From: Candidatus Freyarchaeota archaeon
GTDB lineage: Archaea > Asgardarchaeota > Jordiarchaeia > Jordiarchaeales > Jordiarchaeaceae
Assembly (NCBI GenBank): GCA_030587365.2
Contig: JAUQZE020000611.1
Location: 1 to 40,949 of the forward strand
Length of the DNA stretch: 40,949 bases
Direction of reading: 5' to 3'
Shown here: in pieces, positions 1 through 40,949 of the stretch
Numbering within the stretch: the stretch's first letter is position 1
How the letters are laid out: every line of letters begins with the position of its first letter
Notes under the pieces: generated by a model
What the model was told of the DNA's origin: nothing
Database searches by the model: none
Seen by the model: the letters and a program-made list of their open reading frames with translations, nothing else
Position numbers and translations under genes: made by a program

Positions 1-815
1 AAGAACACTTCAGGAGCCAAGAATCGCTCACTGGAGATGGTAATGGTCTCACCATCTGGCAACATATATGTCTTCTCCATACCCGCAACCTTCTCAGCCA
101 GCTTCAGCTCCTTCTCAGGATCCAGCGCAACGTAGCAAAGCTTCTCCTTTATATCACGAACAATTTCTCGCTCTGCACTCGACACCAGAGAGTAGCCTCT
201 TTGCCTCAGCAGTCGGCGGAGATACTCTGTAAGGTCCCTCCCCGCAAGATCTATCCTGGTGATAGCATGGGTAAGTGCAAAACCTTCGTATATGGGTACA
301 ATGTGAGTTACGCCGTCACCGGAGTCAATTACCAGTCCGGTGGTTCGTCCAGAAGCATACAGCGAGAGTACTGCCTGCATGGCAACATACATTGCAGGTA
401 CATTGAAGGTCTCGAACATGATCTCCGCCATCTTCTCACGATTCTTACGCGGATTCAAAGGCGCCTCAGTCAGTAGCACGGGGTGCTCAGCGGGGTCAAC
501 CCTCAAATCGTTAAAGAAAGTATAGTGCCAAATCTTCTCCATAGCGTCCCAATCATTAACCGTACCATGCTCAACGGGATAGACTAGTCTTAGTACGCCT
601 CGTAGGTTTAGGGCTTCTTCTCCGATGTAGTATTCTCGGGTGTAGTGTTCTACGTCGGTCATGATTGAGGCGTATTTTGGGTAGCCTATGCATGTGGGCC
701 ATACGGATCTTGGTTGGTCTTCTCCTGCGTATCCGTTTTTGGTTAGTCCTGTGCCGTTGTCTAGGACTAGGGGTTTTGCGGCTACGAGTTCTTCTTCGGG
801 TGGTCCTATCGCCAT
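1..815 (-). CDS. Actin-family protein, eukaryote-like (Asgard 'lokiactin' class). N-terminal ~271 codons; the 3' end lies beyond the left window edge
   Basis: The reverse-strand frame is open from ATG at 815-813 (GAGGA ~8 nt upstream) to base 1. Translation: [47 protein letters not shown]...[89 protein letters not shown]...[24 protein letters not shown]...[22 protein letters not shown]. These blocks are almost identical to eukaryotic actin as I recall it. The ORF is absent from the track because no stop codon falls inside the window. Confidence 0.93.
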
Positions 816-990
816 ATCTTTTTCCTCTTCTTTATTTTTTTATGATTCATTTATTTTTAGTGATTTTTATTTTATTTTTTTGTGGTTGGTTTTATTGTTG
901 TTGGATGTGTTTTATCTTGTTTTTAAAATTAAGTTTTTGTTTGATTATATTATTGATTTTGGTTCTTTTAAATGTTTTTTTTACCTAATC
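816..990. repeat. Strand-asymmetric low-complexity tract (T-rich on +, A-rich on the actin coding strand) forming the actin upstream/leader region
   Basis: Direct reading of 816-990 shows runs such as tttttcctcttctttattttttt, tttatttttagtgatttttattttattttttt and gttttttttacc. G and C are very scarce on the + strand. The tract lies immediately 5' of the actin ATG. Confidence 0.6.
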
Positions 991-1391
991 TTTATCATCG
1001 ATATCATCCATAGAGTTGATGTTCCCTCTTTTGTTGAGGTTATACGAATGATGCCTGAGTGGTGGTGCAGGACCGTTCTAAGCATAGTTCTCGCTTAAAT
1101 TTTCATAATGAATATGAGGGATGCAGTGATTATTTTTTGAAGGTGGAAAACTGACTTTTGGTATTATCGGGGGCTTTTTGGGGTTAGATTTATTATTCCG
1201 TTTTGGGAATTTTAATTTGGTACTGATATGAGTTTCGTGCCCTGTTGGATTGTCCTGTGCCATTCTATCGTCTAGGGAAAAAGGCGCCACTCTCAGTTTG
1301 GTGGGTTGGTTTTAATATTTATTTGGAGTAATAATCTTCGGTGTTCGGTATTTAATTGTTGTTGGGTGTGTTGGATTTGAGTGATCCCTTG

Positions 1392-2057
1392 ATGATTGTT
1401 GAACGGGCTATCGGAGGCGTTGAGGCGCGTCGGATTATTTTAAAGGAGTTGTTAGAGGGCCCCAAAACGGGGTATGAGCTTAGGGATGCTTTGGCTAAGG
1501 AGTTGGGGGTTAATGTAGACGACATTAGTGACGCTAAATTGTATTTTAATCTGCAGGCGTTAGAGAATAGTGGGCTTATTAATCGGTATCGTGAATGGAA
1601 GAGTAAGTATGCAGAGATTGTTCCCACTATGGTGCAGGCGGTTCGTAGGTATCTGAATGTTAGGGCGCCTATTTTGTGTTTGTGCAGTTTAGACAGTGAG
1701 CCTCTACTGGTGAGGGAAGTGGGGCGCCGTTTAAGGGAGCAGACAGGAATCGACCCTGATAGCTATGTTTTTATTGCGGAGAGCGAGATGCGTACTAGGG
1801 TTGGTGGTAAGCCGGACAATGCGGAGATTATTTGGATTCCTGAGTATGCGATGCATGATTTTAAGAGGATTTACGAAGTAGCCAAGAGTATTGTGGAAAG
1901 GGAAATAGGCAGAAAAGAAGTCATTCTAGATGTGACTGATGGTACTCGGATTAGTGCTGTAGCTCTGCAGCAATTAGCTTGGGAGTACGGTCTGCGTCTC
2001 TTCTATCTTAAGGGTAAAAAGGACGAAGCCCGCAAAGTTGTTTGGATCCGTGAGTAA
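1392..2057 (+). CDS. Winged-helix transcriptional regulator with a C-terminal Rossmann-like (possibly CARF-like) domain
   Basis: The N-terminus RRIILKELLEGPKTGYELRDALAKELG...LQALENSGLI is a PadR/ArsR-type wHTH pattern. The C-terminal half alternates beta/alpha segments (ILCLCSL, YVFIAES, IIWIPE, EVILDVTDGTRISAVALQQLA, RLFYL), and the 'DVTDGTR' loop resembles the DxTGGTK/DxTHG loop of CARF domains. The ORF opens at TTG 1356; the first ATG at 1392 is preferred. The start is uncertain. Confidence 0.6.
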   Translation: MIVERAIGGVEARRIILKELLEGPKTGYELRDALAKELGVNVDDISDAKLYFNLQALENSGLINRYREWKSKYAEIVPTMVQAVRRYLNVRAPILCLCSLDSEPLLVREVGRRLREQTGIDPDSYVFIAESEMRTRVGGKPDNAEIIWIPEYAMHDFKRIYEVAKSIVEREIGRKEVILDVTDGTRISAVALQQLAWEYGLRLFYLKGKKDEARKVVWIRE

Positions 2058-2232
2058 AAATAGGCTTCAAATAGTATCTCTAGTAGCTCCTATATACGCT
2101 ATTTAAAGCATTTTTCATTATTTGCCTGAGAAATGTAAGCTTATAGGTGTTTGTCTAAAAAGAGTCTACTTGGGCCTTTGATGGGGGATAAAAAGAGTTT
2201 CTGTAATTTTTTAAATTCTGAAATATTCTTAA

Positions 2233-2955
2233 TTATTTCTGGAAGGCTTGATTCTTGTAGGTGGGTACGGTAGTTGTGATATTTAGTTGGCTGCAATATT
2301 GTACGTCTTTTTGGAATCCTATTTGTGTTAAGTATTGGGCGTTAGGCGTGTTGTATATTTTTTGGGTTATGTTTTTTGGAATGGGGCTGTTTTGAATGTA
2401 TTTTTTTATTATTTGGGCAGCAATGTAATCTTCTGGTGCGTATTCGTCAAGTCTTCCCACATGTATTATTGTGATTGGTCTTCTTGTGTTTAGAGCCATT
2501 CTTTTAGCTTTTTGGGCTACCGATTTGGCATTAATTAAGCAACCTATAAAAAGGTGTGGGGCGGCTCGGGCGTTGTTCGCTACTCTTGTAAGGTTAGTGG
2601 TGGTAAGTATTATGATTTTTCCTTTTACTATTTCCGGTTTGTATTCGAGTGGACTGTTTCCTAGTTGAAAATTTTGAATTTTGAACCCCTGTCTTTCTCC
2701 CGCGAGGACGACTTTGTCTCGGATTTCTTGTGCCAGTTTTTTTGCCTCTTCTACTGTTGCGGCTGTTATAATTTTTTTAGCCCCATTGTCTAATGCAGTA
2801 GTAATTGTTGTGCTGGCTCTTAAGGTGTCAACCAGCACTATAATGTGTTTTTTTTGTGCTGCTCTTAAGGCCCCTCGCGTCCCGAATGCGAGGTGAACTT
2901 CAAAGTCTCCCCCATCCTGATTTTTCTTTTCTGGAATTAGAGACATTTTTTTCAC
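2233..2955 (-). CDS. comB: 2-phosphosulfolactate phosphatase (ComB family)
   Basis: IIVLVDTLRASTTITTAL...LAGERQGFKIQNFQLGNSPLEY matches the ComB family pattern (VDVLRASTT...GER.G...GNSP). GTG 2955 overlaps the ComA stop (GTGA); an alternative ATG lies at 2946. Confidence 0.85.
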   Translation of the reverse strand: MKKMSLIPEKKNQDGGDFEVHLAFGTRGALRAAQKKHIIVLVDTLRASTTITTALDNGAKKIITAATVEEAKKLAQEIRDKVVLAGERQGFKIQNFQLGNSPLEYKPEIVKGKIIILTTTNLTRVANNARAAPHLFIGCLINAKSVAQKAKRMALNTRRPITIIHVGRLDEYAPEDYIAAQIIKKYIQNSPIPKNITQKIYNTPNAQYLTQIGFQKDVQYCSQLNITTTVPTYKNQAFQK

Positions 2956-3761
2956 TTTTTGGCTAGGAACTTAGTCATAGTATCCCCTCTTAGTCCTATG
3001 CGAAGTGTTTCGAGGGGAATAACATCGGTGGGTCTAATGTTTCCAAGGTTTACATTAGGTCCAAACCGTGTAATGAGCCATAACTGTTGGGATTTGAGTG
3101 GGGCTTCCCAGATAATTTTTTGGGATGGTATTTTGGCAACGATCTCTTCTATGAATGGTTCTTTTACTTTTCCTTCCTCGTCGTAGGGGCCTATTCCAAT
3201 TCCGCTTTCCCGAGCTTCGATGGTTACATAATCCGCCCCGGAGTCTAAATCGGTTTGAATTTGTTTTATTCGGTCGGAAATTTTGAGCTGGGCGTCCTCA
3301 GTTTTGATTTTTCTGCCCACTTCAGTTATTACGGTTTGAAACCCTAATTGTTTAGCCTTTTTTATTAGTTCCGATTTTTCCTGAGAGGATATATTAACAA
3401 CGCCTGTGGAAATTTCAATGGCGGTAAATCCTAGAGTTTTGAGTGTTTCTAGAAACGCTTCGGTTTTCCCTATAATTATAGCGGCTTCTAGGGCGGAACC
3501 TCCACTGAGTGTTTTTATTCCGTGGGAATGATAGAGTTTTAGCTTCTTTTTAAGTAGATTTTTAGGCTGTATGAGCCAAGTCGCCCATCCAAACTTGCAA
3601 TAATCAATATAATTCGCGGCACTTTCAATTACATCTTTTGTTGTAGGGAGGCCTTGGCCAGTATCAATAATGGCCGTTATTCCCTCGATTCTTGGTTTCT
3701 GTGTTCTATTTATCTCAGAGAGCTTGAAGATTTGTTTATTATGATTTGTCAAGCCTATCAC
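2952..3761 (-). CDS. comA: (2R)-phospho-3-sulfolactate synthase (ComA)
   Basis: YCKFGWATW, TIEARESGIGIGPYDEEGKVKE, EAPLKSQQLWLI and LETLRIGLRGDTMTK closely parallel M. jannaschii ComA (KFGWGTS, EGRESGKGKGLFDKEGKVKE, LETLRRGLRGDTFGK) from memory. The start is GTG. Confidence 0.9.
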   Translation of the reverse strand: MIGLTNHNKQIFKLSEINRTQKPRIEGITAIIDTGQGLPTTKDVIESAANYIDYCKFGWATWLIQPKNLLKKKLKLYHSHGIKTLSGGSALEAAIIIGKTEAFLETLKTLGFTAIEISTGVVNISSQEKSELIKKAKQLGFQTVITEVGRKIKTEDAQLKISDRIKQIQTDLDSGADYVTIEARESGIGIGPYDEEGKVKEPFIEEIVAKIPSQKIIWEAPLKSQQLWLITRFGPNVNLGNIRPTDVIPLETLRIGLRGDTMTKFLAKK

Positions 3762-3864
3762 CAGTAATTTTACTACCTTAGAAACCTACTGACTTTAGAC
3801 TTGAGCCCCTTTTTAATATTACTAGTTTTTTAAAAATGTTCTGGTTGGTTTTAATTACTAGTAT

Positions 3865-5139
3865 TTAGTACAGTAACTGGGGGTTCTCCTCTAAAATTTG
3901 GCTTATGGTTGCATCTTTAGATACTGGCCCAATTCTCTCGAAATTGTAATGCCTTTTTTCCCTTTCCACCCCCGTGTACCCTATAATTACCACATCACCT
4001 GAGTCGAATTGGTCTGCAAGTTCTATAGTTGCCTGAATGGCTATAGCTGCTGGAGACATTATTTGTATTTCGAAGATGCTTTCAGAGTTTTCGTAGATTT
4101 CCCTAGATTTCTCCTCGTTCACCTTGTGAAATAGCCCAAGAGTTTCCCTTACCACATATCTAACGTATGGGTAACAATTTTTAGGATATTCATTTTCAAT
4201 GATTTTTGCCCAAGTCGTTGAATTTATTCTCTGAGTGATTCTATCTTGCCCTTTTATGGCGGGGTCCACTATGGAGGCGCACCCTTCGGGTTGGACACAT
4301 ATAAGGTGTATGTATTCTCTAAGAAAGCCGTATTCCCTCAACCGTTCAATTGCCTGGTACCAACCTAGTAGACCATTACCACTCCCTGTGGGATGAATAT
4401 ACCAAACTTTTCCAGAATCCATTAAACTTCTCGCATGTTTTCCATATTTTTCATAAAGCTGAAAGTAGGCCTCATATGCCATAGTCTCTAAACCCGCTAT
4501 CTGGTCGGGATTTGCAAAACCTCCATCCAGTACATATGAAGTTTCTTCAGCCATTCTGATTGAAAGAGATGTAGCGTCAACGTATCGCCCATTAACCAAT
4601 ATAATACGGGTTCTTTCATTTTCATCATCGAAATTAATCAAATTTTCCATTTCTGTAGGTACGAATATGGCTAATTTTCTGAAGGCCCTCTGGTTATATA
4701 ATCCATAAGACGTTGCTGTGTTTCCCGTACTCGAAAGTGTAATATTTGGTATGTTGCGTTCCTTGTAAACCGATAAGGCTACCGATGCGCTTCTGTCTTT
4801 TATAGTTCCAGTAGGGTTAGTACTTTCATCCTTTACAAGAAAAGTAACATCACTGCGTCCCGCCATTCTAGCTATTGTTTGGTCCTCGTAAAGATTGGTT
4901 CGCCCCTCCCCCAAGTGAATCATATTTGAAGCAGGTTTTAGTAGGGGGAGCACTTTCTGAAAAATCCACATTCCAGGAAGGCCTCTTTCGGTTAAATCAC
5001 TTAATTTTTTAGGTCTGAGATTAGGATAACAATATTGAAGTATTCCCCCACATTCTTCACAGGAGGTCTTGTGCCCCACCGCAGGGGAAAGATTACCGCA
5101 CTCGAAGCACTCGTAGAAGATTTCACGCAGATATATCAA
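3865..5139 (-). CDS. Threonine-synthase-family PLP enzyme; cysteate synthase candidate by context
   Basis: There is an N-terminal Zn-ribbon (CFECGN...CEECGG), as in archaeal ThrC and cysteate synthase. The PLP-lysine motif is TNPTGTIKDRSAS (compare TGSFKDR). The protein is 424 aa. It sits between comDE and comAB on the same strand. The start is TTG. Confidence 0.75.
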   Translation of the reverse strand: MIYLREIFYECFECGNLSPAVGHKTSCEECGGILQYCYPNLRPKKLSDLTERGLPGMWIFQKVLPLLKPASNMIHLGEGRTNLYEDQTIARMAGRSDVTFLVKDESTNPTGTIKDRSASVALSVYKERNIPNITLSSTGNTATSYGLYNQRAFRKLAIFVPTEMENLINFDDENERTRIILVNGRYVDATSLSIRMAEETSYVLDGGFANPDQIAGLETMAYEAYFQLYEKYGKHARSLMDSGKVWYIHPTGSGNGLLGWYQAIERLREYGFLREYIHLICVQPEGCASIVDPAIKGQDRITQRINSTTWAKIIENEYPKNCYPYVRYVVRETLGLFHKVNEEKSREIYENSESIFEIQIMSPAAIAIQATIELADQFDSGDVVIIGYTGVEREKRHYNFERIGPVSKDATISQILEENPQLLY

Positions 5140-5310
5140 CTCCTTCTATTTAACGTTCTCTTAAATTTGAGGATTGGTTTTTAAAACTTGTTGGCCTTGA
5201 GAATTTTTCTTTCTCTATTCCCCTCTTTAAGTCTATTGCTTGTTTTTCCAATTCCTTAGAATATGTAAAAACATGTCTTTTCTATTTGCGGGAAAAGTTC
5301 GAGGATGCAA

Positions 5311-5892
5311 TTACGTCTTACCAAGTTTTTTAGGCTTATTCACTTTTTTAACCGCATTTTCAAATCTGTTCTTTATCTCTTGAGGGTGCATTTCTATTAT
5401 GGGCACGTCGGCGTTTCCTTTTTCGACTTTTGCAATAATTACTGTTAACCCTTTTTTAGATTTCCTATAAGCTTCTCTCAGTTTTTGAGGAGACTCCACC
5501 ACAAAAACCCTTTTAATCCCCGCAGCCCGCGCCAGAGCCGCTAAATCTGTTTTACCTGCAGTATAACTTGGTTGCCCCCCTGTCGACCCATAGGACTTAT
5601 TATCAAAAATAATTAATGTTAAATTTCTAGGAGACCAATTGGCTATCGTTACCAGAGAACCCAAGTTCATTAGGATAGACCCATCCCCATCCATGACTAC
5701 CACACGTTTATTTACCGATAAGGATAGTCCCAAACCTATGGAGGAAGCCAAACCCATAGAACCAAGCATATAGAAGTTTTCAGGTCTATCCCCTACACTA
5801 TATAGTTCTCTTGAGGGGAAGCCAAGATTGCAAATCACCAACTCCTTCTCAAGCTCTTCCACAATATTTTTAATAGCTTCTATTCTCTTCAT
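5311..5892 (-). CDS. comE: Sulfopyruvate decarboxylase beta subunit (ComE); the homologous phosphonopyruvate decarboxylase cannot be excluded by eye
   Basis: The ThDP-binding motif is VVMDGDGSILMNLGSLVT. At 193 aa the size matches ComE. It overlaps comD by 23 nt. Confidence 0.8.
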   Translation of the reverse strand: MKRIEAIKNIVEELEKELVICNLGFPSRELYSVGDRPENFYMLGSMGLASSIGLGLSLSVNKRVVVMDGDGSILMNLGSLVTIANWSPRNLTLIIFDNKSYGSTGGQPSYTAGKTDLAALARAAGIKRVFVVESPQKLREAYRKSKKGLTVIIAKVEKGNADVPIIEMHPQEIKNRFENAVKKVNKPKKLGKT

Positions 5893-6382
5893 TTTTCATC
5901 AATTCCATTTCTATTAGTACCGCTACTGGAACCTTATTACTATGAAATGACTTTTTCGCTCTTTCAAAAGCCTCAGGAATTTGTTCCGCATTTTTTGGCG
6001 TATAATGGGGGGCACCTATAGCGTCCAATAGCGCTGGAGTAGCTTTTCCCATAGGTATCTGTGCGGGGATTGTTTCTCCTTTTCCACCCCGCTGAGCTAT
6101 TAGAATTAGAAGTGGTATTTTGAAAACCATATTAAGAGAAGCAAGTGCATTAATTGAGTTGCCTAGACCACTATTTTGCATAATTAATGCTGGTGTTTTA
6201 CCCCCCAAATACGCTCCCGCAGCTATCCCCACACCCTCCTCTTCTCGAGTTACAGGCACATGCAATATTTCTTTTGCCTCATCCAGCATATCTAAGAGAT
6301 TTTTAAAAAGACTACTGGGAACAGATACAACAAAATCAACACCGAATCGAATAAGTTCTCTGAAAATAATATTTGATATCAT
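5870..6382 (-). CDS. comD: Sulfopyruvate decarboxylase alpha subunit (ComD)
   Basis: A 170-aa ThDP-enzyme N-terminal (PYR) domain: VPSSLFKNLLD...TREEEGVGIAAGAYLGGKTPALIMQNSGLGN. It is directly coupled to comE. Confidence 0.8.
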   Translation of the reverse strand: MISNIIFRELIRFGVDFVVSVPSSLFKNLLDMLDEAKEILHVPVTREEEGVGIAAGAYLGGKTPALIMQNSGLGNSINALASLNMVFKIPLLILIAQRGGKGETIPAQIPMGKATPALLDAIGAPHYTPKNAEQIPEAFERAKKSFHSNKVPVAVLIEMELMKNEENRSY

Positions 6383-6497
6383 AAATAAAAGCTCCCTGAG
6401 CGTAAATAATCAGAACTGTCACATTTTAGAAACTTAACCTATTTTAAATACTTTTCAGTTTTATCCTCATTTTTACTTGAAAAACATGAACCATTTT

Positions 6498-7181
6498 TCA
6501 CGTAGTGATACTGCTTTTGTGTAGGTTTTTAAGCGCTACCGCAATACGATAAAACGCAGTAAAATTGGCCAGTATTCCCGCAATTATTAAACCACAAATT
6601 GGCAATCTGGCGTCTAATGGATAAAGAATGGAAAATACGAAGAGAATGAACAATCTTTCTGATCTACCTGCTACACCGCGATCCAAATCTAGGTTATAGA
6701 CTTCCCCCTTAGATCTTGTATAACTCACCATTACGAATCCCGCTAAAGAAATAATCACCCACAGATTGAGCGGAACTAAAAAGTAAAAGTTTGCCGCTTC
6801 CCCCCAAAATAAGAATCCTAAAATCAGAATAAAATCAGAGTATCTATCTGCTAAAGAGTCCAGAATACCGCCTCTGGGCGAGGCGGAGCATGTAATTTTG
6901 GCTAGAGCGCCATCCACCCCATCTAATAGACCAGTAATAAATACTAAAACTCCGTAAAGAACGGGAAAACCATAAGAAATCGTGATAGATGCGAGTAAAG
7001 ATAAACCAAGTGCGAGGATAGTAACTTGATTAGGGGTTAAACCTGCACTTGCAAAACCCTTTGCTATTTTATATATTATTGGTTTGAAGATGCGCCGGAT
7101 TCTATATTTAGAAGGCAAACCGTGCCTCTCCAAACAAATTCTACACCGATGGAAATAAGAGATTTTTATACAGTACCGCAT
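6498..7181 (-). CDS. CDP-alcohol phosphatidyltransferase family membrane protein
   Basis: The full family signature D-G-x2-A-[RK]-x8-G-x3-D-x3-D is present in LLDGVDGALAKITCSASPRGGILDSLADRYSD. There are several hydrophobic helices. The longest ORF (to 7268) overlaps the upstream gene by 128 nt. Internal Met30 at 7181 is preferred, which still leaves a 41-nt overlap. Confidence 0.8.
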   Translation of the reverse strand: MRYCIKISYFHRCRICLERHGLPSKYRIRRIFKPIIYKIAKGFASAGLTPNQVTILALGLSLLASITISYGFPVLYGVLVFITGLLDGVDGALAKITCSASPRGGILDSLADRYSDFILILGFLFWGEAANFYFLVPLNLWVIISLAGFVMVSYTRSKGEVYNLDLDRGVAGRSERLFILFVFSILYPLDARLPICGLIIAGILANFTAFYRIAVALKNLHKSSITT

Positions 7182-8166
7182 TGGAATATTGATTATTCTC
7201 CTCCACAATAGCGTTTCCAAAAAGCACAGAGTTCTGGATAATCGCGCTAGAGGAAATCTCACACTCACTCATCATAGACACAAAGGGGCCTACTTTGCTC
7301 ATAGGGCCAATCTGGCAATTAGATTCGAGTACGGTGGGACCACTTATGATAGAAGTTCTATCTAACCCAATTTTCCACTTTTTCTTTATAGGTCCTCTAA
7401 CTTGTTTCGAGTTCTTGACATAGAAATTGTTTTGAGGTATCAATCCTTTTATAAGTGCAAACTTGTTCGCCCTTAGAACATCAGATATAGAGTCCACATC
7501 GAACCAATAGTTTTTAGAAACATCAATGAAGCAAACTGGTTGGCCGTCTCGGATGAAGAGATTTAATGCATCCAAAAGTATATTTAATCCATTTTCAAGG
7601 GCCTCGTGAATGTAATGAAAAATCGAGGAGTTGCATAGAAGAAGGCTAACACATAGATGCGGCTCCCCCCCTTTTAAAATAGGTTTACGGAATCCAGAAA
7701 CGCGACCATATTTTAACCCCGTGGGGCAGGTATACACAGTAGTTCCCAATTTGGAGTCAGAGGCGATATCTACAGCAATAGTCACTCCCTCCCTTGAATG
7801 TTTTTTCTTCACAGTTTCGATCGCCCTAGGATCTATAATAAAATCTCCAGGGCTCACAAAAAAATTATTTGAAGAAATTTCTTCCTCCGCAGCAAGTAAT
7901 GAATGTATGGGCCCTAAATTATAGTTTTTAGACTCCCTATACCTTATCGACACCTCGTACTGAGCACCATCCCCTAATTGATTTCTTATCTTACTTCCAA
8001 GATGCCCTGTCACAATTATGAAATCGGAAATTCCAGCCTTCTTATATGCCAGAATAAGGTGCTCAATTATGGGACGATTAGCTATGGGGATGAGCGGCTT
8101 GGGAAGGAATTGAGATAGGGCACCCATACGTGTACCCTTGCCAGCGGCCAGTATTACAGCTTCCAA
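7141..8166 (-). CDS. Nucleotidyltransferase (NDP-sugar/alcohol pyrophosphorylase-like) with a C-terminal left-handed beta-helix
   Basis: MEAVILAAGKGTRMG...LPKPLIPIANRPIIEH is the classic NTP-transferase G-loop. The C-terminus has hexapeptide-like repeats (ISGPTVLESNCQIGPMSKVGPFVSMMSECEISSSAIIQNSVLFGNAIVEEN). The start is TTG, with GAGGT ~9 nt upstream. Confidence 0.8.
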   Translation of the reverse strand: MEAVILAAGKGTRMGALSQFLPKPLIPIANRPIIEHLILAYKKAGISDFIIVTGHLGSKIRNQLGDGAQYEVSIRYRESKNYNLGPIHSLLAAEEEISSNNFFVSPGDFIIDPRAIETVKKKHSREGVTIAVDIASDSKLGTTVYTCPTGLKYGRVSGFRKPILKGGEPHLCVSLLLCNSSIFHYIHEALENGLNILLDALNLFIRDGQPVCFIDVSKNYWFDVDSISDVLRANKFALIKGLIPQNNFYVKNSKQVRGPIKKKWKIGLDRTSIISGPTVLESNCQIGPMSKVGPFVSMMSECEISSSAIIQNSVLFGNAIVEENNQYSNAVLYKNLLFPSV

Positions 8167-8532
8167 TTCTAAAAACCTCAGAAGAATAATATGTAAACTA
8201 ATTTTCGTTAGTGAAAAGTGGTTTATTACGGTTTCTTTTCGGTAACCTTAATTATCCTTTTTCCGATCTAGTATCCTATCCCTCCCTTTTCCCTAAAAAT
8301 TTGGATGTCTCTCTGATAGAGCCTTCTTAGCAACATACGTCTTGGTGGCTTTCTGCCCCATTTTCATTCCTTGGAGTACCAGACGATGGTGGGGGCTAAG
8401 ATGTCAAACATTTTTTTAACTTTTGAATTAACCAGAATGATATAGATATTTTTCCAAACGGGTTCATTGGATTCCTCATGTTTTAAATAGAGATGTTGCC
8501 TCTAAAATTATAATACTCGTCAGGAAAAAATA

Positions 8533-9183
8533 TTGGGGCTTAATGGATTGAGGAAAGTTAAGATTGATCCTGAAAATCCGGACATGAAGATCATTAGAGA
8601 AGCGGGAAGGCTACTGAGAGAAGGAAAACTGGTAGCGTATCCAACAGACACAGTTTATGGTTTAGGGGCAAATCCGTTTGATGTTAAAGCAGTTCAAAAT
8701 TTATTGAGAGCCAAAAGAAGAAAGTGGGAGTTGGGGCTACCCCTACTGGTATCAGACGATAGTATAGCCAGAAAAGTAGCTGAGTTCACACCGGACGCAG
8801 ACCTACTCTCAAAAAATTTTTGGCCCGGAGGATTAACTCTTATACTAAAACCCCTCATTAAAATACCTAGCATTGTTACAGGGGGCAAGGATAGTATTGC
8901 TATTAGGCTACCCGCCCATAAAGTTCCACAGTTACTAGCAAAATGTTTAAATGGAATTTTAATAGGAACCAGTGCAAATATCTCAGGTCAACCTCCGGCA
9001 TTGAACGCAAAACAGGTTCAAGAACAAATCGGAAAAGATACGGATATGATATTAGATGGTGGAGAAACTTTAAATGCTCAACCTTCCACAATTATAGATT
9101 TAACCCAAAGACCAGCAGTAATTCTTCGCGAAGGCATAATCGGTGCGCGGGTGCTTAAAAAATTTATAGATGTCAAAGATTAG
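8533..9183 (+). CDS. L-threonylcarbamoyladenylate synthase, single-domain YrdC/TsaC type
   Basis: KIDPENPD...LREGKLVAYPTDTVYGLGANPFD...IAIRLPAH...GTSANISGQPP are YrdC/Sua5 motifs. At 216 aa there is no Sua5 C-terminal domain. The start is TTG at 8533; the first ATG (8584) would remove the conserved N-terminus. Confidence 0.85.
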   Translation: MGLNGLRKVKIDPENPDMKIIREAGRLLREGKLVAYPTDTVYGLGANPFDVKAVQNLLRAKRRKWELGLPLLVSDDSIARKVAEFTPDADLLSKNFWPGGLTLILKPLIKIPSIVTGGKDSIAIRLPAHKVPQLLAKCLNGILIGTSANISGQPPALNAKQVQEQIGKDTDMILDGGETLNAQPSTIIDLTQRPAVILREGIIGARVLKKFIDVKD

Positions 9184-9222
9184 AGGCTCCTTGAATTAGC
9201 TTTGATTAAGAATAAGGAGCAT

Positions 9223-9801
9223 CTATCTCTGTAAAGTTAACAATGATGACCTCTCAATGCAATATCTTGTTAGAGCATCAATGTAGGAATTCCAGTCATC
9301 TGAACGGCGAATTGTATCTAGCTCAATTTCAGTAATTTGGAAAAAACTACGTATCTTTCTAAACTTATCTTCATTAATAGATAAAACTGCATCGTTCTCC
9401 GTACCTTTTGTTATTTGCAAAATCTTTCTGCGGGCCTCTGTAAGAAGATCTTGGGTATCACCAATTAAAATAATTCCCATACTTCTGGTACTCTGCTTTA
9501 CTCCAAAGTTCTCCACTGCTACACTGATCTGCCTCTGACCCGAAACATAGAGTAAACATTCTACTGACAAGTTATTTGAAATATTTTTACCATATCTGAA
9601 AGCTTTTATAGCATTCAAAGCACCAAAAAATAGGTGCTCCCAAGTTGCGATTAAAGAAGAATCAAAAAGTTGAATCACCACCCTTGACTCTTTACTTAGT
9701 TCATTAACGCTATTGAGAAGAGAAGGCAAGTCCACTCCCTGTGTCTCTAATCCGAAAATTCCAATAAAACGTCGGTTATTCTCAACATTTTTGATTATCA
9801 T
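9223..9801 (-). CDS. cgi121: KEOPS complex subunit Cgi121
   Basis: LLYVSGQRQISVAVENFG and AVLSINEDKFRKI parallel the archaeal Cgi121 blocks ASGQRQI..AI..G and LEINEDK. Confidence 0.75.
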   Translation of the reverse strand: MIIKNVENNRRFIGIFGLETQGVDLPSLLNSVNELSKESRVVIQLFDSSLIATWEHLFFGALNAIKAFRYGKNISNNLSVECLLYVSGQRQISVAVENFGVKQSTRSMGIILIGDTQDLLTEARRKILQITKGTENDAVLSINEDKFRKIRSFFQITEIELDTIRRSDDWNSYIDALTRYCIERSSLLTLQR

Positions 9802-9860
9802 AAAGCTTTACTTCCTTAAGCACCTTTTCAATAAACCTTTGTAGAAACTGTAATCCTTTT

Positions 9861-10490
9861 CTAGTGTTTGGCGTTCATCGAGTATTTTTCGATTACCTTA
9901 ACCCAATTAATAAAGTAGTCTATATATTTAGGTCGGATTTTAGTCCGTGCTATCTCCTTTTTTATCTCCTCCAAATTTTTTCCCTCCTTCCCTAATTTCC
10001 TCACTAGGCTACTAATTGTTTCAAAAATCTCCCAAGGATAAATTATCCAAGCCTCTGTCTCTGAAATATAGTAGTCTGGGCAGACTATCGATCTTGGTTT
10101 TCGATGCAGAGTAGAGATCCTCACCTCAGCTGCTCCCTTGCTTCTCAGACAGTCTGCAGTTACTTTAAGACTTTTGCCCGTATCTGCAACATCATCACAA
10201 ACTAGTACCTTTTTATTCCTAACATCTACAGAAACGTCCTGGGTTATGCAAGGGATATCCCGCGTCTGACTTATGTCCTCATAAAATTCTACCCGGATAT
10301 TCGCCACCTCCTTTATGCCAAGTAAATCTGATAGTACGCGTGCAACAATCCATCCTCCACGAGCAATGCCAACTATATAATCAGGTCTATATTTGTCTTT
10401 AACAATCTTTTTCGCTAATTTTATTAGTGATTCGTAAATCTCATCCCAACTGGGAGCAATATATTTGATTTTATCCAACAAAAACACCAT
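9861..10490 (-). CDS. Purine phosphoribosyltransferase (type I PRT, Hpt/Gpt-like)
   Basis: The PRPP-binding loop is KKVLVCDDVADTGKSL. The upstream block DYIVGIARGGWIVARVLSD is typical of archaeal Hpt. ATG 10490 is preferred over GTG 10508. Confidence 0.8.
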   Translation of the reverse strand: MVFLLDKIKYIAPSWDEIYESLIKLAKKIVKDKYRPDYIVGIARGGWIVARVLSDLLGIKEVANIRVEFYEDISQTRDIPCITQDVSVDVRNKKVLVCDDVADTGKSLKVTADCLRSKGAAEVRISTLHRKPRSIVCPDYYISETEAWIIYPWEIFETISSLVRKLGKEGKNLEEIKKEIARTKIRPKYIDYFINWVKVIEKYSMNAKH

Positions 10491-10705
10491 AAGCTTGATT
10501 TTGTTCACTTTTTAGATAATAACTATTTAGGATACTATCCTGATTAAATCTATTATCTATTTCGTATATTATTGTTGGAAATCATTATGTGCAAGTGATA
10601 TTTAGTTGAAAAACCTAATGGGCATTAACCGTTTTTGCACCATACAAAATCCTTTTTTACTTTATTAGCGATTATTAGTTAGACCATCAAATTGAGGGAG
10701 CACAA

Positions 10706-11437
10706 ATGATAGTTACTCTACAATTCGGCTTCCAGTTTACGTTGGACATACCTCTGCTAGTTAGACTGGCTCCGCTATTTTTAATCCTAGCAGGATCAGC
10801 CGCGGCGGGAAGGCTTCTTGAGAGAGCCTTTAGAGTTGTGCCTGTTGTAGGCAGTGGAGTACAACTGTTAATACGGATAATAGTTTATTTAGGTATAATA
10901 ATAGGCATATTCTGCATAATTTCGGGTGTACAGACGTGGCTAACAGGTAACAATATATTACAAAGCTTTTCTATCCTGTATCTTGCGGCGATTAGTGGGG
11001 TTCAAAGCGTTTACGGTTTTACGTTCTATATGCTGGGCTTAATTATTCAATATAAGTATTATTTCTGGCTTCACCCTGCTTATACCTATGGTATTCTGAT
11101 ACTAGTGGGTTTCGCACTTTTAATGAAACCAATAAAGGCAGTTCCTTGGGCGGCAGTTATTGCATTACTAGTAGGAGGCGGTGTTACAGTACTAGTATGG
11201 AAATACTTCAACATTACTGAAACAACCTGGCTAATCGTGGTATTCATAGCAGTTCTACTCCTTACATATTTACTTTTCAAGTTCATTGAAGATTTACTCA
11301 AAATACTCGCAATGATTCTCACATTTCCCATAATTGCCGTGCCATTTGGCTTAATTTGCATTGTTCAAGGAATACTATTGCTAATTGGTAGTTCTTTGGG
11401 AGCCATACTTGCACCACTATTAGGTTCGATAATCTAA
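10706..11437 (+). CDS. Polytopic membrane protein of unknown function
   Basis: A 243-aa ORF that is almost entirely hydrophobic helices. The ATG is preceded by GAGGGAG. I recognise no motif. Confidence 0.6.
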   Translation: MIVTLQFGFQFTLDIPLLVRLAPLFLILAGSAAAGRLLERAFRVVPVVGSGVQLLIRIIVYLGIIIGIFCIISGVQTWLTGNNILQSFSILYLAAISGVQSVYGFTFYMLGLIIQYKYYFWLHPAYTYGILILVGFALLMKPIKAVPWAAVIALLVGGGVTVLVWKYFNITETTWLIVVFIAVLLLTYLLFKFIEDLLKILAMILTFPIIAVPFGLICIVQGILLLIGSSLGAILAPLLGSII

Positions 11438-11645
11438 AATTTATACTAACTCAGAAGCCATTCTTACTTTAGGAATGGTCAGAGTAGTGAAAAGTAGGAA
11501 TCCACTATTATTCTACAAAAGCCCCTTCTCCATATCTGATAGCATAGAAAATGTGAACGGGTATCAGTCAAAAGGAAAAACAAAAATTTAACAATAAATC
11601 ACATATGATCATTCAGCGTTCATAAATTCATTTTAACTTTATTTT

Positions 11646-12644
11646 TTAATCCAGAGGGCCTGGTGGTGCATTTTCTAACTTTTCTTCAATTATTTTGAGT
11701 AAATATTTGATAACTTTAGTATAGCTATTTTTCCCATTAAAACCGGCGGCGGTTGAGTGCCCCCCACCGACACCTTCAACTGTGGCGCCCAGTTCCTCCA
11801 TAAGTTTACCCAAATGAATACCTGTTTTTTTGTAAATGTTCTGTGTGGATCTAGCACTTACTCTAATTTCCTCTTTTCTTTTGGCTACCACTATTGCTAT
11901 GTCTGCTCCTGTCTCGATAAGTGCTCTGCAGGCACTAGCCTCATAAGAACTTACATGTGAAATGGCAATTAACCAATTTTTAATATCATGTATTTGCGCT
12001 CTGTTAATAGCCTTCAGCCTTGCCATCCTTTCTGATCTAGGCATTGTAGTGCTAAGTCTCTCAATTACCGCGTTGTAGTCCGCGCCTGCGTCTATAAGAT
12101 CCGTGACGGCCCTAAATGTGGAAGCGTTTGCTAAAAGAAAGTGTTTACTATCGTAGGTTATTCCCATAAGCAAAGCCATAGCGGTGTCCGGACTCGGTTT
12201 TATGCCTGCTTCCTTAAAAAGGTTGTACACTATTTCGGCAGTTGAGGTAGATGTCTCATCAATTATTAGGTGCTTGGTAAATTGGGTTGCAGATATATGG
12301 GGTGTGTGATGGTCAATGAGCAGTATCGGTTTTAAAAGGTTTACCACTGAGCGGTAGCAACCTAGTTGTTCAATATTATTGGTATCGACGATTATAAAGG
12401 CGTCAAACGTATCAATCGTGATATCTTTAGCTAAAGGTACCTGTAGATCCTCTAACACCCCATTTGAGACTTTACTTATATCATCGGCGGCTATTAAGGA
12501 TTCAATTTCTGGAAAAAGGTGTGCGACCAGCTTTTTTATGGCGTAAGCACTACACAACGCGTCTGGGTCTGCGTTTTGGTGACAAATAATTAAAATCTTT
12601 TGAATATGATTAATGAAGAAGTTTTTAAAAGTATTTAGGATCAA
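11646..12644 (-). CDS. DHH/DHHA1 family phosphoesterase (NrnA/RecJ-like)
   Basis: Motifs HQNADPDALCSA, IIVDT, DHH and the DHHA1 motif GGGHSTAAG are present. The start is TTG. Confidence 0.85.
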   Translation of the reverse strand: MILNTFKNFFINHIQKILIICHQNADPDALCSAYAIKKLVAHLFPEIESLIAADDISKVSNGVLEDLQVPLAKDITIDTFDAFIIVDTNNIEQLGCYRSVVNLLKPILLIDHHTPHISATQFTKHLIIDETSTSTAEIVYNLFKEAGIKPSPDTAMALLMGITYDSKHFLLANASTFRAVTDLIDAGADYNAVIERLSTTMPRSERMARLKAINRAQIHDIKNWLIAISHVSSYEASACRALIETGADIAIVVAKRKEEIRVSARSTQNIYKKTGIHLGKLMEELGATVEGVGGGHSTAAGFNGKNSYTKVIKYLLKIIEEKLENAPPGPLD

Positions 12645-12646
12645 TG

Positions 12647-12937
12647 TTATAACCCTAATAGCCTTCCATCTATAGCCTTCATAGCTACTCTCAGTGCCTC
12701 TTCTGCTAACATTTTATTTTCCTGTTCAGATAAAGACTCAATTTCGAGATTTATTTCGATGGTTAAATTCATGTTTTCTTCTGAACCTAATTCAACAATG
12801 ATTTCCAACTGGTTAACTTCTTTCTTAGGAACTTTTGAGTAAATATATTTCTTTATTTCGTCCTCAGCAAGAATACAAAGTTCCTCGAGTTCCTCCAATG
12901 TTAAATTTTTCAAATCTCTCTTCTTTTGTTCTTTCAT
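12647..12937 (-). CDS. Small acidic protein of unknown function (possibly DUF3194-like)
   Basis: A 96-aa ORF packed tightly between pfdB and the DHH gene (1-2 nt gaps), with an ATG start. The family assignment comes only from memory of gene neighbourhoods. Confidence 0.55.
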   Translation of the reverse strand: MKEQKKRDLKNLTLEELEELCILAEDEIKKYIYSKVPKKEVNQLEIIVELGSEENMNLTIEINLEIESLSEQENKMLAEEALRVAMKAIDGRLLGL

Positions 12938-12938
12938 T

Positions 12939-13307
12939 TTAGCCCGCCGGGCTTAAACCTCGTTGCTGAAGCGATTCCTGAACTTTTGCCCGCATCTCCT
13001 CTAGCTGCTTCCTTGAACGCTCTTCTTGTCTCTGAAGAGTTTTTACCCTTAATTCAAGTGTTTCCTTTTTATCCCGAAGTTCTTCCTTAACCTTTTCGGG
13101 TTGGGTTTTTATCAGTAACGTTCCAACCATTTTGTAAACACTGCTTCCCTGCTCAATTTTTTCGAGTTCACTTAAAGCCTGTTCTGTTTCCCTCAACTGA
13201 ATTTCAGATTGAGACCTTTGAGTGATGATTATTTCCAATTTTTGTTGCAGTTGCTGCAGCATTGATATTTGATGCTGAACCTGTGGGGGAATTTCATTTC
13301 CTGACAA
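12939..13307 (-). CDS. pfdB: Prefoldin beta subunit
   Basis: Coiled-coil / beta-hairpin / coiled-coil layout: QHQISMLQQLQQKLE...VYKMVGTLLIKT...LELRVKTLQRQEE. The start is TTG, with AGGAGG 7 nt upstream. Confidence 0.88.
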   Translation of the reverse strand: MSGNEIPPQVQHQISMLQQLQQKLEIIITQRSQSEIQLRETEQALSELEKIEQGSSVYKMVGTLLIKTQPEKVKEELRDKKETLELRVKTLQRQEERSRKQLEEMRAKVQESLQQRGLSPAG

Positions 13308-13318
13308 CTACACGCCTC

Positions 13319-13564
13319 CTAAACAAGTTCGTTAATGTCATAAATTATTTTTAACCATCTGAGATACGAGTTTAAAGCCGCTCTGAGCGCAACCGTATCC
13401 TCAGCCTTAATTTCTAAGCTTATAATGTCACCATCTCTTTTTAATTTACCTATACAACGCTCGCTAGCACCGGAAATAACTTCAGGAAAAAGAGCTCTGA
13501 AAACAACTTCCAATAAATTCCTAGGCAAAGTAATTTGTATAACTCCTTTTGCATTGTATTTCAT
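13319..13564 (-). CDS. pcc1: KEOPS complex subunit Pcc1
   Basis: An 81-aa protein. The blocks FRALFPE...ISLEIKAEDTVALRAALNSYLRWLK match the Pcc1 pattern (A.D..aLRAa.NsyLRW). Confidence 0.8.
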   Translation of the reverse strand: MKYNAKGVIQITLPRNLLEVVFRALFPEVISGASERCIGKLKRDGDIISLEIKAEDTVALRAALNSYLRWLKIIYDINELV

Positions 13565-13735
13565 TAAATTTACTCCAAATACTTTTTGTGCCTTGCCCTA
13601 AAATATTGGTAATCTCAAATTGTTACAATTTTTAATCAATATCCTATTTTCGATAGAAAATTTTCTTTTTAGGTCTCCTTTTTATGTAGACTAAAGCTAG
13701 AAGGGGCATCAAATATTTATGAGGATGGGAAAAAT

Positions 13736-14026
13736 TTATTGTGGTGGCTTATTTTTCTCCGAGCTTAACGCAACTGTGTCTATGATATGTCTTTTTTCCT
13801 TGCCTAAAGGAGTTTCTGGAAGATAAGCTCCACCCGTAAAGGTATGTCCACATTTTCTGCAGGACCATACTCCAGTAGACACTCGTTTAACCGCTTTAGT
13901 TGCACACCGGGGGCATTTATGAAAGGTACTCAGTCCTTCCAAAATGGTTTTTACACGCTTTCTCACCTTTGTACCATATCTTGCTCCAAACCTACCAGTA
14001 ATACCTACCTTCTTAGTTCTCGGCAT
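13736..14026 (-). CDS. rpl37ae: Ribosomal protein eL43 (L37Ae)
   Basis: TKKVGITGRFGARYG...CPRC...WSCRKCGHTFTGGAY. The start ATG shares one base with the rrp42 stop (TAATG). Confidence 0.95.
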   Translation of the reverse strand: MPRTKKVGITGRFGARYGTKVRKRVKTILEGLSTFHKCPRCATKAVKRVSTGVWSCRKCGHTFTGGAYLPETPLGKEKRHIIDTVALSSEKNKPPQ

Positions 14027-14847
14027 TATGAGACCTCCTGCCTCTTTAAAATTGGTAAAATATATTTTTCTCTAAGTTCTTTTGTAATATCCCTAGCTAT
14101 ATCTACGGCGTTGTAAATATCTTGTTGGGTTAGGGCTCCACGCTCTCCTTTTTGGATAGCTACTAGGTTACCGTTCGCATCATAAACAATAGTAATTCTA
14201 CAATCCATAACATTTTCTTCCTCTTCTATAGGATCCACACAGAGTTGGTCGCCTATTTTTGCGAGGGTCAATGAAACTGGTATGTTGGTCACAGGTAATG
14301 GCATTTTTTCACTTAGCAATTTTACTTTTCCATTCTCAACTTCGGTTTTTGGAAGCAAAGTGGTAAGTAAAGCACAAACACCAGCTAGAGAAGAAGCGTC
14401 AAATAGATTCCCACCGTGATCAATTATGTATATGTCCACGAAAAGAATCCAAACCTTTTCATTGGGAATTATGCAGAGTTTGTCCACATCTACCATTTTA
14501 GATTCACGGATACCCCTATCAACAACCCTTGCAAGTTCGACAGCCTCTTCGCTGGGCGGTCCTGATTCAAAATAGGGAGAAGCCATTGGTATAAACTCTG
14601 CAGCAACAGTTACGACACCCGAGTTGGGAGTATCGGGGTAGGGGGTTCCAATTTCTGCACTTACCCCCACGATAACCTTTGTGTTACCAATAGTTACCCT
14701 AGCAGAGCCACTGGCCTTCTCCACCACTCCCGTTTCAATAGTTATCGGACGTACCTCTCTTAATCCACGGCCGTCCACCCTCTTTTCTCTAGCTACAATT
14801 GATCTAATATACTTTGATTCAATTTCAGAGATAAGACTATGAGGCAT
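14026..14847 (-). CDS. rrp42: Exosome complex RNase PH-like subunit Rrp42
   Basis: An RNase PH fold protein (REKRVDGRGLREVRPITIETGV...). Its position after rrp41 follows the canonical operon. Confidence 0.9.
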   Translation of the reverse strand: MPHSLISEIESKYIRSIVAREKRVDGRGLREVRPITIETGVVEKASGSARVTIGNTKVIVGVSAEIGTPYPDTPNSGVVTVAAEFIPMASPYFESGPPSEEAVELARVVDRGIRESKMVDVDKLCIIPNEKVWILFVDIYIIDHGGNLFDASSLAGVCALLTTLLPKTEVENGKVKLLSEKMPLPVTNIPVSLTLAKIGDQLCVDPIEEEENVMDCRITIVYDANGNLVAIQKGERGALTQQDIYNAVDIARDITKELREKYILPILKRQEVS

Positions 14848-14850
14848 TTT

Positions 14851-15627
14851 TCATCCCCCATTTTCCTGCTCATCTGCTTCTTCTGAAGCCTCACCTTGGA
14901 TATCAATATACTTTTGGATTAAGATTTCCCTTTGCATTTCGTAAATCTTTTGGCAACCCTTTACAGCCAGTTCGTAGGCTTCGATGAATTCCTCTCTGGT
15001 CATTATACCATCCATCTGTAATAGTGTAGTTAGTCCTTTGCGAGGCATTATGGCAACAGGTAAGTCCGCCTGGCCATTTTTATCCTCCAAATCACTTAAA
15101 TCCAACGCAATTTTACCGTCTATCTTTCCAGCGGCAACAGCAGATACCAAATCCCGTAAGGGAATTCCAGCGTCCGCTAAGGCTAGGGAAGCGGCGGTTA
15201 TACTTGAACATCTGGTACCTCCATCGGCTTGGATTACTTGTATATAAACATCTATGGACGCTCTAGGATAATATTTTAGAAAAACTGCGGGAGCAAGAGC
15301 CTCTGTTATAACTTTTGAAAGTTCTGTTTCTCTCCGAGATGGCGCTGGGCTCTTTCTTTCCTCTACAGAAAAGGTAGCCATTCTATAAATACACTGTAGT
15401 AGAGCCTCGTCGGGCTGTGCAAGGTGGCGTGGGTGTAATTCCCGCGGACCATAGACTGCTACAAGAATCTTACTTTTTCCCTGTTCAATGTACGCAGAGC
15501 CATCTGCTCTTGCCAGAACTCCGACTTCTAGTTTAATGGGTCGAAGTTCATCCAATCTTCTTCCATCAAGTCTCAAATTGTCTTCATTTAGTAACTTTAT
15601 CTGCGAAGGAAAGTGAAAATCTTCCAT
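14851..15627 (-). CDS. rrp41: Exosome complex exonuclease Rrp41
   Basis: [46 protein letters not shown]...QADGGTR is the RNase PH catalytic-subunit pattern. ATG 15627 is preferred over TTG 15642. Confidence 0.92.
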
Positions 15628-15645
15628 TACGATCACCAACAAGAT

Positions 15646-16323
15646 TTACTTATGAATTAACTCCCTTACTCTATCAGTTAAGCCAGAGGTGTGGGCCTCC
15701 CGTTCAATCTGTCTTATAGCTTTAATAACCCTCTCCTCGTCTTCGAAACTCTTTCCAGAAACCCAAACAACACCATTCTGACCAATAACAATCTGACATC
15801 CTGTTTCCTTTTTAATCATATTTATCATTGAACCCTTCCGCCCGATTAAACGCGGAATCTTCGTGGGTAAAATATTTACTAAATATCCGCCTTGAAGTTT
15901 GCCAAGTCCCCGTTCTTTTGTGGTAAGCAGAGGCGCCCGCGTCCGATCAAATGCCATTATCTTCGCAACCAGTGTATCTCCTACATCAAAATACCGGCGA
16001 AGGTCTTCTTTTAATGGATCCATACGCCTTTCAAAAATGTTTACTGGATGCATTGTGGCTTGGTAGGGTGAATTTATGTCAATTCTCCATGAAGTCATCT
16101 TTACATCTATTACCTTTCCGATAACCACATCACCAACTTTTGGAATGTACGCGCCTTCAAAAGCAACAACTTGCACAACTTTGCCCTTCGCCTCTACCAA
16201 GCCTACTACAGAAGAGTAGATACAATTCCCTTCCCTAAACGTACCTTCGCCAGGCTTATAACCTCCCTCTGCGAGTAACTCGCCAGGTACCACAATTTGT
16301 CTATTTTTAAAATATAATGTCAA
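15646..16323 (-). CDS. rrp4: Exosome cap subunit Rrp4 (S1 + KH domains)
   Basis: IVVPGELL, an S1 region (GDVVIGKVIDVKMTSWRIDI) and a KH region (IPRLIGRKGSMINMIKKETGCQIVIGQNG). The start is TTG, with GGGGG upstream. Confidence 0.92.
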   Translation of the reverse strand: MTLYFKNRQIVVPGELLAEGGYKPGEGTFREGNCIYSSVVGLVEAKGKVVQVVAFEGAYIPKVGDVVIGKVIDVKMTSWRIDINSPYQATMHPVNIFERRMDPLKEDLRRYFDVGDTLVAKIMAFDRTRAPLLTTKERGLGKLQGGYLVNILPTKIPRLIGRKGSMINMIKKETGCQIVIGQNGVVWVSGKSFEDEERVIKAIRQIEREAHTSGLTDRVRELIHK

Positions 16324-16336
16324 AAAGAAACCCCCT

Positions 16337-17059
16337 TTATTCTTTGATAAATGTCACTTGTGCTTTACCCTTAGTTTGATTATTTACTGTTTCTACAAAT
16401 TTGCCTCTAAGCCCTGCAGGAATCTCCAATTGGGCAATCCATGAGCCGTCACTTTGCCATTCTTGTTTGGTGACTGTTCCGAAACGTTCCACGATGCTAT
16501 ATCCCTTACCTGAAAAATCAGGTGGAAACTTGACAGCCAGTTTTAAGAGTTCCATTCTTATAGGTATTATTGACTGAAGCATTTTTAATATGTCTTTTGC
16601 CTGCTCTTCGGGGCTTCTCCACAAGTCGATTTGAACCTTTGCTTCCTCCATGGCGCGTTCTATTCTTGCTGGAGGATGGGGGAGTCCAGTCTGGGGGTTA
16701 ATACAGTTACGGGCAAGAATATTAATTATCTGCAATTTTTTGTTGTTTATCATCTCTCTGCGCTGTTCAGTAGTGAGTTGTATAAACCCTTTCTTCAGTA
16801 TGATAGGCGCGATTTTATTTATATCTAATGTTTCAAACACTTTAAGCAGTTTATCTTCGGATGCTTTAAGGCCTTTATGAGCGTCTTCAAATATGTCAAA
16901 GCTTTTCAATATCTCTGATAAGTCAATATTCTTACCACGGCGAAAATCCCAAGCCTTGTTAGGGTCAACAAGGATCTCAAACCTTTCTCCATGGGATTCA
17001 TAGCGGGCTATTACAGTATCACCTAAATCGACCCATTTCGCACCCCGAATGTCAGACAT
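16337..17059 (-). CDS. SBDS/Sdo1 ribosome maturation protein
   Basis: VIARYESHGERFEILVDPNKAWDFRRGK...DIFEDAHKG is a typical SBDS N-terminus. Its operon position lies between psmA and rrp4. Confidence 0.9.
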   Translation of the reverse strand: MSDIRGAKWVDLGDTVIARYESHGERFEILVDPNKAWDFRRGKNIDLSEILKSFDIFEDAHKGLKASEDKLLKVFETLDINKIAPIILKKGFIQLTTEQRREMINNKKLQIINILARNCINPQTGLPHPPARIERAMEEAKVQIDLWRSPEEQAKDILKMLQSIIPIRMELLKLAVKFPPDFSGKGYSIVERFGTVTKQEWQSDGSWIAQLEIPAGLRGKFVETVNNQTKGKAQVTFIKE

Positions 17060-17070
17060 AACTATCAGTC

Positions 17071-17802
17071 CTAACTTCCACCAGACTTTCTAACCTCATT
17101 GATATAACTTTGAACTTCGCTAGAAGATAGCCTCCTAAAAATTCTCGATTTAACATCCACCACCGCAACTTCAACTTTTGAGGGATCAAGTTCAGACTCT
17201 AACACCTGATTTAAAGCCTTGAGAGAAAGTTTAATAGAATCCTCAAGTCCCATATCTTTTTTGTACTCTTTTTCCAGAACTTCTTTAGCGGCCTGAGAAC
17301 CACTACCTATTGCGGCTGCCCAATAAGACCAGTAAGTCCCAGAAGGGTCGGTCATAAATAATTTGGGGCCCAGTTCGTCTACACCTGCTATCAGAAAGGA
17401 AACTCCGAACGGTCTAACGCCAGCATGCTGAGTATACATCTGTTTAGTGTCACCAATGTATCTGGTTAAACTTTCAACAGTAATAGGCTCATCATATGTA
17501 AGGCGGTTAACTTGCGCCTGAATCCTAGCTTGATTTACAAGAACTCGCGCATCAGCTGTTAATCCCGCGATGGCGGTTCCAATATGTTCGTCAATAACAA
17601 AAATTTTTTCTACACTCTCGGGGTCTTGAAGGGCCAGAACCCGCTTCTCTACTGCAAGCACCACGCCCTCTTTACATCTTACACCAATAGCGGTAGTGCC
17701 TCGACGTACGGCTTCAATTGCGTACTCCACCTGAAAAAGCCTCCCATCTGGGGAGAAAATGGTTATAGCGCGGTCATAGCCCAATCCAGGAGCAGCAAAC
17801 AT
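17071..17802 (-). CDS. psmA: Proteasome alpha subunit
   Basis: GYDRAITIFSPDGRLFQVEYAIEAVRRGTTAIG is the alpha-subunit signature. AGGAGG lies upstream of the ATG. Confidence 0.95.
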   Translation of the reverse strand: MFAAPGLGYDRAITIFSPDGRLFQVEYAIEAVRRGTTAIGVRCKEGVVLAVEKRVLALQDPESVEKIFVIDEHIGTAIAGLTADARVLVNQARIQAQVNRLTYDEPITVESLTRYIGDTKQMYTQHAGVRPFGVSFLIAGVDELGPKLFMTDPSGTYWSYWAAAIGSGSQAAKEVLEKEYKKDMGLEDSIKLSLKALNQVLESELDPSKVEVAVVDVKSRIFRRLSSSEVQSYINEVRKSGGS

Positions 17803-18058
17803 TACACTTCTACCTCCTTATTTTATAACACCTATGAATAAACTGAATATTAGAAATACCAATCTCACACATAGCAATAATAATGTATTTACTACGCAGT
17901 TTATATCTTTTATTAAGCATAACTTATATGTATATTCACGATATCCTAATATTTTTTAAATATATCCTTAACCAACAGTGCTTTTTCACAGTCATTAAAA
18001 GAAAATACAAGTCAAAATTCTTTATTTATACAGGACGCTTTTCTAAAATGTTTCACCC

Positions 18059-19333
18059 TTAACTGAGTATATCTGAGAACCTTACACTCCTTGAGTCATT
18101 TATACAGGGCATAAAGAAGAACGCAGCAGGCTCTATACTGATTTTATTTCCATTCAGTATCTCCTTTTGAATTGCTCTAATTAAACTGATCCCCAATGGG
18201 ACTTGTTCAATTGAGTAGTTTGCGAAAAACGCCGATGTGAAAAGCCGTCCCTGCCTTACCAAAAATTGTATAACCAGAGGGTTTAAATCATATCTTTTTT
18301 CCCAAGGGTTATTAGGAGTAATAACTATTCTTCTACTCCGCTTTGATTCCTCTAATTTTCTTTTGGCCAATTTTATTTGATCTATTGTAACAGATTCCCC
18401 TTCATCCGTTTTAGCTTTGTAGAATCTCAGACATTTTCCTAATTCCCCCTCTCCATTTAAAATTCCTTCCACTTGATGTTCAAACTCTTCTAACTTAACG
18501 TCAACTTCCTCTAACTTAAACCCGAGATATAAATAAAATTGCCCTCCCTCTTGAGGCTCCGAATACTTTGCAAACTTGTATTCTAATTCCGACAACACCT
18601 CACGCAAATTTTGAGATCTTAAAAGTATAGGTCCTGCCAAGTTCTCATTATTGATTCGTGGATTAGAATTGGAAGTAGGTAGCGAACCGAAAAAGCTTTG
18701 CCTTAATTCATTAATTGAAGTTTCATATATGTGTGCCGACCCCGAAATTGTGGTTATGGTGCCCAAAGCCCTTTTACCACCAAATCTACTTGCAACTTCT
18801 GTTAAAAAAACCGTATAAATACCAGCAACATCGTCGGGATACGCTCGGGCCATATCATTACTTCTAATATATACGGTCGAATGAATTTTTGAGCCTACTT
18901 TGTGAAAAAGCACAATATTAATACAGGGAGGGTTAGTGCTTAAAATGTCCGTCGGTGGATTCCAGAACTGGGCAAAAGCTACATTTTTCCCACCACTTAA
19001 CTGATTTTTAATGTAATCCAGCTGGTTAAACGTGAATCTTTTTCTCATAGCCCATCCATAACTATATACATGTTCTCCCTTCTCAGAACTAATATATTGG
19101 GGAATATAGCTTTCAATAAGCGTATCCTTACTCAGCCCAATATAGTTTACTGGAACAAAATTTCCACTTTGCCAATCACTTAGATGAATCGTAGCACAAA
19201 AAGTTTCCCTAGTTTCCTGTTTTTTATCCTCAGTTATCTCCTTTATCCCTTTTTCGAGGATTGTGTTAATGCAACTTCTCCAAGCAACATCTATATTTCT
19301 GGCTCGAATCAAATAAGGGCCATAGAAGCTCAT
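18059..19333 (-). CDS. Tandem-duplicated thymidylate-synthase-like protein: archaeal ThyA-type N-domain plus a degenerate ThyA-like C-domain
   Basis: The N half has FWNPPTDILSTNPPCINIVLFHKVGSKIHSTVYIRSNDMARAYPDDVAG...SGSAHIYE (catalytic PC and RSxD blocks). The C half repeats the layout (GPILLRSQNL..., SRRIVITPNNPWEKRYDLNPLVIQFLVRQGRLFTSAFFANYS...) but has L in place of the Cys and ANYS in place of RSND. Confidence 0.7.
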   Translation of the reverse strand: MSFYGPYLIRARNIDVAWRSCINTILEKGIKEITEDKKQETRETFCATIHLSDWQSGNFVPVNYIGLSKDTLIESYIPQYISSEKGEHVYSYGWAMRKRFTFNQLDYIKNQLSGGKNVAFAQFWNPPTDILSTNPPCINIVLFHKVGSKIHSTVYIRSNDMARAYPDDVAGIYTVFLTEVASRFGGKRALGTITTISGSAHIYETSINELRQSFFGSLPTSNSNPRINNENLAGPILLRSQNLREVLSELEYKFAKYSEPQEGGQFYLYLGFKLEEVDVKLEEFEHQVEGILNGEGELGKCLRFYKAKTDEGESVTIDQIKLAKRKLEESKRSRRIVITPNNPWEKRYDLNPLVIQFLVRQGRLFTSAFFANYSIEQVPLGISLIRAIQKEILNGNKISIEPAAFFFMPCINDSRSVRFSDILS

Positions 19334-19335
19334 TT

Positions 19336-20835
19336 TTACTCACGACCAAGTTTTAAAGCATAATAGGGATGGGGAGGCTTTGGGTAAATCCCAACCGTAT
19401 TTATGTTCTCGTCCGCAATTGCAGCTTCAACAGCCGCTACCTCTCTGAATATAGCCTCTGCATTTTTTATTGGACCATAAAGATTAATGTCTATTCCATA
19501 AAGGGAAGGAAGAGCATAGTCAAAAGAAAAATCCAGATTTTTTAATTCACTGATACTCTTTGATAGCCTTGATTGCAGATTATGGATGCCAATACATACA
19601 GGATAACCATAGCAATTCTTAAATAACCAAGCTGCATGCAAAGCACTTATTGAACCTGCCCCCAGAATAGAAACACCAGGATCAATAATTGGCTTCATGA
19701 TTAACCCCTCCATAAATTCAATTATTTCTCTGAACCGATTGATCCTTGAAGGTAGTTTTACATCAAAGGGCAAAATTATAGAATATTCTATCCGCCCCAT
19801 TTCGCCAATCATAGCCTTTTCTCTTTTATCCACGCCGCTAACCGAATTGTATATAACTCTACCCTCTAAACCCAAATCTTTTGCTACTCCCATGGCTCCT
19901 ATTCTTGCTTCCAAAACTGGCGAATCAAGAATTATTGGTGAGTCTGTGATATCTGCAACAAATAAAAGGTATCTTGTTAAAGCCTCAGAAGTTTCTCCAA
20001 CTATGTGTACCATTGTGGGAATTTCGTATTTTAAAGAATTCTCCTCCTGTTTCCGAATTTGCTCCTCAGCCTTAGTCTTATCAAAGACGCCTTCACTATG
20101 ATTAACTACCAATTTATCTCCTCTATAAAACATGGTTCCCGCTAAAACTACGGGATACTCCCCCCTCTGCCCGCCTATCTTAATTCCACATATATCATAA
20201 ACTCTTAGTTCTCCAGTAAATATCAAGGGATTTAATAGAGATATACCCTTATCAAGAAAGCTTTTATTTTCTTCTTGAAACCGCTTTATTCCTTCACTCC
20301 AATCATATTCAACTTGTGTTAATGGAAGAATAGGCTCCTCAGGAAATGGAGACATGTTTTGTGCATTAAGTTCATTGATTATAGACATCAATTTTTGAAC
20401 GTTTGTTTCTCCTCGTGCATCCACCACCTTAACGATTTGGCTTTGAAATCTTTTAACAAATTTATTCGGATCGTCTCCCCTGAAATAATTTGGATGCAAA
20501 ACAGGTATAGTACCCTCACTTCCGATAATTCTATAATTTTCATCAATCCCATTATTATAGAGCGAAATAATAGTTTGCCCCGGTTCATGGCCAACTACAC
20601 GTTCACCGCAGACTATGAGGAATCTAATATTTGGGTTTGAAGCCAAATTTTGTAAAATCTTCGCTATTCCACTATTCTCCGTCTCACAGAAACCTACAAT
20701 GGCAATTTTGTCACTCATTTTGGCTAACTCTTTCGGCAAATCGTAAGACCCACATGTAACTATAGCGACGGCCGCCTTTTCGTTTATAACAACATAGTCA
20801 CCAGCAATGAATGGCCACTTTGACATAAACAACAT
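19336..20835 (-). CDS. Fused MtrA-like corrinoid domain / MtrH-like methyl-H4MPT methyltransferase (CmtA-like, soluble)
   Basis: The N-terminus WPFIAGDYVV...IVGFCETENSGIAKILQNLASNPNIRFLIVCGERVVGHEPGQTIISLYNNGID is the MtrA pattern, including the GH corrinoid ligand region. The C-terminus ICGIKIGGQRGEYPVVLAGTMFY...GVFDKTKAEEQIRKQEE...PIILDS is the MtrH pattern. There is no hydrophobic anchor between or after the two domains. Confidence 0.8.
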   Translation of the reverse strand: MLFMSKWPFIAGDYVVINEKAAVAIVTCGSYDLPKELAKMSDKIAIVGFCETENSGIAKILQNLASNPNIRFLIVCGERVVGHEPGQTIISLYNNGIDENYRIIGSEGTIPVLHPNYFRGDDPNKFVKRFQSQIVKVVDARGETNVQKLMSIINELNAQNMSPFPEEPILPLTQVEYDWSEGIKRFQEENKSFLDKGISLLNPLIFTGELRVYDICGIKIGGQRGEYPVVLAGTMFYRGDKLVVNHSEGVFDKTKAEEQIRKQEENSLKYEIPTMVHIVGETSEALTRYLLFVADITDSPIILDSPVLEARIGAMGVAKDLGLEGRVIYNSVSGVDKREKAMIGEMGRIEYSIILPFDVKLPSRINRFREIIEFMEGLIMKPIIDPGVSILGAGSISALHAAWLFKNCYGYPVCIGIHNLQSRLSKSISELKNLDFSFDYALPSLYGIDINLYGPIKNAEAIFREVAAVEAAIADENINTVGIYPKPPHPYYALKLGRE

Positions 20836-21424
20836 CCCTTTATAGATTGACAGCTACAATACTCATTTAATACCAGACGAGCCTCAACCACATAGAAAAT
20901 TATAAGACGTTTATTATAAATCAAGTACATTTGAAATTAACTATTTGCATGTAAAAAGTTTTTCATGTAATTTTTGGAAGAAACAATTTCAGTTGGGCAA
21001 TTTTGTTTTTGCATTAGTCAACGTCATCGCCCTTGTTTAAAGGGGATCCTTTTCACGTTTCCTTTTGGAAGAAGACCCTAACCCCCAAAAACCAGCCACC
21101 CACCAATCAGCTGCGCCACAATCCACAAAAAAGGTACCAAAGATCTTTTTGTGCCCAAATTTTTAGACACCAGTCCCCTACATTCATTATTTTCCCTGCA
21201 TCTGTAAACTACGAAGCCAGCAAGAAGAAGGCTAACAATCTTAATGAGCTTTTTCTTTAACCTCTCGGTTGTGGATTTTTATCAAACCCTTCCAGTAAAA
21301 AACAGTTCCTGCTCCTCCAAAATAAGTTTTGGTGAATCTTTTAATCGTGCAGGAGTAGCAATGTAGTAATTTGGGAAATGAAAAATAAAAAAATATTATA
21401 AAAGGACGCAGGACGGTTTAGCGT

Positions 21425-22993
21425 CTAAGCGTTTTTATTCATCCTATTATGATTTTTATTGGAGGCCAGCATACGATTAACTGCATTAATAAGAGCCTGA
21501 ACACTCGCACTTACTATATCCTCATTTGCCGCTCTAGCAGTATATAACCTATCTTTTTTGTCTTTAACTTTGACTGTAACAAAACCCAACGCATCCGTGC
21601 CACCAGTTATTGCTTCCAGATTATATTCAACTAATGACATCTCCCCAAATGCCTTTACAGCCTTCTGTAAAGCGTTACAAGCTGCGTCAATTGGGCCGAC
21701 TCCCAAATCCGAAACAAGTTTTTCTTCTCCACCCACATTTATTCGAACCGTGGCTGTCGGAGTAATATTCAATCCAGTGATAACTACAAGCTCTTTTAAT
21801 TTCAGAAACTGGTCTTCTTCCGATACTCTGCCAACTATGTCATCTGCTATTGCCTGCAACTCTATGTCAGTAACGCTTTTTCCTTTATCACCTAACTTTT
21901 TGATACGCTTCAGTATCTCTTCCAACTGTTCATTAGAATATATGTAGCCGTAACTATCCAGCTTAGCTTTTAGAGAGTGTTTCCCAGTGTGTTTTCCAAT
22001 TGCTATAGATGAAAGCGAAATTTCTTCCTTACTTCTCTTTCTCCCTATTAGTCCAGGAGAGAACGGTTCATAGGTTCTGGGGTCTTGTAGGACAGCATGA
22101 GCATGTATTCCACTTTCATGACGAAAGGCATTTTCTCCAATAATCGCTTTATTAGGTGGAATCTTTATACCGCTTAAATTCTCAATGAGCTTTGATGTTT
22201 CAAAAATATATTCTGTTTTTATATTCGTTTTAAATCCATAAAGAGCAACTAATGCCATAGCAACCTCTTCTAAAGAAGCGTTCCCCGCCCTTTCTCCTAT
22301 ACCGTTGACTGTGACGTGAACCTGTTTAGCTCCCACCTCTATAGCGGCTAAAGAATTAGCCACTGATAGACCAAAATCGTCATGTGTGTGCGCCGATATT
22401 ATGGTGTCACTATTAACAACGCCACTCAATTCTTTTACTAGATACGCGTAAGCTCGGGGAGTTGCACATCCCACGGTGTCTGGTATATTAATTACATCAG
22501 CACCCGCTTTGACAACCTCTCGATAAACCTCTTTTAGAAAGTCCAAATCGCTCCTAGTGGCGTCCTCAGCTGAGAATTCAACTTTTAATCCATGCTCTTT
22601 GGCGTACCCAACCGTTTCAACTGCGCTACTCAGGACCTGTTCTCTTGTCATTCTAAGTTTTTCCTTCATATGCAAATCAGAAGTGGCTATAAAAATATGT
22701 ACCCGATTAACACCACAATCAAGAGCCAAATCCACTTCTTTTAAATTAGTTCTAGCTAGTGAACAAATCTCGCAATCTAAACCTAATTTAACTATTTCAC
22801 GTATAGCCTCTTCTTCACCCCTTGAAACTATAGCCATCCCTGCTTCAATAACATCTACACCCAATTTTGCAAGCTGCTCCGCAATAATTTTTTTCTCATT
22901 AATAGTGAAGGAAACACCAGGGGTCTGTTCGCCATCACGCATTGTGGTATCAAAAAACAACACCTCATCAGGTAGGGTTAATTCTTTAGACAC
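21425..22993 (-). CDS. 2-isopropylmalate synthase / (R)-citramalate synthase family (LeuA/CimA)
   Basis: FFDTTMRDGEQTPGVSF, HTHDDFGLSVANSLAA and the C-terminal LeuA-dimer regulatory domain are present (522 aa). LeuA and CimA cannot be told apart by eye. The start is GTG. Confidence 0.88.
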   Translation of the reverse strand: MSKELTLPDEVLFFDTTMRDGEQTPGVSFTINEKKIIAEQLAKLGVDVIEAGMAIVSRGEEEAIREIVKLGLDCEICSLARTNLKEVDLALDCGVNRVHIFIATSDLHMKEKLRMTREQVLSSAVETVGYAKEHGLKVEFSAEDATRSDLDFLKEVYREVVKAGADVINIPDTVGCATPRAYAYLVKELSGVVNSDTIISAHTHDDFGLSVANSLAAIEVGAKQVHVTVNGIGERAGNASLEEVAMALVALYGFKTNIKTEYIFETSKLIENLSGIKIPPNKAIIGENAFRHESGIHAHAVLQDPRTYEPFSPGLIGRKRSKEEISLSSIAIGKHTGKHSLKAKLDSYGYIYSNEQLEEILKRIKKLGDKGKSVTDIELQAIADDIVGRVSEEDQFLKLKELVVITGLNITPTATVRINVGGEEKLVSDLGVGPIDAACNALQKAVKAFGEMSLVEYNLEAITGGTDALGFVTVKVKDKKDRLYTARAANEDIVSASVQALINAVNRMLASNKNHNRMNKNA

Positions 22994-23335
22994 ATTTCTT
23001 ACAAATTGGCTGACAAAGGAAGTCAGGCCTCCTCATAGATTCAACCTCCAATAGAATGTAAGTGCGCACCACAGTAACTCTAACCTAATTTAACTATTTC
23101 GCGCAATAATTTTTGACTAAGACACAATCGCCTTTGTTTCCTATCGTTTGTAGATTAGACATGTATTAAAAATGGCTAAATACGAGTCTAAAAACGAAGC
23201 TTAACGGGGAATGTTGCTCACTCTTGGAAAAAAGGTTGAATAAGTTGAGAAAATATTTGACATAGTAAGCTAGGAGGGTAATCTTTTCTGAGAAGGAACA
23301 TGTTATTCTTTTTTGGGTAGGCTCAGCTAAATTCA

Positions 23336-23354
23336 GTGGGGGAATACCCCCCAC
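23336..23354. other. GC-rich hairpin (7-bp stem GTGGGGG/CCCCCAC) 33 nt downstream of the wHTH gene stop
   Basis: The sequence reads gtgggggaataccccccac. This is the only strongly GC-rich palindrome in this AT-rich spacer. No adjacent oligo-T run is present, so a terminator role is unproven. Confidence 0.3.
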
Positions 23355-23386
23355 ATCTACCCTTGTACAATTATGTTTTTCCTCCG

Positions 23387-23935
23387 TCAAAGCATTTTTA
23401 GTTGAAGTTCTTCCTCGATTGCCTCCTTTTGCATGTTTTTGAATTCGAGGGTGTCTACAAATTGTGTAACATTGACAGATACGAACTTATTTTCTCTTAT
23501 ATTATCGATGTACACTTTGCGCGCTACTATCTTACCGATATATGTGAGAGATACTGGAATGCCTTTGTTTTCTTTGTTTCCTGCAGTTATAAGCCCTGCT
23601 TTTTTAAGTCTGTTAAGATTCCACCTAGCCGTTGATTTAGGCATTTCAAATTTTTCCGAAATTTCTTCGGCAAGCCTTGTAAAAACGGTGACATCTTCTA
23701 GATTTGATATGTACATCAGAATTTCTCTTTGCTTTTTCGTCAATGCGATGGAGGCCAATTTTTCGATTCCTTCTCTGAGTAAAGAGAATTCTTTAAGAAA
23801 ATTCTTTTTTAAAGAACTCAACAAAAAATTCTTGTTTTCCTCTTTTTCGTCTTTCAAAAATAGATTTATGCCCTCTATGAGGGAGTCCAATCTATTTAAT
23901 AGTTCGAAAATATCTGCTTCAGCGAATTTCTTCAA
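23387..23935 (-). CDS. Winged-helix/HTH transcriptional regulator (TrmB/MarR-like)
   Basis: LTKKQREILMYIS...RLAEEISEKFEMPKSTARWNLNRLKKAGLI is an HTH pattern in the middle of the 182-aa protein. The start is TTG. Confidence 0.65.
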   Translation of the reverse strand: MKKFAEADIFELLNRLDSLIEGINLFLKDEKEENKNFLLSSLKKNFLKEFSLLREGIEKLASIALTKKQREILMYISNLEDVTVFTRLAEEISEKFEMPKSTARWNLNRLKKAGLITAGNKENKGIPVSLTYIGKIVARKVYIDNIRENKFVSVNVTQFVDTLEFKNMQKEAIEEELQLKML

Positions 23936-24590
23936 CCCTCCAACTGTGGAGGAAAGAACACCTCTGCAACCTTATTTCACCTCACGAAACAATTTTCGGA
24001 AAGGGTGCTACAATTGTATTGAGTAATATTCAAAGAAGATATATATCTTTTATGCTATATTGTTGCCCTAATTACTTACCTTTTAACATAAATATTGCAA
24101 CTAAAGGGCTGAGATAGTGTACTTCCTTTTAATTTACTCATGTATTACTCGTTTTTTTAAACGGAAAAATTGTACTAAACTTAGTTGAACTCTAAATTAT
24201 TAAGCTTCTCTATACTGAATGAACTTTGGCGCTTTTTCTTCATTAAGCACACTGCATGGAGTCTACTTAAAATGGAAAATATTGTGGTCACGCGAAAATT
24301 TTATATAGCTCAAAAAAAGTAGAGTAAATTATCTAAAAAATTTTAGTAATTATAAGTGTAAACAACACAACACTACCCTTAATTAAACTTCCCCATTTCA
24401 AAAGTTTGGACTTTAAATAATCAAAAATAATATTATTGAGAGACCAAATTAATTAGACTCTAAAAAATCAATTAATTGCGAGTTTCAACGGTCAAATGAG
24501 CACATTGGCAAAAGCTTCACTGGATTCTTATAAAAATCTAAGGCTACCCGTATTAAATGTTCAAAATTAGATATAGAGGGCGTAAACAAA

Positions 24591-24881
24591 ATGCGTGTAA
24601 AGAAGCTATTAGTATTTACACAAATGAATTGCCCTAACTGTCCAACAATGAAAAAGATTACCTTAGAAGTGGGCAAAAAGCTAAACATACCCGTAGAATT
24701 GGTAGATATCACAAATAGTGTACCAGAATCTTTAGAATTCGATTTACTACAAAATCAAATTTACATTTCATCAACTCCTTCAGTAGTATTGGTAAATGAA
24801 GATGGGTCAATTAGGGAATTAGTGTTGGGAGAAATCATCTATCATGAAGAATTAGAGAGGCGAATATTTAACCAAGAGTGA
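24591..24881 (+). CDS. Thioredoxin-fold redoxin (NrdH/glutaredoxin-like, CPNC active site)
   Basis: A 96-aa protein with LLVFTQMNCPNCPTMKK near the N-terminus and a later 'TPSVVL' cis-Pro-type region. Its stop overlaps the GTG of the nrdD ORF. Confidence 0.75.
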   Translation: MRVKKLLVFTQMNCPNCPTMKKITLEVGKKLNIPVELVDITNSVPESLEFDLLQNQIYISSTPSVVLVNEDGSIRELVLGEIIYHEELERRIFNQE

Positions 24882-24886
24882 TTGCT

Positions 24887-27268
24887 ATGTCTAACTCTAG
24901 CCATTCGTCAAAAAAGAGAGAAGAGCTCCCTTTGGAACCCGAAAGCAATGGAGACTTTATCCACTCCTTACTACCCCCCGTGAGGACTTCGAGGGGAGCA
25001 ATCGAGAACTTTGATGTTTCTAAAATAATTAAAAGTCTTGTTAAAGAAACAGGAATAGAAAAAGAGAAGGCCGCTGAGGTAGCAAAAAGAATTGTCCAAC
25101 GAATCATATCCTCTAATATCCAATGGCTTTCAAGTCCCATGATACGGGAAATGGCCTGCTCAGTACTAGCCGAAATGGGTATGGTTGAGGAAAGAAAGCG
25201 GTATACCAGAATCGGTGTGCCGATTTATGACCTAAACGAGATGATTGTTAATCCACTCAAGCATACTTGGAATGCAAACTTACAGATAAATCCCGAAACT
25301 ATTGCTAAAATAGTTTATGACAAAGTTATGTCCGAACACACTTACCTAACACTACCCGGATACTTAGAAGTTGAGGTTCCCTCTGGGAAAACCTTAAGAT
25401 TCACAACCAACATAGCCGACGCTCACTTAATGGGTGATAACTATCACAAAGATAGGGAATACACCAGCATAAGAGATTACTGCGCATCATGGGACCCCAG
25501 ACTATTTATGGTTTTAGGATTAGAGCCAGACGGGCTACAGGGCGCTCACTCTTCAAGCGCTGGACCTGCCAAACATCTAATAGTTTTTACAAACCATGCT
25601 GCAATATGGCTTGCCTCGTGGCAAAGTAATATGTCTGGAGGTCAAGGATTTCACAATTGGATGGAGTCAATTGCCTGGTACCTCAAAGAATTAAAACAAG
25701 AAGAACTCACAAGGGCAGCACAAAACTTAGTATCCAGTATGAACCCTGCTACTTTAAATCTTAATGAAGATTTATACGCAAAATTCAGCCAGATCCCAAG
25801 GGAGATAATAGATTCCATAGTGGCTTACACTATGAGAGTTTTCTATGAGCGTGAAGTGGAACAAGCTTGTCAACACACACCTTTTATCGCCACCCAACAG
25901 TATGTTGCCCGTGGCGGCCAGGTGCCCTTCACTTCCATTGACATTGGTCCTGGTATAAAAAAGGAATTTATGGATGAGCCAGTAATCATGCCTGGCGGCA
26001 AAGTTAGTGAACGCTATGTTTATGGAGATTTTGTTGAAGAAGTTAAAAAATACTTTATAACTCTGATGAAAACAATGTATAACGGCGATAGGTACGGTAA
26101 ACTTTTTAATTATCCAAAGATTAACATAGAACTTCGCGAGGAATGGATGAAGCCTGAGTTTGAGGAGGCCTATATCTGGGCTGCAAAGTTAACCGCCAAG
26201 TACGGTCTTCCATATTTTGTAAACTATCTCAATTGGAGAAGAAAAATTGTTGGCGGGTGCGTATCTTGTTGTTCCCATACTTGGGCAGCAGACACTCCAG
26301 AACAAAAGGAGGAGTACCTAACAGGAAATGCAGTGTTCGGCGCGATTCAAATGGACACTCCCAACCCTGTTGCTAGTGCTGCCAGAACTTTTAAACAGGA
26401 TGAGAGTAAATTTTTCGAAGACTTTACGCAAATAATAAATAATGTGACTATACCGAGCCTTCTAAACCGATATAGCATAATTAAAAGAATTAAAAAACTT
26501 GGGCTAGCTCCACTATACAATGTTAAGCGTCCAAATGGAAAAGATATGATTATTCCTGAAGAGCGGAAGCTTCTTATAGGGACCATTGGTTTCGCTGAAA
26601 TGACCGAAATAGTGGTTGGTTATCCACTTTGGCATGAAGAGGGATTGAAATTTGCATTAAAGGTTATAAAAACAATGCAGGAGCTGGCTGATGAGTGGTC
26701 AGAGGAAACTGGACTCTCGATACAGATAACTAGGACACCTGCTGAGTCGGCTGCTGGTAGACTTGCTAAAATAATGTATGAGCGGTATCCTGAAATTCGA
26801 CCATTTCTTAGAGGTAGTTATCCAAATGTTTATCTAACGAACTCGGTTCATCAGCCGGTAGACGCAGATATACCGTTATCTGAAAGAATAAAGAAGGAAG
26901 CGATGTTTGCTCCACTTCTTGGAGGAGGCTTCCTTCAGCACATTTTCTTGGACGATGCTTATCCGGATCCTGAAGCCCTATGGAAATTCATTCAAAAAAT
27001 AGCCAGAAACACTCTCACTGCTTATTTTGATTTCACAGTGGACATGTGGACTTGTAGCAGTTGCCACAGTCAAGGACGAATGGATTGGAAACAGAACCAG
27101 TTCAATTCCATAGAGGAACTCTTAGACTTTAAATGCCCGAAATGTGGGAGCCCTAATGCCGAGATTCTTTCGAGAATAACGGGATACTTGCAGGGGCTGA
27201 AAGGAACTTGGAATGATCCCAAAAAGCAAGAATTTCTAGAACGCAGAAGGTATAACCTAAACATTTAG
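24887..27268 (+). CDS. nrdD: Anaerobic (class III) ribonucleoside-triphosphate reductase NrdD with an N-terminal ATP-cone
   Basis: ATP-cone-like VRTSRGAIENFDVSKIIKSLVKETGIEKEKAAEVAKRI. A C-terminal Zn ribbon (CSSCHS...CPKCGS) is followed by the glycyl-radical motif SRITGYLQ. The ORF opens at GTG 24878; ATG 24887 is preferred. Confidence 0.88.
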   Translation: MSNSSHSSKKREELPLEPESNGDFIHSLLPPVRTSRGAIENFDVSKIIKSLVKETGIEKEKAAEVAKRIVQRIISSNIQWLSSPMIREMACSVLAEMGMVEERKRYTRIGVPIYDLNEMIVNPLKHTWNANLQINPETIAKIVYDKVMSEHTYLTLPGYLEVEVPSGKTLRFTTNIADAHLMGDNYHKDREYTSIRDYCASWDPRLFMVLGLEPDGLQGAHSSSAGPAKHLIVFTNHAAIWLASWQSNMSGGQGFHNWMESIAWYLKELKQEELTRAAQNLVSSMNPATLNLNEDLYAKFSQIPREIIDSIVAYTMRVFYEREVEQACQHTPFIATQQYVARGGQVPFTSIDIGPGIKKEFMDEPVIMPGGKVSERYVYGDFVEEVKKYFITLMKTMYNGDRYGKLFNYPKINIELREEWMKPEFEEAYIWAAKLTAKYGLPYFVNYLNWRRKIVGGCVSCCSHTWAADTPEQKEEYLTGNAVFGAIQMDTPNPVASAARTFKQDESKFFEDFTQIINNVTIPSLLNRYSIIKRIKKLGLAPLYNVKRPNGKDMIIPEERKLLIGTIGFAEMTEIVVGYPLWHEEGLKFALKVIKTMQELADEWSEETGLSIQITRTPAESAAGRLAKIMYERYPEIRPFLRGSYPNVYLTNSVHQPVDADIPLSERIKKEAMFAPLLGGGFLQHIFLDDAYPDPEALWKFIQKIARNTLTAYFDFTVDMWTCSSCHSQGRMDWKQNQFNSIEELLDFKCPKCGSPNAEILSRITGYLQGLKGTWNDPKKQEFLERRRYNLNI

Positions 27269-27346
27269 ATTCCTTCTCTTATTTCAACTTTAAAAAACCT
27301 TTAAGTTTAGTAAACCCAAGTTTACCCTTTTTCGTCTTTAAAAGGC

Positions 27347-28345
27347 TTATTTTTTGGTATTATTGCTGGACGGTTCAGGTTTCGCTTCTATTCCCAACCT
27401 CGCCTTAATTTCTTCCGCCAGTCTGGATGCTTCACCCGGACGAGCGTTATCAGTTATTACTAATTTCGGTTTACACTCTTCCACATACTTAATTAGTTGG
27501 TTAAAATCTGCATGTCCACTGAATGAAAAAATATACTCTCTTGATGAAACTTTTTTGTATGGTGTTCCAAATTGCCATCCTGTTAAATGTATGAAAACGG
27601 GATTCTCAGATATTTTAGGTCTTGATGATGGATGGTAAAACCCGATGTGCTGTTGCGATTTAGTTATTCTCCTCCCTAATTCACTATTTGAGGAGTAGAA
27701 CTCGCCTAGATGAATACCGTATTTTTCATAAATCTTTGAAATCAAGTAAACCTTCGGTGGGTTAATGAAGGGTACTTCAATTTTCTCCTTGCGAAGTAAA
27801 CTCATCACTTCTTGGAGCTTTCCATAGAATCCCAAGATGATAATTGAGTTATTATTCTCTAATTCTTCACGAACAAAATTAATTAATTCACGTCTAATAG
27901 TACTGGGGGGAGGTCGAATACAAGAGGGGTGACCGTACGTAGCATCTAAAACTAGAACGTCACACTTTATTGCCTGTATTTTCTCATAAACAAAATCGCT
28001 ACTATAAAGGTACCTTTCCCCATTCTCTGTTTCTACTAAGACTTGTGCTGCCCCAAGAATATGCCCAGAAGGATAAAGGGTAATAGTGTTCTTCTCGTAA
28101 TTGAGGGGGGTTCCATAGAGGGGAGTAACCATTTGTAATGGATACAGTCCCTCCATAACTTCAAGTAAATCCTTAGTGGCAGGAGTTGAGCAGATTAAAT
28201 CACATTCTCTAATACTCTTTTCTAATCCCTGAAGGTGATCTGAATGTACATGAGTTATAACTCTTATCTTACTGCCAGGAACATGCCCGTCGCAAATAAC
28301 TTTATCCAGTATAATGGCGCCTGAGTTTGTAATGCTCACTCCCAT
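27347..28345 (-). CDS. Metallo-beta-lactamase-fold hydrolase, beta-CASP-like nuclease candidate
   Basis: The HxHxDH motif is ITHVHSDHLQG. Later motifs GHILGAAQ, LVLDATYG and FSGHADFNQLIKYVEE resemble beta-CASP motifs A and B. Confidence 0.75.
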   Translation of the reverse strand: MGVSITNSGAIILDKVICDGHVPGSKIRVITHVHSDHLQGLEKSIRECDLICSTPATKDLLEVMEGLYPLQMVTPLYGTPLNYEKNTITLYPSGHILGAAQVLVETENGERYLYSSDFVYEKIQAIKCDVLVLDATYGHPSCIRPPPSTIRRELINFVREELENNNSIIILGFYGKLQEVMSLLRKEKIEVPFINPPKVYLISKIYEKYGIHLGEFYSSNSELGRRITKSQQHIGFYHPSSRPKISENPVFIHLTGWQFGTPYKKVSSREYIFSFSGHADFNQLIKYVEECKPKLVITDNARPGEASRLAEEIKARLGIEAKPEPSSNNTKK

Positions 28346-28507
28346 AAAATCAACCTACTGTTTAGAGCTATACCGGCTCCGTCTCGGATGCGATTGGAAT
28401 TTAAAAGTTGTTAATTCCTATAACTATACTATGAAATCAAGATTTTAGTGTTTATTGTTAAATATACTGGTATAAATATTTATGGAAGTTTTTGGAAATA
28501 GTTTCTG

Positions 28508-29203
28508 GTGTTCGAAGTGCAAAAAAGGCTGTTTGATGAGGCAATTTCCAGAAAAGATTTTATTGAAGCATATAGGATAGCAAAATACGTTTTGCAAGAT
28601 GAGAAAAAAGCTTGTGATCTTTACACAGCTGCTTTGGGTTCTATTGGAAAATTGATACAAACTGGTATGGACTTAAAAGAGAGGGGTGATTATGAGGAGG
28701 CGGCTAAACTTTTTTTGCGCTGTGCTGAATTTTTTGAAGGGGAGAGAGATTACGGTAGAGCAAGCGGGTTTTTTATAGAAGTTGGTGATTGCTTCTCAGC
28801 GACAAATAATGCGAACAAGGCGCGAGACAGTTTTGTGCGCGGATACGAACTTGCCATCCTGGACTGGAAAAATTTTAATCTTGCTAAGAAAATCGCTTCT
28901 CTGAGTGTGTTGCTCTTTGTCCTGACTTCTTTAATTAATGAAGATATGATAGGAGCAAAAAAGATCTTTAACCTAGTAAGATCTTCTTTAGAAGAGAAAG
29001 AGCGCCGAAAGTTGCGTAGGCAAGACTATTACTGGTTAGCCAAACAGATTTACACCTCTCTTCTTAAAGAGAGTAAACTAGACTGGGTGAATCTTAAAAA
29101 TATGCAAGCAAGATACGAGAAAACCGATTTTTTAACTCTGATGCAGGATCTATCCAAATCATATTATACAGTAAATAAGTTTCTAGAGAAATTTCAAAAA
29201 TGA
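28508..29203 (+). CDS. TPR-like helical-repeat protein, alpha-SNAP-like periodicity; function unknown
   Basis: A 231-aa all-helical pattern: ACDLYTAAL...GDYEEAAKLFLRCAEFFEGERDYGRASGFFIEVGDCFSATNNANKARDSFVRGYELA. The start is GTG and there is no upstream ATG. Confidence 0.6.
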   Translation: MFEVQKRLFDEAISRKDFIEAYRIAKYVLQDEKKACDLYTAALGSIGKLIQTGMDLKERGDYEEAAKLFLRCAEFFEGERDYGRASGFFIEVGDCFSATNNANKARDSFVRGYELAILDWKNFNLAKKIASLSVLLFVLTSLINEDMIGAKKIFNLVRSSLEEKERRKLRRQDYYWLAKQIYTSLLKESKLDWVNLKNMQARYEKTDFLTLMQDLSKSYYTVNKFLEKFQK

Positions 29204-29316
29204 ACATGGTAAATAGTCTTACTAATAAAAAAATATTAATCAATATTGATTGGTAACCCCACTGGATTTTAAAAAATCAATGTTTTACAAGACTAACCAT
29301 CGAGGCGTGGCTAAAT

Positions 29317-31299
29317 TTGGAAGAAGATAAAAAGCCCATTTTTGAAGTCTCCAAACATGATGGCCCAGGTAGAATTGGAAGAATAGAGTTAATAGATAAA
29401 AAAATTCTAACACCCTCAATTATCCATGCTAAATACCCTCATATAAATTATGTTTCTGAAGAAATGTTAATTTTTAATATTCTCCCTGACTCTTTAAAAG
29501 AAAACAGTTATTCGAATGTTTTTATGACAAACACGGCTAATCCTCTCATCTATGACAACTTAGATCAATGTTTGGAAGACCAATTAAAATTACAGCCAAA
29601 GATTTTAACAGTTCCATGCGGCCTTTTTTTAGAACTGGAACGGGAAGATACTAGAAAGTTTTTCGATAATCTACTTAAGAATTCTGTCTATTTCAAAGAA
29701 AGAGCTGAAAAAAGGTATCTCGCGGTTCCAATATTCTATTCAAGGTATTTCGATCTGTGTGAAAAACACATAGATGATCTCTCTCAACTAGGCTTTGACG
29801 TTTATATTTTGAAGAATATAGGTGATGTTATAGGGAATCCCCGTGAGTTGGTAGAATTTATCATAAAGGTCAGGGGAAAAATTTCGCCCAACTCTTTAGT
29901 TTATGTTCCGGGTCCAATTCATCCCGCATATTATTCTCATCTAGTTTATTTTGGCGTTGATATTTTCGATACAACACTTATGATACAGGAGGCAAGAAGA
30001 AATAATCTATTACAAGAAGTTGGGTCAAGAAAGGTTTGGGATCTAGTTGAACTTCCTTGCAACTGTGAGATATGTTCAACATACACTATTTCTGAATTAA
30101 GAGAGATGAATTCAAATGAACGCTTTTATAAATTATTGCAACATAATATTCTTTTTTCAACCTCTGTATTAAAAAAGATTAGGTTAGATATAAGAGAGGG
30201 ATTCCTGCGAGAGAGAGTGGAGCTATCATCACATTACTCGCCAGCAATGGCAGCCTCTCTTCGAATTATGGATAACACCCACTATAATTTTCTTGAGGAG
30301 TACACTCCAGTTGCTAAAAAGGGATTGGTTTGTTGTATAGGGTCGGAGTCCTATAATAGGCCGGAAATTAAACGATTCAGAATAAGGGTTTCAGAACGAT
30401 ATACCCCCATCATAGGCATCAAAACGGTAGTCATTTTGCCTTGTTCTGCAAAAAAGCCCTACTCACTTTCACAATCACATAAAAGGTTTAGAGAAGTTAT
30501 AAGAAGTGTTGGTAAGGGAATGATACAAGAGGTTATACTTTCATCCCCCCTTGGACTTGTTCCAAGAGAGCTAGAACAAGTTTATCCTGCTGCGCATTAT
30601 GATATTCCCGTAACAGGCGATTGGGATTACGAAGAAATAGAAATAGCCTCAAGTTCTCTATCAAAATATTTGGAAAAGCTAGATAAAGAAACGGTAGTAA
30701 TAGCACATTTAGATGGAGGATACCGCAAAGCCTGTTTAAAGGCTTCCGAGATTTCTGGAAAAGATATTATATTCACCGAGGTGAGCGGCAACATAGCTGG
30801 AGAAAAAAGCTTGTCTAGTTTAAAAAGAAATCTAGAGGAGTATGCTGACTTGTCAGGCTCTAAAAAGATTGGGGCAATAGACTGTTTAAGAAAAATCGCT
30901 GACTACCAATTCGGGATAGGCGCCGCAGAAAAGCTAATACCTAACTATGCAGATTTTAGGAGAGATAGGAGGGGAGATGTGAAAATTTTAGTAGACCAAA
31001 AATTAATTGCTGTATTTACCCCCATATTTGGTTTACTTAGAATGACCCTAAAAGGCGCCGAAAGGTTAGTTGGTCAAGGCTACTGGATAGAATTTGATGG
31101 AGATATTCTAGATGGGAAAAACCTTTTCGCTCCAGGCGTTAAAGATGCAGACCCACAGATTAGACCGGGAGACTCTGTAATGATCTATAATGCGGAAAAA
31201 GAACTAATTGCTGTGGGGATATCTAATATGAGTGGATCCGAGATGAAACAATGTAAAAAAGGTGTTGCCGTTTTTCTCACCGAGAAAAAGAAGGATTAA
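29317..31299 (+). CDS. arcS: Archaeosine synthase ArcS (TGT-like domain + DUF5591 + PUA)
   Basis: A TGT-like N-terminus (HDGPGRIGRIEL...TPS). A Zn motif CNCEICS...H. The ArcS-specific PC-x3-KPY-x2-S-x2-H motif is present exactly (LPCSAKKPYSLSQSH). The C-terminus is PUA-like (IRPGDSVMIYNAEKELIAVGISNMSG). The start is TTG. Confidence 0.88.
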   Translation: MEEDKKPIFEVSKHDGPGRIGRIELIDKKILTPSIIHAKYPHINYVSEEMLIFNILPDSLKENSYSNVFMTNTANPLIYDNLDQCLEDQLKLQPKILTVPCGLFLELEREDTRKFFDNLLKNSVYFKERAEKRYLAVPIFYSRYFDLCEKHIDDLSQLGFDVYILKNIGDVIGNPRELVEFIIKVRGKISPNSLVYVPGPIHPAYYSHLVYFGVDIFDTTLMIQEARRNNLLQEVGSRKVWDLVELPCNCEICSTYTISELREMNSNERFYKLLQHNILFSTSVLKKIRLDIREGFLRERVELSSHYSPAMAASLRIMDNTHYNFLEEYTPVAKKGLVCCIGSESYNRPEIKRFRIRVSERYTPIIGIKTVVILPCSAKKPYSLSQSHKRFREVIRSVGKGMIQEVILSSPLGLVPRELEQVYPAAHYDIPVTGDWDYEEIEIASSSLSKYLEKLDKETVVIAHLDGGYRKACLKASEISGKDIIFTEVSGNIAGEKSLSSLKRNLEEYADLSGSKKIGAIDCLRKIADYQFGIGAAEKLIPNYADFRRDRRGDVKILVDQKLIAVFTPIFGLLRMTLKGAERLVGQGYWIEFDGDILDGKNLFAPGVKDADPQIRPGDSVMIYNAEKELIAVGISNMSGSEMKQCKKGVAVFLTEKKKD

Positions 31300-31301
31300 A
31301 A

Positions 31302-32384
31302 ATGCTTGGATATAATGATTCTGAATTATCCAATAAGATATTTCAAATCCGTCAAAAAAGTCTAAACAGATACAGGGAGGACTTTACCAGAAGGCCTGTA
31401 AAATTCTGGTTGGAAAGGGACAGATTGTTAAATAAGGTTGGAACATCTCTAGTAGTTATTCTAGCTACAAGAGGCTGCAGCTGGGCATTATCAGATAAGG
31501 GAGGCTGCTCCATGTGCGGGTACATCTATGACGCGCCTATTACTGTCCCTGATTCCGAATCTTTAATTAAACAATTTGATTTGGCTTATGATGCCTGCCG
31601 CTCAGTTGAAGATTCCCTAGCTATCAAAATTTTCACTTCTGGAAGCTTTTTGGACGAGCTGGAGGTCCCTAAAGCCGCAAGAAGAGCTATTTTTAAAAAA
31701 ATCGCGTCAGATGAACGGGTTGAGGAAGTAATTGTGGAAACAAGGCCGCAGTATGTGAATTATGAAATTTTAAGCGAATGCCGCGACATACTAAGGGACA
31801 TCTATTTAGAGATAGGAATTGGCCTTGAAACAAGTAACGATGAAATCAGGAATCATTACATAAACAAAGGCTTTAACCTAAATGAATTTGAGAGAGCTGT
31901 TTCAATAGCTAACAAAAGCGGGGTCGGTGTAAAATCATACATACTTATTAAGCCACCATTTCTAAGGGAAAGAGAAGCCATAATAGATTCTATACGATCT
32001 GCTGAGGACTCCTTTAAAATCGGCGTAAACTCCATATCCTTTAATCCCTGCACAGTTCACAGAGGCACCCTAGTAGAATACCTTTGGAATCAGGGTAAGT
32101 ATAGGCCTCCATGGCTTTGGAGTGTGATTGAAATCCTGAAAATTATCACTAAGAATCTAACTAAAAACAAAAGAATCATCTGCAGTTTAGTAGGGATAGG
32201 AAGCGAAAAGGGCCCGCACAACTGTGGAAAATGTGATAAAAGAATTAAAGACCTTCTAGCTGAATTCACATTAAATCAAAACCCAGAAGTACTGCTAAAG
32301 GCCGAATGTGACTGTAAAAGTGAGTGGCGTGACTACTGTGAAGAAGAATTTATTTGGAACAGGACGCCCGATAAATACAAGTAG
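31302..32384 (+). CDS. Radical SAM enzyme for archaeosine synthesis (RaSEA, TIGR01210-like)
   Basis: The Cys cluster is LATRGCSWALSDKGGCSMCGY. The gene starts 2 nt after arcS, and the ArcS-RaSEA pairing is established. Confidence 0.8.
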   Translation: MLGYNDSELSNKIFQIRQKSLNRYREDFTRRPVKFWLERDRLLNKVGTSLVVILATRGCSWALSDKGGCSMCGYIYDAPITVPDSESLIKQFDLAYDACRSVEDSLAIKIFTSGSFLDELEVPKAARRAIFKKIASDERVEEVIVETRPQYVNYEILSECRDILRDIYLEIGIGLETSNDEIRNHYINKGFNLNEFERAVSIANKSGVGVKSYILIKPPFLREREAIIDSIRSAEDSFKIGVNSISFNPCTVHRGTLVEYLWNQGKYRPPWLWSVIEILKIITKNLTKNKRIICSLVGIGSEKGPHNCGKCDKRIKDLLAEFTLNQNPEVLLKAECDCKSEWRDYCEEEFIWNRTPDKYK

Positions 32385-32492
32385 TATTAAGGAATCTTTA
32401 AATTTTTTTCAAAGATAAATGGGTAGACTTATTTTCAAAAATGAGTATACTAATAAATAGATTGGACACAGAAAAATGTGGAGGATTAAAAG

Positions 32493-33029
32493 ATGAGTCC
32501 GATAATTGTGTTTCAGGAAAAAAAACCAAAGATACATAAAGATGCATATGTGAGCCCACAAGCCACCTTGATAGGAGATGTTGAAGTAGGAGAATACTCA
32601 AACATTTGGCCGGGTAGCGTAATCAGGGGAGACTTTTCAAAAGTGCAAATCGGTGCCTACACTAATATTCAAGACGGATGCGTTATTCACGCCCACTCAG
32701 AGGACGCGCCAGTCATCTTGGGAAACTTTGTCAGCGTTGGAAGCAATGTGGTGATGCATGGTTGTTATTGTGGAGACGCAGTTACGATAGGTGACGGCGT
32801 AATAATATATGAAGGCGTAACTATCGGAGAAGGAGCCTTCGTTGCCCCAGGATCCATTCTGGTACAAAACATGGTCGTACCCCCCCGGTTATCTGTTTCA
32901 GGCGCGCCGGCAAAACAAGTCCGAGAATTGTCAAGAGAAGATATAACAAGACAAAAAGAAAGAGCCGAAATCATCGCCAGAGTATTTCACAAACTCCGCA
33001 GATGGTTACCTTCAGAGTCAACATTCTAA
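32493..33029 (+). CDS. Gamma-class carbonic anhydrase family / hexapeptide-repeat protein
   Basis: The left-handed beta-helix repeats are IHKDAYVSPQATLIGDVEVGEYSNIWPGSVIRGD...IGAYTNIQDGCVIHAH...VMHG. The His positions fit the Cam/YrdA family. GGAGG lies upstream. Confidence 0.85.
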   Translation: MSPIIVFQEKKPKIHKDAYVSPQATLIGDVEVGEYSNIWPGSVIRGDFSKVQIGAYTNIQDGCVIHAHSEDAPVILGNFVSVGSNVVMHGCYCGDAVTIGDGVIIYEGVTIGEGAFVAPGSILVQNMVVPPRLSVSGAPAKQVRELSREDITRQKERAEIIARVFHKLRRWLPSESTF

Positions 33030-33635
33030 GTTTCACTCCATATTTTCTAACAGTTAGGCAGTTACTCTAAAAGTAATAATCAGCCCCTACATAGATTAGA
33101 AGGAACGCATAAAGCCTGATGGCCAGCTACAGAACTATTAAAATTAATCTACAACTCTTTTTTTCAACAATTATCCTCTAACATAATTATTAACTCTAAC
33201 TTGTAAGTTAAAAATGTCAGTTCCCATATTTGCTTTTCTACAACTATCTTACTAAGACGCTTTTATTACTTGTTTTAACCCTAAAATACCTATTTAATTT
33301 AGTCCTCAATTTTACTCGCAAATATTTTTGTTACGTCCGAGTGAACCCTACACTAGGCGAATTTTCCATAAACGTCTTTTTTCATTTTCCAAACTCTATA
33401 TTTCTCTCTTGAAGGTATTATGAAACTCAATTAAAGCCTGTTCCACAAAGACTAGTACTATTTTTCCCGGCTTGCCAAACTTAAAAACAAAGGGTGCAGA
33501 AGACAGTTTATGTACGTTTTCAGATTATTCTCTAACTGCCTCTTTCGTCGAATAATGTCCAAACTATAATTGAAGAGGTTTAGGGGGGGCAATTACAAAA
33601 AGAGGGTGAATAGCTGAATAGAACTAATATGTACT

Positions 33636-34424
33636 TTATGACGAGAAAAGTTTTTCTAGTTGATTAACAGCGGATTCAGTCCATATGGTTAGCCTTCCTG
33701 GCGTGGTTCCTGGTGCTAATAGTTCTGCATTTAAGTTTTTTACATTTACTATGTCTAAGCCGGGATGATTTCTTGATGCTTTAACTATACCTTGATCTTC
33801 ATTTATCACTATTAGTACACTTTTGGGCTTCTTGTATTTTCTTCCACGACTTTTTCCTCTTCCCGATCTGATCTTCTTGCCATTTTTGGCCCTCAGTATG
33901 TCAGGCCACACGCCTAATTTGATAAACAGGTTTCTTGTTTCGGAGGTGGTGCTAATGTTCTGTACTTCGTCAGACACTATTAGGGGTAACTCTGGTACCT
34001 TTTCGATTAAATGTCCTCTCTTTTTAACTATCTCAGGTTTCGCAGTGGCAGCTATAGCTGAGCAGATTGCTAATTTTCTTTCTTTCTTATTGATTTTCTC
34101 TAGGTATCTTTTTTCTGGTTTGGGTGGGTGTGCTCTTCTGCCTCCTACCGCCATGGTTACCAGCGCGCCACGCATAGCCGCGGGATACCGTGAACCCTTT
34201 ACTCTAGGCGTTCTAGAGATACCCAAACCGGGGCCCCGAGATTCAGCAGTTGTTCGTTTACCTGCATTTTCATTTACTCCATAGGGTTGAATCCTCGCAG
34301 TCATTGAGGACAATACTGCTCTTTTAATGAGATCTGGCCTATATGGTGTGGTGAATACCTCGGGTAGTTTAATGCTGCGTATCGGTTCTCCATTAAGTCC
34401 ATAAACGTTAACTTTTTTCGCCAA
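33636..34424 (-). CDS. rpl4: Ribosomal protein uL4
   Basis: VNVYGLNGEPI...RPDLIKRAV...QPYGVNENAGKRTTAESRGPGLGISRTPRVKG. The start is TTG, with GAGGAAG upstream. Confidence 0.95.
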   Translation of the reverse strand: MAKKVNVYGLNGEPIRSIKLPEVFTTPYRPDLIKRAVLSSMTARIQPYGVNENAGKRTTAESRGPGLGISRTPRVKGSRYPAAMRGALVTMAVGGRRAHPPKPEKRYLEKINKKERKLAICSAIAATAKPEIVKKRGHLIEKVPELPLIVSDEVQNISTTSETRNLFIKLGVWPDILRAKNGKKIRSGRGKSRGRKYKKPKSVLIVINEDQGIVKASRNHPGLDIVNVKNLNAELLAPGTTPGRLTIWTESAVNQLEKLFSS

Positions 34425-34438
34425 TTGAATCGCTTCCT

Positions 34439-35449
34439 CTAAACTCCTTGTTTGGATTCAATACTTATATAGGAAATTTGGGGTGCTTTTTCGGGTATGT
34501 TGATTTGCGGTCTTATCGGATAACGAAGGGTTATTAGTCGCTTAGAGGGTCCAGGTACAGTGCCCTGTATTAAGATATAGTCTCCTCGCACCAGGCCATA
34601 ACGTATGAATCCGCCCTGTGGGGTAACTTCTTCTCCTTTTTCACCGATTTTTAAGATTCTCTTGTTATATTCTGTGCGTTGATGATAGCCCATTTGTCCG
34701 GGTCGGGGAACTGTATAAGATACTCTAGCTGGCCTCCATGGACCAATTGCGCCCACTCCTCTTTTTGTTTTTCTGGATTTATGCTGTAGTCTACGAACCC
34801 CCCATCTTTTTACTGCTCCTTGAAAACCCTTCCCTTTGGTTACCCCAATAACGTCAACGTATTGTCCCTCTTTGAAGATCTCGTTGATTCGGATTTGTTT
34901 TCCCAGAATTTGTTTTGCATAATTTATTTGTTCCTCTATTGAGCCGCCCCCGATTTTGATTTCTACTATGTCTGGTTTTTTCTTAGGCACACCGGTCATC
35001 CGTGGTTGAGTGTGAACTAAGGCTCGAATCTCAGATATTTTTTCTTTTTGTTCTTCTAGGTAATTTAGATTTTTCTCATAATTATAATCCTGCGGGAGGG
35101 TAAAATCTCTCTTCAAGTCATTTGACAGTTCTGGTGCCCAAACTTCTGTAAGTGTTTTTAAACCATAGGGAGTTAAACTGTAGGCTCTTATTCCGAAAAC
35201 CACGAGAGGAGGAGTCTCGATTACAGTCGCTGCAAACACTCTCTCTTGTCCAAAATAAGGGCTGTTTGGCTTGTCTTCAATTAGCATAACATGTGTCATT
35301 CCCGCTTTGTATCCTGCAGCGCCAAGCATAGTCGTTGATTCTGCATATTTGGGCCATCTTCTAACGCGTCCTATAGGACTAGAGGCTCTTCCTCTAGGTA
35401 GATATGCTAGACTTCCTCTCTTCGGCGCATGTGTCTTACGATGCCCCAA
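34439..35449 (-). CDS. rpl3: Ribosomal protein uL3
   Basis: GHRKTHAPKRGSLAYLPRGRA...GVTKGKGFQGAVKRWGV. The start is TTG, with AGGAGG 8 nt upstream. Confidence 0.95.
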   Translation of the reverse strand: MGHRKTHAPKRGSLAYLPRGRASSPIGRVRRWPKYAESTTMLGAAGYKAGMTHVMLIEDKPNSPYFGQERVFAATVIETPPLVVFGIRAYSLTPYGLKTLTEVWAPELSNDLKRDFTLPQDYNYEKNLNYLEEQKEKISEIRALVHTQPRMTGVPKKKPDIVEIKIGGGSIEEQINYAKQILGKQIRINEIFKEGQYVDVIGVTKGKGFQGAVKRWGVRRLQHKSRKTKRGVGAIGPWRPARVSYTVPRPGQMGYHQRTEYNKRILKIGEKGEEVTPQGGFIRYGLVRGDYILIQGTVPGPSKRLITLRYPIRPQINIPEKAPQISYISIESKQGV

Positions 35450-35554
35450 CTTGTTAACCTCCTGAATTACAAATTTTAGGTGAATAAAATCCTTACATTA
35501 GCATAATATTTTTTATGATTACTCCCAAGATTTTTTTATACTTCGTCCAACAGG

Positions 35555-36280
35555 CTACTTCCGCTGTTTTCTTCCAGTCTTGCGTGGAGCTATTAGACCA
35601 ACTTTTTGGCCCGGAGGCGCGGTTCTAGGAACAGTAGAAGGGCCTCCTACATGTTGGTGACTTCCTCCACCATGTGGATGTGATACCGCATTCATGGCTA
35701 CGCCGCGTACTTTGGGCCATTTCCAGCTTTTTGCTTTTGAGAGATAATATACGCTACCTGCTTTTATGAAAGGCTTATCAGTACGTCCTCCGCCGGCAAC
35801 CACTCCTATAGTGGCGTAGCAGTTGGGATTGAATGCCTTTATTTTGTTTGAGGGAAGCCGGACCATTACTTTATCTTCGCTGTGAGTAAGAATCGTCGCG
35901 TAAGTTCCCGAAGAGCGAACAAATTTTCCACCGTCTCCGGGCACTCCCTCTAAATTGAAGATGGGTACTCCTTCAGGGATTTCGCGAAGTGGAAGGGTAT
36001 TACCCAGTCCTAGGCTAGCTTCCGCTCCGTACTCAATCCTTTGTCCTACGAAGGCGCCTTCAGGTACAAGGATCCATTGCTCCCTGTCATCTTCAAATCT
36101 TACCCTGGCCAGCGGCGCGCCTCTTCCTGATTCATGTGATAATTCCCTGATTATGCCAGACACTATTTTTCTGTCTTTTTCGGTAGGGTGGTGTTTAACT
36201 TCGCCTTTCCGTTTATGACTGGGTGCTCGGAAGTTTGAGCCGCCTCTGCCCCGTCTCTGAACAATTAATCGTCTGCCCAT
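35555..36280 (-). CDS. rpl2: Ribosomal protein uL2
   Basis: MGRRLIVQRRGRGG...GVAMNAVSHPHGGG. The second ATG (36280) is preferred because the first ATG is itself part of the GGAGG motif 8 nt upstream of it. Confidence 0.95.
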   Translation of the reverse strand: MGRRLIVQRRGRGGSNFRAPSHKRKGEVKHHPTEKDRKIVSGIIRELSHESGRGAPLARVRFEDDREQWILVPEGAFVGQRIEYGAEASLGLGNTLPLREIPEGVPIFNLEGVPGDGGKFVRSSGTYATILTHSEDKVMVRLPSNKIKAFNPNCYATIGVVAGGGRTDKPFIKAGSVYYLSKAKSWKWPKVRGVAMNAVSHPHGGGSHQHVGGPSTVPRTAPPGQKVGLIAPRKTGRKQRK

Positions 36281-36630
36281 GAGTAGAACCTCCATTGGAA
36301 AAGTAAATTTAGGAGTTCAAGCTGGATATTGATTCGATATTTAAAAAGTTTTTGAATTAAGTATTATCTATCTTGACATTTTTAGTCTTATTTGAAGTTG
36401 ATTGTACAACTCTTTTTGTGTTTCTCCCTAGAACTCTGTTTTTTTCCTCAGATTAATTTTTAATTGGAATTATACAGATACTATAAAGGATACATAAAGC
36501 TTTTCATAAATCCAAATCAACCATAGACATAAATGTAAGTTTTAATGTTTTATATTTAAAAGTGACGCGTTGGTATTGTAAAAATTGTTTTTAATTAAAA
36601 ATGCGTTATTTTTTGAGTGGAGATGCACTA

Positions 36631-39600
36631 ATGACGAACGCCAGTAAAGAGATGCAAGAATACTTTAAGACGATAGAAACTAGTTTTGATAATTTATACA
36701 ATATCGTAAGAGAGGCACGTAGCAGGAGATTTGACCCATCTATTGAGCCTGAGATTTTGACTGCAAAAGATGTTGCTGCAAGAGTCGAAGGATTGATTGG
36801 ACTTAAGGGCGTAGCAGAACGTATAAGAGAATTAAGCACAAAAATGACTAGAGATGAAGTAGCTTTTAAGATCGCAGAAGAAGTAGTCTATAGGACGATT
36901 GGGAATCTAAATAATGACGAAGAAGTTGCAGATAAAGCCATTCGTCTGGCATTAGCTCTATTAACTGAGGGGGTTACCGCAGCCCCCATTGAGGGAATAG
37001 CAGATATTAAAATTAAAAGGAATCCTGATAATACTGAATATCTCGCAATCTATTTTGCTGGACCTATTAGATCCGCCGGGGGAACGGAACAAGCAAAGAC
37101 TGTTCTAGTGGCGGATTTTGTAAGAAGGCTTCTTCACTTAGATAGGTATAAACCTACAGATGACGAAATTGAACGCTTCGTAGAAGAGATCGATTTATAT
37201 GAACATAGAGTAACCCACCTACAATATCCTTCAACCCCCGATATGATAAGAAGGGTCTTGAAAAATCTTCCAGTCGAGGTAACAGGTGAACCCACCGATA
37301 CAATAGAAGTTTCAGGTCATCGAAATCTCCCAAGAATTGAAACAAATCAGTTAAGAGGCGGGGCGATTCTTGTACTAAATGATGGTTTAATTGGCAAAGC
37401 TTCAAAAATTAAAAAAATTGTTGATCGCATGGGCTTCGAAGGATGGGAATGGCTATCAGAGTCTAAAGAGAAAAAAGAGAAGTTGGAAGTGAAGCCCAGC
37501 ACAACCTATCTGGCAGACGTTATTGCTGGCAGACCAGTTTTTGGAGAACCCTCGGCTGCTGGTAGTTTTCGGCTCAGATACGGTCGTTCAAGAAACACAG
37601 GACTTTCAGCAGTCGGTATTAACCCTGCAACTATGATTGTTTTAGACGAATTCTTAGCTCCAGGGACACACATTCGCACAGAAAGACCTGGTAAGGGTGC
37701 AATAGTTCTACCTGTGGACAGTATTGAAGGGCCTATTGTGAAGACATTGGACGGTTCGGTCGTAAAGATCAATACCATAAAGGAAGCCATGGAAGTTGCT
37801 AAAAAAATAGATAAAATCTTGTTTCTAGGAGATCTTCTAGTAGCGTTTGGAGAGTTTTTGGAAAATAATCATCCCTTAGTTCCCTCTGCCTACTGTGAAG
37901 AATGGTGGATTCAAGAACTCAAGAAAAAAATCAGTGAAAAATTTGGCGAAGATATTCAGGGTGCTTCTAGTTTTATAGGCATCAACAAAGAACGTTTAGA
38001 ACGTATGATTGAAGACCCCTTTTATTTCAAACCAACTGCCAAAGAGGCGTTAAACATTAGTGAGGCGCTAGGGGTACCCCTTCATCCTGAATACACATAT
38101 TATTGGCACGATATACACGCTGATGAAGCCATGGAACTTCAAAAATGGTTAGAAAAAGTGGAGGTGAACGAAAAGGGCGAAATTGCTTCAAAAGCACCGA
38201 AAGGCATCAAAGAAATTTTGGAGAGGCTCGGTGTTCCCCACAAGTTTAAAGATAATAAAATCATAATCTCTGAGCACACTCCAGTTTTAATGAGATGCCT
38301 ATCGAAAAATAGGGTGGGGCAAAAAATTTCATTCTACCAATTTGGAGAGGGAATGAGTGGTCTTGATGTGGTAAAATCGCTCTGTGATATACCTATAAGA
38401 GAAAGAGCCCCAATTTATGTTGGGGCAAGAATGGGGAGACCAGAAAAGGCTAAAGAAAGAATGCTTTCCCCTCCGGTGCATGTTCTGTTTCCAGTTGGAT
38501 TGGAAGGAGGAAGTACAAGAAATATAGTTAAAGCCGCAGAGAAAGGAGTAATCTCTATTGAGGTAGCAAAAAGGATCTGTCCTGACTGTGAAACCGTAAC
38601 TTACAATAACTTTTGTCTTTCCTGTAAAAAAGAAACCTTGGCGATAAACACTTGCTCACAGTGCGGTTTTTCCCAAAAAAACGTCGCGGCTTGCCCTAGA
38701 TGCGGGGGAAAAATGCAACCATACGAAACTAGAAAAATAAATATTAAAGATGAACTCCAAAGAGCTATGAGAAAAATTGGAGAAGAGAAGGTCACCGAAG
38801 TAAAAGGCGTTCGGGGGTTAATCAGTGAATCAAAAATTCCAGAACCCCTAGAAAAGGGTATCCTCCGAGCCAAATACGACCTATATGTTTACAAAGACGG
38901 TACAGTGAGATTTGACGCCACCGACGCTCCCCTTACTCATTTCACACCTAAGGAAATATCGGTGTCAGTAGAAAAACTACGCAAGCTGGGGTACACTCAC
39001 GATTATAAAGGAATGCCTTTGGAGAATGAAAACCAAATAGTAGAGTTAAAACCTCAAGACGTGATAATTTCAGAGAACTGTGCCCATTATCTTGTAAGAG
39101 TAGCTAACTTTATAGACGAACTCCTAACTAAATTCTACATGATGCCAGCATACTACCAAATAAAGAGCCCTGGAGATCTTGTTGGCCACCTTATAGTAGG
39201 TCTCGCCCCACATACGTCAGTAGGTATTGTTGGACGTATCATTGGTTTCACAAAAGCTCAAGTTTGTTATGCACACCCGTACTGGCATGCCGCAAAAAGA
39301 AGGAACTGTGATGGGGACGAAGATTCTATAATGCTCGCACTAGATCCCTTATTGAACTTCTCTAAATTATTTGTGCCCAAAAAGAGGGGGGGAATGATGG
39401 ATACCCCCCTAGTTATATCGGTGCATTTGGATCCTCAGGAGGTAGATAGTGAGTCGCATAATATGGACGTAATGGCACAGTACCCCCTAGAATTTTACGA
39501 GAAAACTCTAAATTATGAGGATCCGAAAAACAATGAGAAGTTAATAGATATAATTGCACACAGGCTCGGTAAACCGGAACAGTATGAAAATTTCAAATTT

Positions 39601-40059
39601 ACCCATCCAACCAGAGAAATATTTCAGGGCCCCCTAAAATCAAAGTATAAGGAACTCAACACTATGCTGGAAAAGGTAGAAGCCCAATTGGAACTATCAA
39701 ACAAGATAAGAGCATCGAATGCAAAGATGGTCGCCATTAAAATAACTCAAAAACACTTTATCCGTGACATTGCAGGCAACTTAAAAGCATTTTCCACACA
39801 AAAAAGTCGATGCCTAAATTGTAACAAAAAGTATAGGCGCCCCCCTCTTCAAGGAAAATGCACATCCTGCGGAGGAAAGCTGGTTTTAACAGTGCATCAA
39901 GCAGGAATAGAGAAGTACCTCCCCTTTGCATTATCCATTGCAGATAGATTTGATTTGCCACCATATATAAAACAGAGACTAAACCTGCTCAAGCAAAACA
40001 TTGGTTTAATATTTGAGGAGGAAAAGGTTAAACAAGCAAAGCTGATTGAATTCTGCTAA
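36631..40059 (+). CDS. polC: DNA polymerase II (PolD) large subunit DP2
   Basis: About 1140 aa. Conserved blocks include YFAGPIRSAGGTEQA, GRPVFGEPS..GSFRLRYGRSRNTG, VGARMGRPEKAKER, Cys4 clusters (CPDC...CLSC, CSQC...CPRC, CLNC...CTSCGG) and RNCDGDEDS. No intein-sized insertion is present. ATG 36631 is preferred (GGAG 8 nt upstream) over 36601. Confidence 0.93.
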   Translation: MTNASKEMQEYFKTIETSFDNLYNIVREARSRRFDPSIEPEILTAKDVAARVEGLIGLKGVAERIRELSTKMTRDEVAFKIAEEVVYRTIGNLNNDEEVADKAIRLALALLTEGVTAAPIEGIADIKIKRNPDNTEYLAIYFAGPIRSAGGTEQAKTVLVADFVRRLLHLDRYKPTDDEIERFVEEIDLYEHRVTHLQYPSTPDMIRRVLKNLPVEVTGEPTDTIEVSGHRNLPRIETNQLRGGAILVLNDGLIGKASKIKKIVDRMGFEGWEWLSESKEKKEKLEVKPSTTYLADVIAGRPVFGEPSAAGSFRLRYGRSRNTGLSAVGINPATMIVLDEFLAPGTHIRTERPGKGAIVLPVDSIEGPIVKTLDGSVVKINTIKEAMEVAKKIDKILFLGDLLVAFGEFLENNHPLVPSAYCEEWWIQELKKKISEKFGEDIQGASSFIGINKERLERMIEDPFYFKPTAKEALNISEALGVPLHPEYTYYWHDIHADEAMELQKWLEKVEVNEKGEIASKAPKGIKEILERLGVPHKFKDNKIIISEHTPVLMRCLSKNRVGQKISFYQFGEGMSGLDVVKSLCDIPIRERAPIYVGARMGRPEKAKERMLSPPVHVLFPVGLEGGSTRNIVKAAEKGVISIEVAKRICPDCETVTYNNFCLSCKKETLAINTCSQCGFSQKNVAACPRCGGKMQPYETRKINIKDELQRAMRKIGEEKVTEVKGVRGLISESKIPEPLEKGILRAKYDLYVYKDGTVRFDATDAPLTHFTPKEISVSVEKLRKLGYTHDYKGMPLENENQIVELKPQDVIISENCAHYLVRVANFIDELLTKFYMMPAYYQIKSPGDLVGHLIVGLAPHTSVGIVGRIIGFTKAQVCYAHPYWHAAKRRNCDGDEDSIMLALDPLLNFSKLFVPKKRGGMMDTPLVISVHLDPQEVDSESHNMDVMAQYPLEFYEKTLNYEDPKNNEKLIDIIAHRLGKPEQYENFKFTHPTREIFQGPLKSKYKELNTMLEKVEAQLELSNKIRASNAKMVAIKITQKHFIRDIAGNLKAFSTQKSRCLNCNKKYRRPPLQGKCTSCGGKLVLTVHQAGIEKYLPFALSIADRFDLPPYIKQRLNLLKQNIGLIFEEEKVKQAKLIEFC

Positions 40060-40134
40060 TTATTTGACTAATTCTGAAAAATATAGCCAGGAGAAAAATT
40101 ATGGTAAATCTTAATAGGACATGAGAGGGTAAAA

Positions 40135-40410
40135 ATGTCTCCTATCTGGAGAAAAAAGGTGTATGAGGCTAAGGCTATTTTAAGAAAAAAGCGAAATGTT
40201 ACACCCGGAATAGAAACTAGGACATTAATACTTGAGCTGATTAAACGCGAACCAAAAACAACCAGTGAAATAGCAAAAGAACTAAACATGTCATATTCAA
40301 GAGTTCTGTTACAGCTAAGGAATATGACAAGAGAAGGCATCGTGGGAAAGACCGAGCAAAAACCAAGTCAATGGTACTTAACTGGGCAGGGCCAACAAGT
40401 CTTACTATAA
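40135..40410 (+). CDS. Small winged-helix DNA-binding protein (ArsR/MarR-like)
   Basis: A 91-aa protein with RTLILELIKREPKTTSEIAKELNMSYSRVLLQLRNMTREGIV. GAGGG lies upstream of the ATG. Confidence 0.65.
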   Translation: MSPIWRKKVYEAKAILRKKRNVTPGIETRTLILELIKREPKTTSEIAKELNMSYSRVLLQLRNMTREGIVGKTEQKPSQWYLTGQGQQVLL

Positions 40411-40837
40411 CTTAATTCTCTTCCTCTTTAGTCGATGAAAGATTCCAAATCAATCTTGAATAGGTTCAACATTACACAATTAATATACACGAAATCAAAT
40501 TTAGGACATGGATGCAAAATTTGAGCCATAGAAAAAGGTCATAACCTGTTATTATCCTTTTTTGGGGGAAGAGTTTATGGGATTTTTATCCCGCAAAAGT
40601 GCTATTAAAAAGGAAAAGAGCCTTCCCTTAAGCATCTCCCGCTCATTCACTTCTAGTTTGAGTAGAAACTAAGAGTATAGTTACCTAAAACTGAAGAATA
40701 TGGTGGCGAAAACTAGCAAATAAGCATGATTGGCTTATCCCATTTTTATGACAGCACTCTCTACACAAAGGTTATCCCCAAAAATATGATGTAATAAATT
40801 TCCTCTTGAGAGCAAAACTAAAAAATAGGTGTTTACA

Positions 40838-40847
40838 CTTAATGATA
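40838..40847 (+). promoter_or_regulatory. Candidate TATA-like box for the tRNA gene
   Basis: The element cttaatgata is centred ~24 nt upstream of the tRNA 5' end (40866), preceded by an A-rich stretch. The call rests on position only. Confidence 0.3.
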
Positions 40848-40865
40848 GTGCAGATTACGAAGATT

Positions 40866-40949
40866 GGGCGCATGGTCTAGTGGTTATGACACCGCGTTCA
40901 CACCGCGGTAAATCCTTTTTTGGGGAGCCGAATCCCCGGTTCGAATCCG
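40866..40949 (+). tRNA. tRNA-Val (anticodon CAC), truncated at the window end, with a ~21-nt insertion between the anticodon arm and the T arm
   Basis: Acceptor GGGCGCA. D arm GTC/TAGTGGTTAT/GAC. Anticodon arm CCGCG-TTCACAC-CGCGG, with U33, anticodon CAC at 40899-40901 and A37. T arm CCCGG-TTCGAAT-CCG... runs off the edge. There are 26 nt (40909-40934) where 4-5 are expected. Confidence 0.8.

Follow-up and report, generated by a model that had tools for sequence, protein, structure and literature searches.

The window analysed here is a stretch of 40,949 nucleotides (the whole of contig JAUQZE020000611.1 of a Candidatus Freyarchaeota archaeon), and its left end cuts through a gene for an actin that is read on the minus strand. 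Upstream of this gene lie a highly conserved non-coding block, a divergent gene for a PadR-like protein and a cluster of coenzyme-M-type biosynthetic genes. The features of this region are the following.

Positions 1..815, minus strand: 5' portion of the actin gene with codons 1-271 of 384 and 2 further nt, ended by the contig edge and with no stop codon.
Positions 824..827, minus strand: Shine-Dalgarno-like GAGG, 8 nt before the ATG, read from the sequence and of putative function.
Positions 923..1026, minus strand: ultra-conserved non-coding block of 104 bp, 108-211 bp before the actin ATG, a candidate promoter/operator.
Positions 975-982, minus strand, in the block: A8 run, followed by a TATA-like TTTAAAA at 966-972.
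Positions 985-1011, minus strand, in the block: mini-ORF of 8 codons, ATGGATGATATCGATGATAAAGATTAG (MDDIDDKD).
Within 923-1026, minus strand: direct repeat with two copies of GATGATA, read from the sequence.
Positions 1356..2057, plus strand, divergent from actin: PadR-like winged-helix protein of 233 aa (Pfam PadR 25.2 bits, cut-off 27).
Positions 2233-2955, minus strand: ComB of the coenzyme-M-type cluster.
Positions 2952-3761, minus strand: ComA of the same cluster.
Positions 3865-5139, minus strand: PALP enzyme with an N-terminal DUF7129, same cluster.
Positions 5311-5892 and 5870-6382, minus strand: split TPP-enzyme ComE/ComD-like genes, same cluster.

In the minus-strand translation of positions 1-815, 271 codons run without interruption from the ATG at 815-813 to the window edge, which confirms the open frame claimed in a preliminary description of this DNA. 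As stated there, the frame is missing from the accompanying ORF list, which instead contains two plus-strand ORFs, at 201-476 and 340-525; both exist and lie antisense to the actin frame. The omission does not make the actin frame doubtful, because the list leaves out ORFs that run off an end. The Pfam search proposed in the same description identified the 271-aa fragment as an actin: it matches PF00022 (Actin) with 299.9 bits against a cut-off of 27 (E = 3e-89), covering profile positions 5-282 of 410, and no family other than PF00022 was found at E = 0.01 in this search. In BLASTP, the fragment shares 165 of 256 residues (64%, E = 3e-130) with human beta-actin. All ten runs that had been described as identical to eukaryotic actin, including LPDG, are identical in this alignment. 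The GAGG upstream of the ATG is kept in six of seven aligned genomes.

The gene could be completed from a nearly identical contig, which was found by look-up of a neighbouring window protein. This locus (L009), part of a 222-kb contig of GCA_038849455.1, matches window positions 1-15,892 at 99.92% DNA identity, extends beyond the left edge of the window and contains a complete actin gene for 384 aa at its positions 15079-16233. Over the first 271 actin codons, the two contigs are one synonymous base apart. The C-terminal 113 residues, with the adenine loop and part of subdomains 1 and 3, lie outside the window and are read from this 99.92%-identical contig; in this way, the leftward extension that had been suggested for the C-terminus yielded the full protein. 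The gene is already known, as GenBank contains both forms, annotated as actins: MEX2753567.1 ([quoted passage not shown]) matches the fragment at 100% identity, and MBS7251059.1 ("actin family protein [Candidatus Jordarchaeia archaeon]") is among the entries for the full-length sequence. A Logan assembly from the same population (L012, 5104-6471) has an actin call of 455 aa. There, a frameshift after "YSVWI" (around codon 351) swaps the C-terminus for unrelated sequence and is probably an assembly error.

In a collection of 5.8 billion proteins, the fragment has its nearest relatives among Asgard actins, with one protein at 99% identity. Identity is 90-92% for Freyarchaeota/Jordarchaeales, 88% for Njord- and Atabeyarchaeia and 80-85% for the Heimdall, Hod, Odin and Hel groups. 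The full-length protein is 100% identical to the proteins of Ca. Jordarchaeia RPF2 and QZM_A3 and 98.7% identical to that encoded on the closed Freyarchaeia chromosome CP147778.1 (Ca. Freyarchaeum deiterrae), and together with Ca. Jordarchaeum madagascariense these form the set of identical or 98-99% identical proteins. It shares 89% of its residues with the actins of other Jordarchaeales and 78-84% with those of other Asgard classes; for L. ossiferum, HC1 and the human and yeast proteins, the values are 78.0%, 73.3% and 62%, respectively. Among solved structures, the best match is PDB 9wc4 ("HC1 actin"), which scores 468 bits with the fragment and 657 bits with the full-length protein, compared to about 383-387 and about 540-553 bits, respectively, for eukaryotic actins; every one of the 60 best PDB matches is an actin. 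The 150 best matches in a HMMER search of all representatives consist of actin-type proteins throughout, with identities of 46-67% and with many long fusions among them. Pfam MreB_Mbl appears only as a weak or faint precomputed match.

To place the protein, we calculated a neighbour-joining distance tree of 36 sequences, which covers the actins of 32 Asgard loci, human and yeast actin and the 9wc4 sequence (taken from an alignment). When the best actin match is taken from every one of the other 31 Asgard loci, the window protein is 78-100% identical to it. In this tree, the window protein lies in a Frey/Jord sub-clade inside the Asgard actins, the two eukaryotic actins form a separate long branch, and class-level groups are recovered for Thor, Atabey, Loki, Hel, Heimdall and Frey/Jord. 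This placement, which realises the phylogeny proposed earlier in part, holds for an outgroup-free tree of Asgard, human and yeast actins. Crenactin, MreB and ParM belong to the same ASKHA/actin superfamily, but are far less similar to eukaryotic actin than the window protein is (roughly 20% identity for crenactin). Conventional eukaryotic actins are typically more than 80% identical to one another. The window protein falls outside the eukaryotic actins, with 62% identity to the human and yeast proteins and a separate branch in the tree. The impression that its likeness to actin exceeds that of crenactin, MreB and ParM was correct, as the best matches are Asgard and eukaryotic actins. Judged by its sequence, the product of window 1-815 belongs to the Asgard "Lokiactin" clade of actins and is neither a eukaryotic actin nor a crenactin, MreB or ParM.

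These data also support the earlier suggestion that the DNA comes from an Asgard archaeon and that the gene encodes a eukaryotic signature protein, and they place the source in the class Freyarchaeia or Jordarchaeia, which are two names for one class (PMC11291895). As had been stated, the rest of the window is archaeal, with genes for PolD DP2, ArcS, exosome Rrp4/41/42, KEOPS, proteasome alpha and SBDS. One conserved actin copy was found per Asgard locus examined. In the MAG of Ca. Borrarchaeum yapensis, two full-length actins are located on different contigs (L022 and L023); the two copies pair as sisters in the tree, with 84.3% and 83.5% identity to the window protein, and could go back to a recent gene duplication or to strains mixed in one bin.

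The composition of the fragment bears on the alternative that bases 1 to about 1000 are eukaryotic DNA chimerically joined to an archaeal contig, or a contamination. The fragment has a GC content of 0.50 and a GC3 of 0.52 compared to a GC3 of 0.357 +/- 0.039 for the 30 other genes of the window, its synonymous-codon score is low (z = -2.6), and four other contigs end at window positions 975-979, shortly upstream of actin. However, the gene order ComDE-PALP-ComA-ComB-PadR(divergent)-actin recurs at 99.8-99.9% identity in L009 and L012 and at 72-98% identity in other species and genera, i.e. in L015-L017, in the closed 3.58-Mb chromosome CP147778.1 (L018), in Ca. Jordarchaeum madagascariense (L021) and in the metagenome contigs L095 and L096. 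Moreover, the protein shares 78-100% of its residues with Asgard actins, compared to 62-64% with eukaryotic actins, and a GC3 excess of actin over its neighbours is present in 15 of the 16 Asgard loci compared (including L009, L018, L021, L022, L038, L045, L061 and L062). Two complete genomes of Heimdallarchaeum give z values of 4.0-4.6 for this excess, and P. syntrophicum MK-D1, which is in culture, gives 5.2. The continuity check called for in the preliminary description is thus answered by the junction to the archaeal genes, which is found again in eight or more further assemblies, one of them the closed chromosome. Because synteny is conserved, the protein is of the Asgard type and the GC3 excess is family-wide, chimerism is excluded, and we regard a eukaryotic or contaminant origin of these bases as vanishingly improbable.

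The GC3 excess fits an expression-linked codon bias, presumably in an abundant protein, and also agrees with a report that Lokiactin is expressed several-fold more highly (PMC9834061). A high-GC3 actin on an Asgard contig is normal and no sign of contamination. In Ca. Borrarchaeum, z values for actin GC3 are as high as 18. Atypical GC3 and codon use would also be expected if the gene had recently been transferred horizontally into Freyarchaeia, either from another Asgard lineage or from a eukaryote. By contrast, the class-level groups in the actin tree are consistent with vertical descent, synteny is stable across the Freyarchaeial genera, and the compositional offset is shared by the family as a whole; a recent transfer is therefore extremely unlikely.

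Several lines of evidence address the function of the protein. The phosphate-1 loop DNGTGLTK (residues 19-26) and the phosphate-2 loop DSGDGVTH (residues 164-171), the latter with the H161 equivalent, are intact within the window fragment, which also contains MQAV with Q147 and RDIKEKL. The equivalent of Q137, as well as H73, K213/E214 and residues of the target-binding cleft, are present, and the adenine loop SGGSTMFPG (residues 310-318) is found in the full-length copy on L009. An 18-sequence cross-class actin alignment has 192 invariant columns. In comparisons with two other Jordarchaeia species, actin dN is 0 at a dS of 0.26-0.32, and dN/dS is 0.008-0.011 in comparisons with L018 and L001, at a nearly saturated dS of about 1.8. 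Purifying selection on this actin is very strong. An AlphaFold2 model of the full-length orthologue (P0001), based on a shallow alignment of 18 sequences, is of low confidence, with a mean pLDDT of 41 and a pTM of 0.40; the fold assignment therefore rests on the 73% identity over 374 residues to the solved chain of 9wc4.

Asgard genomes encode several actin homologues, and of the four in L. ossiferum, three group with ARPs (PMC9834061); the window gene could accordingly encode an Asgard ARP paralogue instead of the canonical filament-forming Lokiactin. Yet, the protein shares 78% identity with an L. ossiferum protein in which both Lokiactin-specific antibody peptides published in PMC9834061 are present, and the range of 78-100% identity to the best actin matches of the 31 other Asgard loci contrasts with the much greater divergence of ARPs. 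Likewise, a dN/dS of about 0.01 agrees with published accounts of Lokiactin as the most conserved group. We consider an ARP very unlikely. Because of the 78.0% identity and the presence of the antibody peptides in the L. ossiferum sequence, we identify the window protein as an orthologue of the cytoskeleton-forming protein of L. ossiferum.

Based on these data, we conclude with high confidence that window 1-815 encodes the N-terminal 70% of a single-copy, vertically inherited Lokiactin orthologue that is cut by the contig end. The identity of the protein, its clade membership, its genomic authenticity, its intact catalytic motifs and the purifying selection on it are observed, while polymerisation, high expression and a cellular role most likely follow by analogy. 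By homology, the 384-aa protein would bind ATP together with a divalent cation between the two lobes by means of the phosphate-1 and phosphate-2 loops and would hydrolyse ATP using the residues equivalent to Q137 and H161. As in its orthologues, it would then undergo ATP-dependent polymerisation to F-actin-like double-stranded filaments, and these filaments may serve as a scaffold of the cell body and of protrusions. Double-stranded filaments and such a scaffold have been demonstrated for the orthologues of L. ossiferum (PMC9834061) and HC1 (bioRxiv 10.1101/2025.02.26.640444).

The spacer between actin and the divergent PadR-like gene is 540 bp long and contains the 104-bp block, outside of which alignment is minimal. 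Between the window and L018, i.e. between genera, 96 of 104 block positions are identical (92%), compared to 80 of 170 four-fold sites of actin (47%; binomial P = 6e-23). The block occurs in 10 of the 94 loci examined and in two metagenome contigs, in each case as a single copy and exclusively upstream of actin. The block is, thus, under strong constraint and specific to actin. A structured RNA is not supported: matches to Rfam were at chance level alone (E about 4-5) and the fold z is -1.6. The scan for sigma-70 promoters and terminators is uninformative for an archaeon.

From its sequence, the A8 run together with TTTAAAA plausibly forms an archaeal BRE/TATA core, and the block as a whole may be an as yet unproven promoter/operator module for actin. 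The PadR-like gene adjoins actin in L009, L012, L015-L018, L021 and L095 and also has a raised GC3 (0.479), and its product is a candidate for a local regulator. The pairing with actin is restricted to the sub-clade of the window. A general association of actin with the PadR-like gene throughout Jordarchaeales was considered and rejected, as the ORFs before actin in L003 and L007 are dissimilar. We tentatively suggest that the block is a Freyarchaeia-specific cis-regulatory module for actin with a promoter core, a GATGATA operator, a possible leader ORF, the PadR-like protein as a partner and tuning by A7/A8 variation, a reading that we hold to be possible but somewhat short of probable. The conserved element offers a small, testable lead on archaeal control of actin expression.

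The four contigs that stop at window 975-979 (L011, L013, L014 and L001) were assembled independently and all end inside the A8 run; L001 is from a different species than the window, and L016 and L021 have A7 in place of A8. A dispersed repeat was considered as the cause of these breaks and rejected, as the block is present once per genome and only before actin. The shared breakpoint possibly results from strain-level indel heterogeneity or from low coverage in AT-rich DNA. If the block is a cis-regulatory module, the A7/A8 variation and the assembly breaks could reflect heterogeneity at the population level that tunes actin expression.

The search for partners of actin among neighbouring genes, which the preliminary description had recommended, gave no Pfam match to profilin or gelsolin within the window or across the 4.3 kb that adjoin it on the left. 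These 4.3 kb encode an apgM-type phosphoglycerate mutase, a SLOG/LDcluster4 protein, two T2SSF-like membrane proteins and a T2SSE ATPase. In more distant Jordarchaeales, actin is preceded by CofE/CofD/CofC and followed by a radical SAM gene, DUF2095 and a GTPase.

Elsewhere in the window, several features deserve mention. The genes at 2233-6382 on the minus strand form a cluster for coenzyme-M-type sulfonate biosynthesis, and CoM synthesis has earlier been predicted for Freyarchaeia (PMC11291895). At 19336-20835 on the minus strand, a fused MtrA-MtrH methyltransferase of 499 aa is encoded in a class of genomes without MCR; such non-methanogenic MtrAH fusions are known from Freyarchaeia and Atabeyarchaeia (PMC11291895). 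A tRNA gene at 40866-40949 on the plus strand is cut by the right contig end (Rfam 34.6 bits, model positions 1-61 of 71), and ARAGORN made no call for it in the window. Two plus-strand genes have weak Pfam similarities, both below threshold, to eukaryote-type families: the 231-aa protein of 28508-29203 to SNAP (25.4 bits) and the hexapeptide-repeat protein of 32493-33029 to dynactin subunit 5 (19.9 bits, cut-off 40). These similarities probably reflect generic TPR-like and left-handed beta-helix repeats.

Asgard actin ranks among the key eukaryotic signature proteins that speak for an archaeal origin of the eukaryotic cytoskeleton. The family to which the gene belongs is well studied: it was already known in 2015, its members have been seen in cells, and structures have been solved. 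Lokiactin is reported to be present in all Asgard classes (PMC9834061), and the closest known counterparts of the window protein include the Lokiactin of Ca. Lokiarchaeum ossiferum (Rodrigues-Oliveira et al. 2023, PMC9834061), with 78% identity over 381 residues. The two proteins share the length class of 378-384 aa, an insertion of two residues in the D-loop, Met in place of K336 and the C-terminus HRCF. However, the window protein is from another class (Freyarchaeia/Jordarchaeia) and has a slightly longer N-terminus, and its gene is accompanied by a conserved upstream block of its own and by an adjacent PadR-like gene, neither of which was seen beyond the sub-clade of the window.

HC1 is a cultured strain of Hodarchaeales in which actin filaments have been seen (bioRxiv 10.1101/2025.02.26.640444). 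The window protein is colinear with HC1 actin (PDB 9wc4) without gaps and 73% identical to it over 374 residues (9-382). About 27% of residues differ; for instance, the window protein has NPRKNREKM and PAMYVAM where HC1 actin has NPESNKLKM and PAFHVSM.

Conventional eukaryotic actin (human ACTB, yeast Act1; about 160 distinct sequences in the PDB) is more distant, with 62% identity for the full-length protein and 64% for the fragment. The motifs for nucleotide binding and catalysis are identical or conservatively substituted, and relative to beta-actin, subdomain 1 is 70% but subdomain 2 only 32% identical. The hydrophobic plug is FNPGVVGLDAMPL in the window protein and FQPSFLGMESCGI in eukaryotic actin, and the window protein further differs by the two-residue insertion in the D-loop, by Met at K336 and by a C-terminus that is one residue shorter. 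Because K336 is replaced by Met, as in L. ossiferum, and subdomain 2 is so divergent, filament dynamics and the binding of partners may differ from those of eukaryotic actin.

Follow-up and report, generated by a model that had tools for sequence, protein, structure and literature searches.

To our knowledge, coenzyme M (CoM) is rare outside methane and alkane metabolism. Class I methanogens make it by a PEP-dependent pathway (ComA, ComB, ComC, ComDE and ComF), and Methanosarcina acetivorans carries a phosphoserine-dependent cluster, cs-comDE-MMP16 (MA3297-MA3299). ComF, or MMP16 (methanogenesis marker 16), is an experimentally supported CoM synthase and is dispensable in M. acetivorans at sulfide concentrations of at least 0.4 mM (PMC12068725). 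Among the Asgard archaea, comA, comB, comC and comDE have been known together with MtrAH in Jordarchaeia since 2021, according to passages of the main text and supplement of PMC9723677; these place comC in some Jordarchaeia MAGs, and the supplement calls the enzyme of the last step unknown. For Freyarchaeia, passages of a 2024 study describe a full CoM pathway without MCR (PMC11291895).

The window, the whole stretch of 40,949 nucleotides analysed here, is from an Asgard archaeon of the class Jordarchaeia. It carries seven co-directional genes on the minus strand, in the 5' to 3' order NT, PT, comD, comE, ThrC-like gene (ThrCL), comA and comB, and all seven ORFs were found where the original prediction had placed them. 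The cluster resembles that of class I methanogens in its com genes and in the presence of MMP16 in the same cluster in close relatives. It differs in the absence of ComC, the reduction of comF to a relic, the additional ThrC-family PLP gene and the host, since Jordarchaeia and Freyarchaeia lack MCR according to passages of PMC9723677 and PMC11291895. The CoM gene sets described there for Jordarchaeia/Sifarchaeia and Freyarchaeia, respectively, come from the same lineage and share comA, comB, comDE and a proposed role with MtrAH in non-methanogenic methylotrophy with the locus studied here, whereas the cluster layout, ThrCL and the comF relic are not mentioned in the passages searched. The original prediction had regarded a com cluster as unexpected beside an Asgard actin. 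The actin gene is genuine (815..3 on the minus strand; the end of the window leaves residues 1-271 of 384), but the surprise is not warranted, as CoM genes and MtrAH had already been published for both classes.

Genes of the com cluster

The gene names given to the cluster proved right, with ComA, ComD and ComE above NCBIfam equivalog cut-offs and ComB above the Pfam cut-off only, which supports their assignment as CoM/sulfoacetaldehyde genes. All four lie on the minus strand. The comA product (2952..3761, 269 aa) is a phosphosulfolactate synthase scoring 293.3 against 280 with TIGR03849 (arch_ComA) and 294 bits with PF02679. The comB product (2233..2955, 240 aa) belongs to the 2-phosphosulfolactate phosphatase family (PF04029, 200 bits, cut-off 26.4); the best NCBIfam ComB equivalogs gave 155-163 bits, under their cut-offs (TIGR00298, 155 against 175). 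The alpha and beta subunits of sulfopyruvate decarboxylase are encoded by comD (5870..6382, 170 aa; TIGR03845, 189.3 against 147.95) and comE (5311..5892, 193 aa; TIGR03846, 250.5 against 221.5). Overlaps of 23 nt join comD to comE, and of 4 nt comA to comB.

Homology of ComDE to phosphonopyruvate decarboxylase had also been raised. While both subunits passed their own models, they failed the Ppd model TIGR03297 (155 for ComE and 119 for ComD, cut-off 312.5), and this assignment was rejected. Among the window ORFs of at least 120 aa there was no PEP mutase and no Ldh_2/ComC protein, as had been stated, and also no MCR or intact ComF. Values of dN/dS were 0.05-0.19 for all seven genes at a dS of about 0.1-0.16 in comparisons of comF-less strains (0.16 for comB, against locus L014). 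Purifying selection still acts on all seven genes.

The ThrC-like gene

ThrCL (3865..5139, minus strand, 424 aa) encodes a ThrC-family PLP enzyme (PF00291, 106 bits) with an N-terminal four-cysteine zinc ribbon, and it lies between comE/comF and comA in every locus seen. Its clade has only two representatives among 1.84 billion, the next match scoring 163 bits, and by this distribution ThrCL is a lineage-restricted enzyme. The gene evolves at a dN/dS of 0.11-0.12.

The placement recalls M. acetivorans, in which a ThrC-family PLP gene likewise adjoins comDE and MMP16, comparable to a presumed ancestral order comD-comE-comF-thrCL in Jordarchaeum. Unlike the M. acetivorans enzyme, ThrCL scored only 62.6 bits with the cysteate synthase model (TIGR03844, cut-off 324.9), coexists with ComA and ComB, and carries clade-specific substitutions. 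It fell below every other NCBIfam cut-off as well. Its top family models are those of threonine synthase (PRK08197, 137 bits against 303; TIGR00260, 68.5 against 167), two orthologues are so named by NCBI, and the PLP lysine (K114) and STGNTA loop are retained, all of which would fit a housekeeping threonine synthase that stands in the com cluster by chance. We consider this unlikely. Apart from the missed threonine synthase cut-offs, ThrCL has A215 and E218 at positions that are E and K in 140 and 141, respectively, of 151 representatives of the family, so that the active-site-region motif E-G-x-K-T reads A-G-L-E-T, and Q/M where 85 of the 151 have R. The clade is confined to com clusters of Jordarchaeia and Freyarchaeia and is missing from the com locus of Freyarchaeum deiterrae; its nearest relatives are intermediate between the models for threonine synthase and for cysteate synthase, and two are encoded near TPP decarboxylases. 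In the part of the KO table of PMC9723677 that bears on this point, columns taken as comD-carrying MAGs, with headers unconfirmed, hold 2-3 thrC hits.

Our best guess is that ThrCL would provide a cysteate-synthase-like step feeding sulfopyruvate. That it represents a previously unrecognised enzyme of the CoM pathway, whether a cysteate synthase that arose independently or a PLP-dependent enzyme bypassing ComC or ComF, is a tentative proposal, which we hold at rather less than even confidence.

The comF relic and a proposed CoM pathway

The 171-bp spacer between comE and ThrCL (5140..5310, minus strand) contains a comF relic that derives from the 3' end of the gene and is clearest at 5201-5245. 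Its translation is KQAIDLKRGIEKEKF, and the counterpart in MMP16, residues 404-418, is KLAIDLKRRIEKGEF. This relic had been overlooked in the original prediction. The same relic is present in two further loci (L012 and L013), and at its position L001 and L016 encode a TIGR03287 protein of 430-434 aa (484 bits, cut-off 364). The comF-bearing relatives are about 80% identical, with comF between comE and the ThrC-like gene. These comparisons indicated that comF was deleted from the cluster in this genome and its closest strains; it has possibly decayed in Freyarchaeum deiterrae too. This genome may carry an MMP16 gene at another site, since other Jordarchaeales encode MMP16 at a different locus.

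The ancestral cluster would have had the order comD-comE-comF-thrCL-comA-comB, inserted downstream of PT. In the proposed pathway, ComA would combine sulfite and PEP, and ComB would then remove the phosphate to leave sulfolactate. Oxidation of sulfolactate to sulfopyruvate would fall to a dehydrogenase encoded elsewhere, either ComC or one of the malate/lactate dehydrogenase type, and ComDE would decarboxylate sulfopyruvate to sulfoacetaldehyde. ThrCL may open a second route to sulfopyruvate, by way of cysteate formed from phosphoserine and sulfite and then transaminated. The final aldehyde-to-thiol step would be carried out by ComF in the close relatives; because comF is deleted from the cluster here, this step would have to come from another source, such as a comF copy elsewhere, another COG1900 enzyme or the sulfide-dependent bypass known in Methanosarcina. 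The CoM so formed would serve the non-methanogenic methyl-transfer metabolism of the lineage.

A candidate CoM-linked methyltransferase, a fused MtrA-MtrH of 499 aa, is encoded in the same window 11 kb from the com cluster (19336..20835, minus strand; PF04208, 134.5 bits over residues 5-170; PF02007, 194.6 bits over residues 211-477). It matches the MtrAH proteins reported for the lineage in passages of PMC9723677 and PMC11291895. MtrE, MT2 and MCR were not found in the window, and for an MtrAH without MtrE, CoM may not be the partner.

ComA and ComB make sulfolactate in organisms without CoM, such as Bacillus, and the cluster might likewise no longer make CoM in this organism, its sulfolactate or sulfoacetaldehyde going instead to a sulfolactate solute, taurine, isethionate or sulfoacetate. 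The loss of comF and the absence of ComC from the window would agree with this, and purifying selection on the remaining genes implies that some product is still needed. Against it, the cluster lacks any aminotransferase, reductase or dehydrogenase that would lead to such a product, the MMP16 locus of other Jordarchaeales leaves room for a second copy, and M. acetivorans tolerates the loss of MMP16 when sulfide is supplied (PMC12068725). Passages on comC in some Jordarchaeia MAGs (PMC9723677) and on a complete pathway in Freyarchaeia (PMC11291895) argue in the same direction. We therefore regard a product other than CoM as improbable, and from the relatives and the literature we infer that the pathway of this organism ends in CoM.

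The NT-PT pair and its neighbourhood

PT, a CDP-alcohol phosphatidyltransferase (PF01066) resembling archaetidylinositol-phosphate synthase (AIPS), is a real gene, but the start listed for it (ORF 6498-7268) did not stand, since that ORF overlaps NT by 128 nt. The most likely start is the TTG at 7133, 7 nt past the NT stop, because homology sets in at this codon and the start is called at the same place in relatives, which gives a protein of 211 aa (6498..7133, minus strand). Its top NCBIfam match was AIP synthase (NF040950, 137 against 180), and its PDB matches were, best first, AF2299, mycobacterial PIP synthase and DIPPS. The catalytic motif D71-G-x-D74-G-x2-A-K...G88-x3-D92-x3-D96 is intact, with K replacing R. 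NT (7141..8166, minus strand, 341 aa) is a sugar/alcohol-phosphate nucleotidylyltransferase (PF00483, 80.7 bits) with a C-terminal left-handed beta-helix (LbH), for which the matches were weak; it scored 145 against 292 with the Arch_glmU subfamily model, and its top PDB match was ST0452 (2ggo).

PT thus shares the D-x2-D-G-x2-A-(R/K)...G-x3-D-x3-D motif with AIPS, PIP synthase and IPCT-DIPPS, and its best matches lie in that group. As in IPCT-DIPPS, an NTP transferase adjoins PT. In contrast to the bifunctional enzyme, NT and PT are separate genes, PT lies under all equivalog cut-offs (NF041135 gave 51 bits for NT and 68 for PT, cut-off 580), and NT has an LbH tail and is closer to sugar-1-phosphate nucleotidylyltransferases (ST0452, GMPPB) than to IPCT. 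Di-myo-inositol phosphate (DIP) is a solute of hyperthermophiles, whereas the NT-PT pair also occurs in Asgard MAGs of marine sediment and wetland soil, where DIP is not expected. Judged from these sequence comparisons, the most likely product of the pair is a polar head group of the inositol-phosphate type.

Orthologues of PT occur across Asgard classes at 36-45% identity, and in 29 of 32 distinct archaeal (Asgard) loci the gene immediately upstream of PT is NT, the two being tightly spaced. Around the pair is an old, conserved housekeeping block of PRT, CGI-121, Sua5, NT, PT ... PadR-like and actin genes. Only 11 of the 32 loci have comD and comE after PT, all of them in Jordarchaeia or Freyarchaeia; the synteny of NT-PT with comDE thus holds in 11/11 distinct loci of these classes, but the pair is not com-specific. 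The same block surrounds NT-PT at 18 loci without ComA, ComD or ComE, which belong to Thor-, Atabey- and Baldrarchaeia. There the slot after PT is variable, with FG-GAP, HD and RNase III genes in Thorarchaeota and the F420 genes CofE-CofD-CofC in Baldrarchaeum. Because the pair is kept without com genes and this slot varies across Asgard archaea, the com cluster is best read as inserted, in Jordarchaeia and Freyarchaeia, next to an older, Asgard-wide NT-PT pair.

The PT-comD spacer measures 115 bp (6383..6497, minus strand), as originally given, and had no Rfam match. It contains an A/T-rich block shared by Jordarchaeia and Freyarchaeum (six spacers aligned), a candidate archaeal promoter for comD. 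Co-transcription of NT-PT with comDE is possible, since the genes are co-directional and the spacer is merely 25-68 bp in deep-branching Jordarchaeales.

The original prediction had suggested that NT and PT act on a sulfonated alcohol, which for Jordarchaeia and Freyarchaeia alone would mean that NT was co-opted to activate a com-derived sulfonate (phosphosulfolactate or phosphorylated isethionate) and PT to transfer it, giving a sulfonated lipid head group or solute. The conserved adjacency and orientation of NT-PT-comD-comE in all 11 loci, the short spacers, the plausible chemistry by analogy with CofC/CofD, which act on 2-phospholactate, and the change of Arg to Lys in the DGxxAR motif of PT in Jordarchaeaceae and Freyarchaeum would speak for it, yet it is very improbable and loses most of its support, given that the 18 com-less loci keep the pair in the same syntenic position with unrelated genes downstream, that PT retains 24/24 Asgard-invariant residues, that P0040 (a PT of 53% identity grouping with the Jordarchaeia and Freyarchaeia proteins) lacks the R-to-K change, that the cluster has no kinase for a sulfonated alcohol, and that comF in relatives indicates CoM as the product. 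The conserved adjacency itself reflects one inherited event, because the whole flanking block is syntenic, and PT is outside the com pathway. The locus is probably made up of two functionally independent units that adjoin, an Asgard-wide NT-PT pair and a CoM cluster of Jordarchaeia and Freyarchaeia serving non-methanogenic methyl transfer.

The new points here are modest, and concern the content of the ancestral cluster, the loss of comF, ThrCL and the NT-PT module. The ancestral cluster would have joined gene types of both known archaeal routes, ComAB and a ThrC-family enzyme beside ComDE-ComF. Loss of comF in some strains, with the other genes under selection, fits the sulfide-dependent dispensability of ComF in Methanosarcina (PMC12068725). 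ThrCL can be tested as a candidate new PLP enzyme of sulfonate pathways, and NT-PT, as a conserved lipid-type module of Asgard archaea, merits study by itself. The cluster as a whole backs the published proposals that Jordarchaeia and Freyarchaeia use CoM for non-methanogenic methyl transfer.

Coenzyme M genes of the cluster

Seven co-directional open reading frames occupy the minus strand, in the arrangement described in the original prediction. Gene families were assigned with Pfam and NCBIfam models and their cut-offs. The cluster begins with an NTP transferase, designated NT (7141-8166; PF00483 and weak LbH matches), and a CDP-alcohol phosphatidyltransferase, designated PT (6498-7133; PF01066). 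These are followed by ComD (5870-6382; TIGR03845, 189.3 against a cut-off of 147.95), ComE (5311-5892; TIGR03846, 250.5 against 221.5), a ThrC-like PLP enzyme designated ThrCL (3865-5139; PF00291), ComA (2952-3761; TIGR03849, 293.3 against 280) and ComB (2233-2955; PF04029, 200 bits). The ComB equivalogs of NCBIfam were missed (TIGR00298, 155 against 175). The assignment of ComA, ComB, ComD and ComE to coenzyme M (CoM) biosynthesis was right, with ComA, ComD and ComE above their NCBIfam cut-offs and ComB identified through PF04029 only. The NCBIfam phosphonopyruvate decarboxylase (Ppd) model, which has a cut-off of 312.5, gave 155 bits for ComE and 119 bits for ComD, which indicated that ComDE is a sulfopyruvate decarboxylase rather than Ppd. 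These scores and the lack of a PEP mutase ruled out a phosphonate pathway. No ComC, PEP mutase, MCR or intact ComF was present among window ORFs of at least 120 aa, which bears out the earlier observation that ComC is missing from the cluster and PEP mutase from the window.

The longest PT reading frame (to 7268) overlaps NT. Homology is seen only from about codon 45 onwards, and a possible TTG start is found 7 nt past the NT stop codon, at 7133, so PT is likely about 211 aa long. The comD and comE genes overlap by 23 nt and comA and comB by 4 nt, and the gap between PT and comD is 115 bp, as originally noted. All seven genes had dN/dS values of 0.05-0.19 at a dS of approximately 0.1-0.16 among strains that lack comF, indicating that the cluster is maintained rather than decaying. 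A search for tRNA genes found none, and Rfam gave no match across 1300-8700 at E ≤ 1, which argues against a riboswitch or another RNA element in the spacers. Scans for bacterial promoters and terminators, which are unsuited to archaea, gave no excess over shuffled sequences (22 against 16.6 ± 4.1 and 6 against 6.5, respectively).

The ThrCL protein was 100% identical to a protein from a Candidatus Jordarchaeaceae MAG, and proteins of the region shared 97-100% identity with those of the Jordarchaeia isolate QZM_A3 (contig JAHAWU010000003.1). For MAGs of Sif- and Jordarchaeia, Sun et al. 2021 (PMC9723677) describe comA, comB, comC and comDE, together with a two-subunit MtrAH and no MCR. Valentin-Alvarado et al. 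2024 (PMC11291895) describe a full CoM gene set in Freyarchaeia despite the lack of MCR, as well as MtrA-like/MtrH fusion proteins. In the window, a 499-aa MtrA-MtrH fusion (19336-20835, minus strand; MtrA, residues 5-170; MtrH, residues 211-477) lies 11 kb from the com cluster and is a candidate CoM-linked methyltransferase. Because CoM genes and MtrAH were already published for this lineage and MtrA-MtrH is present in the window, the presence of CoM genes next to an Asgard actin is to be expected, contrary to the original prediction. The actin gene itself (815..3, minus strand) is cut off by the window edge.

Several other genes of the window were also noted. Directly downstream of MtrA-MtrH, a 424-aa ORF (18059-19333, minus strand) matched only part of a thymidylate synthase domain (residues 87-212, 44 bits), its remainder being unassigned. 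A PadR-like regulator (1356-2057, plus strand) is divergent from the actin gene (3-815, minus strand), a pairing kept in Jord-, Frey-, Atabey-, Thor- and Baldrarchaeia loci. A 231-aa ORF (28508-29203, plus strand) resembles the soluble NSF attachment proteins (SNAP) of eukaryotes only weakly, scoring 25.4 bits at a cut-off of 25.

The NT-PT pair across Asgard archaea

PT loci were surveyed by scanning a single genome from each GTDB species with a seven-sequence PT alignment, combined with context look-ups, and the loci were mapped by tblastn. PT orthologues were found throughout Asgard archaea at 36-45% identity. The gene belongs to a conserved block ordered phosphoribosyltransferase, CGI-121, Sua5 (opposite strand), NT, PT, a variable slot, PadR-like regulator (opposite strand) and actin. 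This block, including NT-PT, is kept in Jord-, Frey-, Atabey- and Thorarchaeia and partly in Baldrarchaeia, and of the 32 distinct archaeal loci, 29 have NT immediately upstream of PT. The conservation of NT-PT as a pair across Asgard archaea is a new observation.

The genes that occupy the slot downstream of PT differ among lineages. In Thorarchaeota, it holds a conserved 139-144 aa ORF without a known family, followed by FG-GAP, HD and RNase III genes. The same soluble ORF, which matched no Pfam or NCBIfam family (L020:8682-9101 in Thorarchaeota; L009:8707-9141 in Atabeyarchaeum), is followed in Atabeyarchaeia by a lone ComB-like gene; no homologue of it occurs in the window or in the Jord/Frey loci. 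The Atabeyarchaeia ComB-family phosphatase (PF04029; L009:9210-9971 and L021:9217-9915) is flanked by NT-PT and actin, has neither ComA nor ComDE in its vicinity, and might act on the PT product. In Baldrarchaeum yapensis (L038:8579-13284), CofE, CofD, a Dus-like gene, CofC and a radical SAM gene lie straight after NT-PT, and these F420 biosynthesis genes indicate that the slot repeatedly hosts cofactor genes.

The original prediction speculated that NT-PT and the com genes together make a sulfonated lipid headgroup or solute. NT-PT and comDE are adjacent and co-oriented in every Jord/Frey locus (11), and the PT-comD spacer is just 25-68 bp in deep-branching Jordarchaeales, making co-transcription of NT-PT with comD possible. 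However, the whole neighbourhood is syntenic, and the adjacency therefore represents one inherited event rather than a repeated association. ComD/E follow PT only in those 11 loci. A functional link was not supported, given the 18 NT-PT loci without ComA/D/E, the unrelated genes in the slot, and 24 columns that were invariant across 18 Asgard PT sequences, Jord/Frey included, and that take in several arginines as well as the catalytic Asp motif. On the simplest interpretation, the com genes entered the variable slot by insertion beside an older NT-PT pair whose function is independent of them. An A/T-rich block of the 115-bp PT-comD spacer is conserved in both Jordarchaeia and Freyarchaeum and could be an archaeal promoter for comD.

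The characterised proteins nearest to PT transfer inositol phosphate, namely archaetidylinositol-phosphate synthase (NCBIfam) and AF2299, PIPS and DIPPS (PDB), with no cut-off reached, and NT is similar to sugar-1-phosphate nucleotidylyltransferases carrying an LbH tail. Judged from these similarities, NT-PT most likely functions in inositol-phosphate-type head-group synthesis. A literature search on Asgard inositol lipids yielded nothing about the pair. Synthesis of di-myo-inositol phosphate by IPCT/DIPPS was rejected, since scores fell far under the cut-offs and the pair occurs in marine-sediment and wetland-soil Asgard MAGs, where this solute is unexpected. At PT residue 79 (window approximately 6897-6899), Jordarchaeaceae and Freyarchaeum have Lys in place of the conserved Arg that belongs to the CDP-alcohol transferase motif DGxxAR; the Arg is retained in P0040, a PT homologue of 53% identity, and in all other aligned Asgard PT orthologues.

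A comF relic and the ThrC-like enzyme

Relatives at approximately 80% identity (L001-L003, Freyrarchaeum guaymaensis according to NCBI, and L016, Jordarchaeum madagascariense) carry a gene of 430-434 aa between comE and ThrCL, identified as methanogenesis marker 16 (MMP16; TIGR03287, 484 against 364). A role for this HcyBio gene as L-ASST of the homocysteine pathway was ruled out, as it is a TIGR03287 MMP16 with a ferredoxin insert. Genetic evidence from Methanosarcina acetivorans shows that MMP16, a COG1900-plus-ferredoxin protein, acts there as the main CoM synthase (ComF) and is dispensable at sulfide concentrations of at least 0.4 mM (PMC12068725). In the window, this position is occupied by a spacer of only 171 bp, which still aligns to the final ~100 nt of comF and translates as KQAIDLKRGIEKEKF versus KLAIDLKRRIEKGEF in MMP16. 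The relic is also present in two further loci (L012 and L013), and the 362-bp comE-comA gap of Freyarchaeum deiterrae, whose com locus lacks ThrCL, contains a weaker comF match with stops (E 0.01). Other Jordarchaeales encode MMP16 at other loci adjoining SBF and TauE-family transporters, and a second copy may be present elsewhere in this genome. In two deep-branching Jordarchaeales (L046:5152-9263 and L048:4395-9248), MMP16/ComF lies apart from comDE, beside an SBF-family transporter and a TauE/SafE-type sulfite/sulfonate exporter.

ThrCL scored under all NCBIfam cut-offs (PRK08197, 137 against 303; TIGR00260, 68.5 against 167; TIGR03844, 62.6 against 325) and, as far as its sequence indicates, cannot be recognised as either a threonine synthase or a cysteate synthase. 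When 1.84 billion representatives were searched with a profile, just two of the matches belonged to its clade (873 and 364 bits), and the next match scored 163 bits. The protein retains the PLP lysine (K114), the STGNTA loop and an N-terminal four-cysteine zinc ribbon. It has A-G-L-E-T where the family has E-G-x-K-T (E in 140 and K in 141 of the 151 nearest representatives), and the clade carries a specific insertion and aligns Gln or Met with the phosphate-binding Arg160 of Thermus ThrC, a position that is Arg in 85 of the 151. All clade members with known context lie between comE/comF and comA. With respect to the NCBIfam models, the nearest relatives are intermediate between threonine synthase and cysteate synthase, one having cysteate synthase as its top match, and two are encoded near TPP-dependent decarboxylases. 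The ancestral Jord/Frey order, comD-comE-comF-thrCL, mirrors the cs-comDE-MMP16 cluster of M. acetivorans. Our best guess, held tentatively, is that ThrCL is a cysteate-synthase-like enzyme that would provide a ComC-independent route to sulfopyruvate. A housekeeping threonine synthase appears less likely, and the enzyme may instead catalyse some other reaction. The bacterial CoM pathway (Xcb) was rejected as a model for ThrCL, as it uses other enzyme families.

Three loci with ThrCL-related genes were also noted. At L005:1016-11747 (SRR31012008), P0009, a PLP enzyme intermediate between ThrC and cysteate synthase, is encoded with an aldehyde dehydrogenase, an MFS transporter, a ThiF-rhodanese, a ComD/ComE-like decarboxylase and a zinc alcohol dehydrogenase, a group that may form a separate sulfonate pathway. 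P0143, the nearest outgroup of ThrCL, lies on a contig too short for informative context. At L024:9951-11196, the ThrCL orthologue is split over two frames, as either a frameshift pseudogene or an assembly error; the MAG is labelled Thermoproteota and the cluster is of Jordarchaeales type.

These results confirmed the gene cluster as originally observed and supported its CoM assignment, and CoM genes were already published for the lineage. The hybrid cluster layout, the comF relic and the orphan PLP enzyme ThrCL are new, and their overall significance is modest.
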